Shown one piece after another: positions 1 to 64,000 of a DNA stretch of 64,000 nucleotides. Both the position numbers and the translations under genes were made by a program. The stretch covers positions 13,896,655-13,960,654 of the forward strand of contig NC_134033.1 in the NCBI RefSeq assembly GCF_964204645.1, in the 5' to 3' direction. Position 1 is the first letter of the stretch. Every line of letters begins with the position of its first letter. The stretch comes from Tubulanus polymorphus. Lineage: Eukaryota > Animalia > Nemertea. Below the pieces are notes generated by a model. That model had not been told where the DNA came from, ran no database searches, and worked only from the letters and a program-made list of their open reading frames with translations.

Positions 1-681
1 GGTAAGTTTTAGTTCACCTGCACTTGACCATACGAGATTGAATAGGATTAGGTAAATAGACCTACCGGTAGGTTGAACTCCTTTATTGTCCTGGATGAGA
101 CATCTCAGAATTGGAAGACTTTGGGGTGTTGCTGCTACCTTGAGATAAGATGTGGTTCAGAGTTGGATCCAGAGGCCAATTTTTAAGGACTTTTTACATC
201 CCGAAAGGGGACTTTAATGTCCATGTCCAAAAAGGCAATATTAAGTCTAATCCCACACTGAAATGCACCAATTATCTTTTTTGACAAAATGAAAGAGGCA
301 CTCAAAAAAATTTTATAGACTATAAGAACCGTGATCTGCCCCTGTGGTTGATAAAGTGGTATTTAAGACATTATCACCAGTCTTGCATTCGTCCGCTACA
401 AGTCTCGCAGTAGTGTTATTAGAGCTCAATAGATGCCGAATTCAGTTTCGATCGCTGAATTGATTGAAATGTCGTTATTATTTGTTATAGATATTATTAT
501 GCGATACGTGTGATGCCGGATACCACACTTCCTGTCTCCGTCCTCCGGTTATGGTAATACCGGAAGCTGATTGGTTCTGTCCCGCTTGCGAACACGTTAG
601 TATTTCGTACCGCGTATGTTGTGTGATCCATCGATGTTTGGTTCTCGGTCATCGAAACTCTAAAACTCTTATCATTCACAG

Positions 682-3600
682 AAAAACCTCATCACGCAGT
701 TACAAGAGTACATCCGACATTTCGACGTGCATTATAAAGAAAAAGAGCGCATGGATCGAAGGTAATTGATTTATTTTAACCATTTAGGGACCCTGGGGCT
801 GGTTCTGATTAAACACTTATTACAAAGCCTTAGAAATGAGCATTTTCCCTGTAGTAATGTGTGGAGTTATCTATCTTGAATGTGCAGTCTGAATTTATGT
901 CAATCCCCATAAATGTTGTTGTTTCTGTTTGTAGGAAAGAGAGACTAGCCTACGTAACAATCAGTCTGGACAATGTTCTACACAATGTAAGTTTATTTAT
1001 AAAATGCGTATTGTTGAATCATATTTACGCTGTTTGCTGTCTATTACGATTAGATCAGTATTTAACCCTTTCTATTCTGTTACCTACTACTGCTGTCCTA
1101 TTTAGCTAGGTTCGGTATGAAACTATGTCTTATGTCTAACCCGTTTCTATCTGGTTTCGTTATTTATCCAGGAACGCGATGAAATCGAGCAGGTCAGGGA
1201 ACGCAAGCAACAGAAACGTCGGGAACGCGACGAACGCAAGCGCCAACGACGTCAATACTACGACTGGGACGACGAAGACGCGGAGGATGACGTCGAAGAG
1301 GAAGAAGAGGAGGTGATCTATACGCGGTCGACGCGCGAACGCAAACAAATCAATTATCGATTTGACGATTACGATCATTTGATTTACGACGCGATTAAAG
1401 ACGAAGTGGAAGAGGTGGAAGGAGTTCCACATGGTTAGTAATTGAGCGTATTTCCTTCCTTCTCCATCCCCAGTGATTACCATTTCTCCAGATTTCCAGA
1501 TTTTTCTAATTGTCAATTTATGGATAAGTTGTCAGATTAGCTATAGAACTTAAGGAGATGATCTTTGACGGTCACGGATTATAGGTAAGACCAGTCTAAG
1601 ACCAACTTAGTTCTATAGCCAATCAAACGACTTAATTTCAGTCTTGAGAATTGAGACCACTTTTGGACTGAAGCCATAACTATGGAATAAACCTCTAATA
1701 CTCTGAAAGGGCTTTAAAGAAACAAATTTTCCAAATTCCCCTTTGCACCTTTGATACTTGCCTTAAAGTAATTCCTCATTTTATCAGCACCTCTTGACTT
1801 TTGACCTATTTGAACTCTGTAAGTTTTGACTCGTCAATGATTTTTCTCCTGTTTTATGTTAAACGCGTGCAGGTCGCGGTAAAGACATCGCGAATATCGT
1901 CAACGCGTCCAAAGATTCCGACGAAGCCGAATTAGACGCCGACGAAATCAAAGCTCGACTCGGCGATGATCCCGTAGATGGCGCCACCGCCGGCGAGCAG
2001 GAAAACGACGCCGATAAAACGAGTCCGAGTAAACACGCGTACGAACACGACGATGACTACGTCGTCGACGACGAGGATGATGAAGAGGACGGAGGAGCTG
2101 GAGGAGCGCGTGCTCCTTCGCCGGTTCTAAAACGACCGACGCGTAAACGTAAAGGAGCTCGTTTAACGAATTTAGATGACGTCGATGATGACGCTGATGA
2201 TGGCGGAGAGGATTATAAAGCATCGGAGTACGTATGACTTCATTCTTCAACCTGGCAGTATGACCTGACTCTTGTCACAGCGCGAAAGCCTGTCCGACTA
2301 GTCTGTCTCAGTATGCTGGTCACCAATCAGAAGAAATTGACTCCGGTTGAGGCTAATCAGGGTTTCATTTTGTGGGAGAGTCTCATGGGATGATGTCATC
2401 AGGTTTGTCTCCCTGCTGAAGGAGGAAGTGTCTACTAGGACAGGGGTTTGTACTGGGACAGAGTCTCACGATGTCATCAGGTTTGAATCCCTGCTGATGG
2501 AGGCTGGTATGACCCTGGCCATTGAATATTCACTAGCTCTTGCCATTGTCCCGTTCTCTTATTCAGTATTTTTGCCTCCTAAATTCAGTAAAAAATGTCT
2601 CTATTTTTACTAATTTACACCCTCTTTGACTTAACAATCACCTCTTGAATAAACATCGACAGAAATGATTTCTGTTACTCATTTCAGAGATGAAGAGGAT
2701 GTAAGCGAAGAGGATATGGGTAGCATCGATGATCTGGAAGAGGAATCTGAATTGTCGGACGCATACGCCGGCTCGTCGTGGCGTAAAACGGTCACTCGAC
2801 GGCGTGGTGGCGCCGGTAAGGGCAGCAGACGGCGTGGCGGCGGTTCGGCGAAGAAGAACAGACGTTCGCGACGTTCGCTGAAAGATTTCGGTAAAATCCG
2901 TTTGTTCTAAGAAATTTCAGAAATTAAATACTGTTCATCACCATTCTACAAACTTTTCTGTTCAGAACTCCACCGGGGACAATTTATATCGAAAACGAAC
3001 AACAAACTCCAAACATTGTATATTTTATCAGCGTGCTTTCAAAAGTCACAATAAATAGTGAATGTTGTCTTAGGTTGGGATGGATCAAGACTGAATGGGT
3101 GGCTTTCTGGTCCCAGGCTGAGGTTCTAAATTCGTTGAAAATGAACTAATCTGTGGTTTAGAATTGGGTACAGATTCAGACCTGCTCTAATTAGAAATCT
3201 TTTTATTCAGGAATTCAAAAATACGGAATGCCGGATAATCGATTGTCGTTTAATATTTCAGTTGTTGAAGAAGACGATAGCGATGAATTCAGCGAGGAGA
3301 TCGTGCGCCGATCGACTCGTTCAGCCGCTCGTAAATCGGTCAACTATCAGGACGCCGGCGGTTCGGCCGATTCCGACGACAGCTACAGCGACTCGGCGAA
3401 ACAGCCGCGTAAACGAGGAGCCGTCCAATCGGACGCGAGCTTCGAGTCGGGCGAAACGACCGAGGAAAGCGACGAATACGTCGAAGAGAGCGAGGCGAGT
3501 ACCGGCGCGGGAAAAAAGGTGGCGCCGCCGAAAAAACGAAAACGCTACGACGAATCGGAAAGCGATTACGACGAGTCATCGACCGCGGCGGCGACGTCGG

Positions 3601-4337
3601 CGCCGGTGGTTGTTGAGTCGAAAACACGAACGAACGATAAAGCGCGTGCGCGTCTGCGCCAGAGAACGGCGAAGTCTCGCTCGAGTAAAACTATGTCGAC
3701 GAGCAGCAGCAGCAGCGACGAGGAGAATGAAAAGAACAAATCATCGTCGTCGGCCGCTGCGTTACCGCGTAAACGACCGGGTCGTATCGAAAGCGATGAT
3801 GACGACGACGAGGACGATGAAAGTGACGATTCAGATTCGAAAAAAGTGGACGACGGTTCGAAAACAGAAAAATCGACCGTGGCGGCAACGGCAGAAACTC
3901 AACAACTCGCCGAAAGTGAGGATACGTGTAGCAGTAGCGTAGCGGCACCGGTGCTGCCTCCTAGAGGCGAGGAAGTGAACTCGAACGATTCAAACAGTCT
4001 GCCGGCGGCGTCGACGAAATTGAACGGAAAACGCGTCGACGACGAAACGGAGAAATACAACCCGCCATCGTTACCGGTCGCGGCGACACCGGGGGCGCCA
4101 CCGTCGTCAGCTCTCAACCGCGACGGCTCGTCAGCGTTCACGATCAGTAACATTCTACATCAGCAACAGGACGCGGTGAAAACGATGGACGGTATTCCGA
4201 ATCCGGTTAACCCTATAAACCCGATACAGATCCAGCCGGTCGCGTCAGTCGTCGGTACCGAGGAGGATGAGTTAACGGGTGTGACCGATCTAATCTCGTA
4301 CGTCACCGGTTCGTCGGGTGATTTACTAAGTTTATGA
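682..4337 (+). CDS. RSF1: Remodelling and spacing factor 1 (ISWI-complex subunit), 3' part; exons 682-761, 935-986, 1172-1433, 1873-2227, 2688-2890, 3262-4337; 5' exons lie upstream of the window (donor GTAAG at position 2)
   Basis: GT-AG exons join in frame to give KEKERMDRRKERLAYVTISLDNV, RSTRERKQINYRFDDYDHLIYDAIKDE and GRGKDIANI, matching the post-PHD motifs of RSF1 (KKKERAERRKERLVYVGISIENI / RSTRTRKCISYRFDEFDEAIDEAI / GRGKDISTI), followed by an acidic/basic low-complexity tail ending VTDLISYV. Candidate AATAAA at 6489. Confidence 0.9.
2379..2510 (+). repeat. Degenerate tandem copies of the tRNA-derived SINE-like repeat (same family as 20911-21030, 40861-40970, 43690-43860)
   Basis: GATGTCATCAGGTTTGAATCCCTGCTGA and GTGTCTACTAGGACAGGGGTTTGTACTG are shared with the other copies. 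Confidence 0.65.
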
Positions 4338-4465
4338 TTGAGAATATTGGCCCCCCCCCGCCGCGCCCTGGCTAATCATCAAATCGAAATATGTCGTACA
4401 TCCTTCGGGAGTCGAAGGAAATGTGCAAAGTGCTTACTTTTGGAAGGATGAAGGATATGTCCTCA

Positions 4466-4766
4466 TTAACCCTTTCAGTGCTGACTAATTCCTGAAAATG
4501 CTGGAGTTAATTTTGAAAAAGTTAAAGAATCCCAGATCAGTGTGTTGAGCAATGAGCGTACCGCTATGGTGCGTACCGCTGCACCGTGATGCGGTGTATC
4601 AGCAATTACTTTTATGTCACTATGTTTGACAGGTGCTGCCATTTTCCAAAAGGGATGAAAAGTAATTTCTGATCACATTTATTAGTACACTGTGACGCGG
4701 TGTACTATCGAAGTCCATCGCCAATTTATACACTGCATTGCGATGTCGATACACTGAAATGGTTAA
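4466..4766. mobile_element. piggyBac-like MITE in the probable RSF1 3' UTR
   Basis: TTAA-CCCTTTCAGTG ... CACTGAAATGG-TTAA: terminal inverted repeat (1 mismatch) flanked by TTAA on both sides; no ORF. Confidence 0.6.
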
Positions 4767-7700
4767 TACTTTCCTGGTGAAATCCTGTAAGTACTTGTAC
4801 TTTTTGGACTCAAAAGATTTTTCTCCATTGAGCAAATTTATTGCGGTCTGTTATGTCTTGATGTGCGATTCGATTGCAAATGCATTTTCTTATATCATGG
4901 CTTTATCGTCGATTTTTTGGAAAAGTGCCAGAAACCCGCTTCGTATTCAGGAAAAAGTGCTGACTGAAAAAAATGCTGATCATTAAATCTCGGCGATTAA
5001 TTACCTTACCATTGTTCGGCGGTCTCTGATCTACAATCACTGAAAGTAGAGACCATGGCTTGGTTGCTTAAAACTTTGTTCAGGTTGACCACTGTATAAG
5101 TACCATACTATGGTGAGAGTTTCATTTAAACATCTCGATAACTTTTTGTATTATATCATTTCAATTTCGATTATGTTGAGATTATGATATACATGAAATT
5201 GTCAAGTGCTTCACCGTTGAGTGGGTATCGTGTCCCTGGACTCCTCGTTGGGAAGATCATGGTTCAATTATTTTAGCGTGATATGTGCTCATAAAATCAA
5301 TGACGAAATCCAATTTTTAGCTTTACAGTCGGTACTGTATATTTGATTAGCCTGTTAGTCACCCTGTTTGCAATCCTAGTAAGGCCTGTAGAAATGTAAG
5401 CATATTGCATTCACTTGCTCAAAAGTTAAGTTATAGTTAACCTGTGGCTGGCAAAGTGACAATTAAAACTGCGTTGTTACGGTATCTACTTTCCAATGGT
5501 GTACTTTAACCAACGCTTTTGAGCAAATAATTCCCGTGGGTCACAAACGTGTTGTATCAGACCCTGTTATCAGTATCCATGAAAATGAAACACGAAAATT
5601 GTTTTATACAATTTGTTTTTTATATATCTTATGTATACGTAATATGCATGTATAGCATATATATATAATATGATGTACAGCCAGAGAATTGCATTATACT
5701 GAGATTAAACCTGTTCGAACTCTTTAACTATACGTTAGAATTGTTTTAGTGTCGAGTGATTTGTTGTACATATTGATAAACGTCAACCCTTACAAGATGA
5801 GAATCTTTGTAAAATTTGCACCGATTTGGACGATTTTCCGAGTTGATCTGAACGGTGTTAGGAGTCGTCTGTAAATATTTGGGAAGGAGGAGTTAATAAT
5901 CAATCAGATTTTTACAATATTGTATATAAGTGTTGTTTACAATGTGTGCAGGTGAGCGCGGTATGCAGGAAGCCGTATGAAGGGGCTCTAAATCGGGGTG
6001 GCCAATTTCCACCCATATTTTTCCATGTAATTACACAAAATTTCCCGAGTGAATCAGAAATAACTAGGTTTGAAATGTTACAATTTGTTCATTTTTCTTT
6101 GAATCGCGTGTTAAGAAACAACGTGGTCAACAGCATTATCCGAGAACGATTTAAGAGAGGTACTTTAAGTGCCTACATCAAGACCTCTGGCCTTCATTGA
6201 CGGTAATTGTTGATATGATATGGTATGGTAAGCTTATATCCGAATTTCCGAGTTTTTGGTGAAATTTGTTAAATTTCCAGAGTTATCCTGATTTTCTCAA
6301 GATTCTTTCTGATTCCCTGAGTTTTTTCACGTCAGTGGCCATCCTGCAAACATCGTCTACATTTATCTTGGGGGGGGGGAAGGTAATTGAGGAAAATTCA
6401 GCTCTTGCGCCGAATGTCTTAATACTTAAAATGTATAGTATACATGTAAAAATCAAACTCGAAAGTGTCAGTGTTCTTTAGTGTTGTAAATAAATGAATC
6501 AAAACTACGACATATATGTGTGTATTTTATAACGCTTGAAAAGACTGATTATCGTTGTGTACAAAAGTTGTTTAAGATGATATATATCGAAAAAATGTTG
6601 AATCTCTTCGATGTCAATATCGCGTAAGATCCAAGCTCGTACGTACAATTCTCCATTTAACGACTGATTCGTGCTCTATATCGTAGTTTATTACGTATAT
6701 ATTTATTTATTTATGCTTCGTGGAAGAAGTAAAACGACGAAAATAAAGGTTAGTTATTCTATAAAAGGGCTGTGTTTTTGTTCGTTTATACGAGAAGCTA
6801 GCAAGATGCTCATCACTCAGTGTCTGTTTGTAAAGGCGATCCACATTACACCTGGAATCCTCGTTTGGACAAGATCAACTAAAATGGTGACAAATGAGGG
6901 AACATCCAAAGTCCAACATCGAAACAATATCAAAGAGAGCTGAATAGGCTATCCTTTCCAAAATTTTAAGGAAACATATTCATCGTCAAAATATAATTTT
7001 TACACTATCATATCCGGACGGTAGTTCGAACGAACCCCGGCTTTTTGAATTTTCAAACGTCGACGAACGTCGGCACATGGTCTGCATTAATTGCTAAATT
7101 AGCAAAATAAAATCGATCCATGCAAAGTTAATGGGAGCTTATCGGCCTCAGATTGCACCAGAATGCGCCTGCTTGCACGAAATTTCCAAAAAAACTTCTG
7201 TGGGAGGACCCCCAGGCCCCCTCCATTCCTAAAGACGAGACCCCCCAAAAAATCCTGGGGACGCCATGGAAAACGAATGTTGGTTTGGCATTACACTATA
7301 GTTAACTCCGATGGGCTCGTAACTCTGGGAACCGGTGATTTCTGAGACCTGCGCGAGATTCTCGGCCCCTGCCAGGATTCGACCTCGATTGAAACTCGAT
7401 ACCGACATTGTACATTTTGACAGCGCGGTTATCTGAGACACAATCAATATCAATATCAATATCAAAATGGCGTGCCGCGAAAAGCAAAAACCTCGCCTAA
7501 TTTCGAACAAAGGCAGCCTCCTTTAAGACCCCAGAAATCAGTATTTCAATATTCGGTAAGTATTCTTAACATTAGTTAAAATGGTGAAAAATATTTCATC
7601 CTAGATATTACGGGTAATCGATATTTCAGAGGTGAATCTAGGCGCACATGGTGAAAATCAGTCAAGCAAGACAAGTTGAAAAACTAAAAAGGGCTAATGA

Positions 7701-8244
7701 TGACTAATGACACTGACCAGGGCGGATCCAGGAATACGGGTCCCAAAACCTCAAGAGCTGATCACAGTCATCTAACTGATATTTCTAGACCATGGGCTTG
7801 GGTCTTGCTGTGTTGTGGGCCTGATATGTTCTTATATATATATATATGATTCTTCAGTGAATTAGTTATGCCTTTTTTAATGAATTTATTCTGTTTTTAT
7901 GCAGTATCAATTTTAATACTTTCTGTTTTCATTTGTAGATGTGTTAATAAACCATTTTATAAAGAATTGACATAAAAAACAGTGAAAACGGTGTAAGTTA
8001 ATTTCATCTTATAAATGTTTTCATCGGTTTCAGAAACGGATAATATTCATTTATTCATGTATCTTCATTACTTTCTTTTGTTTGATGTTGAACTCTGGAG
8101 GCAAAACCTAAATTATGCACTACAGATTGCAGCGAACAAGTTAATTCGTAAGTTTGAATTTTGAATTTGATAATTCCGCAGTTGTCTAAGGAAAGAAAAC
8201 AATCTTTGATTTGTCTATCATAGGTATCACTACAAAGAGAACTC

Positions 8245-8460
8245 GGATTCAGTACAGGACAACAAGGAATCAATGCTTTACAAATAAAAGACTTTCTTGG
8301 AATCAGCACAACTAGGAATCAGTGCTTTTCGTTAGATTCAATGCAGGACAAGGAATCAGTACTTTACGATCTGACTTTCTTAGATTCTGCGCAGGACATC
8401 AGGAATCACTGTTTTACAATAAGACCCTTGGATTCTGCACAGGACATCAGGATTCACTGA
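8245..8460. repeat. Degenerate ~50-bp tandem repeat (4-5 copies)
   Basis: Recurrent GATTC(A/T)G..CAGGACA.CA(A)GGAATCA motif. Confidence 0.7.
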
Positions 8461-8518
8461 ATGGAATTCAAGATAAGTTACATTTATCTCTTATTTATCG
8501 GTTGTTAATATGATTTAA

Positions 8519-8629
8519 AGGGACCAGTTTTATAGTGTATGTCATGAACCATGTTTTGAAAAACCTGGGCTTTGGGCTAAATTGTGATCAACTTAAATGT
8601 TATTTCTAATCAATATGAAACTGGTCCCT
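8519..8629. mobile_element. Short Kolobok-like MITE remnant
   Basis: TTAA-AGGGACCAGTTT ... AAACTGGTCCCT inverted ends; right-hand TTAA not intact. Confidence 0.35.
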
Positions 8630-8633
8630 GAAA

Positions 8634-8883
8634 GTCAATAACACAACTGTTATCAATCATGTTCCTTCGTCACAATCAGGTGTATCCACAATTTTGCTGT
8701 ATATTATACTGCTGTAGATTCCGGACTAATTGAACAGTTATAGATACATGTAACACTGTGTACAGATACAGAGTACAGATTACTGCATTACTTCATCCTG
8801 TGATTGAACAGTGATTTGTTCTCTCATCTTCACTATTCCCATCTGTCTAACTGAAACATTGTAACACTTCAACTCGTCTAACC
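8634..8883 (+). repeat. Left arm of a 250-bp inverted repeat (partner 13874-14123)
   Basis: Reverse complement of 13874-14123 with about 6 mismatches by manual comparison. Confidence 0.95.
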
Positions 8884-8884
8884 G

Positions 8885-9280
8885 CGGGGTTCGGGGAGGG
8901 TGGGTAGGGTTGGGGGGAGGGCAGGGGTATAGGGAGGGTGGGAGGGATGGGGTGAGGGAGGGTGGGAGGGATGGGGTCTGGGAGGGGGGAGGGATGGGGT
9001 CTGGGAGGGTGGGAGGGATGGGGTCTGGGAGGGGGGAGGTATGGGGCCTGGGAGGGCGGGAGGGTGTAGGGATGGGCTGGGGAGGATGGGTGGTGGTAGG
9101 ACTTTGGAGGGAGGGGGTGATGGGTCTAGGTGGGTGATGGTAGTGTAGGGTGTAGGTGGGTGGGGGTTTAGGCTATAGGTGGGTGGGGGTTTAGGCTATA
9201 GGTGGGTGGGGGTTTAGGGTATAGGTGGGGGGTGGTGAAGGGTTTAGGTGGGGGGTGGTGAAGGGTTTAGGTGGGTGGTA
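8885..9280 (+). repeat. G-rich minisatellites (24-bp GGGAGGGNGGGAGGGATGGGGTCT type, then a GGTGGGTGGGGGTTTAGGCTATA type); G-quadruplex-prone
   Basis: Directly visible runs of GGG with 1-3 nt spacers. Confidence 0.9.
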
Positions 9281-9480
9281 GTGTTCTGTCTGTAGGTACA
9301 GGTTTAGTCGTAGTAGTTATTTTTAGTCTTTAGTCAGGATATTTCAGAAAATGTGTCCCATTTTTATTGTATTCTAATAACCAATAGGATTAGTATAAAA
9401 CACCTTTACTTGAACATGTTGACAATTTTACAGTTGTTACGCATACGACAAGTTGTATAACCACGAGTGGATTAGTTCTA

Positions 9481-9549
9481 TTAGTTTTACTGGTTTATAG
9501 CGCGATTGCTGTCTATGAGACCCGGGTTCGATCCCCGGTGAGTGCGCAT
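9481..9549 (+). pseudogene. tRNA-derived remnant / SINE head (Asp-like)
   Basis: T-arm CCGGG-TTCGATC-CCCGG with Pol III B box, A-box-like TAGTTTTACTGG and CTGTC at the anticodon position, but no acceptor stem can be formed. Confidence 0.45.
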
Positions 9550-11126
9550 AATTTCACTGTCGAAACTTCTCTTAAAATCGTTAAGAGTTGATGATTGCCT
9601 CTGATTTTTGAACGGGCACTTGTCAATTTTTTAGAGCCGTTATTCAAGTTTGGGCACGAATGAGTAATTTACTCGAATGATTAGAAACTTAACGATCGAA
9701 ATGTAGCTTAATGAGCGATTCAATTGATTATTTACGTAATGATTACTCTTGAAAGCTGTTGGCGTACTGTACTGCTCCTTTTTGAATACGTTGCCAGCAG
9801 AAAGTTCTGTTTTACTTTCTTCTGTGCTCCTTTGAATATCATTCGAAATACTGACTGTAGTTAAAGGAGGAGGACTTTTTTCCAGATGCAGTCCAATTTC
9901 AGCGGCGGTTCAGGAGGCCACGTGGGTGCGTGTTCCCTTTTTTTGACTGAAAAATAAACAATTGATTTAATGTCGAACTACTATCTCATCATAAATTCAT
10001 TTACGATTAATAAAAAGTTTTTCCGATTTCATGTCGAATTGTTATCACGACATAAATTCGATATTTTTTCTCGTTTTTCGTAAGTTATTCTATGACGATA
10101 TAACAGGCGCGTTTATACGACGAAATTTAGACACCGGACCAAGCGTTCACTAATCATAAATGAATTTATATCGAGATATATCTCAACTGAAAATAAAATC
10201 GTTATTTCTCATAAATGATCCCCAGGATGCTTCGATAGTAATCGCTTTTATCAATTTTCAGATTTTCATTTGCCTTCGACAGTACGCGGCTTTGATATCA
10301 CTTTTTGAAGATCGATTAATATCCTTAGTAGTTCGTTATCCTATTGTTTTCACAAAAGGGGACACATTTTCTGAAATAAACTGTACAATTTATAGGTGGT
10401 ACAATGATGACTCGGATTGACAAAGACACAGACTGACTATTGCTCTATGGTATATCTAGCAACATTTATTCTATTGACATCAGTATATTTCAAGCTATGA
10501 CTTCTGGTTTTCTGAACAGAATTATTTAAAGGCACTTCGAACTGATTATACTTACCGGTATATCAGGAAATATTTTTGAACCAGATGTAGTTTTACCTTG
10601 AGTTTTCACAGTAGCCTCTTCCCACCGTTAGTAGTTCGCTTCGATAAAGCACATTTATACATCTTGGTTACGGATCTTAGAATATAGCTGTAAAGCAGCG
10701 ATAACGGGTTTCTGCCTCGCTGGATTAGATTTCGCAGATTGGTACAAAGGTTTCGTCGAAATCCGTTTATAAGAACGAACGGCTCTTTTAAGAGCGCCAC
10801 CTAGGGTCCACATACTGGAAGCACAATTATACATCTTAGTACGGATCTAAGATTACGTATTTCTGTGATGAGAATTGTTTAAGATCTTAGTGATTTATTT
10901 GTTTGAAATGCGTCAATCTTTTTTTTGTTAACTCCGTTTTGATGTAATTGCGTAATGTTGTAATTAATTGTAAATACTGTTTTTTCCTTCATAGAAATGT
11001 TTGGAGTGTAATCGATATTCGTAATCGTCGATAACAATACAATCCAATATATATTTATTGCTTTACGAGCGGGCTTTCGGACGTCCCTGCTCCTCAACTC
11101 GGCTCCACAAACAATGTATATTTCTC

Positions 11127-11257
11127 ATTCATGAAGATGAATATTAGATAATATAGTCGAAACGCAGGATAAACTGCACAAGCACAATTAGGAAACATTT
11201 TCAGACTTAATATTATTTATTCGTTTTTCGTAGTTTTTCATTGTGGGATTCTCTACG
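11127..11257 (+). mobile_element. Penelope-like element terminal remnant with degenerate minimal hammerhead ribozyme
   Basis: ATTC-aTGAAGA-TGAATA..TAGTC-GAAAC followed by the tail GGAAACATTTTCAGAC...ATTGTGGGATTCTCTAC shared with 36061-36158 and (reverse) 42426-42495. Confidence 0.5.
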
Positions 11258-12460
11258 TGTTTTAGCGATGGTTATTTTTTTTTCTCTTCATGACAGTCAG
11301 ATTGATTTGCCATTTTTCACGATCATATCAGTTTATAGGCCTATGGAAGTTATTTCATCTTCCGCAGTTAGAAGTATTAGAAATTTTATTAGGGCTCCAA
11401 TTTGTCTAGTTTATATGACGTAGCTCTTAGACATTGAATCGATGCATCCAGACTCTAATTAGTTCCTTATTTTTGACATTATTAATTATAGTAAAGATTA
11501 TGAACCCGTATAGGGTATAATCTTGAAGCGGGCCGCACACAAGCGTTAAACCCGAAACAACTACGCCGCAAGGCAATTTATCAGCGACATTGACGCCGAA
11601 AACTTTTTCCGCGCACTAGCAACAACAACAACGCAGCATCATGCGCTGCATCTGTCACTATTGAAGATCAAGTGGCCAATTAATCGATGATATGATCGCG
11701 ACGCATGCGCGTTGAAACTCTACGGCACTGACCCGCACACTAGGTGATTTTGATGCTGGCATACTTGTTGCGGCGACTTTGATGCTAGTGTTAAGCTTTA
11801 TACATGTGATCATTCGGGTGACCATGTCTGATCAATCCAAACATAGTCAGTTTTCAAAACATGCAACGCTCAATTTCGTGTGTTCGTTCAGCAGTGACCA
11901 TTTAATGGCTAAAAACTGCTCCACATGTAATGAATAAAAATTCTGAGTTAGGTTCCACCTTTGTATAGTAACTGAACCCGGACCATGAACCAAACGTAGC
12001 ATCTATGCTTATCAAACCTGGCCTATGAAACTCGCCTTCAACAAGGGCCAAGAGCCAAATTGATTCTTAAATTATCAAACCAAAGCCATGAGCTAGATTT
12101 TCCCCTCTGCGGTCACCAAATCAGAACCATGGCCCAAACTCTGCCTCTTTGGTTACCAAACCTGGGCCGTGTACCATGATTTACGTGGATTGTTAATGTT
12201 AAAATCATTTGTATACGATATTTTATACCAGCGCTGCTGCTGCTACTACTGGTTTTATTGGCAGCTGCGAGGGATTCTCTAAATCAACAAACATGTTACC
12301 GTCACTGATTTCTTGCTGCTTGTCTCTACGAGCCATATAAATGTGACATATAAATTTGATCCCAGTAGGAACTGATAAATATGATAAAATGAGAAAAGCC
12401 AATAAGAAAAAGCCATATGAAAAGAAAAAAATGGAGCGAATGTAAATGCATGAAATGCTG

Positions 12461-12655
12461 ATATGAAGAGTGGTGTCTAATAACAATTCGGAGGTTTAGT
12501 GTCCGGCTGGCCTAGATGGCGGGCAGGGGTCTATTCCTACCTCGACTCAAAACCACTGAGAAGAATATTAAGAGTGGGGTCCGAGAGCAATTCGAAGGTT
12601 TAGTGTCCTGCACGCTTAGAGGGCGGGCAGGGGTCTATTCCTACCTCGACTCAAA
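12461..12655. repeat. Two tandem copies of a ~104-bp unit
   Basis: CAATTCG.AGGTTTAGTGTCC....GGCGGGCAGGGGTCTATTCCTACCTCGACTCAAAA occurs twice, 104 bp apart. Confidence 0.9.
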
Positions 12656-13384
12656 AAAATTCACTATGTCGAAACGAAAAAAAGAGTGAAAAAGAAAAAA
12701 TGAGAAAAAATGGCAAATGATAAAATATGGCTGGAATTGTATTTGTTCCTCTGGGTTCAAGTGTAACTTAAAAAGACAACGAAACAATTGTTTTGTAGTT
12801 TATAAGCATTGATTGATAAATCTTATGAATAGGATTCCATAAACAACTTGCTCATATGAAGCCTGTAGTAGTAGTAGTAGTATAGTTGAGTATAGAAATG
12901 TCTTATCTGACTATCAACTGTCATTGGTCCAAAAGAGAATGATGACATGTTGAATTCGTGAAGCAACGTACATGTGTAGAGGTTTGGTCTGGTTCCGGTG
13001 AACCCTCCATACTTCCCTCCCTTACAACAATGTTAGTGTAGTTTCGCAGGTTTGGTTTGGTAATTTAGAAATGGACACCTCTACAACTGAATCTCGCTCC
13101 ATTTGAGTTTGAGTTTGGTTCAGGGCTCCGGTTTGGTGACCGATTGATAAAGGATTCATCTATAGAAATGAGGCCTTGTGATTTTCAACACTGTGATTAT
13201 TTTGTGAACTTGGTATTTGATCATTTGAATTCCTCCATCTCTTGAGTCTTGTGAATGATGCAATCGATTAAGCATTTCTATTTGTTAATTCAATTGATAT
13301 GATCGTGAAAAATGGCAAATCCTTTCTGATGAATTGTAGAGATGAGTGATGTCATAGGAAGAGACGAAAGAGTTGAGGACTCGA

Positions 13385-13872
13385 TGGGTGGGCATTGAGG
13401 GAGGGCTAGGTGGGTGGGCATTGAGGGAGGGCTAGGTGGGTGGGCCTTGAGGGAGGCTAGGTGGGTGGGCATTGAGGGAGGCTAGGTGGGTGGGCATTGA
13501 GGGAGGCTAGGTGGGTGGGCATTGAGGGAGGCTAGGTGGGTGGGCATTGAGGGAGGGCTTGGTGGGTGGGCATTGAGGGAGGGTTGTTGGGAGGGAGGGA
13601 GGGTTGGGGTCTGGGAGGGAGGGCGGGAGGGAAGGGGTCTGGGAGGGCGGGAGGGAAGGGGTCTGGGAGGGCGGGAGGGAAGGGGTCTGGGAGGGCGGGA
13701 GGGAAGGGGTCTGGGAGGGCGGGAGGGAAGGGGTCTGGGAGGGGGGAGGGATGGGATCTGGGAGGGCGGGAGGGAAGGGGTCTGGGAGGGTGGGGAGGGA
13801 TGGGGTCTGGGAGGGTGGGAGGGAAGGGGTCTGGGAGGGGGGAGGGAAGGGGTCTGGGAGGGTCGGGACGGG
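13385..13872 (+). repeat. G-rich minisatellites (25-bp GTGGGTGGGCATTGAGGGAGGCTAG, then 24-bp GGGAGGGCGGGAGGGAAGGGGTCT)
   Basis: Directly visible; explains the spurious 8-aa-periodic ORFs at 13522-13977. Confidence 0.95.
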
Positions 13873-13873
13873 A

Positions 13874-14123
13874 GGTTAGACGAGTTGAAGTGTTACAATG
13901 TTTCAGTTAGACGGATGAGAATAGTGAAGATGAGAGAACAAATCACTGTTCAATCACAGGATGAAGTAATGCAGTAATCTGTACTCTGTATCTGTACACA
14001 GTGTTACATGTATCTATAACTGTTCAATTAGTCCGGAATCTACAGCAGTATAAAATACAGCAAAATTGTGAACACACCTGATTGTGACGAAGGAACATGA
14101 GTGATAACAGTTGTGTTATTGAC
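13874..14123 (-). repeat. Right arm of the 250-bp inverted repeat (partner 8634-8883)
   Basis: Reverse complement of 8634-8883. Confidence 0.95.
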
Positions 14124-14449
14124 ACTAGAAACCAATTTCTGATTGATTGAAAACTTTGAGATGTTACTTGTCATTGATTATTGTTTCTTTTTCTTTTCAG
14201 AATGAAATAAACGCAGTAGGATCTACTATCTACAAGTTACCGGTAACTTCAAAGTTTATGATGAATTTCACTACAGAATTCTTCAGAGTATCTGTTGATG
14301 ATTTGAATTATTTTCGAACTAAAAACTGCTGTTTTAATCTCATCTGCTGTTTTACTCTTATTTCAGAAACTCATAGCACCAGCTGCAGGTAAAACCTGTT
14401 TGGAAATATATCAATATTCATCCATCTGTCTATTTTTCATATCACAGCA

Positions 14450-17400
14450 GAGAGGTGAGTTTTCAATCATTTTGAATCCTGAAGTTGAAATTATCAACGT
14501 CTTATATGTTTTTCATACATATTTTCAGGGGACAGAGTGATGGAGGTTTTACCGCCCAACAGCCGACTTCAAATACCGTTAGCTTAAAAACATTGAGGAA
14601 AATGGTGAGATATGGTTTGAAACTGTTCTTATTTCATAACAACTTATGGTAATGTATGTTCCTCTACAACATTTGTATCTTAGGGGCCAAAATAAATCTG
14701 CAAACAGTAAACATTGCGTTCTACAAATCAAGTCAGAAGTGGTGAATTTTCGATTTATTGCAGTAATTTGTGTTATTATATGCAAGTAATTTTCTCCACA
14801 CAATTCAACCTGGTTCGTGCTTATTTACAGCTGTATGCTTCAATTACGGTATCTATGTTTTAATTTTTCCAGGAAATCAGCGCTCTTAACTTTATGACAT
14901 TATGGCTCTTGGAAGTGAAATCCTGCTAGAAATGGAAATAGTCTGCATGGTCAAAATGGTACTAAACTAATCCGAGTTTTTCACCACTCCACTGTGCTCT
15001 AATTTGTTGATAACCTAGCAATATATTATTCTATACAGTATTTTTATGTGTCATTCTCTCAAAAGTTTTGTAAGAAGTGCTGCTGCTGCATCCCCTATCA
15101 AAATCTCCTCGGGAAATATTGTGGACAATTCGCTACAATAATCAAAACAGGTAAGAAAAATAGTAATTTTCAGGAAAGCAAACATATTATGTGATGTTTC
15201 TTTATTTCACTGATCAACTTTCTCTTGGCAGAATAAAGTTCATCACCAGAATTTACAGCTCATAAAACCTGGTTCACCTCAGATCCTCCATGCATCCTGA
15301 TAATTCTGCAATGAACTGAGACGAAAGCTATGAGCTTCAATCTGAAACAGCACTCAGTTAAGGTGAATTTTCAATCACTTCTATCCTGGTAAAAGTTGAA
15401 ATTATGAAGTCAAAATTATGCAACTTTTGTTATTTAGGGGCCTAAATAAAACTGAAACCTCAGAAAAATCTGCAAACGGTAGACATTGCATTCTACAAAT
15501 CAAAAACAAGTCAGAAGTGGTGAGTTAATTTCAATTGATTAGTGTAATTTGTGGTGATTTATCAGTTATAAACTTTATTTTCCATTTTTCATCCAGTTTT
15601 GATAGATATATCTTCAAATCAAGTCAGGAAAATGTTTTCGGATTTTGATTGGTCAATGTCAGCAGATAGGTATCAATGCTTTTCAAACATTAGAGTACAT
15701 TCTACTAGCTACCATCAGACTCCTGAGAAATCTGGATACCCTTAACACATTGTGATAAACTACAATACTCTCAAACCTGGTGGGTTCTCAGTCAATAGAA
15801 CACAAACATGCTGCATTTTCTATTTATGTCACTGATTATTTTCTGGTATAATTTTTCTCTTTCCAGAATGCAATACACCCATCACAAATTGCACTGGAAA
15901 AATGTAAAATATTCACCTTCAAATAATGAAGAAGCTCGTTGCTGAAGCTGCTATTATTTTTGATGAGCAACTAAGTAATTTTCTCTACACAATTCAACCT
16001 GGTACACTATACAACTGTACAGTTCAATCATATACGTATTTATTTTTTTCAGGAAATCATCGGTGCTCTTAACTTTATGACATTATAGCTCTTGGAAGTG
16101 AAATCCTGCAGTCTGCATGGTCAAAAGGCACTAAAACTAATCCGATACAAGTCTAGAAATGGTGAGTTTTGCTCTAATTTGTTAATTACCTAGCAATATA
16201 TTATTCTATACAGTATTTTTATGTGTCAATCTCTCAAAAGCTTTGTAAGAAGTGCTGCTGCTGCATCCCCTATCAAAATCTCCTCCTCGGGAAATATCGT
16301 GGACAATTTGCTACAATAATCAAAACAGGTAAGAAAAAAAGTAATTTTCAGGAAAGCAGACATATTATGTGATGTTTCTTTATTTCACTGATCAACTTTC
16401 TCTTGGCAGAATAAAGTTCATCACCAGAATTTACAGCTCATAAAACCTGGTTCACCTCAGATCCTCCATGCATCCCGATAATTCTGCAATGAACTGAGAC
16501 GAAAGCTATGAGCTTCAATCTGAAACAGCACTCAGTTAAGGTGAATTTTCACTTCTATCTTGGTAAAAGTTGAAATTATGAAGTCAAAATTATGCAAATT
16601 TTGTAATTTAGGGGCCTAAATAAAACTGAAACGTCAGAAAAATCTGCAAACGGTAGACATTGCGTTCTACAAATCAAAAACATGTCAGAAGTGGTGAGTT
16701 AATTTCAATTGATTGGTGTAATTTGTGGTGATTTATCAGTTATAACTTAATTTACCATTTTTCATCCAGTTTTGATAGATATATCTTCAAATCAAGTCAG
16801 GAAAATGTTTTTGGATTTTGATTGGTCAAATGTCAGCCAATAGGTATCAATGCTTTTCAAACATTTTATTTCAGATTACATTCAGCTACCATCAAACTCC
16901 TATGAAATCTGGATACCCTCAACACATTGTGATAAACTACGATACTCTCAAACCTGGTGGGTTCTCAGTCAATAGAACACAAACATGCTGCATTTACTAT
17001 TTTTGTCACTAATTATTTTCTGGTATAATTTTTCTCTTTCCAGAATGCGATGCACCCATCACAGATTGCACTGGAAAAATGTAAAATATTCACCTTCAAA
17101 TAATGAAGAAGCTCGTTGCTGAAGCTGCTATTATTTCTGATGAGAAACTAAGTTGTTTTCTCTACACAATTCAACCTGGTACACTATACAGCTGTACAGT
17201 TCAATCATGTATGTATTTATTTTTTTTTCAGGAAATCATCGGTGCTCTTAACTTTATGACATTATAGCTCTTTGAAGTGAAATCCTGCTGTCTGCATGGT
17301 CAAAAGGCACTAAAACTAATCCGATACAAGTCTCTGTAAATGGTGAGTTTTGCTCTAGTTTGTTAATTACCTAGCAATATATTATTCTATACAGTATTTT

Positions 17401-18500
17401 TATGTGTCATTCTCTCAAAAGTTTTGTAAAAAGTGCTGCTGCTGCATCCCCTATCAAAATCTCCTCCTCGGGAAATATCGTGGACAATACGCTTCAATAA
17501 TCAAAACAGGTAAAAAAAGTAATTTTCAGAATACCGGTAGCAGACATACATGTGATGTATCTTTATTTCACTAATCAATTTTCTCTTGACAGAATAAAGT
17601 TCATCACTAGAATTTACAGCAAGATCTGGTTCAAAGTTCACCTCGAACTGCATATTGCTAGATCCTCCTCACACGTAGCCTTACAATTCTGCAAACGTGA
17701 GACGAAAGCTGTGAGCTTCAATCTGAAACAGATCTTATTTCATAACAACTTAACTGACAATTACTAACATTAATATATTTTTAGTTTAGGAGCCGAAATA
17801 AGCGGAACCATTGACAGAATCTGTGAACGCTAAATACTAGGAATTCACTGATGATTTGTAAATGATGGACATTGATTTAGACCCTCGAAACAAGCACCGG
17901 TAAATATCTCTGCAGATTTCAATCTCTATAAAACTTGCTGCTGTTTGACTGAATGTATGAAGTCTTTTCCTGTTAAAAAGCTTTGTCTTTTATGACCATC
18001 CAGTTCAACACATAGAATGAGTAACTTCTGAGCGAGAAACAGTCGAGAATTTGAAATCATTCCACCAGAATTAAATGGTGGGTCAGAAATCTGCATACAC
18101 TCGACGGATTGTGATGAACTACTCAAAATCCTGGTGGGTTTTCTGTTAATCCAACACGATTATGCTGCAGTTTCTATTTATTTCACTAATTATTTTCTTT
18201 CATAATTTTTCTCCTTCCAGAATGCGATGCACCAGACACGAATTGCAGCTGGAGAAATTGAGACTATTCACCTTCTAATCATGAAGAAGTTCGTCGTTGC
18301 TGAAGTTGCTATTATTTCTATAAGAAACCAAGTAATTTTCTCTACATGATTCAACCTGGTTCTCGCTTGTTATGAAACCTTGCGGTTCAATGATATGTAA
18401 ATTCCTTTTATTTTCAGTAAATCATCAGTGCTCTTAACTTTATGACATTATGGCTCTTTGAAGTGAAATCCTGGTAGAAATTGAAATGGTCAAAATGGGT
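14450..18500 (+). repeat. ~1.18-kb tandem duplication unit, ~3.5 copies, made of short exon-like blocks
   Basis: Anchor CAG|GAAATCA..GCTCTTAACTTTATGACATTA at ~14871, 16051, 17230 and ~18416; other blocks (AAGTGCTGCTGCTGCATCCCC, CAGAATGC.A..CACC) recur at the same period. Confidence 0.92.
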
Positions 18501-19373
18501 ACAACACTTAGAAGACTGCCTTGGTGAATTCCAGCCTCAGAAACTTGAGCTTGAACTTATCAGATAAACACAAGTTAGAAAATGGTTGGTTTTCTAATAG
18601 TATTTAGCCCCAATTTCTGACTGCTAGAATCTTGTAAATAATGTAAATACGATGCTAATTGTTCTAATAGTGTGATTTTTTTGCAGCATGAAATTTGTCC
18701 GATGGAACACTATGAAAGTTGATCAGATTGATTGAATAATGGCGTGTTGAATTGTTAAGAACTATATGGTGGACGAAGTGGGGACCAATACGCCATTTGA
18801 CAAGGAAACGGACCAATACGCCATCTACCTTGAGATTGATAAACTGCCGCTTACTTCAGACGTCTGCAATTTCTAAAGTTTTAAGCCAAATGAAAATGTT
18901 TATATTGTACCAGCCAGTACGGACCGGACCAACTGTTGTCCTGTTTGTGGTGGTTCCATTGACTGGAAATCATGTTTCCATAAAAACAATGGAGTCTTAT
19001 CCCCTGATTCGTCTCACAATGCTGTGGCATCATTTTTGCTGTAGAATAGCCTGTTCACTAACTCAAGCATAGAGAACAGACGATTTAAACCTGCTATATA
19101 CAAATTTAAGAGATTATACACGTAACTTATTTATCAAGAATCAGAATCAGAATAAACTTAAATGAATGAAGAAATAACTTGAACAACCTATGCACATAAT
19201 CACAAAGCCTCTTAACCTAATTAAGCACTTAACACCCTCACTCTACTTTTTCAATTAACTTTTTCTTTTTTCCTCCTGTTTTGGTTATTTCTTCACACCT
19301 GATGATGGTCTCTAGGCAGACTCCAAAACGTTGTCTTTTAATTCTTTTAAATTTGTATATAGTGGGGTTTTTA

Positions 19374-19583
19374 GGCTAAACAAAAATGATACCTTGTTTC
19401 TCCGCAGCGGCCGGGTCATTTTTGTAAAATTTGTAAACAGTTCATTTCTATAGCGGCCGGGTCTGTTATGGTAAAATTGATCACGATTTAAAAAAAAGTA
19501 ATGTATAGGGTAGATAGGCGGCCGGCCGGGTCAACATTTAAGCTCAGCAGAGCTGAGAAACAAGGTATCAATTTTTTTTAGCC
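19374..19583. mobile_element. PIF/Harbinger-type MITE, copy 1
   Basis: TIR GGCTAAA(C)AAAAATGATACCTTGTTTCTC / GAGAAACAAGGTATCAATTTTTTTTAGCC, TTA target duplication; near-identical to 31863-32083. Confidence 0.85.
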
Positions 19584-20533
19584 TTATCTTATTTTTATTT
19601 AAGGGCATGAGATATTTTACACACCATGTAATTGCATTAGTTTGTAATTGTTTCTACCTCAGAACCCAGTTCCAAGCTGATCTGGGCACGTATGTATAGA
19701 CCGTATAATACAGTAAACCTCGCGTATCTCTTGGTTGTAGAATTAACGATTTATCTATTGATTTCGTATAAACCACAAATAAAAACCAGCTAAAAATTGT
19801 TTCCACTGGCATCGGAGCAAACGCCGCATACCACAGCCATTGTTACAACTGGCGGGAAAATGCATCGCGTGGCCGCTGCACGCTTTGGTAAAGATAACGA
19901 AAGAAAAACCGGGCCTTTCATTTTTTCATACGAATTGTTTATACGAATTAACCGACGACGAATTAAGCGAGGTTGACTGTATGGTAATGGGCTTATAAAT
20001 AGTGCCACTGTCAATGAAAGTTGACAAATATTGTCAGGTTTTCCTTTTGTCACGGGACTTAATTGTGTATGAACTGAACTGTTGTATCGTGTTATTTGAA
20101 ATAAATATATATTTTCTCTGTTGTTCCATTTGTGATTACAGACGCCAGCAGTTTCATAGACTTACCGCTCTGCGTCACGTACATGATAAACCTACAATCC
20201 CATAGGTTCAGTTTCATGAAAATGATTTACTCAAAAAATATTTATTGCTCAGGTAAATTGAAATCGAATCGAGTAAATTCTTTAAGAAACTGAGCCAAAG
20301 GTCCAACAATTATTGCGTTAGAACATCAAAATAAGTTGTGTTCTGACACAATGTTTGTTAAACGGATCCTGTGGAGCCGGTTTACTCGTAGTTTAAAACT
20401 AATCCTAAATCAATTTTTTCTGTAGTGAATTTTATACTCTGTACTCGCGGTGTTTGTGTATGAAACTGCAGGCTACTAAACTGATTGAAACTCGCGCATC
20501 ATTGACCAAATCCTAGCCGGGTGTACAGTTCAG

Positions 20534-20632
20534 GGGCTGGTTCCATAAACAGGGCTTAGACTTAACAACTTAAGACCACTCTTAAGGTTTAAGACCACTT
20601 TTGGTCTTAAGTCCTGACTATGGAACCGGCTC
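20534..20632. mobile_element. Short Harbinger-like MITE (related copies ~60537-60675 and ~63247)
   Basis: GGGCTGGTTCCATA ... TATGGAACCGGCTC flanked by CAG on both sides. Confidence 0.6.
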
Positions 20633-20910
20633 CAGGTGCGCATCCAAACTAGGTTATCCGCCCCCCCCCCAGTTTCACAAGTATGCGATTAACTCCAACC
20701 CCGGTTCGGCAACACAATCCTCGTGTTCAAAAAAACTGGGACCCATTTATGTGAGGGTTAACATTTATTCTTTCCCTGGGCTTGGCTCCACAAAAAAACC
20801 CTTCCATACAGATTTTTATTCAATTCAAGAGTTAAATCCTATTTGTGAAACTGGACCCTGGTATGCGAGGGTTTCAAGTATTTAATTCACCCGGCGCCGA
20901 TCGGGTTCAG

Positions 20911-21030
20911 CATCCTCCTCGGCAGGGATTCGAACCTGATGGCATCGAGAATGCCACGGTAGACTGGTTACCGGTCTCTGTCTTCCGGGAAGACAGGCAA
21001 CCAGTCTACCACGGTACGAAACCCTGCCAC
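20911..21030 (-). mobile_element. tRNA-derived SINE-like element with long internal hairpin
   Basis: Minus strand carries Pol III B box GGTTCGAATCC; internal stem GGTAGACTGGTT/AACCAGTCTACC plus CTGTCTTC/GAAGACAG; family recurs at 2379, 40861 and 43690. Confidence 0.55.
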
Positions 21031-21769
21031 ACCAGACCGAGTGCGCAGCTTAGATGATCTCATTATTAGCCAATCAGATATCCCGTTTCATTGTAGCCCC
21101 GGCTTTTCCCATTTATAGTTCTTTAAGCGATTATATATAACGAGCAATCTGACTGGTGCCGCAAGTTTTCGCGCGGCAAAGTTGCGCACCGTCTACTGTC
21201 GCAGGGGTTCGTGCCTTGGCTGAGTGCATGTTCAAATCCCAAAGGGTTTTTGAAATTTCCGCAAAAGAAAGGGTGAGAAAAGCATCCATTTTGCTCCAAG
21301 AGGCAGGGTTTCCACCTTTTGTAAAAACTTTTGAAAAACATCTCAATTATGTCTTTTTCTCGGTATTGGCAAACTGCTTCTTGGGTCCTCACTTCATTCT
21401 CAGTCAAAGACGTCCTTCCTTAAATTGCCGAAAAAGTCGATGCTTGTTGTTTTTCAAAAGGTGTTTTTTGCACTAGTACGGGATAGGTTGGGGGGTTTGA
21501 GGAAATTGTCAGTTATGTAGAATCGAATGATTTTTGGTCAAACGGATGGATGCTAAATAAAAACAAATTCCATTATATTGCTTCTTTAACCTCCAAAGAC
21601 GATTACGCTACGTGACGTATGCATGACGTATACGACATAAGTGACTGGTTGCCCGTCCCAAAGATAGACCGGTCACCAGTCTACAAGATGGGGCAATTCA
21701 ATACTTATTGTCCCGTATACATACAAGAAAACGCATTGGATAAACGCAATCCCGTGAATTATGTATATA

Positions 21770-21866
21770 GGATTCGAAGCCACTCGACTCGTATTGCCGT
21801 CGTGACGTGTTGACCTTTCGAGGCATTGTTGACAGTTGTCACATGACTGACTGATCAAAATGGCGG
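21770..21866 (+). promoter_or_regulatory. Conserved proximal promoter/5' cassette of the AKR genes (also ~25329-25398, ~27922-28022, ~33300-33400)
   Basis: GGATTCGAA.CCACTC ... TTGACAGT.GTCACATGACT.ACTGATCAAAATGGCGG precedes all four start codons; E-box GTCACATGAC and YY1-like AAAATGGCGG. Confidence 0.6.
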
Positions 21867-24223
21867 AAGTCAAGTACAATTTCCTCGGTAATACCGGCTT
21901 AAAAGTCTCTAATATTTGTTTAGGGACGATGACATTCGGTCACGAAGAGAGAGTAAGTGAGAATAACTTTAAGTGAGTGTACGTAGAACTATAATCTTGA
22001 TTCAAGTCCAAAATTTGAACGCACAAGACAATATCGACCGTAATCCAGCCTAGTTAGTTACCTAATCGTTGGTTAAGATTTTTATAATCAGATGGGCTTA
22101 TACCAATGTGGTTTGTGAAAATATCCGATCGTGAAACTAAAAAGCACAGACAGGTTACTGACTAAATCCAGCCCTGCCCCTGCAGCTGCACTCTGCAAAC
22201 GACTGGTATTCAGACTAATATCCACCACGTCCATGTCCACTTAACTTTCTTTCTTAAAATTAGGCAGTTAGTTACCTGTCTTCTGTTGGTGTTTAGTATC
22301 ACAATTGAATATTTTCTCAAACCTCAATCGGTAAGTTTTTATCACCAACATAACAATAGGTAACTATTTCTCAAAAAGTCGGGGTATATTTTTCTTACAG
22401 TTTTTAGATGGGGGTATAGATGGAACTCTCAATCTGACCGAAGCCGAAAGTCATAAGATTTTGGACCGATTTGCTGAACTCGGAGGCAACTTTATCGATA
22501 CCGCTAATTTGTATCACTATGGCATGTCTGAGGCAATTATTGGAACATGGCTCGAAAAGTAAATGCTTTTTAGATCTTTTTTTGAAAGAAATTGATACAG
22601 AGGGTTCATAAATATGTATGTTAAATAATGGTAATGTTTTCTTGCAGGCAAGACCGAAATAAATTTGTTATAGCGACTAAACTTGCTTTCCCGATGGACC
22701 CAAAAAATCTAAACGCTGGTGGTTTGAGTCGACAGCATATAATGTGGAGCATTAATGAAAGTCTACGTAGATTGAAAACAGACTATATCGATCTCTATCA
22801 GGTACATACACATTGTGTGGTTATCAGAGACGGATCCAGGGGGAATTCTCTGAGACATCTGTCCATCAAAATTTTTGAGCGTCAACAAACAAAAAAATTG
22901 GTGCATTTCAGGTGTACACCTATATATTGCCTTTTCAGACATCGAAGTACCCCCAATTTTGGGATGCGACTAGTTCTTCAAAATAAGCCCCTGGATCCGT
23001 TGGGGGTGATTTCATTTTTGATCCATTTTACACAATATGCGTGGTTTGATTAACACTTAGTTTTACTCGTGTTTTGTTCATTATTTGTCGCTGTTTTTAT
23101 TTGATTCAAACACACACATTCTATCAGAGAAAAAGTATAAACGGTGATGGTTTTTGATAATCATAATTTCAGACACACTTTTGGCATCGTGGTACACCAA
23201 TAGAGGAGACGATGAGTGCGCTGAATGATTTGGTAAAGGCTGGAAAAACTCGCTATATCGGTGTCAGTAATGTATGCGGATACCAGTTACAGAAAATTGT
23301 AGATGTCTGTAAAATGAAGGGACTCGAGCCTGTTGTTACTCTACAGGTAAGAAGTTCATGAACCACCTACATTAAGTCGGCTGATTTTATAGAGGTTTAG
23401 AATTCAGTGTAATTACTTTTGTTGAAAACCTGGTTTTAGCAACAATACAGCCTTCTGTGTCGCTCGTCTGAATTGGAAGAATTCAACGTTTGCAAAGAAG
23501 AAAAGATTGGAATTTTGCCATGGAGTCCTCTTAAAGGGTAACATCAACTGCTTATTTCTTGCTGCGCTCTGTATCGAGAAAATCGAAGCGAAATTTGATC
23601 TTTTCTTCCAGCGGTTTGTTGACTGGTAAATATTATCGCGGGATGAAGCAAGAAAATTTGGATGAGCTGAAATCGCGTATCGCCGCTTCGACTAAGAATA
23701 GCGCGGTTGTTACAGCAGCTTCTCCAGACTTCAAAACAATGACTGACAACGAAAAATTTTTCAACATCCTCGACCATTTGAAAACAATCGCTAAGAAGTA
23801 TAGTGAGTATGGTTAGATTAAGATTTGATTGGATTGAGCCATCAGTCACATTAAATGTTCATGAATTCTGATTTGTTTTCTTATATATGAAAACCATACT
23901 TATTTCAGATAAGACAGTAGTGCAGGTGTCTTTGCGATGGTTACTACAGAAACCATCGGTAACCTCGGTCATCATCGGTGTCAGAACGCTGGCCCAGTTA
24001 GAAGACAATATGGGCGCGTCTGCTGGCTGGTGTTTAACTGATGAAGAGGTGAGTTGTCTCTGAAGTGGTGTTAGTATTGAGGCCTCAGTCATCACATGAC
24101 TTTTAGAAATTAATCACACGCTGAACATTTGTGTTGTAGATGGAGACATTGGACAAAGCGTCTGCTTACGACGTAGGATATCCTTATGACTTCATAGAAC
24201 TGATGAATACTCTAGGAATATAA
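21860..24223 (+). CDS. Aldo-keto reductase, YajO-like, copy 1 (~363 aa); exons 21860-21952, 22401-22558, 22648-22801, 23173-23346, 23440-23537, 23612-23802, 23909-24048, 24140-24223
   Basis: In-frame splice model gives [91 protein letters not shown]; D/Y/K/H catalytic tetrad present. Confidence 0.93.
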
Positions 24224-24246
24224 ACAACATATCGCCATGAAATAAG

Positions 24247-24552
24247 ACGCGATCACGCGAGCAATTTTGGCCCGTGCCACTTTAGCCCGGAACAACTGTT
24301 CACACAGGTGCCAAAAGGGCCAGAGCCTGTTTGACCCAGGCCAGGTCCTAGCCAAATTTTAGCACGGGACAAATGATTTTGAATTGCTGCAACTGGTACC
24401 GGAAATGAACCACTTCTCTTCGAGCATTGTTTATTTTCGGGTGAGGGGATTACGTGTGAACGCTCTTTCTAAATAGGCACGGGCCAATTTTGGCTCGATT
24501 CTGATCCATGCCAATTTGGCCCGGGGCAAATCGTCTCCGTGCGATCGCGGCT
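24247..24552. mobile_element. MITE-like element 3' of AKR copy 1 (related end at ~41120-41160)
   Basis: CGCGATCACGCGAG..AATTTTGGCCC ... GGGCAAATCGTCTCCGTGCGATCGCG imperfect inverted ends. Confidence 0.5.
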
Positions 24553-24884
24553 ATAGTGGTGATATTCATCGCACAATATGTTTAATGATAATAGATTAGC
24601 AGGGAATAAAATCAGGTTTTCAATTTCAAGATGAAATTTGCGGGTATTTTTAAAACAGGTTCATGGTTTAAAATCTCATTTATTTTTAATGTAATATACT
24701 AAATACGGGTTGCTTTTTCTAATATATAGCCATTGTTTTACTGGGCTGAAGAAATTTGATGTAAACGAAGAAGATATTCTCTATGTTGTATTTGATAAAA
24801 TGAAATAAATATTTTGGCCAAAATTTTCTTAAATCGGACTTTTTATTTCTGAATATATCATCAATAATTAGGAATCCCAGTAGG

Positions 24885-25035
24885 GTTACTGTGTTTATTC
24901 AACAGGCTAACACTAGAGATACTGCGTTTATTCAACAGGCCAACACTAGGGAAACTTTCACCAGGCCAGCACTGGGGTATTTACGTTTATTCACCAGGCC
25001 AGCACTAGGGTTTTATTCACCTGGCCAACACTCGG
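24885..25035. repeat. ~30-bp degenerate tandem repeat (about 5 copies)
   Basis: TTATTCA(A/C)CAGGC(C/T)A(A/G)CACT(A/G)G recurs. Confidence 0.8.
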
Positions 25036-25391
25036 GTTCCAAAAATGTTCAATAATTGCATTACTATTACCCAATCTCGATAGAAGCGAAAGTACTGTAC
25101 AATGCCGCGCCGAAAAGAAAGAGACGACCGTAAGCAATCTGATGGCCATCGGATTACGGTTAGTCATTCCTTAGTTTATTTGGCTCTCGGGAGTGACGTA
25201 CGTGACGTGGGTGGCTTCACGATTTAATGAGAAACGAGGTATCAACTCTGAAGGGCCTTAGTCAATTTAGCGGTGTTGTGAGTGTATAACATTCCTCTAC
25301 CGCATTTTGGTATTATTTTATCACATTGGGATTCGAACCCACTCACGACGCCGATAGTTTTTGACAGTAGTCACATGACTTACTGATCAAA

Positions 25392-27344
25392 ATGGCGGAG
25401 GTCGAGTACACTTTCCTCGGCAATACCGGCTTAAAAGTCTCTAATATTTGTTTAGGGACGTTGACATTCGGCAGTGATGACAGAGTAAGTTAGTTTAAGT
25501 GTTTTTCTTGTTGAATTTCGTGGAGTTGCTGTTTGTGCATAAATTAACAAGATTATTTTCAGATGAGTCGGGGCGGCACCGTTGCCGCGACCGAAGCCGA
25601 CAGTCATAAAATATTGGACCGATTCGCCGAACTCGGAGGCAATTTTATTGATACCGCCAATATGTATCATTATGGCACCTCCGAGAAAATTATCGGGAAT
25701 TGGCTTGAAAAGTATGTTATTGATGGAATAGATTCAAACCTTTTGATTCGAAAGATAGATAAGAAATGTGATGACAAATATTTTTTATAGACAAGATCGA
25801 AACAAGTTTGTTATTGCAACAAAGCTTGGTTTTCCGATGGACCCAACAAATGCCAACACGGGTGGTTTGAGTCGACAGCATATAATGTGGAGCATAAATG
25901 AAAGTCTACGTAGATTGAAAACAGACTATATCGATCTCTATCAGGTACATACACTACACGTGGTTTTCATCCGATTCTGGATCCAGGAAATGTTTTTTGA
26001 AAATTAGAACTTGAATTTCAGACGCATATTTGGCATCATCCCACACCAATAGAGGAGACGATGAGTGCGCTGAATGATTTGGTAAAAGCAGGAAAAATTC
26101 GCTATATCGGTGTCAGTAATGTATGCGGATACCAGTTACAGAAAATTGTACAAGTCTGTAAAATGAAAGGTCTCGAGCCTGTTGTTACTCTACAGGTACA
26201 AATAGCTAGAATATATTCGGTTTGTTGGCTGGTTGTTTTTCGAAAAAAACGTTTAGAATTTAGTTGAAAACTTTGAAAACCTGATTTTAGCAACAATACA
26301 ACCTTCTGTGTCGCTCATCGGAATTGGAAGAATTCAACGTTTGCAAAGAAGAAAAGATTGGAATTTTGCCGTGGAGTCCTCTAAAAGGGTATCTAGTCAT
26401 CCTTGTAAACTTCACCCAATTTTTTTTACAAAATTATCACAGGTACAATTAAGTAAAAGTGAATAAAATTTTTTTTTCTAGGGGTTTGTTGACTGGTAAA
26501 TATTATCGAGGGATGACGCAAGAAAATTTGGACGAGCTCAACTCGCGTATCGCCTTTGTAACTAAGACTAAGCAAAGCATAACGCATGCTTCACCGGACC
26601 TTGAAAAAATGGCTGACAATGAACAATTCTTCAACATCCTCGATCATGTGAAAGCTATTGCTAAAAAGCATGGTAAGAAGTACTGTTAATTGGGGTTTAG
26701 ACTGAAGAATTAAGAGATTACTGCAGATTGTTCTGCCTTGTTTAGTTATGTAGGGAATTGTTAGTTAGTTACCTAATCGTTGGTGGTAAGCTTTTTATTA
26801 TCAGATGAGCTTATACCAGCCTTATGTGGTTTGTGAAAATATTCGATCGTGAAACTAAACCACTGTCAGGTTACTGACTAGGGAATTGTATAAAATTCAA
26901 ACAAATGAGAAGTACTCAACTTTTCTCGTAAAGACACATTTGAAAATTAAGTGTGTTTTTTATTTCAGATAAGACAGTAGTGCAGGTGTCTTTGCGATGG
27001 TTACTGCAGAAACCATCGGTAACCTCGGTCATCATCGGCGTCAGAACGCTGGCCCAGTTAGAAGACAATATGGGCGCGTCTGCTGGCTGGTGTTTAACTG
27101 ATGAAGAGGTGAGAATCGTGTCTTTTTAGTTTAGAACATTTACACATACTCCAATTACATAAACTGTATCATTTGAATACACGTAGATTCAAACTACAAG
27201 AGTTGTAAGAAAAACAGTAAGCCCACACCATATACGTAGACAATGGATTTTTAAATCTCGTTGTAGATGGAGACATTGGACAAAGTTTCTGCTTACGATG
27301 TTGGATATCCGTACGATATGATAGCGAAAGCGAATGGTTTCTGA
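25392..27344 (+). CDS. Aldo-keto reductase, YajO-like, copy 2 (~358 aa); exons 25392-25484, 25563-25711, 25791-25944, 26022-26195, 26291-26388, 26482-26672, 26969-27108, 27267-27344
   Basis: Same 8-exon structure and phases as copy 1, open frame, tetrad intact. Confidence 0.93.
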
Positions 27345-28015
27345 GCGTACTTTACTTAATTGTTATTCATATATTATATCTAAAGTCTTCATTTAAGATA
27401 GTTGAAACTAACAGATTTTTAGCACATGAAATGAATACCACCGGTAGTGTTGCCCATGACCAATTGGTTCTGGTAGCAAGATATAAACTTTAAAACTGTT
27501 TTCGCTACAGTGGAACCCCGTTTCAATGAACTCGGAAACGATTCACCGCATATAACAAATATAGAATTTCGTCCCAAGTAAGAAAATGTAAATTTTCTAA
27601 CGTGTTTGTATGATATGTGATAAATTGATGTTATAAATGGTAATGAATAACTTTTTACGTAAAGCATAGTCTTTTTGTATGGAATACGAACGAATAAAGA
27701 ACGATTTAACGAATTTTAGAGATATTTGTTATTTAATCATTCGCTGTGTTTCCAACGCCATTTAAAATATTGTCCCATGGCACTAATCGAAATTGATTAA
27801 TTGAGGATATTCTTCACCGACGTGAGAAGTATCGTTCATATGCTACACGCTAGGCGGTAAATTTGTCAACTGTGAACGCCTGGTTCAGGACGCGCGTGGC
27901 TTCCCGCGACATGTATATATGGGATTCGAAGCCACTCGACTCGAATTGCCGACGTGACGTGTTGACCTTCCGAGGCATTCGTTTTTGACAGTTGTCACAT
28001 GACTTACTGATCAAA

Positions 28016-31000
28016 ATGGCGGAGGTCGAGTACACTTTCCTCGGTAATACCGGCTTAAAAGTCTCTAATATTTGTTTAGGGACGATGACATTCGGTAGCG
28101 ATGAAAGAGTAAGTTGTCTGAATTGTTTCTCGTGAAATCCATTGCTTTAAAGCTTTCGTAGCTACGTTTTATTGTGAAAATATATCGTTTTCAGACGAGT
28201 CGGGGCGGCACAGTGTCCTCTTCCGAAGCTGAAAGTCACAGAATATTGGACCGATTTGCTGAACTCGGAGGCAACTTCATTGATACAGCTAATATATATC
28301 ATTATGGCATGTCTGAGACAATTATTGGGAATTGGCTTGAAAAGTAAATATAATTGTGTTGTATTTTTAAATAACGTGGTCATCGACATCGTGTGTAATG
28401 AGCTCTTTTTTATCAGTTTATACTAGAGCCACTTCCACTGTTGATAATTTCCATTTTGCAGACAGGATCGAAATAGATTTGTGATTGCCACCAAAGTTTT
28501 TGTTCCAATGGACCGAACAAATCCAAACGCTGGTTTTTTGAGTCGACAGCATATAATGTGGAGCATTAATGAAAGTCTACGTAGATTGAAAACTGACTAT
28601 ATCGATCTCTATCAGGTAAACTTTGGATATTCCATTATTTTTCATCGATTTGTTTAGCGGAAAGGCCAGATTAACCTGACCAAGTTCATACCAAGAACTG
28701 CGTTCAATAGATTGAAGTCTTAGGTCTCAATATCATGTCCTACATCTGCAAGTCATTCCTGTCCTGAAACAATCTGCGTTCAATATGGTTTTACACTAGT
28801 GACATTGATAAAAGGTTCAATACTGAAACTTGATGTTTTGGCCCCAATGTCTATCCAGTTTGGTAGAGATGGTTTTAGGGGATGGTCTGGGTGCCTGGAT
28901 CCCTGCCTTCCCGTCGATCTTGCCATTTTCGTTTATACAGATATCGTGAACACGGATACCTTTCTTCAAAAATATCTAAAATATACCAATAGTAGCCTTT
29001 GACATGGCTGCTTTATCCGGGAAATGCCTTTTCCTTTGTTTGGTGGGTCCCGGCCTTTTCCAATTTTCGTAGATCTGTTCCTGTCAGGTCGATTGACGTT
29101 GTGGTTGGTTGAGTATTCTATTGTCAGTGAATCAAAAAAAATCGTACATCTCGCAGAGCGTTCTAAAATTGAAATGAAGTGGACACCTTTGTTCATCCTG
29201 TTCATTGCAGGTTCATGCCTGGGATTGCGTGACTCCCGTTGAAGAAACATTCGGCGCGTTGGACGACTTGGTGAAAGCCGGAAAAATTCACTACATCGGT
29301 GTGAGTAATTTGTGTGGATACCAGTTGCAGAGAGTTGTTGACGTCTGTAAAGCGAAGGGACTTCAACCTGTGATAACTCTACAGGTAACATTCCGAATAT
29401 TGTGTAAAGTTTTTGCGACACCATTAGCCGACGGTTTATACATAAACGATAAGAATTTTCGTTGCAGGAATTCAAGCGTGAAGCTTTCTAGTTCCTTCAA
29501 GTTTAGAACTATCAAATCTGCTTTTATCGTGATAATTAATTCGTATTTTCACTTAATTATTTAGCAATTTTCGTTTTCTTTTTGTACACCCTGTTGCAAT
29601 ATGTTTCGTATTTCACTAAGTTCGATACAATAATAGTTGGTTCCAAGACGTGACACGATTTAAGCCGAAGACGGCAACTTACAATGTCTTTATAATGTTT
29701 CTTAAATTTTTCACCAACACGTGTATCTGTATATTTATTTAATCAGTTTTACCGTGGTCATGAATATATTTATGTTGGAATTGGATTTCTTTTCGCTATA
29801 GCAACAGTACAGTCTTCTTTGCCGTTTTTCCGAATTTGAGGAGTTCAACGTTTGCCAAGACGAAAAAGTCGGCATCTTACCGTGGAGTCCCCTCAAAGGG
29901 TAAGTAAACCCCGCCTTACTCGGACGTGACCAACTGGCACTTTTTGACCAACTCGGAACAAAAACGAAATCATTTTTCTGACTTTCTAAGCGTATTTTCT
30001 GATCCTTAACTGACTTCGCTAACCTCGGATTAATTTTTCCAGTCTCAGTTTGTCCGAGTTAGGCGAGGTTTACTGAACGAGTTTCTATCATTCATTTTTC
30101 GCTTGGGTCTGATTATTGATGTTTTTGACGAATAAAGATTAACTAAATGCCTCTGTGGGAAAACAGAAATATTCGTTTCGATAATGATTGTCTAATTTTC
30201 AGAGGTTTGTTATCGGGCAAATACTATCGCGGAATGACGCAGGATAAGTTGGACGAGCTGAAATCGCGTATCGCCTTTGCGACTAAGAATAAGGACACCG
30301 TACACGCGATCTCGCCCGACTTCGAAAAAACAGGCGAACAAGTCTTCAAAGTGTTGGATCATTTGAAGACCATCGCTGATAAGTATAGTAAGAAAAACGA
30401 ACATTAGAAATTCCTCTATCATTATTATTATTACTAACTGATTGTGGTAGTTTACGTAAATGACACTAAGGCGTTCTGCCACGAAACAGTAGACTCTGTC
30501 TTTGTAGCGCTTGGACTGTAAATACTATTTTCACCCTCACCGGTGAAGGGATACAACATTTATCATCAGGGAAGTTGGAGGTTTCCAGACGATTTACGGG
30601 TTAGACATATCGTCCTAGTAACTAACCCTAGAATGAGGAGGTTTACATCTGAATATATGAATTTGTTTACGTTTTTGTTGCATTTCGACATTCTCGTGAT
30701 ATACTTCCAACCAACAACGAATTCTACCTCTAAACTTAGCGACTAGCAGTTTTCAGTATCAGAGTCAATTTTTGAATCCTAGTCCGTTATAGCTATATTT
30801 CCACGATTTAGCATATCAACTCCGGCCCTGTACATATTATTATGCTAATGAACTGTAATATTGTGTTTTAATAAGGTAAGACCGTGGCGCAAGTGTCTTT
30901 AAGGTGGCTACTGCAGAAACCGGCGGTAACTTCCGTTATCATCGGGGTCAGGACGCTGGCCCAGTTAGAAGACAATATTGGCGCGTCTGCTGGCTGGAGA

Positions 31001-31260
31001 TTAACAGACGAGGAGGTGAGAATTTTGATACTAACTCGTTTCAATTCTAACACTGTAAAATTATCATTTTCGAAATGGTTCAGATTCTATAACATCCTGA
31101 CTAAAACTTTGTTCGTATTTTTCTTCTTGGAATATTGTAGATGGCGACACTCGACGAAGCTTCCGCCATAACAGATGTCCCGTACCCGTATAGTTTAGGA
31201 GTTGCGCTCAAACAAATGAGAACGGCGAAATTTGATTCGAAAATGTTCGCCAAAAAATAA
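28016..31260 (+). CDS. Aldo-keto reductase, YajO-like, copy 3 (~370 aa); exons 28016-28108, 28195-28343, 28462-28615, 29211-29384, 29802-29899, 30203-30387, 30876-31015, 31141-31260
   Basis: Same exon structure, open frame, tetrad intact ([16 protein letters not shown]). Confidence 0.93.
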
Positions 31261-31862
31261 ATTTACATTATTTATACATGTATTCAATATCCACAGTTAG
31301 CAATATCAGGTTCTTTAGTATCACACATATATTTCATTTACATATATCTTTTAGATAAGTATTTATGTTTTTTGATTATTTTTTGATATTTTTAACTTTA
31401 AGTTATTGTATGCTATGCGTGTAAGAAATGTACCGTACTAAAATACATATTGTGAATTCAGGGTAATGGAATTTTTTTCGCACTGTCACACTGGTTACCA
31501 CTGATACGCCGCAACCTTGAGGGCCGTCCGTTGTTGGAATATATACTGTACAACACCTTCGTTTCCGAGTGAGCGCTCAGTCTGCTGATAATTTTGGATA
31601 AATGAATAGATTAATTCAGTTTACTGAATGAGGCTAGCCAATTTACATTTATCATTTACAATTGGAAATATTCACTGGAATAATGCATAATATTCATATT
31701 TATATACCGATGTGTGCGCGTATTGATGTATAATGCTCGTGCATGTAGTATAGATTAACCCAATAAAAGACCATGACGTTTTAGCAAATTTGAATTTATT
31801 CTTACTAATATATACGCTACTAATTCAGGGTCCCGCGAGATTCGACGCAAGCGGAGTCATTA

Positions 31863-32083
31863 GGCTAAACAAAAATGATACCTTGTTTCTCCGCAGCGGC
31901 CGGGTCATTTTTGTAAAATATGATAAAATTTATAAACAGTTCATTTCTATAGCGGCCGGGTCTGTTATGGTTAAATTGATCACGATTTTAAAAAAAAGTA
32001 ATGTATAGGGTAGATAGGCGACCGGCCGGGTCAACATTTAAGCTCAGCAGAGCGGAGAAACAAGGTATCAATTTTTTTTAGCC
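31863..32083. mobile_element. PIF/Harbinger-type MITE, copy 2
   Basis: Same TIRs and TTA target duplication as 19374-19583. Confidence 0.85.
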
Positions 32084-32697
32084 TTATAACCGGCTGATGT
32101 CATAAAAACGGTAACCTGCAACTACATTCAAATTACACTAACCACCTGGCTCATCGTATTCGTTAGATAAAAGAGAAATCAAATCCGAATTGCCGCTTGA
32201 AAGTGGCATTTTGTTGCGCAAATGCAATGATTCTGGTAATTTCAAATGCCGGGCTGATGATTGGAATTGAACTTGTGGAAATAATTTCTCGGACAGCCCC
32301 GTACTAGGGACTTACTGTTACCTTGTCTCTTGGCAAAAAAAAAACGAATGACACGATTCGTTTGAGACACCAGCGCCCTGGACACTTAGGCCCGTTCACC
32401 ACGGCCAGTGGCCGTTAATCCTCTGTTGGTTTTCTGGCAATATTTTTGGACTAAAATCGAACATCGTAGGGTTTTTGCGAGTTATGGAATAGGAACGAAT
32501 AAAGAATGATTTGACTGTTTCGAAGTTTATTACTTATCAAGATTTGAAGTTAAGCAATTACCAGTCGTTCATGCCACATCTGTCCGGCCGAGGCACTAGT
32601 AGACTGTAGTCTTTGAAAAGGAAATCTAAGTTGATTGATTGAAGATATTCTTCACCAATCTGAGACAAAATGTTCATATATAAATGATATCACACTA

Positions 32698-33230
32698 GGG
32701 GCCGTGCATAAAGTACGTACGTCCGTAGGGGGGTGGGGGGTGGGGGGTTCTTAAAATCCGTACAAAAGCGTACAGGGGGAGGGGAGGGGTCAGCTAAAAA
32801 CGTACATACTTTCCAAGGGGGAGGGTTAATATTAAAAGTACGTACTTTGTGCACGAAACATATGTCTGTGGGTAAACCTGTCTTCCTTTAATGTATAGCA
32901 AACACTGCCTTAATTGCGGAAACCGGTCTCCCTGGGTTTGTTGCATTCAATATATTATATTTGGATCTCGGGAATTCCCCACTTTCAGTCTTTCATTTCG
33001 TCGCCATGGAAGATCGTTGATCAACGTCAGCAGGAACTCTGTTGAATCAGGGTGGATTTTGCCTTCTTTAAACCATTATTCCTGAAAATTCTGTTTTACG
33101 GGGGGGGGGGTGTTACCCTAAAAGTATGTACGCGAGGGGGGGTTATAAAAAAACGTACAATGAGCGTACAAGGGGGGAGGGGGGTTAAAAATACCCGGAA
33201 GTCAAGCGTACGTACTTTATGCACGGCCCC
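32698..33230. mobile_element. Harbinger-type MITE inserted in the AKR copy 4 promoter
   Basis: Perfect 24-bp TIR GGGGCCGTGCATAAAGTACGTACG, CTA target duplication, empty site visible upstream of AKR copy 3 (~27850). Confidence 0.9.
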
Positions 33231-33393
33231 CTAGGTGGTAAATCTGTCGACTGTAAACCCCTAGTTCAGAGGCGCGTGGCGTCCCGCGACATTTATATGG
33301 GATTCGAAGCCACTCGACTTGAATTGTCGACGTGACGTGTTGACCTTCCGAGACATTCGTTTTTGACAGTTGTCACATGACTGACTGATCAAA

Positions 33394-36300
33394 ATGGCGG
33401 AGGTCGAGTACACTTTCCTCGGTAATACCGGCTTAAAAGTCTCTAATATTTGTTTAGGGACGATGACATTCGGTAGCGATGAAAAAGTAAGTTGTCTGAA
33501 CTATTTCTCGTGAAATCCGTTGATTTCGAGCATTTTGATTCTCAAGTATTACTGCAAAAATGTATCGTTTTCAGATGAGTCGGGGCGGCACATTGGCCTT
33601 GTCCGAAGCTGAAAGTCATAGAATATTGGACCGATTCACCGAACTCGGAGGCAACTTTATCGATACAGCTAATATGTATCATTACGGCATGTCTGAGGCA
33701 ATTATTGGGAATTGGCTTGAAAAGTAAATATCATTCATGAAATGTACGGTAGCCTATGATACTTTTTTGGGGCCCATCCGCAATGAGCTCTTTTGTATGC
33801 TGGATAGGGCTTTAGCCAAATTCAGAAAGTATTAAGAGCTACCTTTTGTTGATTTCCATTTTGCAGACAGGATCGAAATAGATTTGTGATTGCCACCAAA
33901 GTTTTTGTTCCAATGGACCGAACAAATCCAAACGCTTGTGGTTTGAGTCGACAGCATATAATGTGGAGCATTAATGAAAGTCTACGTAGATTGAAAACTG
34001 ACTATATCGATCTCTATCAGGTAAACTTTGGATTTGGCGTTATACGGTAGACTTTGCTCAAGGATCTTTTGGCACCGTAAAAAATGTGTCCGATTTGAGA
34101 GAATCGAGTTGGATGTCATATATTTCTTATATTGTCTCACAAAATATATCAAATATGCCCCAAAAGATCCAACTTTTGCGAGGTTTACTTTACAATAATG
34201 AAACTTTACGATGAATATTTCTGTAAGAGAATATGAGAATTATTTCTTGTAGAGCATTACGAAATTTTGTTGGCCTCAGTGTCTATTGAATCTACCGACG
34301 TTGTTTTAAACAACTTTCGTCTGTGGGTCAAAAAATTTCGTACATCTCGCAGAGCGTTCTCAAATTGAAATGAAGTGGACACCTTTGTTCATTCTGTTCA
34401 TTGCAGGTTCATGCCTGGGATTGCGTGACTCCCGTTGAAGAAACATTCGGCGCGTTGGACGACTTGGTGAAAGCTGGAAAAATTCACTACATCGGTGTGA
34501 GTAATTTGTGTGGATACCAGTTGCAGAGAGTTGTTGACGTCTGTAAAGCGAAGGGACTTCAACCTGTGATAACTCTGCAGGTAACATTCCGAATGTTGTG
34601 TTAAGTTTTTGCCACACTATTTGCCGACTGTTTATACATAAAAGAAAATGATTATCGTGGCTGGGATTAGATTGCGAACGCGAAGCTTCCTCCTAGTTCC
34701 TTCATGTTGAGTACAATCAAGTCCGCTTACTTCGTATTTTCATTTAATTCGTCGGTAATAAATTTTCAGTCCCTTTTTTGCACACCCTATTACTAGTGAT
34801 CCAGTCACATATTTCGTATTTTACTTTCCTAAAATAATTCCCTGTCCTAAGTGATACGAATTAAGCGAACTTGATAGACTGACTGCATCTACAATATATT
34901 TAATTTTGTCGTATTTCTGTTTAATTTACTAATTCGGTTTTTACTGTGGTCGTTAATGTATTCGTGTTGGATCTCTTTTCGCTATAGCAACAGTACAGTC
35001 TTCTTTGCCGTTTTTCCGAATTTGAGGAGTTCAACGTTTGCAAAGATGAAAAAGTCGGCATCTTACCGTGGAGTCCCCTCAAAGGGTAAGGAAACGTCGC
35101 CGTACATGGCCAGCTTGGAAATCTGACTTACTGCACCGATATAAACAAAATTTTTTTCTGAATTCATAACGCATTTTCCGGTCCTTAACTCGGGCTTCGC
35201 CTGCTTCGCACCAATTTTGCCGCTCTCAGTTTGTCCGAGTTACGCGAGGTTTACTGCTTTAAACATTCAATTGAATGAGCTTCTATGATTCGTGACTGGT
35301 CCTGTCGTTGGATCCTCGCTTGCCACAGTAACGGTGACGGTACCTCATTCTATCATGTATGAATTTGGCTCAGTATGAAATAAATGTATGTTAAATGCAC
35401 ATAGAGAATCTCTTTGTATATACCGAGAAAAATGAAGTCGGAAAAGTCTCCTTAAAGCTTATGATTTATATTGATTTGTTGTTTCGACTATAATCTAATA
35501 GTTATCTTCAGGAATGAAGACGAAATTTTCCGACTTCATCTTTCTCTTAGATCAGCGCGTGGGATTCTCAATATATCGCCACAGCGCGGGCATATAGTGT
35601 ATACGTTCACTAGCATATCGGAATTCGTATACAGCCCCTTGACGTGTACATGTTCCTGACGAATCGAAATGAACAAAATATAAACAAGGTATATATCGTT
35701 CTCTTGTAAAAAACAGAAAGATTCGTTGCAATTGTTAACTTTTTTTTCAGAGGTTTGTTATCGGGCAAATACTATCGCGGAATGACGCAGGATAAGTTGG
35801 ACGAGCTGAAATCGCGTATCGCCTATGCGACTAAGAATAAGGACACCGTACAAGCGATCTCGCCCGACTTCGAAAAAGCAGGCGAACAATTCTTCGAAGT
35901 GTTGGATCATTTGAAGACCATCGCTGATAAGTATAGTAAGAAACACGAACATTAGAAGTAGGGAGAATGCAACAATAATTACAAAAAAACAACCAGAAAA
36001 AGTAACTGAAGCTAGTAGTATTCAACGTTTCGACTAGATCCTAATAGCCATCTCCAGGAACGACTATTAGGATATAGTCGGAACGTTGAATAAACTACTA
36101 GCTTCAGTTACATTTTTGGACTGTTTTTTTTCGTTATAATTGTGGGATTCTCTCTACATCGCCTCAACACGGGTATCGTGTTTTATCAATCGTGAACGAA
36201 CATTATAAATTCCTCTAATGATTATTATCATTATGATTACTAACTCGTAGTTCTACCACTGATGGTGGGAGTCTATGTAAATGACCTGTCTTTAAGGCGT

Positions 36301-37092
36301 TCTGCCACGAAAATATATACCTATGCAGTAGACTCTACCTCTGTAGCGTTTGGACTGTGAATAAAAGTTTTACGAAGTCGAATTTATGATAAGGGAAATT
36401 GGATCAGTTGAAGGGCTATTTTGATACGGTTAGATACGTCTGAGTACTACCTACTACCTACTAACCTTCGAATGTGTAAAATATATGTATTCAAATTGTT
36501 AGATGTTTTGTCTTGTTGACATTCTAGTGATATTATATTTCCAACCTATAACGAATTCTACCTCTAACTTAGCGACTAGCAGTTTTCAGTTTGAGTCAAT
36601 TTTGGAATCCTAGTCCTTTATAAGAAATTTCCATTATTTAGCAGATCAACTCCGGCCCTGTATATAATTATGCTAACGAATTGTAATACTGTGTTTCAAT
36701 AAGGTAAAACCGTGGCGCAAGTGTCTTTAAGGTGGCTACTGCAGAAACCAGCGGTAACTTCCGTTATCATCGGGGTCAGGACGCTGGCCCAGTTAGAAGA
36801 CAATATGGGCGCGTCTGCTGGCTGGAGATTAACAGACGAGGAGGTGAGAATTTTGATACTAACTCGTTTCAATTCAAACAGCTTGATTTTCGAAATGGTT
36901 CACGCCAAGGATTCTGTATTATCATCGTTGACATTAAACTATGTTCGTATTTTTCTTCTTGGAATATTGTAGATGGCGACACTCGACGAAGCTTCCGCCA
37001 TTACGGACGTCCCGTACCCGTATAGTTTCGTATTCGCGCTCAAAAAAATGAGAACGGCGAAATTTGATTCGAAAATGTTCGCAAAAAAATAA
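33394..37092 (+). CDS. Aldo-keto reductase, YajO-like, copy 4 (~370 aa); exons 33394-33486, 33575-33723, 33867-34020, 34407-34580, 34988-35085, 35751-35935, 36704-36843, 36973-37092
   Basis: Recent duplicate of copy 3 (introns still alignable), open frame. Confidence 0.93.
35955..36195. mobile_element. Fold-back Penelope-like insertion with hammerhead-ribozyme motif, in intron 6 of AKR copy 4
   Basis: ~200-nt imperfect palindrome 35958-36158; ACGAACATTA duplicated at 35945 and 36196; absent from the paralogous intron at ~30400; minus strand 36060-36020 reads TTC-CTGGAGA-TGGCTA-TTAGGATC-TAGTC-GAAAC-GTT-GAA. Confidence 0.7.
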
Positions 37093-37412
37093 ATTTACAT
37101 TATTTATACATGTATTCAATCTCTACAGTTAACAATATCAGGTTACTTTAGTATCACACATATTTCATGATTACTTAGATATTAAGATGAATATTTATAT
37201 TATGTGACTTTATGATTTGTTTTTGATATAAATGTATTGTATCCTTTACGTGTAAGAAATGTAATGTGAACTCAGGACAATGGATTTTGTCACCGCCGCC
37301 TTCCCGGAGGGTAACACAACTCCTCGATTCAGCCGGTTCAGCTATTGGTGCACTGAAGATTTTAGGTGAAGATAATTTGGTTTACTAAATGAGGCTGACT
37401 GATTTACATTTA

Positions 37413-37414
<2 letters not shown>

Positions 37415-37464
<50 letters not shown>
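37415..37464. repeat. (ATT)n microsatellite
   Basis: Directly visible. Confidence 0.95.
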
Positions 37465-38815
37465 GTATATTATATAAAAAAATATAAATTTGTTATGACA
37501 CAACACAATTACATAATACTGTATGAATGATATTTAATTATATTCTACATTGTGTAATGCAAATTCACCAGAAAAAAAGCAATATTTTAAAATTATAAAC
37601 TTGCACTTGTCAAATGCTTTTGTACGGAGCCGCGTTGACACGGGAACATAATAAAGATAGTCTTTTCGTTCGAACGAAACGTTTTATCTTTTTCGTTAGA
37701 ACGCATTCGGAGACTGGCGCCCGCTAACAGGGGTGGATCCAGTAATTTCGAAGGCGGTTAGACAAAAAGAAAGGGAGAAAACTTTGAAAAAATGGACCAT
37801 TTCCTGATCATCTAGCCAGGTCGTGAAAATGTTATCTTGGCAAAAATAGGGGGGGGGGGCAGCCGCCCCAGACTTACCATATCCAATCAAATTTAGAAAT
37901 TATTCGTACGTTACTGATTGGATCAGGTTCCCGCGTGGCGAGCGAAGTCATTGTAATCGTCATAAACAACGGTAACCTCAAACTAAATTCAAATTATGCT
38001 AAACCACCTGGCTTATCGATACCATGTGTGATAAAATGTTACCCGTGGCCTCTCAAACCGGCTGCCGTTTGACATCGGAGGAAAATTGATCGATATCGAT
38101 AAAGCATACACTCGTCCCCGTGTACTATTGACAACGCCGATGTGAAACTGATGCAAATAATTAGAAGACCAGTAAAACCGTCCACAATGATTCTAATTAT
38201 CGGAGGCCATCTGCGCTTGGAGGCAATTAAAAATTAGACGCGTTTCCCGATTAATTAGCGCGGCGATAACCCAAAAATTACCGATCCTAACCTGACCAAA
38301 CATCTGTACTCGCAACAACATGGATGGTGGGAAAGGTCCCCCGAACGTTTCTTATCAAAATTAGACGGTTAAATCAAGAAAACCTATCGAAAAATACACA
38401 AACTAAGCGGACCTCGAACGCAGGTAAATCAAGGAATAATTTTTTTGTCTTATCCGGAATAAAAAATTGAATCCCGATTGCGACGTTGAATAAGTTAGGA
38501 TAATTAGTTTTTCAATCATCAGTTTTGTATTTCAAATTCAAGTCGCATCAGTGATTTTATTGAGAATGTCGAAAAATAAGCAAACTTGATACAATTCATT
38601 TTTCTCCAATTCGAAATGATACACGTACAAAATTTGCCTCCAAAAGACTCGTGAAGATTGCGATAAAAAACACTTTCTTTTCATCGGAAAACAAGAAAAA
38701 ATCATATCTAATATTGCATGGATATATAATGTTTGGATGAATACGGGCGATGGAATAAAGGACGTTTTGTTTGATTAATAGGAGGGAGAGAACAGGTGAC
38801 CTAGCACCACCAACT

Positions 38816-41800
38816 ATGTGGCTAGGTCACTTCTTTTTAGCGGTTCAGATCGTCTGGGTCTACAACAATATAGCACCAGTCACAAGCGCAAGTAAGTCGA
38901 TTAAAAATATAAGGAGTCTACCGTAGAACTGTTGAACTATAGGATCCGAGATTTTATCTCGGAGTAAAAAAATGTTCCGATAATTCAGCTAGTATCCCAC
39001 AGAAAACATTCCGAAAATTTCGAATGATATGTCATGGCAAAGGGACGTTTAATATCTATTGAGAAAGTTAAGGAATATCTCATAGATATGTTCATTTTTC
39101 TAATACCTGACAGAAAATTCAAAAAGAAGTACTTTAATTACTGATAAAATGAGATTATGTCATCTTGCACGTGATAGAATTTCTACTGATTGAGTGTTTG
39201 GTAGTCTCTGAGAACGAACTACGCCGTCCGAACATCAACGTCGCTTTTTCTCCGTTCGTAGGTTCGTGCGCGCAAGGCTGGAAAAGTTATGGCAGAAACT
39301 GCTTTTTGTTCAGGACCACGAAAGTGACGTGGAACGAAGCGGCGATTATATGTCTGAAAGGCAAAGCACGACTAGCCGAAGATAAGGACAGTTTGACCCA
39401 CGCTTTTTTAAGATGTAAGTGGAAACGTTTAGCTAACACGACTGACCTTCTAGCACTAACTAATGCTAACACTTTCAGATAATACGTTTTACGCCATAGT
39501 TCTGTGGGTTAAGTGAATTGTATTTCAAAATAAACTACTATTTTGAAACAAAATTGTCGAGTTTGTCACGAGCGGTTAATGCGTATTTACATCGGCAAAT
39601 CTACCAAATTAATCGATGTCCGTCTTAAAACACTCAATTCACCGAAGTAAAATTAGAGCCTGGAAGTACTTTGCAACTAGACTGTTCGAAGATATTTGTT
39701 CAGGGCATTGGCCGGATAATAGCTTCTTGTACATTCGAATAAAGGCTGTCCTCAGTATGAGTTTTTCTCGGTGGTCTCCTCCCTTCTTCTTTTGACCTGA
39801 AACCGAGCTCCTGTCACATATTAACTATAACGAAAGGCCGATTATTTATTCAATAATAAAACACTCATAAAAATTTCGTCGATTGCTCATATTTTTTAAG
39901 CTGTAAAAACCGTTATATCAACGTTTATATGCATTGATACCTATTATGCGTTATTTTAGGGGTTCTGTGCGAGTCGATGTGCACTACGTCATCAATATTG
40001 GCATGTCAAAATAACAATTACGATTTTGAATTTGGCGTGTTTATTTGAGAGGATATGCAAAATAATCGGGGCTAGACTGCATTGCCGGTCAATTCAATTC
40101 ATTCATTCAATTCAAAAATTATCGATCCTCTATATTACATAAATCTTATGTTATATTATTTATTGTCGACAATAAATAATAATAACATGTGCTTTTTGCC
40201 AATGCGCCAGTAAACTTTCAAGTTAGTTTTTTTTATATATCCTATATGCAAGATTTTAGATTCATCTTTTCTTATTTCATCAAACGCTTGCAGCGAAAAT
40301 GAAAATCAAATCGCATATCGGTTTAAACGACCTCAGAAATACGAAAACACCACGACGAAGCTGGTACTGGCACGTGAGTACTAACCCGATAAACGAGACG
40401 GATAAGGCGCTTGTACGAAATTGAATCTGATTCGGTTTAGCTAAATCCTATTCGATGTTGGAAAACGTAAGGATTAGTAAATCGAATCGTTTTTTCGTAA
40501 ATGAGTCGAGTCAATTTATCAATTTAAAGGTCGCGATTCGAAAGAAAATGGGTGTCGATGGTGAACGAATTATTGATAGATGATGGTCTGCGATAGATGT
40601 CTTTAGCCCGCGGTCGAAGAGGACGCCATGTTGGATTTCACTGACCAAATCGCCACTAACTTGCTCGCCGAGCAAGTTAGTTGATTTAATAAATCAATTT
40701 ACTGAACCGCGTCCATAAACGAGTTGATTTACCAAATCGGATTCACTAAACCGCGTGCCGTAAACGTGAAAACTAAATCCATTTACAAAGATTCAGTTTC
40801 GTAAAAGCGCCTATATTACCCGTACCTGCTTATTTGAAGACAGTACGAGCTTGCATCAAGCATCCTCTCCCGGCAGGGATTCGAACCTGATGGCGTCGAG
40901 ATTGCCACGGTTCGTACTATGGCTGAGTGTAGCGATGTCATCAGGTTCGAATCCCTGCCGAGGGAGGATGGCAATGGAGCTACACTAGTAGCGAAAGCTC
41001 GTGCGTCAATTTAACTATAAGTCACACCTATAAAGTACTACTCGTCTCGTTGCATTTATTCTGCACCAGGATCACGGTTCCACTACGACACGGGCCAATC
41101 TTGACTCGAGCTTGATCCGGGCCAAATTGTTTCCCAAATTGTTTCCGTGTGATCGCGGCTTTAAACCCATGAAATGCATATATTTGTTCTTTTCTTGTTT
41201 TGAATAAACATTAACGTATTCATGGTATATATCTTTTCAGCATCATTTTCGAAACTGGCAGAAAAATGAACCGAACTATCGCAATGAGCAATGCATGGCG
41301 GTCATAGCCCGTTGGTATGATTCCAGATGCAACATCCCGAGACCGTCGATTTGTGAATATTCAAAATCAAGTAAATGCAACTTTCTACGCTGTGCTTCAG
41401 CGGGTTCGAGGCCCCTGAATTCTAAAATTGAAATCTTCATTTTGGAGATTCGATTTCGTATCGTCATGGAAATCTCCTGTCTTTTTTCTCAAACTGCACA
41501 TATCCCTTAATTTCTTACCAGAGATGAAAGCCAGTCGATGTTATCCGGGCTGGTTGAGTTGGGGCGATAGTTGCTACGCCCTACAGAGAACAAAGCGCAA
41601 TCATCACCAGGCAAATCTACACTGTCTTCGAATGAGAAGTCATTTGGTGGCGATAGAGAGTGCAGCGGAAGACAAGTATCTCAGCGGTACGTCGTGTTAA
41701 TCACGTGTCACATCGAAATGCACGCGCGATAAAGAAGAAATACGATATATACATCAAAAGGAATAAATGAATTTTTGTTTTGTATTTGTATAGGTATAAG

Positions 41801-44800
41801 ACGTAGACTTCCCGGCGGAATATTTTGGACGGGTCTACACGAGCAATTTAAGACTGGTTACTGGAAATGGGCGGTATGAAACGCTCGCCCGTTCGTTCGT
41901 TCGTTCGTTCGTTCGTTCGTTCGTTCGTTCGTTGGAGTCAGTAACGTACAGTTCTTTAACATGGATTTCTTTCTCTAATTCAAGGGACCGAGTTTCGTTA
42001 ACTGGAACAGAGGTGAACCAAACAACGTCAGAAACGAGGACTGCACGCACGTGTACAATAACGGCAAATGGAATGATATCAGCTGTAATGCGCGTCAACG
42101 ATTCGTCTGCAAATCCAGAAAAAGTAAGTTCACGCTGCTATTCCTAACTAGCTTCGCGACGCTTTTATACGGATTTCGACGACGAACAAAAAAAAACTAA
42201 TACGAAAATCATCTTATTTCGAAGTTGAGGGTAAATGTCCCGGCGGTTGGAAGTCGTATAGACATTCGTGTTACAAGTACTACCCGCAGGCTAAGAATTT
42301 TGCAGGCGCGCGTCAAACATGCAGAAGTCAAAAGAGCTACCTGGCCTGGATCGACGACATGGATGAAAATAATTACATTCGGCGTAAGTTGATAAAACGC
42401 TACATATCCGTGTTGTGACGGTAATATAGAGAAAATCCCACAATAATGACGAAAAACGAAGTCCGAAAATGTTTCCTAGAGTTGGTAGTTTATTCTCCGG
42501 AGTTGTTTAAGATGTTCACCTTGGCTTACCTTTTTTGCAAATAGGACTCGGAGGAGGAACTATATTCATCGGATTGAATGACATGCGACGAGAAAGTTAT
42601 TTCACTTGGGATGTAAGTTGCAAAAGAAAACTGTAAATTCTACTCATAGAAGGAGCTATTGTTTAGGAATTGAAGTGATCGAGAATTTTTCCAGGGTCCG
42701 GAGAGTGGGAGTTTATACTGGGCTCCCGGGAATCCAAACAACAAGAAAACGGACGAATGTACCGGTATGGACATGAGAGGAAAATGGACGAACTACAATT
42801 GCAAGAGCAAAAAGGAAGGATTCATCTGCCAAAGAGGCATCGGAGGTAAGCTTCCGCCTTTACCAACTTGTTTATTATGATAAATATGACTATGATAAAT
42901 ACATTGCGTCGCCGTGATCGGAATCTTTTAGAGTTTGACTGATTGTAAAGGAACTTAATCTTTGAATGTTACTTAACCCAAGACCCCCTAAATCTAAGAT
43001 CTTCTATTCCTGATCCGGAATAAAGTAGCCCGAGATATTCATTTCATATCCATGGGATGTCAGGGGATTTCATGAATATGAAGTTATTAAACAACGGCCA
43101 ATCTGATTGACTGTCAATCTCCGAGCGTTTTCTCTAGGGCAGGGGTTTTGATGCTGTCAGGTCCCTGCACAGAGAGCTGATGTGTCTCTAGGGCAGGGGT
43201 TTCGATGTTGTCACGTCCCTGCACAGAGAGCTGATGTGTCTCTAGGGTAGGGGTTTCGATGTTGTCACGTCCCTGCACAGAGAGCTGATGTGTCTCTAGG
43301 GCAGGGGTTTCGATGTTGTCAGGTCCCTGCACAGAGCTGATGTGTCTCTAGAGCAGGGGTTTTGATGTTGTCAGGTCCCTGCACACAGAGCTGATGTGTC
43401 TCTAGAGCAGGGGTTTTGATGTTGTCAGGTCCCTGCACAGAGCTGATGTGTCTCTAGAGCAGGGGTTTCGATGTTGTCAGGTCCCTGCACAGAGCTGATG
43501 TGTCTCTAGGGCAGGGGTTTCGATGTTGTCAGGTCCCTGCACAGAGCTGATGTGTCTCTAGAGCAGGGGTTTTGATGTTGTCAGGTCCCTGCACAGAGCT
43601 GATGTGTCTCTAGAGCAGGGGTTTCGATGTTGTCAGGTCCCTGCACAGAGCTGATGGGTTTCGTATGGCAGGGGGTTTGGTCTGACAGAGTCTAACATGA
43701 TGTCATCAGGTTTGGAGGGAGGGTGTGTCTACTAGGACAGGGGTTTGTACTGTGTCAAGAGTCTAATGCCACCAAATCCTCACGGGAGGATGGGTCTATT
43801 AGGGCAGATATTTGTATGGTGGCAAAGTCCCTCGACGTCATCAGGTTCGAGTCCGACTTGTGGGGGAGGGTGTGCTATAAATACGTCTGAACCCTCGATC
43901 GTAGTTAACTTTAGTTTTAGTTAAATATGGTATCACTTTCAGTTAGTGGTCCGGCGATAGGGGGAAGTTCAGGAGGATCAAGATGTAAGTAGAAGGCGAT
44001 GCCATACTTGAAAGAAAATCACATCAATAACAAGTCAACATATTAAATGAATATATCTATTCAATAATTTTATATAAAAGTCATCCTAACTCTATAGGAT
44101 TGTGCATAAATGCCCGAATGATCTGGACCAATCTAATCTAGAACCAGTTCTGCTTCGAGTTTTGACTCGTAAAGAATGAATCTCGATTTTTGTTTGTTTG
44201 TGCGATTGATTTTAGCTTCTGGGGGAACTCGAATGAGGAGGACAGGGTGTTTTCTGGACAAAGCGAAGCGAGATCTGCCGAGTGGTTTTAAGAGCAATAA
44301 TAAGATGACTCCAATAATGTGCGTCCGTCATTGCGCTAAAAACGGTGAGTATACCATAACTGTTCATATAGTTCAAGATTAGAAACGTTAGAAAACGGAT
44401 TGAGATATTACCAATATCAGATACGTTTATTCTCATTCATAAATTGTTTTTGTTTAATAGGATTTAAATACGCTGGAGTACAGTACGCGCGTCAATGTTT
44501 CTGTGGTAATAAATATGGTAGATACGGCGGTAGACCGAACAGAGAATGTAATATGAAATGTGGCGGAGACAAATCAAAAACATGTGGCGGCACCTGGCGG
44601 AATAATATATACAGAATTATTGGTAAGAAATTGTCATTTTTATTACTGATCAGTCGCTTAGATAACTCATCGTCTTTGGGCGATTCAAAGTGGATTTTCC
44701 TATTATTAACGTCCATTTCGACTTTCATCACTGGCCAATTTCAGGAATAAATCACGTATTCAAGCTTTTCTAACGGCTTCTGTTTTGAATTTATTTCTAG

Positions 44801-47800
44801 TGCGGCGGCGAGGACGGGGTGAGTAGAAGGATTTGTTTGGACGTTCTATTAACATTTCTAGAATATCGCTGTTTCATCCATAGACAAAAAATAATATCTA
44901 TATTGTCTTGTAGGAAGAACTCGAATGAAGAAGACAGGATGTTTTCTGGACAAATCAAAGCGAGATCTACCGAGTCTACATATCCATAACAATAAGATGA
45001 CTCCAAGACTGTGCGTCCATCATTGCGCTAGAGGCGGTCTGTAATATTTGTCATAACTGTCCACGTACACATCAGAAAATGAAATATCTTTCCTCAATAA
45101 AAGTTAAACACTTTTTAAAAAATGAAATGGTTTTATAGGATTTAAATACGCGGGAGTACAGTATGGGCGTCATTGTTTCTGCGGTAATAAATATGGTAGA
45201 TACGGCGGTAGACCGAACAGAGAATGTAACATGAAATGCAGCGGAGACAAATCAAAAATATGTGGCGCTGCTGGCAGAAGTAACATATACCGAATTATTG
45301 GTAAGAATTCATCTTTTTGATTAAGAATTGGCCGATTTGCTGCCGTGATTCATTGTCGTTTGATCATAATTCAGAGTCGATTTTATACAAATATTGATAT
45401 TGATCTTGATTAACATTTTAACTTTCATCAACGGCTAAACATTCGCCACGTTTTCATATAACTCTATAACGGCTTCTGTTTTGAATTTATTTCTAGTGCG
45501 GCGGCGGTCACGGGGTGAGTAGAAGGATTTGTTTGGACGATGTATAAACATTTTTAGAATTTCGCTGTTTGTTACTTACTCGACAAAATTTATTAATGTT
45601 GTTTTTTTATATTGTATTATATTTATATATTGTAATGAATTAACATTTCTAGAATATCGCTGTTTCATCCATCGACAAAATATCTATGATGTCTTTTAGG
45701 AAGAACCCGAATGAAGAAGACAGGATGTTTTCTGGACAAAGCAAAGCGAGATCTACCGAGTCTACATATCCATAACAATAAGATGACTCCAAGACTGTGC
45801 GTCCATCATTGCGCTAGAGGCGGTCTGTAATATTTGTCATAACTGTTCGCGTACACATTTATAACATCAGAAAATGAAATATCTTTCCTCAATAAAAGTT
45901 AAACACTTTTTAAAAAATGAAATGGTTTTATAGGATTTAAATACGCGGGAGTACAGTATGGGCGTCATTGTTTCTGTGGTAATAAATATGGTAGATACGG
46001 CGGTAGACCGAACAGAGAATGTAATATGAAATGCAGCGGAGACAAATCAAAAATATGTGGCGCTGCTGGCAGAAGTAACATATACCGAATCATTGGTAAG
46101 AATTCATCTTTTTGATTAAGAATTGGCCGATTTGCTGCCGTGATTCATTGTCGTTTGGTCATAATTCAGAGTCGATTTTATACAAATATTGATATTGATC
46201 TTGATTAACATTTTAACTTTCATCAACGGCTAAACATTCGCCACGTTTTCATATAACTCTATAACGGCTTCTGTTTTGAATTTGTTTCTAGTGCGGCGTC
46301 GAGGACGGGGTGAGTAAAAGGATTTTTTTTAGGACGTTCTATTAATATTCCTAGAATATCGCTGTTTAATCCATCGACAAAAATATCTATATTGTCTTGT
46401 AGGAAGAACTCGAATGAGGAGGACAGGGTGTTTTCTGGACAAACCGAAGCGAGATCTGCCGAGTGGTTTTAAGAGCAATAATAAGATGACTCCAATAATG
46501 TGCGTCCGTCATTGCGCTAAAAACGGTGAGTATACCATAACTGTTCATATAGTTCAATATTAGAAACGTTAGAAAACGGATTGAGATATTACCAATATCA
46601 GATACGTATATTCTCTATCATAATTTTTTTGTTTAATAGGATTTAAATACGCGGGAGTACAGTACGCGCGTCAATGTTTCTGTGGTAATAAATATGGTAG
46701 ATACGGCGGTAGACCGAACAGAGAATGTAATATGAAATGTGGCGGAGACAAATCAAAAACATGTGGCGGCACCTGGCGGAATAATATATACAGAATTATT
46801 GGTAAGAAATTGTCATTTTGATTACTGATCAGTCGCTTAGATAACTCATCGTCTTTGGGCGATTCAAAGTGGATTTTACTAATATTAACGTCCATTTCGA
46901 CTTTCATCAACGGCCAATTTCAGGAATAAATCACGTATTCAAGCTTTTCTAACGGCTTCCGTTTTGAATTTATTTCTAGTGCGGCGGCGAGGACGGGGTG
47001 AGTAGAAGGATTTGTTTGGACGTTCTATTAACATTTCTAGAATATCGCCATTTAATCCATCGAAAAAAAATAATATCTATATTGTCTTGTAGGAAGAACT
47101 CGAATGAGGAAGACAGGATGTTTTCTGGACAAAGCAAAGCGAGATCTACCGAGTCTACATATCCATAACAATAAGATGACTCCAAGACTGTGCGTCCATC
47201 ATTGCGCTAGAGGCGGTCTGTAATATTTGTCATAACTGTTCACGTACACATCAGAAAATGAAATGTCTTTCCTCAATAATAGTTAAACACTTTTTAAAAA
47301 ATGAAATGGTTTTATAGGATTTAAATACGCCGGAGTACAGTATGGGCGTCATTGTTTCTGCGGTAATAAATATGGTAGATACGGCGGTAGACCGAACAGA
47401 GAATGTAACATGAAATGCAGCGGAGACAAATCAAAAATATGTGGCGCTGCTGGCAGAAGTAACATATACAGAATTATTGGTAAGAATTCATCTTTTTGAT
47501 TAAGAATTGGCCGATTTGCTGCCGTGATTCATTGTCGTTTGACCATAATTCAGAGTCGATTTTATACAAATATTGATAATGATCTTGATTAACATTTTAA
47601 CTTTCATCAACGGCTAAATATTCGCCACGTTTTCATATAACTCTATAACGGCTTCTGTTTTGAATTTATTTCTAGTGCGGCGTCGAGGACGGGGTGAGTA
47701 AAAGGATTTTTTAGGACGTTCTATTAATATTTCTAGAATATCGCTGTTTAATCCATCGACAAAAATATCTATACTCTCTTCTAGGAAGAACTCGAATGAA

Positions 47801-50800
47801 GAAGACAGGATGTTTTCTGGACAAACCGAAGCGAGATCTGCCGAGTGGTTTTAAGAGCAATAATAAGATGACTCCAATAATGTGCGTCCGTCATTGCGCT
47901 AAAAACGGTGAGTATACCCGCAGGTGTGGTGGGTCTGTAAGGGACACTCAATCAAAAAATCTAACGAAATTTACAAACCAAATAAACAACAGGGACAATC
48001 CCTATTTTAAGATCAAAAAAAAAAAAAAAAAAAAAAAAAAAACGATGAGTATACCATAACTGTTCATATAGTTCAATATTAGAAACGTTAGAAAGCGAAA
48101 TGAGATATTTACAATATCAGATACGTTTATTCTCTATCATAATTTTTTTGTTTAATAGGATTTAAATACGCGGGAGTACAGTACGCGCGTGAATGTTTCT
48201 GTGGTAATAAATATGGTAGATACGGCGGTAGACCGAACAGAGAATGTAATATGAAATGCAGCGGAGACAAATCAAAAACATGTGGCGGCACCTGGCGGAA
48301 TAATATATACAGAATTATTGGTAAGAAATTGTCATTTTTATTACTGATCAATAAGGCATACAGAATAGCTGTTCCTCATTTGCATGCATATTTGCTGTGC
48401 AAATTTCATCCAGCATCAAGATGGCCACCAGGCAGCCTCTTCTGTATAATCCCGATATTCTCTTCCGGATACGAGCACAAGTCAATTTCACTTCGCAATT
48501 CCAATTCAAAATATTTATTTTCAGTACGGAGGGGACGCGGACGCGGACGCAAATCTTGTAAGTAAAACGATTTCATCGAATAAACAAGAACATACTTTAT
48601 TAACTGTGATTACGTTACGTTTTTCTCCTGGGTTAAATAGCGAAGGGTTGGAGACGGTTCGGTAGGAAATTGTACCTATTCGACACGTCTAAATCAGAAA
48701 GCTGGATCTCCGCAGCCGATTCGTGCGCGAAGATGGGAGCCAAACTTGCCGCACCACAGAACCTATACGAACAACACTTCATCAACCGTAAGTATAGATA
48801 GAACAAGTATGATGATTATCATAATCATTCGCGCATAAATTTTATATTTGAAAATAATATAATGGGAACAAGGTGATTTCATTCAGGTTGATGGGCACCA
48901 CAGGAGTAGATACAAACTTCTATTCCTTAAACGTGGCCACGGTGCCCTTGGAAATCGCACACGCATCATCACCCAAATACACACACACACGACCTAATCG
49001 TATCACACTCAGAACCACCTTTTCATTCCGGCTTTCGTCGTTTCAGTGAACATACTATGTTTGTTCTCTTTTTCACAAAGACAATGCTTATGCAAGTATT
49101 ACCCCTGGTTTTTTTAACCACAGATTATCATCGAAATAGCACATAGAAGATCATTGACCGTATTAACACCTTTCTTCAATCTTCCTCAGAAAATAATAAA
49201 GCGTCTTCATCCTCAAAGACTAGGCTACGGTATTTGTATATCCTTACAAATACATAATTTCATTAGGACATATGTAATTTTGAAACACGTGTTGAATACA
49301 TTAGTATTGAAGAAATGTCACAAACATTTACATCAACATAAATGAATGATGTATGAATATTAACCGTTGACCCATCGTCAGAATAACCAAATACAATCTA
49401 TTGGAATCGCTAACCATTTGATAAGTCTTAAATGCGTACTTTTTATTCAACAAAAAAAAAAAACGTCGCAGTCTCCATATATTTCACATGATGTTCATGG
49501 TCGATCAAATCACTGAATATTTGATACGTTTACAATGGAACATGTTTATCATCGCGGTGACCATTATTGACGTCGTATTTAGATATATGGGGGGCATTTC
49601 TGAAAAATATCGATTACGCCTATACGTCTAAAGTCAGTATTCGTTGAAATAAAAAGATCAACCCCGTTTTAACTGTAGTCGTTGTGAATACGCTGAAAAA
49701 GAAAATGCTTCATATCGGGCTTTACGACCTCTCATCAGATCCCCGCCGTAGAAGCTGGCGCTGGCACGTGAGTACTTCATCGATTACCAACAAAATTCCC
49801 GATAAAAGACCTAGGCCCTATGGTCCTATCCGTAATTTCTCCGGCGTTATTTTTTTTTCGTCAGGCAACCTATCAAAATTGGAAAGCTCCTAAGATGTAT
49901 AAATACGTGAAAGGTCGTCATTGTACGACTATAAACCGATCCGGAAGATGGATGAAAGAACCGTGTATGTGGAAACGACAAACTATCTGCGAATACGACT
50001 ACAAGCGTAAGTCGAGCGTCTCACGAAAACATGACCAAAACTGATATTTCATACAACATACCCATGGTCAACACATTAAAATACGGATTTGATATATCAC
50101 ATATTTGTCTTATTCATCTTATATCTAAGCTTCGAAAAGGTAACATTTCATAGAAAATCTCTCTTATATTTTGCCAGTGAGGGGTAACAGCGGATGTCCT
50201 CGAGGCTGGAAGAAATCCGGCAGGTTTTGTTGGTTCCATATCAGACAGAAATACAATCTACCGGTTGCGTTCGCTTACTGTAACAAACGCAACTCGCGAC
50301 CGGTGTGGTTAGAAGACGCCCGCAAAGAAGCCGCCCTAAAACGTAAGTTTTCACCCGATTGAAAACAGGTGATAATAATAATAAATTAATAATAAATTTA
50401 TTTCTACAATAAAATTACAACATGTCATAAAGAGATATACAAATATGAAATGTTTTAATATAATGTGGAGGAGATTAGATGAAGCCAATGAAGGCTTATA
50501 AAATCTCTAATCCCCTAGCATACAGCGATTCACTCAACTCATACACACATGCAGTCATACACCTTCACCCAACATGCACCCACACACGTAGTCACTCAGG
50601 CGGTCAATCACACTATCTTTCATTCACTCTTACAATCTGGTAACAATTTCAAAACTGCAACTTAACAAGTTAGATAACTCATACGTCATCCACACGTGAA
50701 ATTCATCAAAATTTACGTTTTTCCAGGGGCGTTCAAGGGTCATTTCTGGATCGGAAATTTCCAGTTGAAAAAGCATTTCTGGAGATGGACGGTAAGTACA

Positions 50801-53800
50801 TGGTCTAATTCTAGAATTCCGATGGAGTCGGGTCGGGTATCTCTCCCAACTCGGGACTTCAGTCCCAGTGGGCTATTGCGTTTGAAGTTTTCGAAAGGAT
50901 GAATATTTGATAGATGATTTTAACCTTCGCAGGGTGGCAAGTTTCAATTATGGAACCCTGGAGAACCGAACAACTGGGGTGGCAAAGAGGACTGTACTTA
51001 CTTCACCATGAATAAACACAGAGGCTGGAATGATATACATTGCAATCGGCGATTCCATTCCATCTGCAAGAAAGCTAGAGGTAATTCCTTCATTATACTG
51101 TCATCTGAACAGGTCCTAAATCAACCGAGTGGATAATCATAAATTCGAACGAAAACGAACGCGCTTTTCGGAAACTCTTGCTTTTCGCAAACGACCTCCC
51201 CATAAATCTAGCTCAGTTCATTGATAATTCACGAGATTCTTCTCGCTTCAGTGGATAATAAGGGATGCCCTCGTCATTGGAAAAAGAGAGGCCGTTTTTG
51301 CTACCTATTTGTTCATCAAGCTCGCACATGGGTGCAATCCCATCAACACTGCAAAAAGTATCTATCGTACCTGGTTTCTGTAGACGACATCAAGGAACAT
51401 CGATATCTTGGAAGTAAGTGTCCGCCCAGCACCGAGATGTTCTCTTGTTGCTTAATGCAATCTGTTACAGTCGAATAAGTTCATTTTGATTCTTATATTT
51501 CAGAGTTGATAAAAACCAACACTTGGATTGGATATAACGACCGACTAGCAGAAGGGTTGTTCTCTTGGGCCGTTAGTAGTTTCATTCACATCTGAACTAA
51601 TTAGAAATAACTGGAAATCACTGTCAGTCTCAGACGTGTGTTTTTTGTTTCAAGGGTTTCGATGATGTGGATATCTGGTGGTTGCGAGGTGGATACCCGA
51701 AAGCGGACGCGAGTTTACGATGCGTCGGAACGTACAAAGGCCGTTGGGTTAACTACGAATGTGAACGAACGAAGAAACCAAAAATTTGCGAAAAATGGGC
51801 AGGTACGAGTTTGTAAGGGGATATGCCTTGGTAACGTGGACAGATACGATTATTCATTATATCAGTATTAATCCCTCAAAAAACTTAGTTTTGATGGCCA
51901 ATTTTCTTTTTCTCTAAAAATTACGATGTAGGTTTGCGAGTTTACAAAAATGCTAGACCCATGTTCAAAAAGAAGAAACGATCTAAGGGTAAACCGGATA
52001 AGCCGGATAAAAAGCCACCAGGTACGTCATGAAACAGCGTTCTAATCTGTATCTAATCGCATAACCGAAAAGTAGCAAAAACGAAATGATTGGAGATGAA
52101 ATAAGCGAGTTTGAAAAAGAAGCACAACTGCCAAATCTATCCGGCTATTTCATCCCCGGTTTTGTTGATTTAGAACTATGTCAGTATATGATTTACTTTG
52201 ATAGTATTCAATCTAATATTATATTACTAATAATGATAATAATATGATAATGTATTCAATATGGCTGTAAATCATATTCATTTTTTTCTCTATTAAAATT
52301 CTCAAATCTCTTGATTGCACCAGTTGAATACACTGAAAGGGTGTCAAATTCTTTCATCCACCTGCCCCGACCCACCATATCCTCCCATTCAAATTGTACG
52401 TTTTCTGTTTGTAAACATCGTATTGATTTTTCATTTATCACTTTTCACAAATCTCGATAACGTCGTCTTGATTTTGAATTTATTAAATCTTGCAAATTGC
52501 TTTAGTTTCGCTTTATGCCGGAATAATCCATTCATTTTCAGCCATTTTTGCACTAATTCCTCCCACCTGCATTTTCAGCCATTTTTGCACTAATTCCTCC
52601 CACCTGAAATGAACTTATGATGATTTTGCATTTTGTTATTCAAAAAAGTTGCAACTGAATTTTGAACGGGACCCTTTCAGTGTATTTCTACGTACGTGTG
52701 TATATCACGCGAATTTTCAAAACAAAAAACATTAACCCCTTAGCTTCCATTTGGATGAATACAACAAAATATGATTGAAATGCACTGAAGGGGTTAATGG
52801 ATTTTCTTTATGTAAACGGTATTTTGGTCAAAAAATCAGAAAAATGCCTTTTCTCGATGCATATTTTTCATCTTTGCTCAATTTGAATTTCGCTCACGAA
52901 TTAATGTCCGTTTTGTTTGGTTTCGTTTTTCTCCTAACGTTCTGATTGCAGTGGATAGATGCAAAAAGGGATGGACCAAATACGGTAATCGTTGTTACTT
53001 GTTTAAGAAGTCGAGTCAAATGACGTGGAACGGCGCGCGACGATTCTGCGACAAATCGTCTGCCCACCTACCATACATCCGGTCCGCGTCTGAAAACGAT
53101 TTCGTTCGAGGTTCGTATCGTCGCTTTCATCGTCATCATCATTATCATCACGGCTTAGATAGACCGATTAGTATGTCCGTATAGCCCGACTGTTTTTCTT
53201 CATAACATTATATTTATAATTATGTCCATTAATGTAATCATGTCGCTCTGAGGATCCGCTAGGGCCTCTAGTCACGATAAAAACGCGGGAACTGAGGTTC
53301 GAATTCAAACGCAACTTCAGCGATCGATGATCCACTTTGGGTGACCGAGTAACTACTAGCGAACCCGGTGGATCCTCACCTGCCATAAGTAAAATCCTCG
53401 ATTGCCACAGGAGGTAGGTTTCTAATTGCGTTGTTCTATTTGCAGCTCGAATGCGAACGGCTGGACGTAAAATCCATCTGGGATTGACGTCTTGGGCCGT
53501 CCGTCACGTGAAAACGTCGAAAAAGAAACGTCATATGTTTTACTGGCAGGTGCGCATTCATATTCCAAACAGTAAACCTCGCCCGACTAACATGGCCAAC
53601 TCGAATCTTTTGACTCAACTAAACTAAAACTAAACTCTTTTCGGACTCCTTAACCAATTTTGGAGCCTGTCATGTCCCAGTTTGTCAGGCGAGGTTTTTG
53701 GAGTTTGTCTACTGGGATTCGGTATTTAATATAAACTTTATAGAAAATATCAATCAACTCAATGAAATATGATAAGTAGATCTGAAGAAGATGGATATGA

Positions 53801-56800
53801 TTTCTCATTCAGGGAGCCACATTTTGGAAGTTTAGTTCTCGGAATCAGTATTTGCCCGTATATAACACCGGTTACGACTGTGGAATGTTGACGTATTATC
53901 GCGGAAGGCGACTTTTTGCCAATTCGAAGTGTTCGAAAAGAAACAGATTCATATGTGAGAAAACTAGTAAAAGTAAGTAGAATGAACTGTTGTATTAGTG
54001 TGATTCTCACCATTGTTGTTCTATGTGTGTTTCTCTTCCACCGGTGTTATTTCCACTCGTAATTCTTTCCATTAGAAAACCGTGTTATGTTAGAATCCGT
54101 GTTATCTATATGTCCATATTCCTTTATTTCTCCTAATCCGGTATTTACATTTGCAGTCTTTTTTCAAAGATTACGTTCGCCCAATTTTTTCTCTAAATCA
54201 ATTCTAATTACAACATTCACGTAATCAACTCAAACTTATCAACTTCATCTGCATTTTAGCAAACCCTCCACACCTTTTTATCTTCTTACTTCCACCGAAC
54301 CATGTATGGTTTGTTCATGCACCTACAGGCGTCACAATCTTCTAAATATAACTTTTGCCAGAGTTTACTGCCACGCCATATCTAGGTTTCCCTTCGTGCA
54401 CTCGCACGTTAGACGTCTATATACATAACTTCTTTCTATAGTTTAAGTGTGATGTAAGCATCCACTAGTAATTAGAGTAAATACGTTCCGCCACACTAAA
54501 AGAAACCTTGACCTAAGGCTAAAACTGATACCTCGATTCGGCAATGAAATTTGTAATCAGTTCATAACTGCCGGATCTGGTATCATAAGCTTGATGACAA
54601 TTTCTAAAAACATTGATGCACACGATATAGACAGTGGGCCGGCTCTACGTTTTCATATTATACACCAAAGATGAAGGAATGTTAAATGAAGAACAAATTG
54701 CTTATACAAATGAAAACAGCCCTCAGAGAAGAGATAGATTTTACTTTGTTCTATCGGTCGTGATTTATTTGGTGAGTATCTTCCTTTTTTAGAATGTTCA
54801 GGTATTTGGAAAAATAAGGGTAGGGGCAGACGGACGTCCAGAAGGCGTTCTAGTAGAAGGACTGCTGGCCAGTGTTACCATTTTTCGACGGTCAGTTTGA
54901 ACTGGTATCAAGCCAGACAGTGGTGTATTAGTAAAGGCGGCTACCTGGCTAGCATCGAAACGCAAAGTGAATTTGACTACATAAGCGGTAAGTCAATTCG
55001 GCACCAAAACCAAGAATTCATCATCATAATGGAAGAAGTTGTCTCGATTTTGAGCAAATGCAATCTTACGCCAAAATTACTTTCTTTCCTGTTCAAGAAG
55101 TTTTTTTAATGAAATTTGATATCCTTTTCAATTCAATATCGTAGGAAGAGCTTTCAAGACACAGGCTTGGATGAGTTTAAACGATGTTGGTCAATTAGGT
55201 TTTTTCCGCTGGGAGGTGAGTCAACAACGGTTTGAAAAAATCTATGGTAGCAATGATTAACAAAAAATTAATTCATTTTGGTATTCATGACTTGTTTTGG
55301 AAAATATTAATCAAAATGATCAATAATAAGATTTGTCATTGTTTCCGTTCAGAAAGGAGCTACGTTTGTGAATTTTGCACGAGGAGAACCGAATAACGTC
55401 GGTAATGAAGATTGTATTATGGTTTACAAGCGTAACGGCCTGTGGAACGACGCGCGGTGCAGGTCGAACATGAAATACGGGTGTCAAAAACCGGCTACTG
55501 GTAAGTTGGTTTTTACACACACGTCTCCTCACGTGAGCCATTCAATTAAATGATCGGACCATTCAATGAAATGATCTCAGTGAGAGACTCATGATTCGTC
55601 AAATGATCATCCCAACCCGCACCTACATGAAGAGATGTTCGGTGAATTCTATTCTATCTATCTTTTGATATTTCGATTACAATTATAGGTAGGAGGTGCC
55701 CACGACGTTGGCGATATTTCAAGGGAAATTGTTACTATTTCCCGAGGAAGGCCGCGTCGTGGATTCGCGGTAAAGTCTCGTGCGGAACTATGCGCGCTAC
55801 GATGCTGATTGTACCCGACCGCACGACAAACAACTGGCTACGTAGTGAGTATATACTTCATCCTGTTTCCGGTCACACTATAACCGCATTCTAGACTTTT
55901 TTGATCATTTTGCAGAATTCTTCGGCGGAAATTATTGGATAGGACTGAACGATATTCGTTACGAAGGAAGTTTTCGCTGGCAAGTGAGTGTGGTCTCTTG
56001 ATATGTTCCAAATTACATATCGATTCGGTGTGTATATATATATATATAGTGTTATGATTTCTCATTATTTCCAGGGTGGTGATTTCATGTATACAAATTG
56101 GCACAGCGGTGAACCGAAGACGAAAAAACTTCAGCATGGTTGTACCATTATGATGTCGGATGGTAGTTGGCATCTGAAAGAGTGCAGCTCAACGGCAGGT
56201 GTCGTCTGTCAGATACAGGTACATTTACAGGGTAGTTAGACAATTACCGTCGCCAATTTTTCCTCTCATCTTAAATACCCAATTCATTAGCTGTATTTGG
56301 TTAATTTGGTAGGTTTGTGGCGGGATGGAGTGCATAAAGGAGATAAAAATCGGGAGGGAGAGAAGAGAGAGGCTGGGAGAGGGGATAATGGGACGTAGTA
56401 GGAGAGGGCGAAAAGCGAGATAGGGACAGGAGAGAGGGACAATCAGAATGGAAAGAAGGGAAATGGGCTGAGAGAGGGGAGTTTTTATAGTGAATGATTG
56501 CTGTAATACAACTACATGAATATCCACCAGGTGAATCCGGCGAAGCGCACGACTAAAAAACGAAAACCCGCAAAGAAGAAACGAAAGCGTAAACCGTTCA
56601 TTCCACCGAAACCGACTCTACGAACGACGCGTCGTCCTAGCACGAGAGCGCCGGTTACTACAGTTACTCCTCGCAAAATGAAAAAGTTCACGTTCGGTAA
56701 CACCGGTATGCAAGCTTGTATTCGATCGGATCATTTAACGGTTACTCAGACGAAAAATTCTCTTAACGATAATCTTCGATTATTTACTTACTCTTCGTAC

Positions 56801-56939
56801 GAAGTTAAGAACAGCGAAAATATAAGAAACATCCTGTGGTGCTCACGAGGTCACGGGAATGTTTCTAATATTGATAAGTTTATGTTTGTTTTTAGCCACT
56901 GTTCCCGTAACTAATCCACTTGATATATATGAGTTGTGA
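38816..56939 (+). CDS. Secreted multidomain lectin, ~1909 aa: signal peptide + 3 C-type lectin domains + 6 WSC domains + 6 C-type lectin domains + basic/Thr-rich tail. Exons: SP 38816-38891; CTL1 39262-39414,40294-40373,41241-41370; CTL2 41522-41686,41794-41873,41985-42123; CTL3 42225-42383,42545-42612,42695-42845; linker 43943-43984; WSC array 44216-48320; linker 48525-48557; CTL4 48641-48787,49679-49767,49865-50006; CTL5 50178-50342,50727-50791,50933-51080; CTL6 51252-51413,51504-51571,51655-51802; linker 51932-52021; CTL7 52952-53110,53446-53549,53813-53972; CTL8 54793-54987,55145-55215,55353-55500; CTL9 55689-55844,55916-55983,56075-56218; tail 56531-56705,56896-56939
   Basis: All exons are GT-AG bounded with compatible phases and sum to 5730 nt. 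N-terminus [25 protein letters not shown]; CTLD motifs (C.xGW...CY, WIGLND, EPN, WND, F/IC); WSC motifs (GCF.D...RDL, MT...C...C, YAGVQY...CFCG, C.M.C.GD...CGG). Last exon is the least certain; no transmembrane segment seen. Confidence 0.85.
40861..40970. repeat. Head-to-head pair of the SINE-like B-box motif forming a hairpin (intron of lectin gene)
   Basis: CATCCTCTCCCGGCAGGGATTCGAACCTGATGGCGTCG vs CGATGTCATCAGGTTCGAATCCCTGCCGAGGGAGGATG. Confidence 0.8.
41890..41933. repeat. (CGTT)n microsatellite in an intron
   Basis: Directly visible. Confidence 0.95.
43128..43656. repeat. 52-54-bp minisatellite, ~10 copies, intronic
   Basis: TGTCTCTAG(G/A)GCAGGGGTTT(C/T)GATGTTGTCAGGTCCCTGCACAG(AG)AGCTGATG repeated head to tail. 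Confidence 0.95.
44216..48320 (+). repeat. Six tandem WSC-domain gene modules (~0.7 kb each). Exons: 44216-44344/44461-44622; 44914-45036/45139-45300; 45700-45822/45934-46095; 46403-46525/46640-46801; 47093-47215/47318-47479; 47785-47907/48159-48320; microexons 44801-44818, 45497-45514, 46292-46309, 46980-46997, 47676-47693
   Basis: Exons and introns are near-identical within two subtypes (A-B-B-A-B-A). Confidence 0.92.
47919..48037 (+). mobile_element. 5'-truncated poly(A) retroposed insertion with 18-bp target-site duplication
   Basis: AATAAA at 47981, A-run 48015-48042, flanked by AAAAACGGTGAGTATACC (47901-47918) and AAAAACGATGAGTATACC (48038-48055); absent in the paralogous introns of WSC1 and WSC4. 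Confidence 0.88.
52329..52684. mobile_element. MITE-like element with TA flanks, plus adjacent tiny TTAA-flanked element (52732-52797)
   Basis: TA-CACTGAAAGGGT ... ACCCTTTCAGTG-TA; internal 37-bp direct duplication; neighbour TTAA-CCCCTT ... AAGGGG-TTAA. Confidence 0.5.
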
Positions 56940-58176
56940 AGTACATTTCCTGTTTCGTTTTATCAAATATTTCACTACAAAACCTGATTCTTTTCAGTGT
57001 CAAGTCGGATGAAATTTGATTATATTTATTTTTTGCTTTTTCTAGTGGCGCGAATCTTTATTCATAGCTTTTTTTATTTATTTCGTTTCTGTTCTAGCTT
57101 GTTTGATACTGTCTTGATTTTGTCGAAAAACTATTAATGAATTCGATCATTTCACAAAGAACTTTGATGAAACGCTCAGTCCGCGTTGTAGCGAGAATAT
57201 AGAGAATCCCGCACTCAGAGTCCGATAACTTTTCCTTTTAATAGTTATCATTTTCGACGTTTTGACTTTATGTCCAATAGCAATCTTCAGGTAGGTTGGT
57301 TCCCATGGAAAAGCGACTGATATTGCTGAAGTAAAAATCTACGATATGATAGAAAAACGAAATGAGAATTTGACGTTTTGACCCAATTCTATGGGCCATT
57401 TCCAAAAACTCAAAACACTTCAAAAGCAGTTTTTGGAAATGGCCAATAGAATTGGGTCGATACTTCAAATTCTCATTTAGTATTTTTTTAAATCTTAATG
57501 TAGGTTTTTACTTCATCTTCAGAAATACCGAGGAAATCTTTTCGGGCTCGATTTGATTTGCTTTCCTGAGTGTAGGATTTTCTACGTTACCATTTCACCC
57601 CCTTTCATCGCTGAAATCGTCTTTTCAGAACCGTGTTTCGTTGATAGAACGACAGTTCAATGTAGCCGTCGGATAATATCGTCCCTCGAACCGATGGTAA
57701 TATGGAATGCCTTATTCTTTGTATGTAAGTGGCACCAGCCCGCTCTGACAGCAATTCAAAATGCGATTATTATCTCACGAAAGAATAAATCGATCATTTT
57801 CTTGAATTCCTTTTGTGATGGGGCCGACCTATTGTAAAATAACGAGAGGGCGGTTTTGTCTAGCGCAATGCAAAAATACTTCGGCTTGTCACTGTCCAAA
57901 GCCAATATTCCAAACAATTTAATTTTAGGCAATTCTTTTTTTTTATTCCAAAGTCAATTTCAGTTTGTTTAGAAGTAGCGATGTATGGGATCGCCTGTGA
58001 CGCGGCAACAACAGGAACAGAAACGAAGATTTAGTGGTCATCATTTGTTTGGCCTGACGTGAGGCTTCATCTTTTCGGTGCAGATTTAACTGCCGTTACT
58101 CGTTTGGCCTGACTCAGACACACGCACTTCTGACGTGTGTGTGGGAAGTGTGTTTGTCTCCCGGACGAAGAAAACT

Positions 58177-58289
58177 TATAAATTAGAAGCGACACCTGTT
58201 CCGAAAAAAACCATCTAGAGACTCGTGTGGGATAGGCGACGGATTCTCACTGCGATAGAAGTCAACAGAGCGCGTTATCCAATATCAAG
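58177..58289 (+). promoter_or_regulatory. TATA box and probable non-coding first exon of the GYP-repeat protein gene
   Basis: TATAAA at 58177, donor AAG|GTAAGT at 58290, next acceptor at 58984 just 4 nt before the ATG; TGACGTG motifs upstream. Confidence 0.5.
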
Positions 58290-58988
58290 GTAAGTTAAGC
58301 GTCGGAATTGCCGTAAGAACGTTCAAATTTCGGTTACAACGAAATTCCAATTATTTCAAGACGATTAGTGCAGGGATTTTTTGGATTGAGGTTAAACAGA
58401 CCGACCATCAATTTAATTGTATCAATCTACACTGTCTAGACTCCCCTCTTCAGACGTTCAACAGCTTACATCATCTTGATATCAGATGATCATCTAGACT
58501 TTACGCGTGTTCAGTATTTCACCTTTTTAATCATTTTGAATTGAAAATGAACTGCAAACACCAAATAATATATATTTTATCAGCATACTTTCAAAATTTT
58601 ATCGTTCATATGTATATGTTCAGGACTTCACCCGAGACATTTTTAAATGAAAATGAACTCCAAACACCGGACATTAGACATTTCATCAGCACATTTTCAA
58701 AAACTGATCGTTCAAAAATGTGTTCAAGACTTAACCCTGACGATATTTTTGAATTAAAAAGTGAACTACAAAGTACAAACACCTGTACAATTTACCAGCA
58801 CACTAACAAAAAAATAGAAATACACTACACCACGATACGGGTTCATAATATGACTTGATGGGGTACAGACTACAAATTGACCCAACGCTCATCGTAAATT
58901 TTCAAACGAGCGATACAAATATGACCTCCTTATTACGAAATCAAAACTATTGAATCTAATCCATTTATATTTGTCTTTTTGTAGCGAT

Positions 58989-60251
58989 ATGAAGGTATCG
59001 TTTGCTGTAGCGTTTCTCACTGTGATGCTAGGCGTCTCTAACGCCTTTTCATTCATGCCTAGTAAGTTTCCTTTCGTAAGATTTTCTGCCTGAACAAATT
59101 AACTCAGTCCTCCCTAGAATGTGTAACGTGCTTTTCTTTAAAATCAATTAGGTTTTGGCGTCGGAGGCGGTGGGCTCCATGGCCTGTTGGGAGGCATATT
59201 TACAAAACTCGACAAAAAAGGTGGCAAAGGTGGCATGCCTAAATTCAGCGAGGCGGCAAAAGATAATCCATCACTGCAGCCGTTTTTTGGAGCTGAAAAA
59301 AAGAAAGACGGCCAACAAGGGCAAGCGACAAATGGGCAACAACAGGGCCAACAACAGGGCCAACAACAGGGCCAACAAGCACAACCAGGACAACCTGGAC
59401 AACAGAACCAACCTAACCAGCAAGCACAAGTCAATGGCCAGCCACAACAAGGCGTTCCCCAACCACAAGGGGCTCCAGCACCAGGTGGCCAAATGGGGGG
59501 AGCTAAAGCACCTGCTGGCCGAGGATATCCCCCACCTCAAATGGCTGGAGTTCCTCCAGGCCGAGGCTATCCCCCACCTCAAATGGCTGGAGCTCCTCCA
59601 GGCCGAGGCTATCCCCCACCTCAAATGGGTGCAGCCCAAGCACCTCCCGGCCAAGGTTATCCCCCACCTCAAATGGCTGGAGCTCCTCCAGGCCGAGGCT
59701 ATCCCCCACCTCAAATGGCTGGAGCTCCTCCAGGCCGAGGCTATCCCCCACCTCAAATGGCTGGAACTCCTCCAGGCCGAGGCTATCCCCCACCTCAAAT
59801 GGCTGGAGCTCCTCCAGGCCGAGGCTATCCCCCACCTCAAATGGCTGGAGCTCCTCCAGGCCGAGGCTATCCCCCACCTCAAATGGCTGGAGCTCCTCCA
59901 GGTCGAGGTTATCCCCCACCTCAAATGGCTGGAGCTCCTCCAGGTCGAGGCTATCCCCCACCTCAAATGGCTGGAGCTCCTCCAGGCCGAGGCTATCCCC
60001 CACCTCAAATGGGTCATGGATACCCTCCGGCCCAGGGATACCCTCCTCAAACCCAGGGATACCCTCCTCAAGCCCAAGGATACCCCATTCAGGCTCAAGG
60101 ATACCCTCCCGCTCAGGGCTACCCACATCAAGCTCAGGGATACCCTCCTCAAGCCCAAGGATACCCTCCTCAAGCTCAAGGATACCCTCCTCAAGCCCAA
60201 GGATACCCTCATCAAGCCCAAGGATACCCTCCTCAAGCTCAAATGGGCTAA
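58989..60251 (+). CDS. Secreted Gly/Pro/Gln/Tyr-rich repetitive protein (~390 aa); exons 58989-59061, 59152-60251
   Basis: Signal peptide MKVSFAVAFLTVMLGVSNA spliced (phase 1) into the 59187-60251 frame: Gln-rich block, 12 x GYPPPQM-type repeats (mostly 14-aa AGAPPGRGYPPPQM), 11 x (Q)GYP-type hexa/heptads. Confidence 0.88.
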
Positions 60252-60851
60252 GGTTATCCGCTAGCTCAAAGGAACAGCCATCCAAGATATCAAGCAGGAA
60301 GATAGATAATTAATATTGAATTGAATGAAACGTTTAAAACGTCGTATTCGGTATCACACGATTGGGCTACTCTGTAAAAATATCGATGAATAAGAATATT
60401 TTAACGAATTTAATGTATTAGCTGTTTTTGTTTTTTGCGTATCTCTGAGAGACTAAGGTTCATGCCATGATTCAACACGATTAAAATGTTAAGACCGCAG
60501 TAAAGCCATTGGAACTTATCAGTTTACTAGACCCTGGGGCCGGTTTCGTCCTAGTCAAGACTTAAATCCAAAAATGTTCTTAAATCTAAGACTGGTCTCA
60601 ATTTGTAACATTGGCTTTAGAACTATGATGGTCTTATACTGGTACTAAGTCTAAGCCGTGACTGTGGAACCGCCCCAGAAGTCTCGATGTTCTTCCAGTC
60701 AAATAATTCCTTGAAGACGTCCTAGCAACAAGCGTTTCCTAGATACTATTCCTACGTAGCAACACACTTCAAAATAAGCAAGATAGACAACGAAAGATGA
60801 ATTAGGAGAGTTTTGTGTTATCATCACCTGAGCAGGAAGTGACTGTAAACC

Positions 60852-61874
60852 ATGTCATTCGGACTTGTGCCGTCGGCTACCTTTATAAAGGACTCTATTT
60901 CACCACGACAGGATCTTCACGCTCAGTTGACCGGCTCCGGAGGAGGACACGCCATAGCGAACTTTATCGTTCAAGGTTACGTTGAAGGTAAGGAACGAGA
61001 TTTTAAAGAGACTGAGAGCGGTAACCACACCGATGAAGCCGCATCAACTCAGCAGCGCAATACATTCCCATCGTTTCTCGTTCCGTTCAAATCGATTTTC
61101 GAAGCCCCGGGCGTTATGAATGCCTGGACTAAAAATCGTCGTAACTCAACCGTCGGTCACAATCGCCGAGAGGTGCTGCTAGTGAAACGAGGACGGCGCT
61201 GCGAGGCTCGCATGGCTACCGGCGAGGGCATCAAACGACAATCGGCGAATTTCTATCGCGATCTGACGACGTGGAATACCGATGCCGGGTTCGCGGCGGA
61301 GTGCTATGCTACCGGTGGTCACGCGAAGCAGCAGGTTCCACGCTCCATCATCCGACGAGGCCGTTTGCCGAAGACGGAGTTCATCAACACCCCAGCCAAT
61401 CCTCAGCTAGAAACGAATAATCACGACGCAGAAAACGATTCATCGGTTAGGAATAACGGTGAAACAAACAACGAAGAACTTCCGCCATATTTAGCGGATG
61501 AACATAACAATGAGGCATGCGAGGAAAACGATGAAACCGTTTACGCGGCGGATGGTTTACCGGCTTATCTAGACGACCCAGCTACCGATGCTAGAATGAT
61601 TCGACGCTTGGACGTTAGGGATAGGCCTAAAGATAATGGAAAGGATAGGCCTAACGCTCGCAGTAGGCCTACAGAAAAAGTTGGGAATATTTCTATAGAG
61701 AACGGAAGGGATAGGCCTACAGAGAACGGTTGGAGTACTGCGGAAAACGTTAGGAGCGCTAATGTCACAGTAACGCGAATACAGGTATTGCCAGCAGGGA
61801 AAGATAGGCAGCTGAGGCAGGTGGATATTGTACACGGCTGGCCGGACGACATTAACCCTGCCTCAAAAAGTTAA
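60852..61874 (+). CDS. Uncharacterised 340-aa single-exon protein
   Basis: Long, non-repetitive ORF in AT-rich DNA, start context AAACCATG; no family recognised. Confidence 0.55.
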   Translation: MSFGLVPSATFIKDSISPRQDLHAQLTGSGGGHAIANFIVQGYVEGKERDFKETESGNHTDEAASTQQRNTFPSFLVPFKSIFEAPGVMNAWTKNRRNSTVGHNRREVLLVKRGRRCEARMATGEGIKRQSANFYRDLTTWNTDAGFAAECYATGGHAKQQVPRSIIRRGRLPKTEFINTPANPQLETNNHDAENDSSVRNNGETNNEELPPYLADEHNNEACEENDETVYAADGLPAYLDDPATDARMIRRLDVRDRPKDNGKDRPNARSRPTEKVGNISIENGRDRPTENGWSTAENVRSANVTVTRIQVLPAGKDRQLRQVDIVHGWPDDINPASKS

Positions 61875-62971
61875 AGATTTCAATGACTTTTTATCGCGGG
61901 GACGGGGGTTGGTGCAGCGAAAGTTTCCATTCTATCCGAAAGGGTTGTTTCAAAATTCTAAATAGACATCTAACCAAACACAACCTGATCATTGAATACA
62001 ACAGAATAAATAGCTACGCTTTGAATACAATACTAATATCAAAATCGTCATTTTTAAATATTTGACGGCATGTGGTCGGCGGCGAGCTAGGCTTATATCA
62101 CAGGTGGTGCTGTTCCCATTGCTATCACCTGTTTCTGACTGTTGATTACTCATCTGTCGAAGACACTCCCGGCGTTGTTTTTTTTTCAAAGACGTTTTTA
62201 CCAATTTATCTCCGTTCTAGAACAAAAACCCACGCACAAGATAACGTAGTCTCTTGATCAGCGCGGAATGACGCAGTATCGATTGGATTTGACCCGATTG
62301 TTCATAGAAGTGGGTCAGATTCTACCAATAAAAGGGGATCAAATCCAATTCTCTGGGTATCTTTTTAGGGTTTCCTTGTAGCTGTCCCTGTCGCATTGTA
62401 GTTTAAGCATCGTTATAAAAGCGGGCGTATTAAGATTTCATTTTTCACAGTGGCTTTCGGTCCTGTCTGACTACGTACGGTCCGTCAGATGTCCGAGATG
62501 TTCCGCTTGCTTGGCCAGGGGTTCCAGCTATCGTTAGACGTTCATATGAAACAGCGCACGGTATTAATATTAAAAACGAACATAAACCCGTACGAGATGT
62601 TGCACAGCTTGCTATCGTTTGTCGGTTAACAACACGTTAAAATCGAGTGTTCGGTATCATGACCTCTACTCACATCAGATGATACATTCGTCATCGCACG
62701 TGACGTCATCACTTCAATTCAAAATAGACAAATAACGAATGATTTAATAATACATTATTGATAGCATTTTTGCACGTAATTTACGAAAAGGGGTGCGTTC
62801 GGGCGTGAGTTGTGTACTGTATAACAAGGACTGTACAAGGAACATGGAACAAGATTCCAACGGTGACAGGATGAAGAGGCGTGCGCTCGAAGCCGCTGGA
62901 GGTGATTAACCAATCGTCACAACGTACATTGTCTTCGATGTCATAAAACAAAACACCTGGTTTTTATGATT

Positions 62972-63066
62972 TATATAAAGTTTTTGCCCAACCTGCTCGT
63001 GACACTAGAAACGAGTATTCGCTAGCGTGCACAAGTCGGATTTGGTCAATTCTACACGATTACTCG
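62972..63066 (+). promoter_or_regulatory. TATA box and probable non-coding first exon of the Gly-rich protein gene
   Basis: TATATAAA at 62972, donor G|GTAAGT at 63067, acceptor just before ATG 63569. Confidence 0.45.
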
Positions 63067-63568
63067 GTAAGTCTTCCAATTTTCGAATTCACCGGCAACT
63101 GAAAATTCAAGCTTAAATTCCTAACCCCTCGGGTGGGAACAAAAAGCCTTAAGACCATGATATACGTTACGCATCATCATCTTTTGAATCATTAAGGAAC
63201 ACCCGAACAGAAAGGAAATTGAACTCACTTTATTGACCAAAGTCTCGGGGCCGGTTCCATAGTCTTGGCTTAAACTTCTTTTTGAGACCACCTTGGTTCT
63301 AAAGCCGATCTAGCATTTTAAGGCCAGTCTTACGATTTTACACCGCGCAGTTTCCACTGTGGAATCAGCTGCTGGTCTCAACGAATGGGATCGAGAGACT
63401 CCGCGCTTGTCTGGATGAAAATCTCACCGTGTAAACTTTGACTCCTGAATCAATTCTTTACGCATTTGAGCAATTACGGCATTTATACCTCTTCATAATG
63501 TAATTTGTAATCATGTTTCCCAATCTGAATAATAGCGAAACTATGCTTTCCTTTTCTAGATTTTAGAA

Positions 63569-64000
63569 ATGCGGATTTTGTGCACTATAACAGTATTGGC
63601 TGTGGCTCTCCTACACGGGGTACACAGTCAAATGGGACCACCAGGTAAAATGAAGTAATGATGTGTTACACGACGCTTAAATCAAGATAAATCGTTTATG
63701 TTGGTTGTAATTTTAATTGTCAAGTTATCGAGTAAAATTTACAATTTTGAATACAACAAACAGTTCCACACGATTTACCAACGATGGAGTGCACTAGGCT
63801 TGTCATAACGGCCGAATTTATTTATTCTAAATCCGGGTATTACCCTGAATAAAAGAGTAATGTTTGGAATAATGTTATTTTCTAGGTGGTATGATGGATA
63901 TGATGAAAATGTTAAACATGATGAAATCAAAGACTGCTGGTGCATCTTCCGGTGGCGGAGGCGGAGGTGCAGGTGGAGGTGGAGGAGGCAAAGGGGGCGG
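63569..64000 (+). CDS. Secreted Met/Gly-rich protein, 5' part (exons 63569-63644, 63886-beyond window)
   Basis: Signal peptide MRILCTITVLAVALLHGVHS, phase-1 intron, then QMGPPGGMMDMMKMLNMMKSKTAGASSGGGGGGAGGGGGGKGG; open to the window end; missed by the ORF track. Confidence 0.8.

Follow-up and report, generated by a model that had tools for sequence, protein, structure and literature searches.

The window analysed here is a stretch of 64,000 nucleotides from Tubulanus polymorphus (NC_134033.1). It contains a predicted gene of 42 exons on the + strand (38816-56914, approximately 18.1 kb), assembled from stop-free segments and an enumeration of splice sites, with a predicted product of approximately 1,880 residues. 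Every exon border carries AG/GT and the phase scheme is regular, with all 41 junctions preserving the frame in consistent phases across approximately 5.6 kb of coding sequence without a stop or frameshift. The exon-by-exon model, together with domain and motif content, bore out the order proposed in an earlier reading of the letters alone (the sequence-only reading): a signal peptide, three C-type lectin domains (CTLDs), six WSC domains, three CTLDs, a linker, three further CTLDs and a basic tail. Each CTLD is encoded by three exons of phases 1-1, 1-0 and 0-1 and each WSC domain by two exons of phases 1-1 and 1-1; every domain is therefore a phase-1 cassette. The CTLDs are typed as position 1, 2 or 3 within blocks of three, and the features of the locus are as follows.

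38816..38891, + strand: exon 1, start codon (first ATG of the open frame) and predicted signal peptide of 25 aa
39262-39414, 40294-40373 and 41241-41370, + strand: CTLD1, position-1 type (Lectin_C 23.5 bits, third exon)
41522-41686, 41794-41873 and 41985-42123, + strand: CTLD2, position-2 type, canonical site EPNN..NEDC..WND (Lectin_C 31.2 bits)
42225-42383, 42545-42612 (68 nt) and 42695-42845, + strand: CTLD3, position-3 type, NPN / WTN
44216-44344 and 44461-44622, + strand: WSC domain W1 (Pfam WSC, two exons, as for W2 to W6)
44914-45036 and 45139-45300, + strand: WSC domain W2
45700-45822 and 45934-46095, + strand: WSC domain W3
46403-46525 and 46640-46801, + strand: WSC domain W4
47093-47215 and 47318-47479, + strand: WSC domain W5
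47785-47907 and 48159-48320, + strand: WSC domain W6
48525..48557, + strand: possible 33-nt cassette exon, phase 1-1, for a basic linker between WSC6 and CTLD4 (acceptor TATTTATTTTCAG, donor GTAAGT)
48641-48787, 49679-49767 and 49865-50006, + strand: CTLD4, position-1 type, APK / WMK
50178-50342, 50727-50791 and 50933-51080, + strand: CTLD5, position-2 type, canonical site EPNN..KEDC..WND (Lectin_C 28.2 bits)
51252-51413, 51504-51571 (68 nt) and 51655-51802, + strand: CTLD6, position-3 type, YPK / WVN (third-exon acceptor placed at 51655 to match the third exons of the other CTLDs; alternative 51634)
51932..52021, + strand: basic linker exon, 30 aa with 13 K+R, phase 1-1 (codon-usage score 0.34, coding-like)
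52952-53110, 53446-53549 and 53813-53972, + strand: CTLD7, position-1 type, no sugar-site motifs (Lectin_C 31.6 bits, first exon)
54793-54987, 55145-55215 and 55353-55500, + strand: CTLD8, position-2 type, canonical site EPNN..NEDC..WND
55689-55844, 55916-55983 (68 nt) and 56075-56218, + strand: CTLD9, position-3 type, EPK / WHL
56531..56914, + strand: terminal exon, basic Pro/Thr-rich tail (stop-free frame of 135 codons, stop 56912-56914)
56827..56939, + strand: hydrophobic stretch in an alternative frame, ending ...DIYEL (stop 56937-56939)

Exon 1 is the only start and signal-peptide exon at the locus. Its phase-1 donor (CAA/GTAAGT) joins 39262, and the predicted signal peptide has a hydrophobic core and reads ...VTSA ahead of this junction. 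The 370-nt intron that separates it from CTLD1 holds no open coding segment, and a ricin-B (CysR) or FNII exon is accordingly absent from this interval. From 38.8 to 56.9 kb, every stop-free segment that looks coding belongs to a CTLD, WSC or basic exon, with nothing further that is coding-like in the introns or the 2-kb flanks. No CTLD or WSC exons occur elsewhere in the window, where the neighbouring genes are unrelated. One intact gene for one mosaic lectin, presumably secreted, is the best explanation of the locus and, on balance, we consider it probable.

Matches to Lectin_C (Pfam PF00059) were obtained on the exons of all nine CTLDs. Pfam matches were scored per exon; CTLD1c, 2c, 5c, 7a, 8a and 9c lie above the 22.6-bit cut-off and the other CTLDs fall below it because each domain is split across three exons. 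Six cysteines, as expected of an intact domain, are present in eight of the nine domains; CTLD4 has four, both cysteines of the N-terminal pair being gone, that is, a matched pair. A WIGL-like motif occurs in all nine, in the version HIGL/HLGL at CTLD1, 4 and 7. The principal calcium-site ligands that specify Man/GlcNAc/Fuc-type sugars are EPN, Glu and WND, with residue roles known from MBP-A. Reading the motifs of all nine domains, the full EPN...ED...WND site was found only in CTLD2, 5 and 8. CTLD1, 4 and 7 combine HIGL/HLGL with basic inserts, and CTLD3, 6 and 9 share a 68-nt middle exon, the motif IG(L/Y)ND..E..F.W and the altered sites NPN/WTN, YPK/WVN and EPK/WHL; on all three points the sequence-only reading had been correct. 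The site of CTLD1 (HIGL, basic insert RRSWYWH, EPN..NEQ..WYD) is degenerate, retaining EPN and Glu with WYD in place of WND. CTLD8 carries an Arg-rich insert of approximately 15 residues between its first two cysteines.

The EPNN...EDC...WND ligand set of CTLD2, 5 and 8 is that of the collectins and DC-SIGN-type CRDs (MBP, SP-D, CD209), and the solved chains nearest to the third exon of CTLD2 are Endo180 CTLD2, MBP, SP-D and DC-SIGN. Unlike in those proteins, there is no collagen or neck oligomerization region, and multivalency comes from tandem domains in a single chain. The motifs support one canonical Man/GlcNAc-type site per three-CTLD block, with sugar binding predicted.

All splits of the nine CTLDs into trios were ranked on summed identity, with identities and bootstraps summed from per-exon alignments. 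The partition (1,4,7)(2,5,8)(3,6,9) ranks first of 280, and each exon class, taken separately, supports it. Grouping by neighbourhood, (123)(456)(789), was ruled out, ranking 269 of 280 with 0% bootstrap. On the first exon alone the period-3 partition ranks 12-16 of 280; the motifs on which the period was originally noticed made no use of that exon. In neighbour-joining, the position clades reached bootstraps of 73, 47 and 53% and the neighbour groups 0%, with CTLD1 and 4 as sisters, CTLD2 and 5 as sisters, and CTLD7 and 8 falling outside these pairs. The top-ranked partition is thus the one anticipated beforehand (clades 1/4/7, 2/5/8 and 3/6/9), although two of its clades reach only about 50% bootstrap. 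The 68-nt middle exon is confined to position-3 CTLDs. Partition rank, bootstraps and exon classes together uphold the three-CTLD block as the evolutionary (duplication) unit, and support a putative origin of the nine CTLDs through triplication of that block. The block is also a candidate structural supradomain, as the sequence-only reading proposed. The likeness among CTLD2, 5 and 8 could in part stem from shared retention of an ancestral sugar site rather than from common descent. In the mannose receptor, most CTLDs do not bind sugar. Block copying of a differentiated three-domain unit suggests that CTLDs without a binding site are retained because they serve some purpose, for example in spacing, charge or contacts with other proteins.

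In all six WSC units (Pfam PF01822) the second exon scores 46-52 bits, and each unit contains eight cysteines, the count of an intact domain. Along the array they are near-identical copies of two types, in the order A-B-B-A-B-A, with a dS of 0.36 and a dN/dS of 0.33 between types A and B and a dS of 0.02-0.11 within one type. Introns, too, are 91-98% identical within a type; the exception is the one following W6, where the next domain is CTLD4 and not another WSC unit. By these divergences the six WSC domains arose through a recent amplification from two unit types, and their copy number may be polymorphic. The solved chain nearest to the WSC exons is the WSC domain of Kremen-1; in Kremen, the WSC domain works in protein complexes. 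Fungal WSC lectins bind beta-glucan (PMC9252488, citing Wawra 2019). The statement in the sequence-only reading that WSC domains bind glucan or chitin holds for such fungal lectins (PMC9252488) but was overstated for animal WSC domains, for which no report of glycan binding was found in the literature.

The predicted protein is strongly polycationic, as had been proposed, with a computed pI of approximately 11.4 and a net charge of approximately +280 (390 K+R versus 114 D+E). The folded domains carry this charge along with the linkers, and all 15 domains are basic, each with a pI of at least 9.9. Charge per residue is +0.112 for the CTLD exons here against a mean of +0.006 elsewhere in the genome, and +0.18 against +0.03 for the WSC exons. 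This gene-wide positive shift, which is not seen in paralogs, suggests that selection has acted on the binding of polyanions, and it ties lectins to the charge-based cohesion known in flatworm adhesives. In Macrostomum lignano, Mlig-ap1 is a giant secreted cohesive adhesive protein with extremely basic Lys/Arg regions and a C-type lectin domain, and its function is blocked by polyanions such as heparin (PMC6410801). However, the modules of Mlig-ap1 are vWD, TIL and EGF, its charge is located in low-complexity repeats, and its likeness to the present protein is one of functional analogy only.

Among known systems, the mannose-receptor family (MRC1, MRC2/Endo180, PLA2R, DEC-205, FcRY) is similar in being built as a chain of 8-10 CTLDs of which a minority have a functional EPN/WND site, and PLA2R, DEC-205, FcRY and MRC1 are the closest solved multi-CTLD chains by sequence. 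The present protein differs from this family in having no ricin-B or FNII domain, in lacking a convincing membrane-spanning segment or a tail for endocytosis, and in its inserted WSC domains, period-3 organization and extreme positive charge. Among extracellular proteins of metazoans, polycystin-1 and the sea-urchin REJ proteins also unite WSC and C-type lectin domains. Their LRR, PKD, REJ, GPS and 11-TM parts are absent here, where an accounting of the coding-like segments gave CTLD and WSC arrays only.

Within the same genome, CTLD and WSC exons are co-located on one strand and within a few kb at no fewer than four other loci (on C6, at 3.164, 7.886-7.890, 7.910-7.911 and 19.550-19.564 Mb). 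These loci share the domain combination, but they are seemingly much smaller, their exons are approximately neutral and no triad pattern was seen in them. Tandem multi-CTLD arrays are frequent in the genome; those on C6, C9, C2 and C7 showed no position-specific signature. The closest CTLD paralog (C10:13044341-13048298, 67% identical over one exon) was set aside as a relative in architecture, having two CTLDs, no WSC domain and no triad. A phmmer search with the WSC exons against 1.84 billion representatives returned a best identity of 62% and no self or orthologous match. None of the top 150 matches of the WSC search (BLAST and HMMs built from the exons of the window) contained a CTLD, and ten of the closest WSC-array proteins, when run through Pfam, were WSC-only or PAN+WSC. 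The tail and the first-exon segment of CTLD8 gave no protein match in a length-windowed search, in which a blank is uninformative for long proteins. The architecture had been described beforehand as unlike known mannose-receptor-family proteins. It is indeed not of the mannose-receptor type, but CTLD+WSC mosaics recur in the genome, and bivalve surveys include them as well (PMC10140915). The protein belongs, as an unusual case, to a widespread class of mosaic lectins and is not new in kind.

In each block the middle CTLD has kept a complete mannose/GlcNAc/fucose-type (EPN) site, and the two flanking CTLDs have lost the site and kept the fold. A pair of WSC domains was probably inserted as phase-1 cassettes and then recently amplified to six, and the whole protein has gained its extreme positive charge. 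Multivalent binding is the most likely mode of action, the ligands, cross-linking role and tissue being inferred. Three spaced calcium-dependent sugar sites could bind multivalently, with WSC-mediated glycan contacts probably added, and electrostatic binding would extend to polyanions, for example mucus glycans that are sulfated or acidic, or the surfaces of microbes. Within a secretion or on the body surface, the protein would cross-link or agglutinate such targets. A more specific version, which we regard as doubtful, casts the protein as a bulk structural "lectin glue" of mucus, tube or adhesive, in which sugar sites, WSC array and polycationic surface gel acidic glycans. The three-CTLD block, with a binding domain in the middle and a basic non-binding one on either side, would then be a previously unrecognised structural module, and variable WSC copy number would tune material properties. 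If true, a mucus, tube or adhesive component of this kind would be a useful model of glycan-based biological gels.

Alternatively, the protein may be a humoral immune pattern-recognition protein or agglutinin and not a structural protein that cross-links the worm's own mucus or matrix, its EPN sites binding microbial mannans or GlcNAc and its polycationic surface binding, and perhaps damaging, anionic envelopes. Antimicrobial proteins typically carry an extreme positive charge, and eosinophil major basic protein is a polycationic protein of the CTLD fold. The third exon of CTLD2, a position-2 domain, is nearest to the sugar-binding CTLDs of collectins and DC-SIGN. Invertebrate CTLD families are widely read as immune lectins (PMC10140915, PMC9835746). 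Mosaic proteins with several CTLDs occur commonly among invertebrates, and most are given the label "immune lectins". However, the young WSC amplification and the size of the protein are compatible with either role, and we hold the immune assignment to be a tentative one that is unlikely overall. If true, the protein would be an ordinary though extreme member of its class.

Returning to the single secreted lectin, its 3' end allows three possible endings: a stop directly after CTLD9 (56237-56239), translation on through the tail exon, or splicing from the donor at 56705. The codon score of the tail is 0.25 for 56531-56705, which is clearly coding-like, and -0.06 for the next 69 open codons, which is ambiguous; no paralog or homolog was found in searches with the tail segment. 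The third ending would give a type-I endocytic multi-CTLD membrane receptor, mannose-receptor-like, in which a basic Pro/Thr-rich stalk leads into a membrane-spanning helix and only a few cytoplasmic residues follow. From the phase-1 donor 56705/GTATGC the hydrophobic frame could be reached, and its stop at 56937-56939 is the end coordinate given in the sequence-only reading (56939). That coordinate thus belongs to a different frame; read in its own frame, the tail exon stops at 56912-56914. The nearest solved multi-CTLD chains, PLA2R, DEC-205, FcRY and MRC1, would also suit a receptor. Against this, the acceptor required at 56826 is weak and purine-rich, and the hydrophobic frame has an intron-like codon score of -0.28, equalled or exceeded by 31% of intron windows. 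No paralog of 56827-56939 was found, and the tail frame remains open for 69 codons beyond the putative donor. With the signal-peptide exon spliced straight onto CTLD1, there is also no ricin-B/FNII exon, and the 2.2 kb downstream contain no further coding segment resembling a transmembrane helix. The stretch 56827-56939 is probably non-coding, and a transmembrane ending was rejected as the main reading on account of its weak acceptor, intron-like codon usage, missing paralog and the open tail frame; a membrane receptor is quite unlikely. The earlier claim that the protein has no transmembrane segment stands only tentatively, with the sole candidate having a weak acceptor and intron-like codons and none found downstream.

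That the model fuses two or more adjacent genes, or represents an untranscribed or decaying array with no giant protein as such, is very unlikely: introns of 0.8-1.4 kb at several domain borders, the commonness of tandem multi-CTLD arrays in the genome and the failure to find a matching database protein would fit, but the locus has one start and signal-peptide exon, 41 in-frame junctions with no stop or frameshift in approximately 5.6 kb, no coding-like intron segment able to serve as an internal first exon and a dN/dS of 0.33 between WSC types A and B, and its positive charge, common to 15 domains and absent in paralogs, argues for one product under common selection.

Within the favoured single-gene model, the 33-nt candidate at 48525-48557 has a codon score that is coding-like over only 10 codons. 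It is a possible cassette exon, and both of its splice sites are strong.

The + strand stop-free segments were listed and all frame-keeping GT/AG pairs between adjacent segments enumerated, giving a single consistent model of the lectin gene (38816-56914, + strand, 42 exons). It encodes nine C-type lectin-like domains (CTLD1-9) in three triads, with six WSC domains (WSC1-6) between the first and second triads, a linker before the third and a basic tail. All 41 introns are of the GT...AG type and the exon frames contain no stop codons. Each CTLD (9/9) occupies three exons of phases 1-1, 1-0 and 0-1, and each WSC domain (6/6) two exons, both of phase 1-1. Given this regularity, all of the domains are phase-1 cassettes, an arrangement long associated with exon shuffling and tandem duplication. 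The remaining exons and neighbouring genes are as follows.

Exons of the lectin gene and neighbouring features
30884-31171 and 36712-36972: near-identical aldo/keto-reductase terminal exons (Pfam PF00248, E ~4e-10 each)
38816-38891, + strand: exon 1, first ATG and 25-residue signal-peptide-like sequence, judged by eye
48525-48557, + strand: putative extra exon of 33 nt with strong splice sites
51932-52021, + strand: basic linker exon of 90 nt
56531 (start), + strand: terminal exon of the lectin gene
59187-60251, + strand: repeat gene, 354-codon open frame starting MGGIFTKL, mostly GRGYPPPQMAGAPP and QGYPPQA repeats

The 33-nt exon may serve as an optional basic linker. A tblastn search of the whole window with all exon peptides found no CTLD or WSC exons on either strand beyond 39.1-56.3 kb, and no further coding-like segments were present in the introns or 2-kb flanks of the gene. 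G+C content is ~39% in the window (contig C9, 13896655-13960654), where genes are spliced and eukaryotic. The neighbours are unrelated to the lectin gene: upstream lie two tandem aldo/keto-reductase genes, a duplicate pair given their near-identical terminal exons, and downstream a G-Y-P-P-P-Q repeat gene, whose open frame has neither a signal peptide nor a Pfam match and is separate from the lectin gene.

Pfam Lectin_C matched exons from all nine CTLDs and Pfam WSC matched the WSC exons. Six cysteines are present in eight of the nine CTLDs and eight in each WSC domain; in CTLD4 the N-terminal long-form pair has gone as a whole, leaving four, which is what an intact fold would lead one to expect. 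Nearest to the third exon of CTLD2 are the sugar-binding CTLD2 of Endo180, MBP, SP-D, DC-SIGN and MRC1; the first exon of CTLD7 scores highest on PLA2R, FcRY, DEC-205 and MRC1, and Kremen-1 is the nearest match of the WSC exon. The motifs by which the sequence-only reading had divided the CTLDs into three types were all found in the exon translations. CTLD2, 5 and 8 contain EPNN...(N/K)EDC...WND; in MBP-A, the EPN...ED...WND residues supply every ligand of the principal calcium site, which is specific for Man/GlcNAc/Fuc. CTLD1, 4 and 7 carry HIGL/HLGL and basic inserts preceding W-x-W, and in CTLD3, 6 and 9 the middle exon is 68 nt long, IG(L/Y)ND..E..F.W is shared and the sites are degenerate. 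The reading needs correcting for CTLD1, which still keeps EPN and the Glu, with WYD replacing WND.

The nine copies of each CTLD exon class were aligned class by class and matches summed across classes, without joined sequence. Mean identity was 32% within triad positions and 26% across positions. Of the 280 possible divisions of the CTLDs into three trios, that by position, (1,4,7)(2,5,8)(3,6,9), ranked first, whereas that by neighbourhood, (1,2,3)(4,5,6)(7,8,9), ranked 269. The clusters predicted from the motifs were likewise recovered by neighbour-joining, in 73, 47 and 53% of 500 column resamplings, with neighbourhood clades in 0%. By single exon class, the position partition ranked 1 on the third exon and 1-4 on the second; the first exon, unused in the motif classification, still backs it at ranks 12-16. 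Because partition ranks, resampling and per-exon-class ranks favour grouping by position, we conclude from these comparisons that a differentiated three-CTLD block was duplicated twice. Within the tree, CTLD1 groups with CTLD4 and CTLD2 with CTLD5, leaving CTLD7 and CTLD8 outside, which fits an earlier split of the third triad. The likeness among CTLD2, 5 and 8 is partly a retained ancestral binding site, an objection that the derived characters of CTLD1, 4 and 7 and the exon length of CTLD3, 6 and 9 escape.

The WSC units are of two types in the order A-B-B-A-B-A. Between types, dS is ~0.36 and dN/dS ~0.33, indicating purifying selection; within type, dS is 0.02-0.11 and introns are 91-98% identical, the exception being the intron that follows WSC6, where the next domain is CTLD4 and not a further WSC unit. 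The two types, low within-type dS and near-identical introns therefore indicate an ancestral gene with two WSC domains and a very recent amplification to six, and copy number is possibly polymorphic or assembly-sensitive. No CTLD was found in the closest public-database WSC arrays (best 150 matches to the WSC exon), and the ten of these scanned with Pfam were WSC-only or PAN+WSC. The nearest named WSC relatives among the matches listed are spiralian (Macrostomum lignano).

Charge was counted exon by exon over the model, and the polycationic character proposed earlier was borne out. The mature protein (~1,884 aa) contains 390 K+R and 114 D+E, with a net charge of ~+281 and a pI of ~11.4, and pI is at least 9.9 in all 15 domains individually as well as in the linker and tail. 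Across the 268-Mb assembly (77 contigs), mean charge per residue is +0.112 for CTLD exons of the lectin gene versus +0.006 at other loci, and +0.18 versus +0.03 for WSC exons. Since CTLD and WSC exons elsewhere are near neutral, the strong positive charge is particular to this gene within the genome. A few WSC-array proteins of other spiralians are comparably cationic (database proteins P0001, P0038 from Macrostomum lignano, and P0115; net +127/705 aa, +154/1155 aa and +261/2072 aa, respectively), and polycationic WSC arrays may be a recurring theme.

Three endings of the gene were considered. The favoured one joins 56218 to 56531 by splicing and continues in an open frame of 135 codons, of which the first 58 codons are basic, Pro/Thr-rich and exon-like in codon usage (+0.25) and the other 69 ambiguous (-0.06). 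Another possible ending uses a donor at 56705 to enter a frame that contains a hydrophobic run of 17 residues and stops at 56939, the end given in the sequence-only reading; it requires a purine-rich acceptor and its codon usage is intron-like (-0.28). No paralogs were found for this frame or for the tail. Also possible is a stop six codons past CTLD9, at 56237-56239. Given the preference for the 56531 ending over the hydrophobic one, the protein probably has no transmembrane segment, as had been claimed.

The lectin falls outside the mannose-receptor family, lacking CysR, FNII and a convincing transmembrane segment, and is not polycystin-like. Its placement outside that family was therefore upheld, but CTLD+WSC mosaics are not unique to it: such architectures are listed in a bivalve survey (PMC10140915), and exons of both domain types share a strand, within a few kb of each other, at four or more other loci on contig 6 (C6; locus labels L021, L023, L025, L027 and L028), so that these mosaics form a small family in this genome. 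Multi-CTLD arrays are also frequent.

CTLD+WSC loci and long tandem CTLD-exon arrays (multi-CTLD genes or gene clusters) in the same genome
C6:3164281-3164763, + strand: CTLD+WSC
C6:7886632-7890438, - strand: CTLD+WSC
C6:7910012-7911290, - strand: CTLD+WSC
C6:19550354-19564536, - strand: CTLD+WSC
C6:5908723-5920986, - strand: CTLD array
C9:13546108-13555715, - strand: CTLD array
C2:3824236-3842438, + strand: CTLD array

One of the tandem CTLD arrays is on the lectin gene's own contig, just 340 kb upstream. Protein searches with the WSC exon, tail segment and CTLD8 first-exon segment found no orthologue. Triad periodicity, size and gene-wide positive charge are distinctive, and the protein is a triad-periodic, polycationic, WSC-bearing form of invertebrate mosaic C-type lectins.

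Given the putative signal peptide, disulfide-rich extracellular modules, three canonical EPN sites along a long chain, six WSC domains and extreme positive charge, the protein would bind glycans and polyanions multivalently. The earlier observation is confirmed and its interpretation supported in part. Among WSC domains, documented glycan binding is limited to fungal lectins (PMC9252488). A role in cross-linking the acidic mucus, tube material or adhesive that the animal itself secretes would fit, by analogy with flatworm Mlig-ap1, a Lys/Arg-rich, CTLD-bearing cohesive protein inhibited by heparin (PMC6410801). Agglutination of microbes would also fit.

Several introns contain repeated sequence. 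The 1.37-kb intron separating CTLD3 from WSC1 includes a 52-bp tandem repeat (43131-43674; 10.3 copies, 95% matches). The intron inside WSC6 measures 251 nt and those inside WSC1-5 102-116 nt; the run of 28 A in the WSC6 intron (48015-48042) looks like a recent insertion with a terminal poly-A tail, possibly a retroposon. A similar element occurs in two introns (40770-41011 and 43696-43921), with ...DVIRFES... strings common to the translations and, in the copy at 40.8-41.0 kb, an open frame on both strands; the element probably belongs to a dispersed SINE- or MITE-like repeat.
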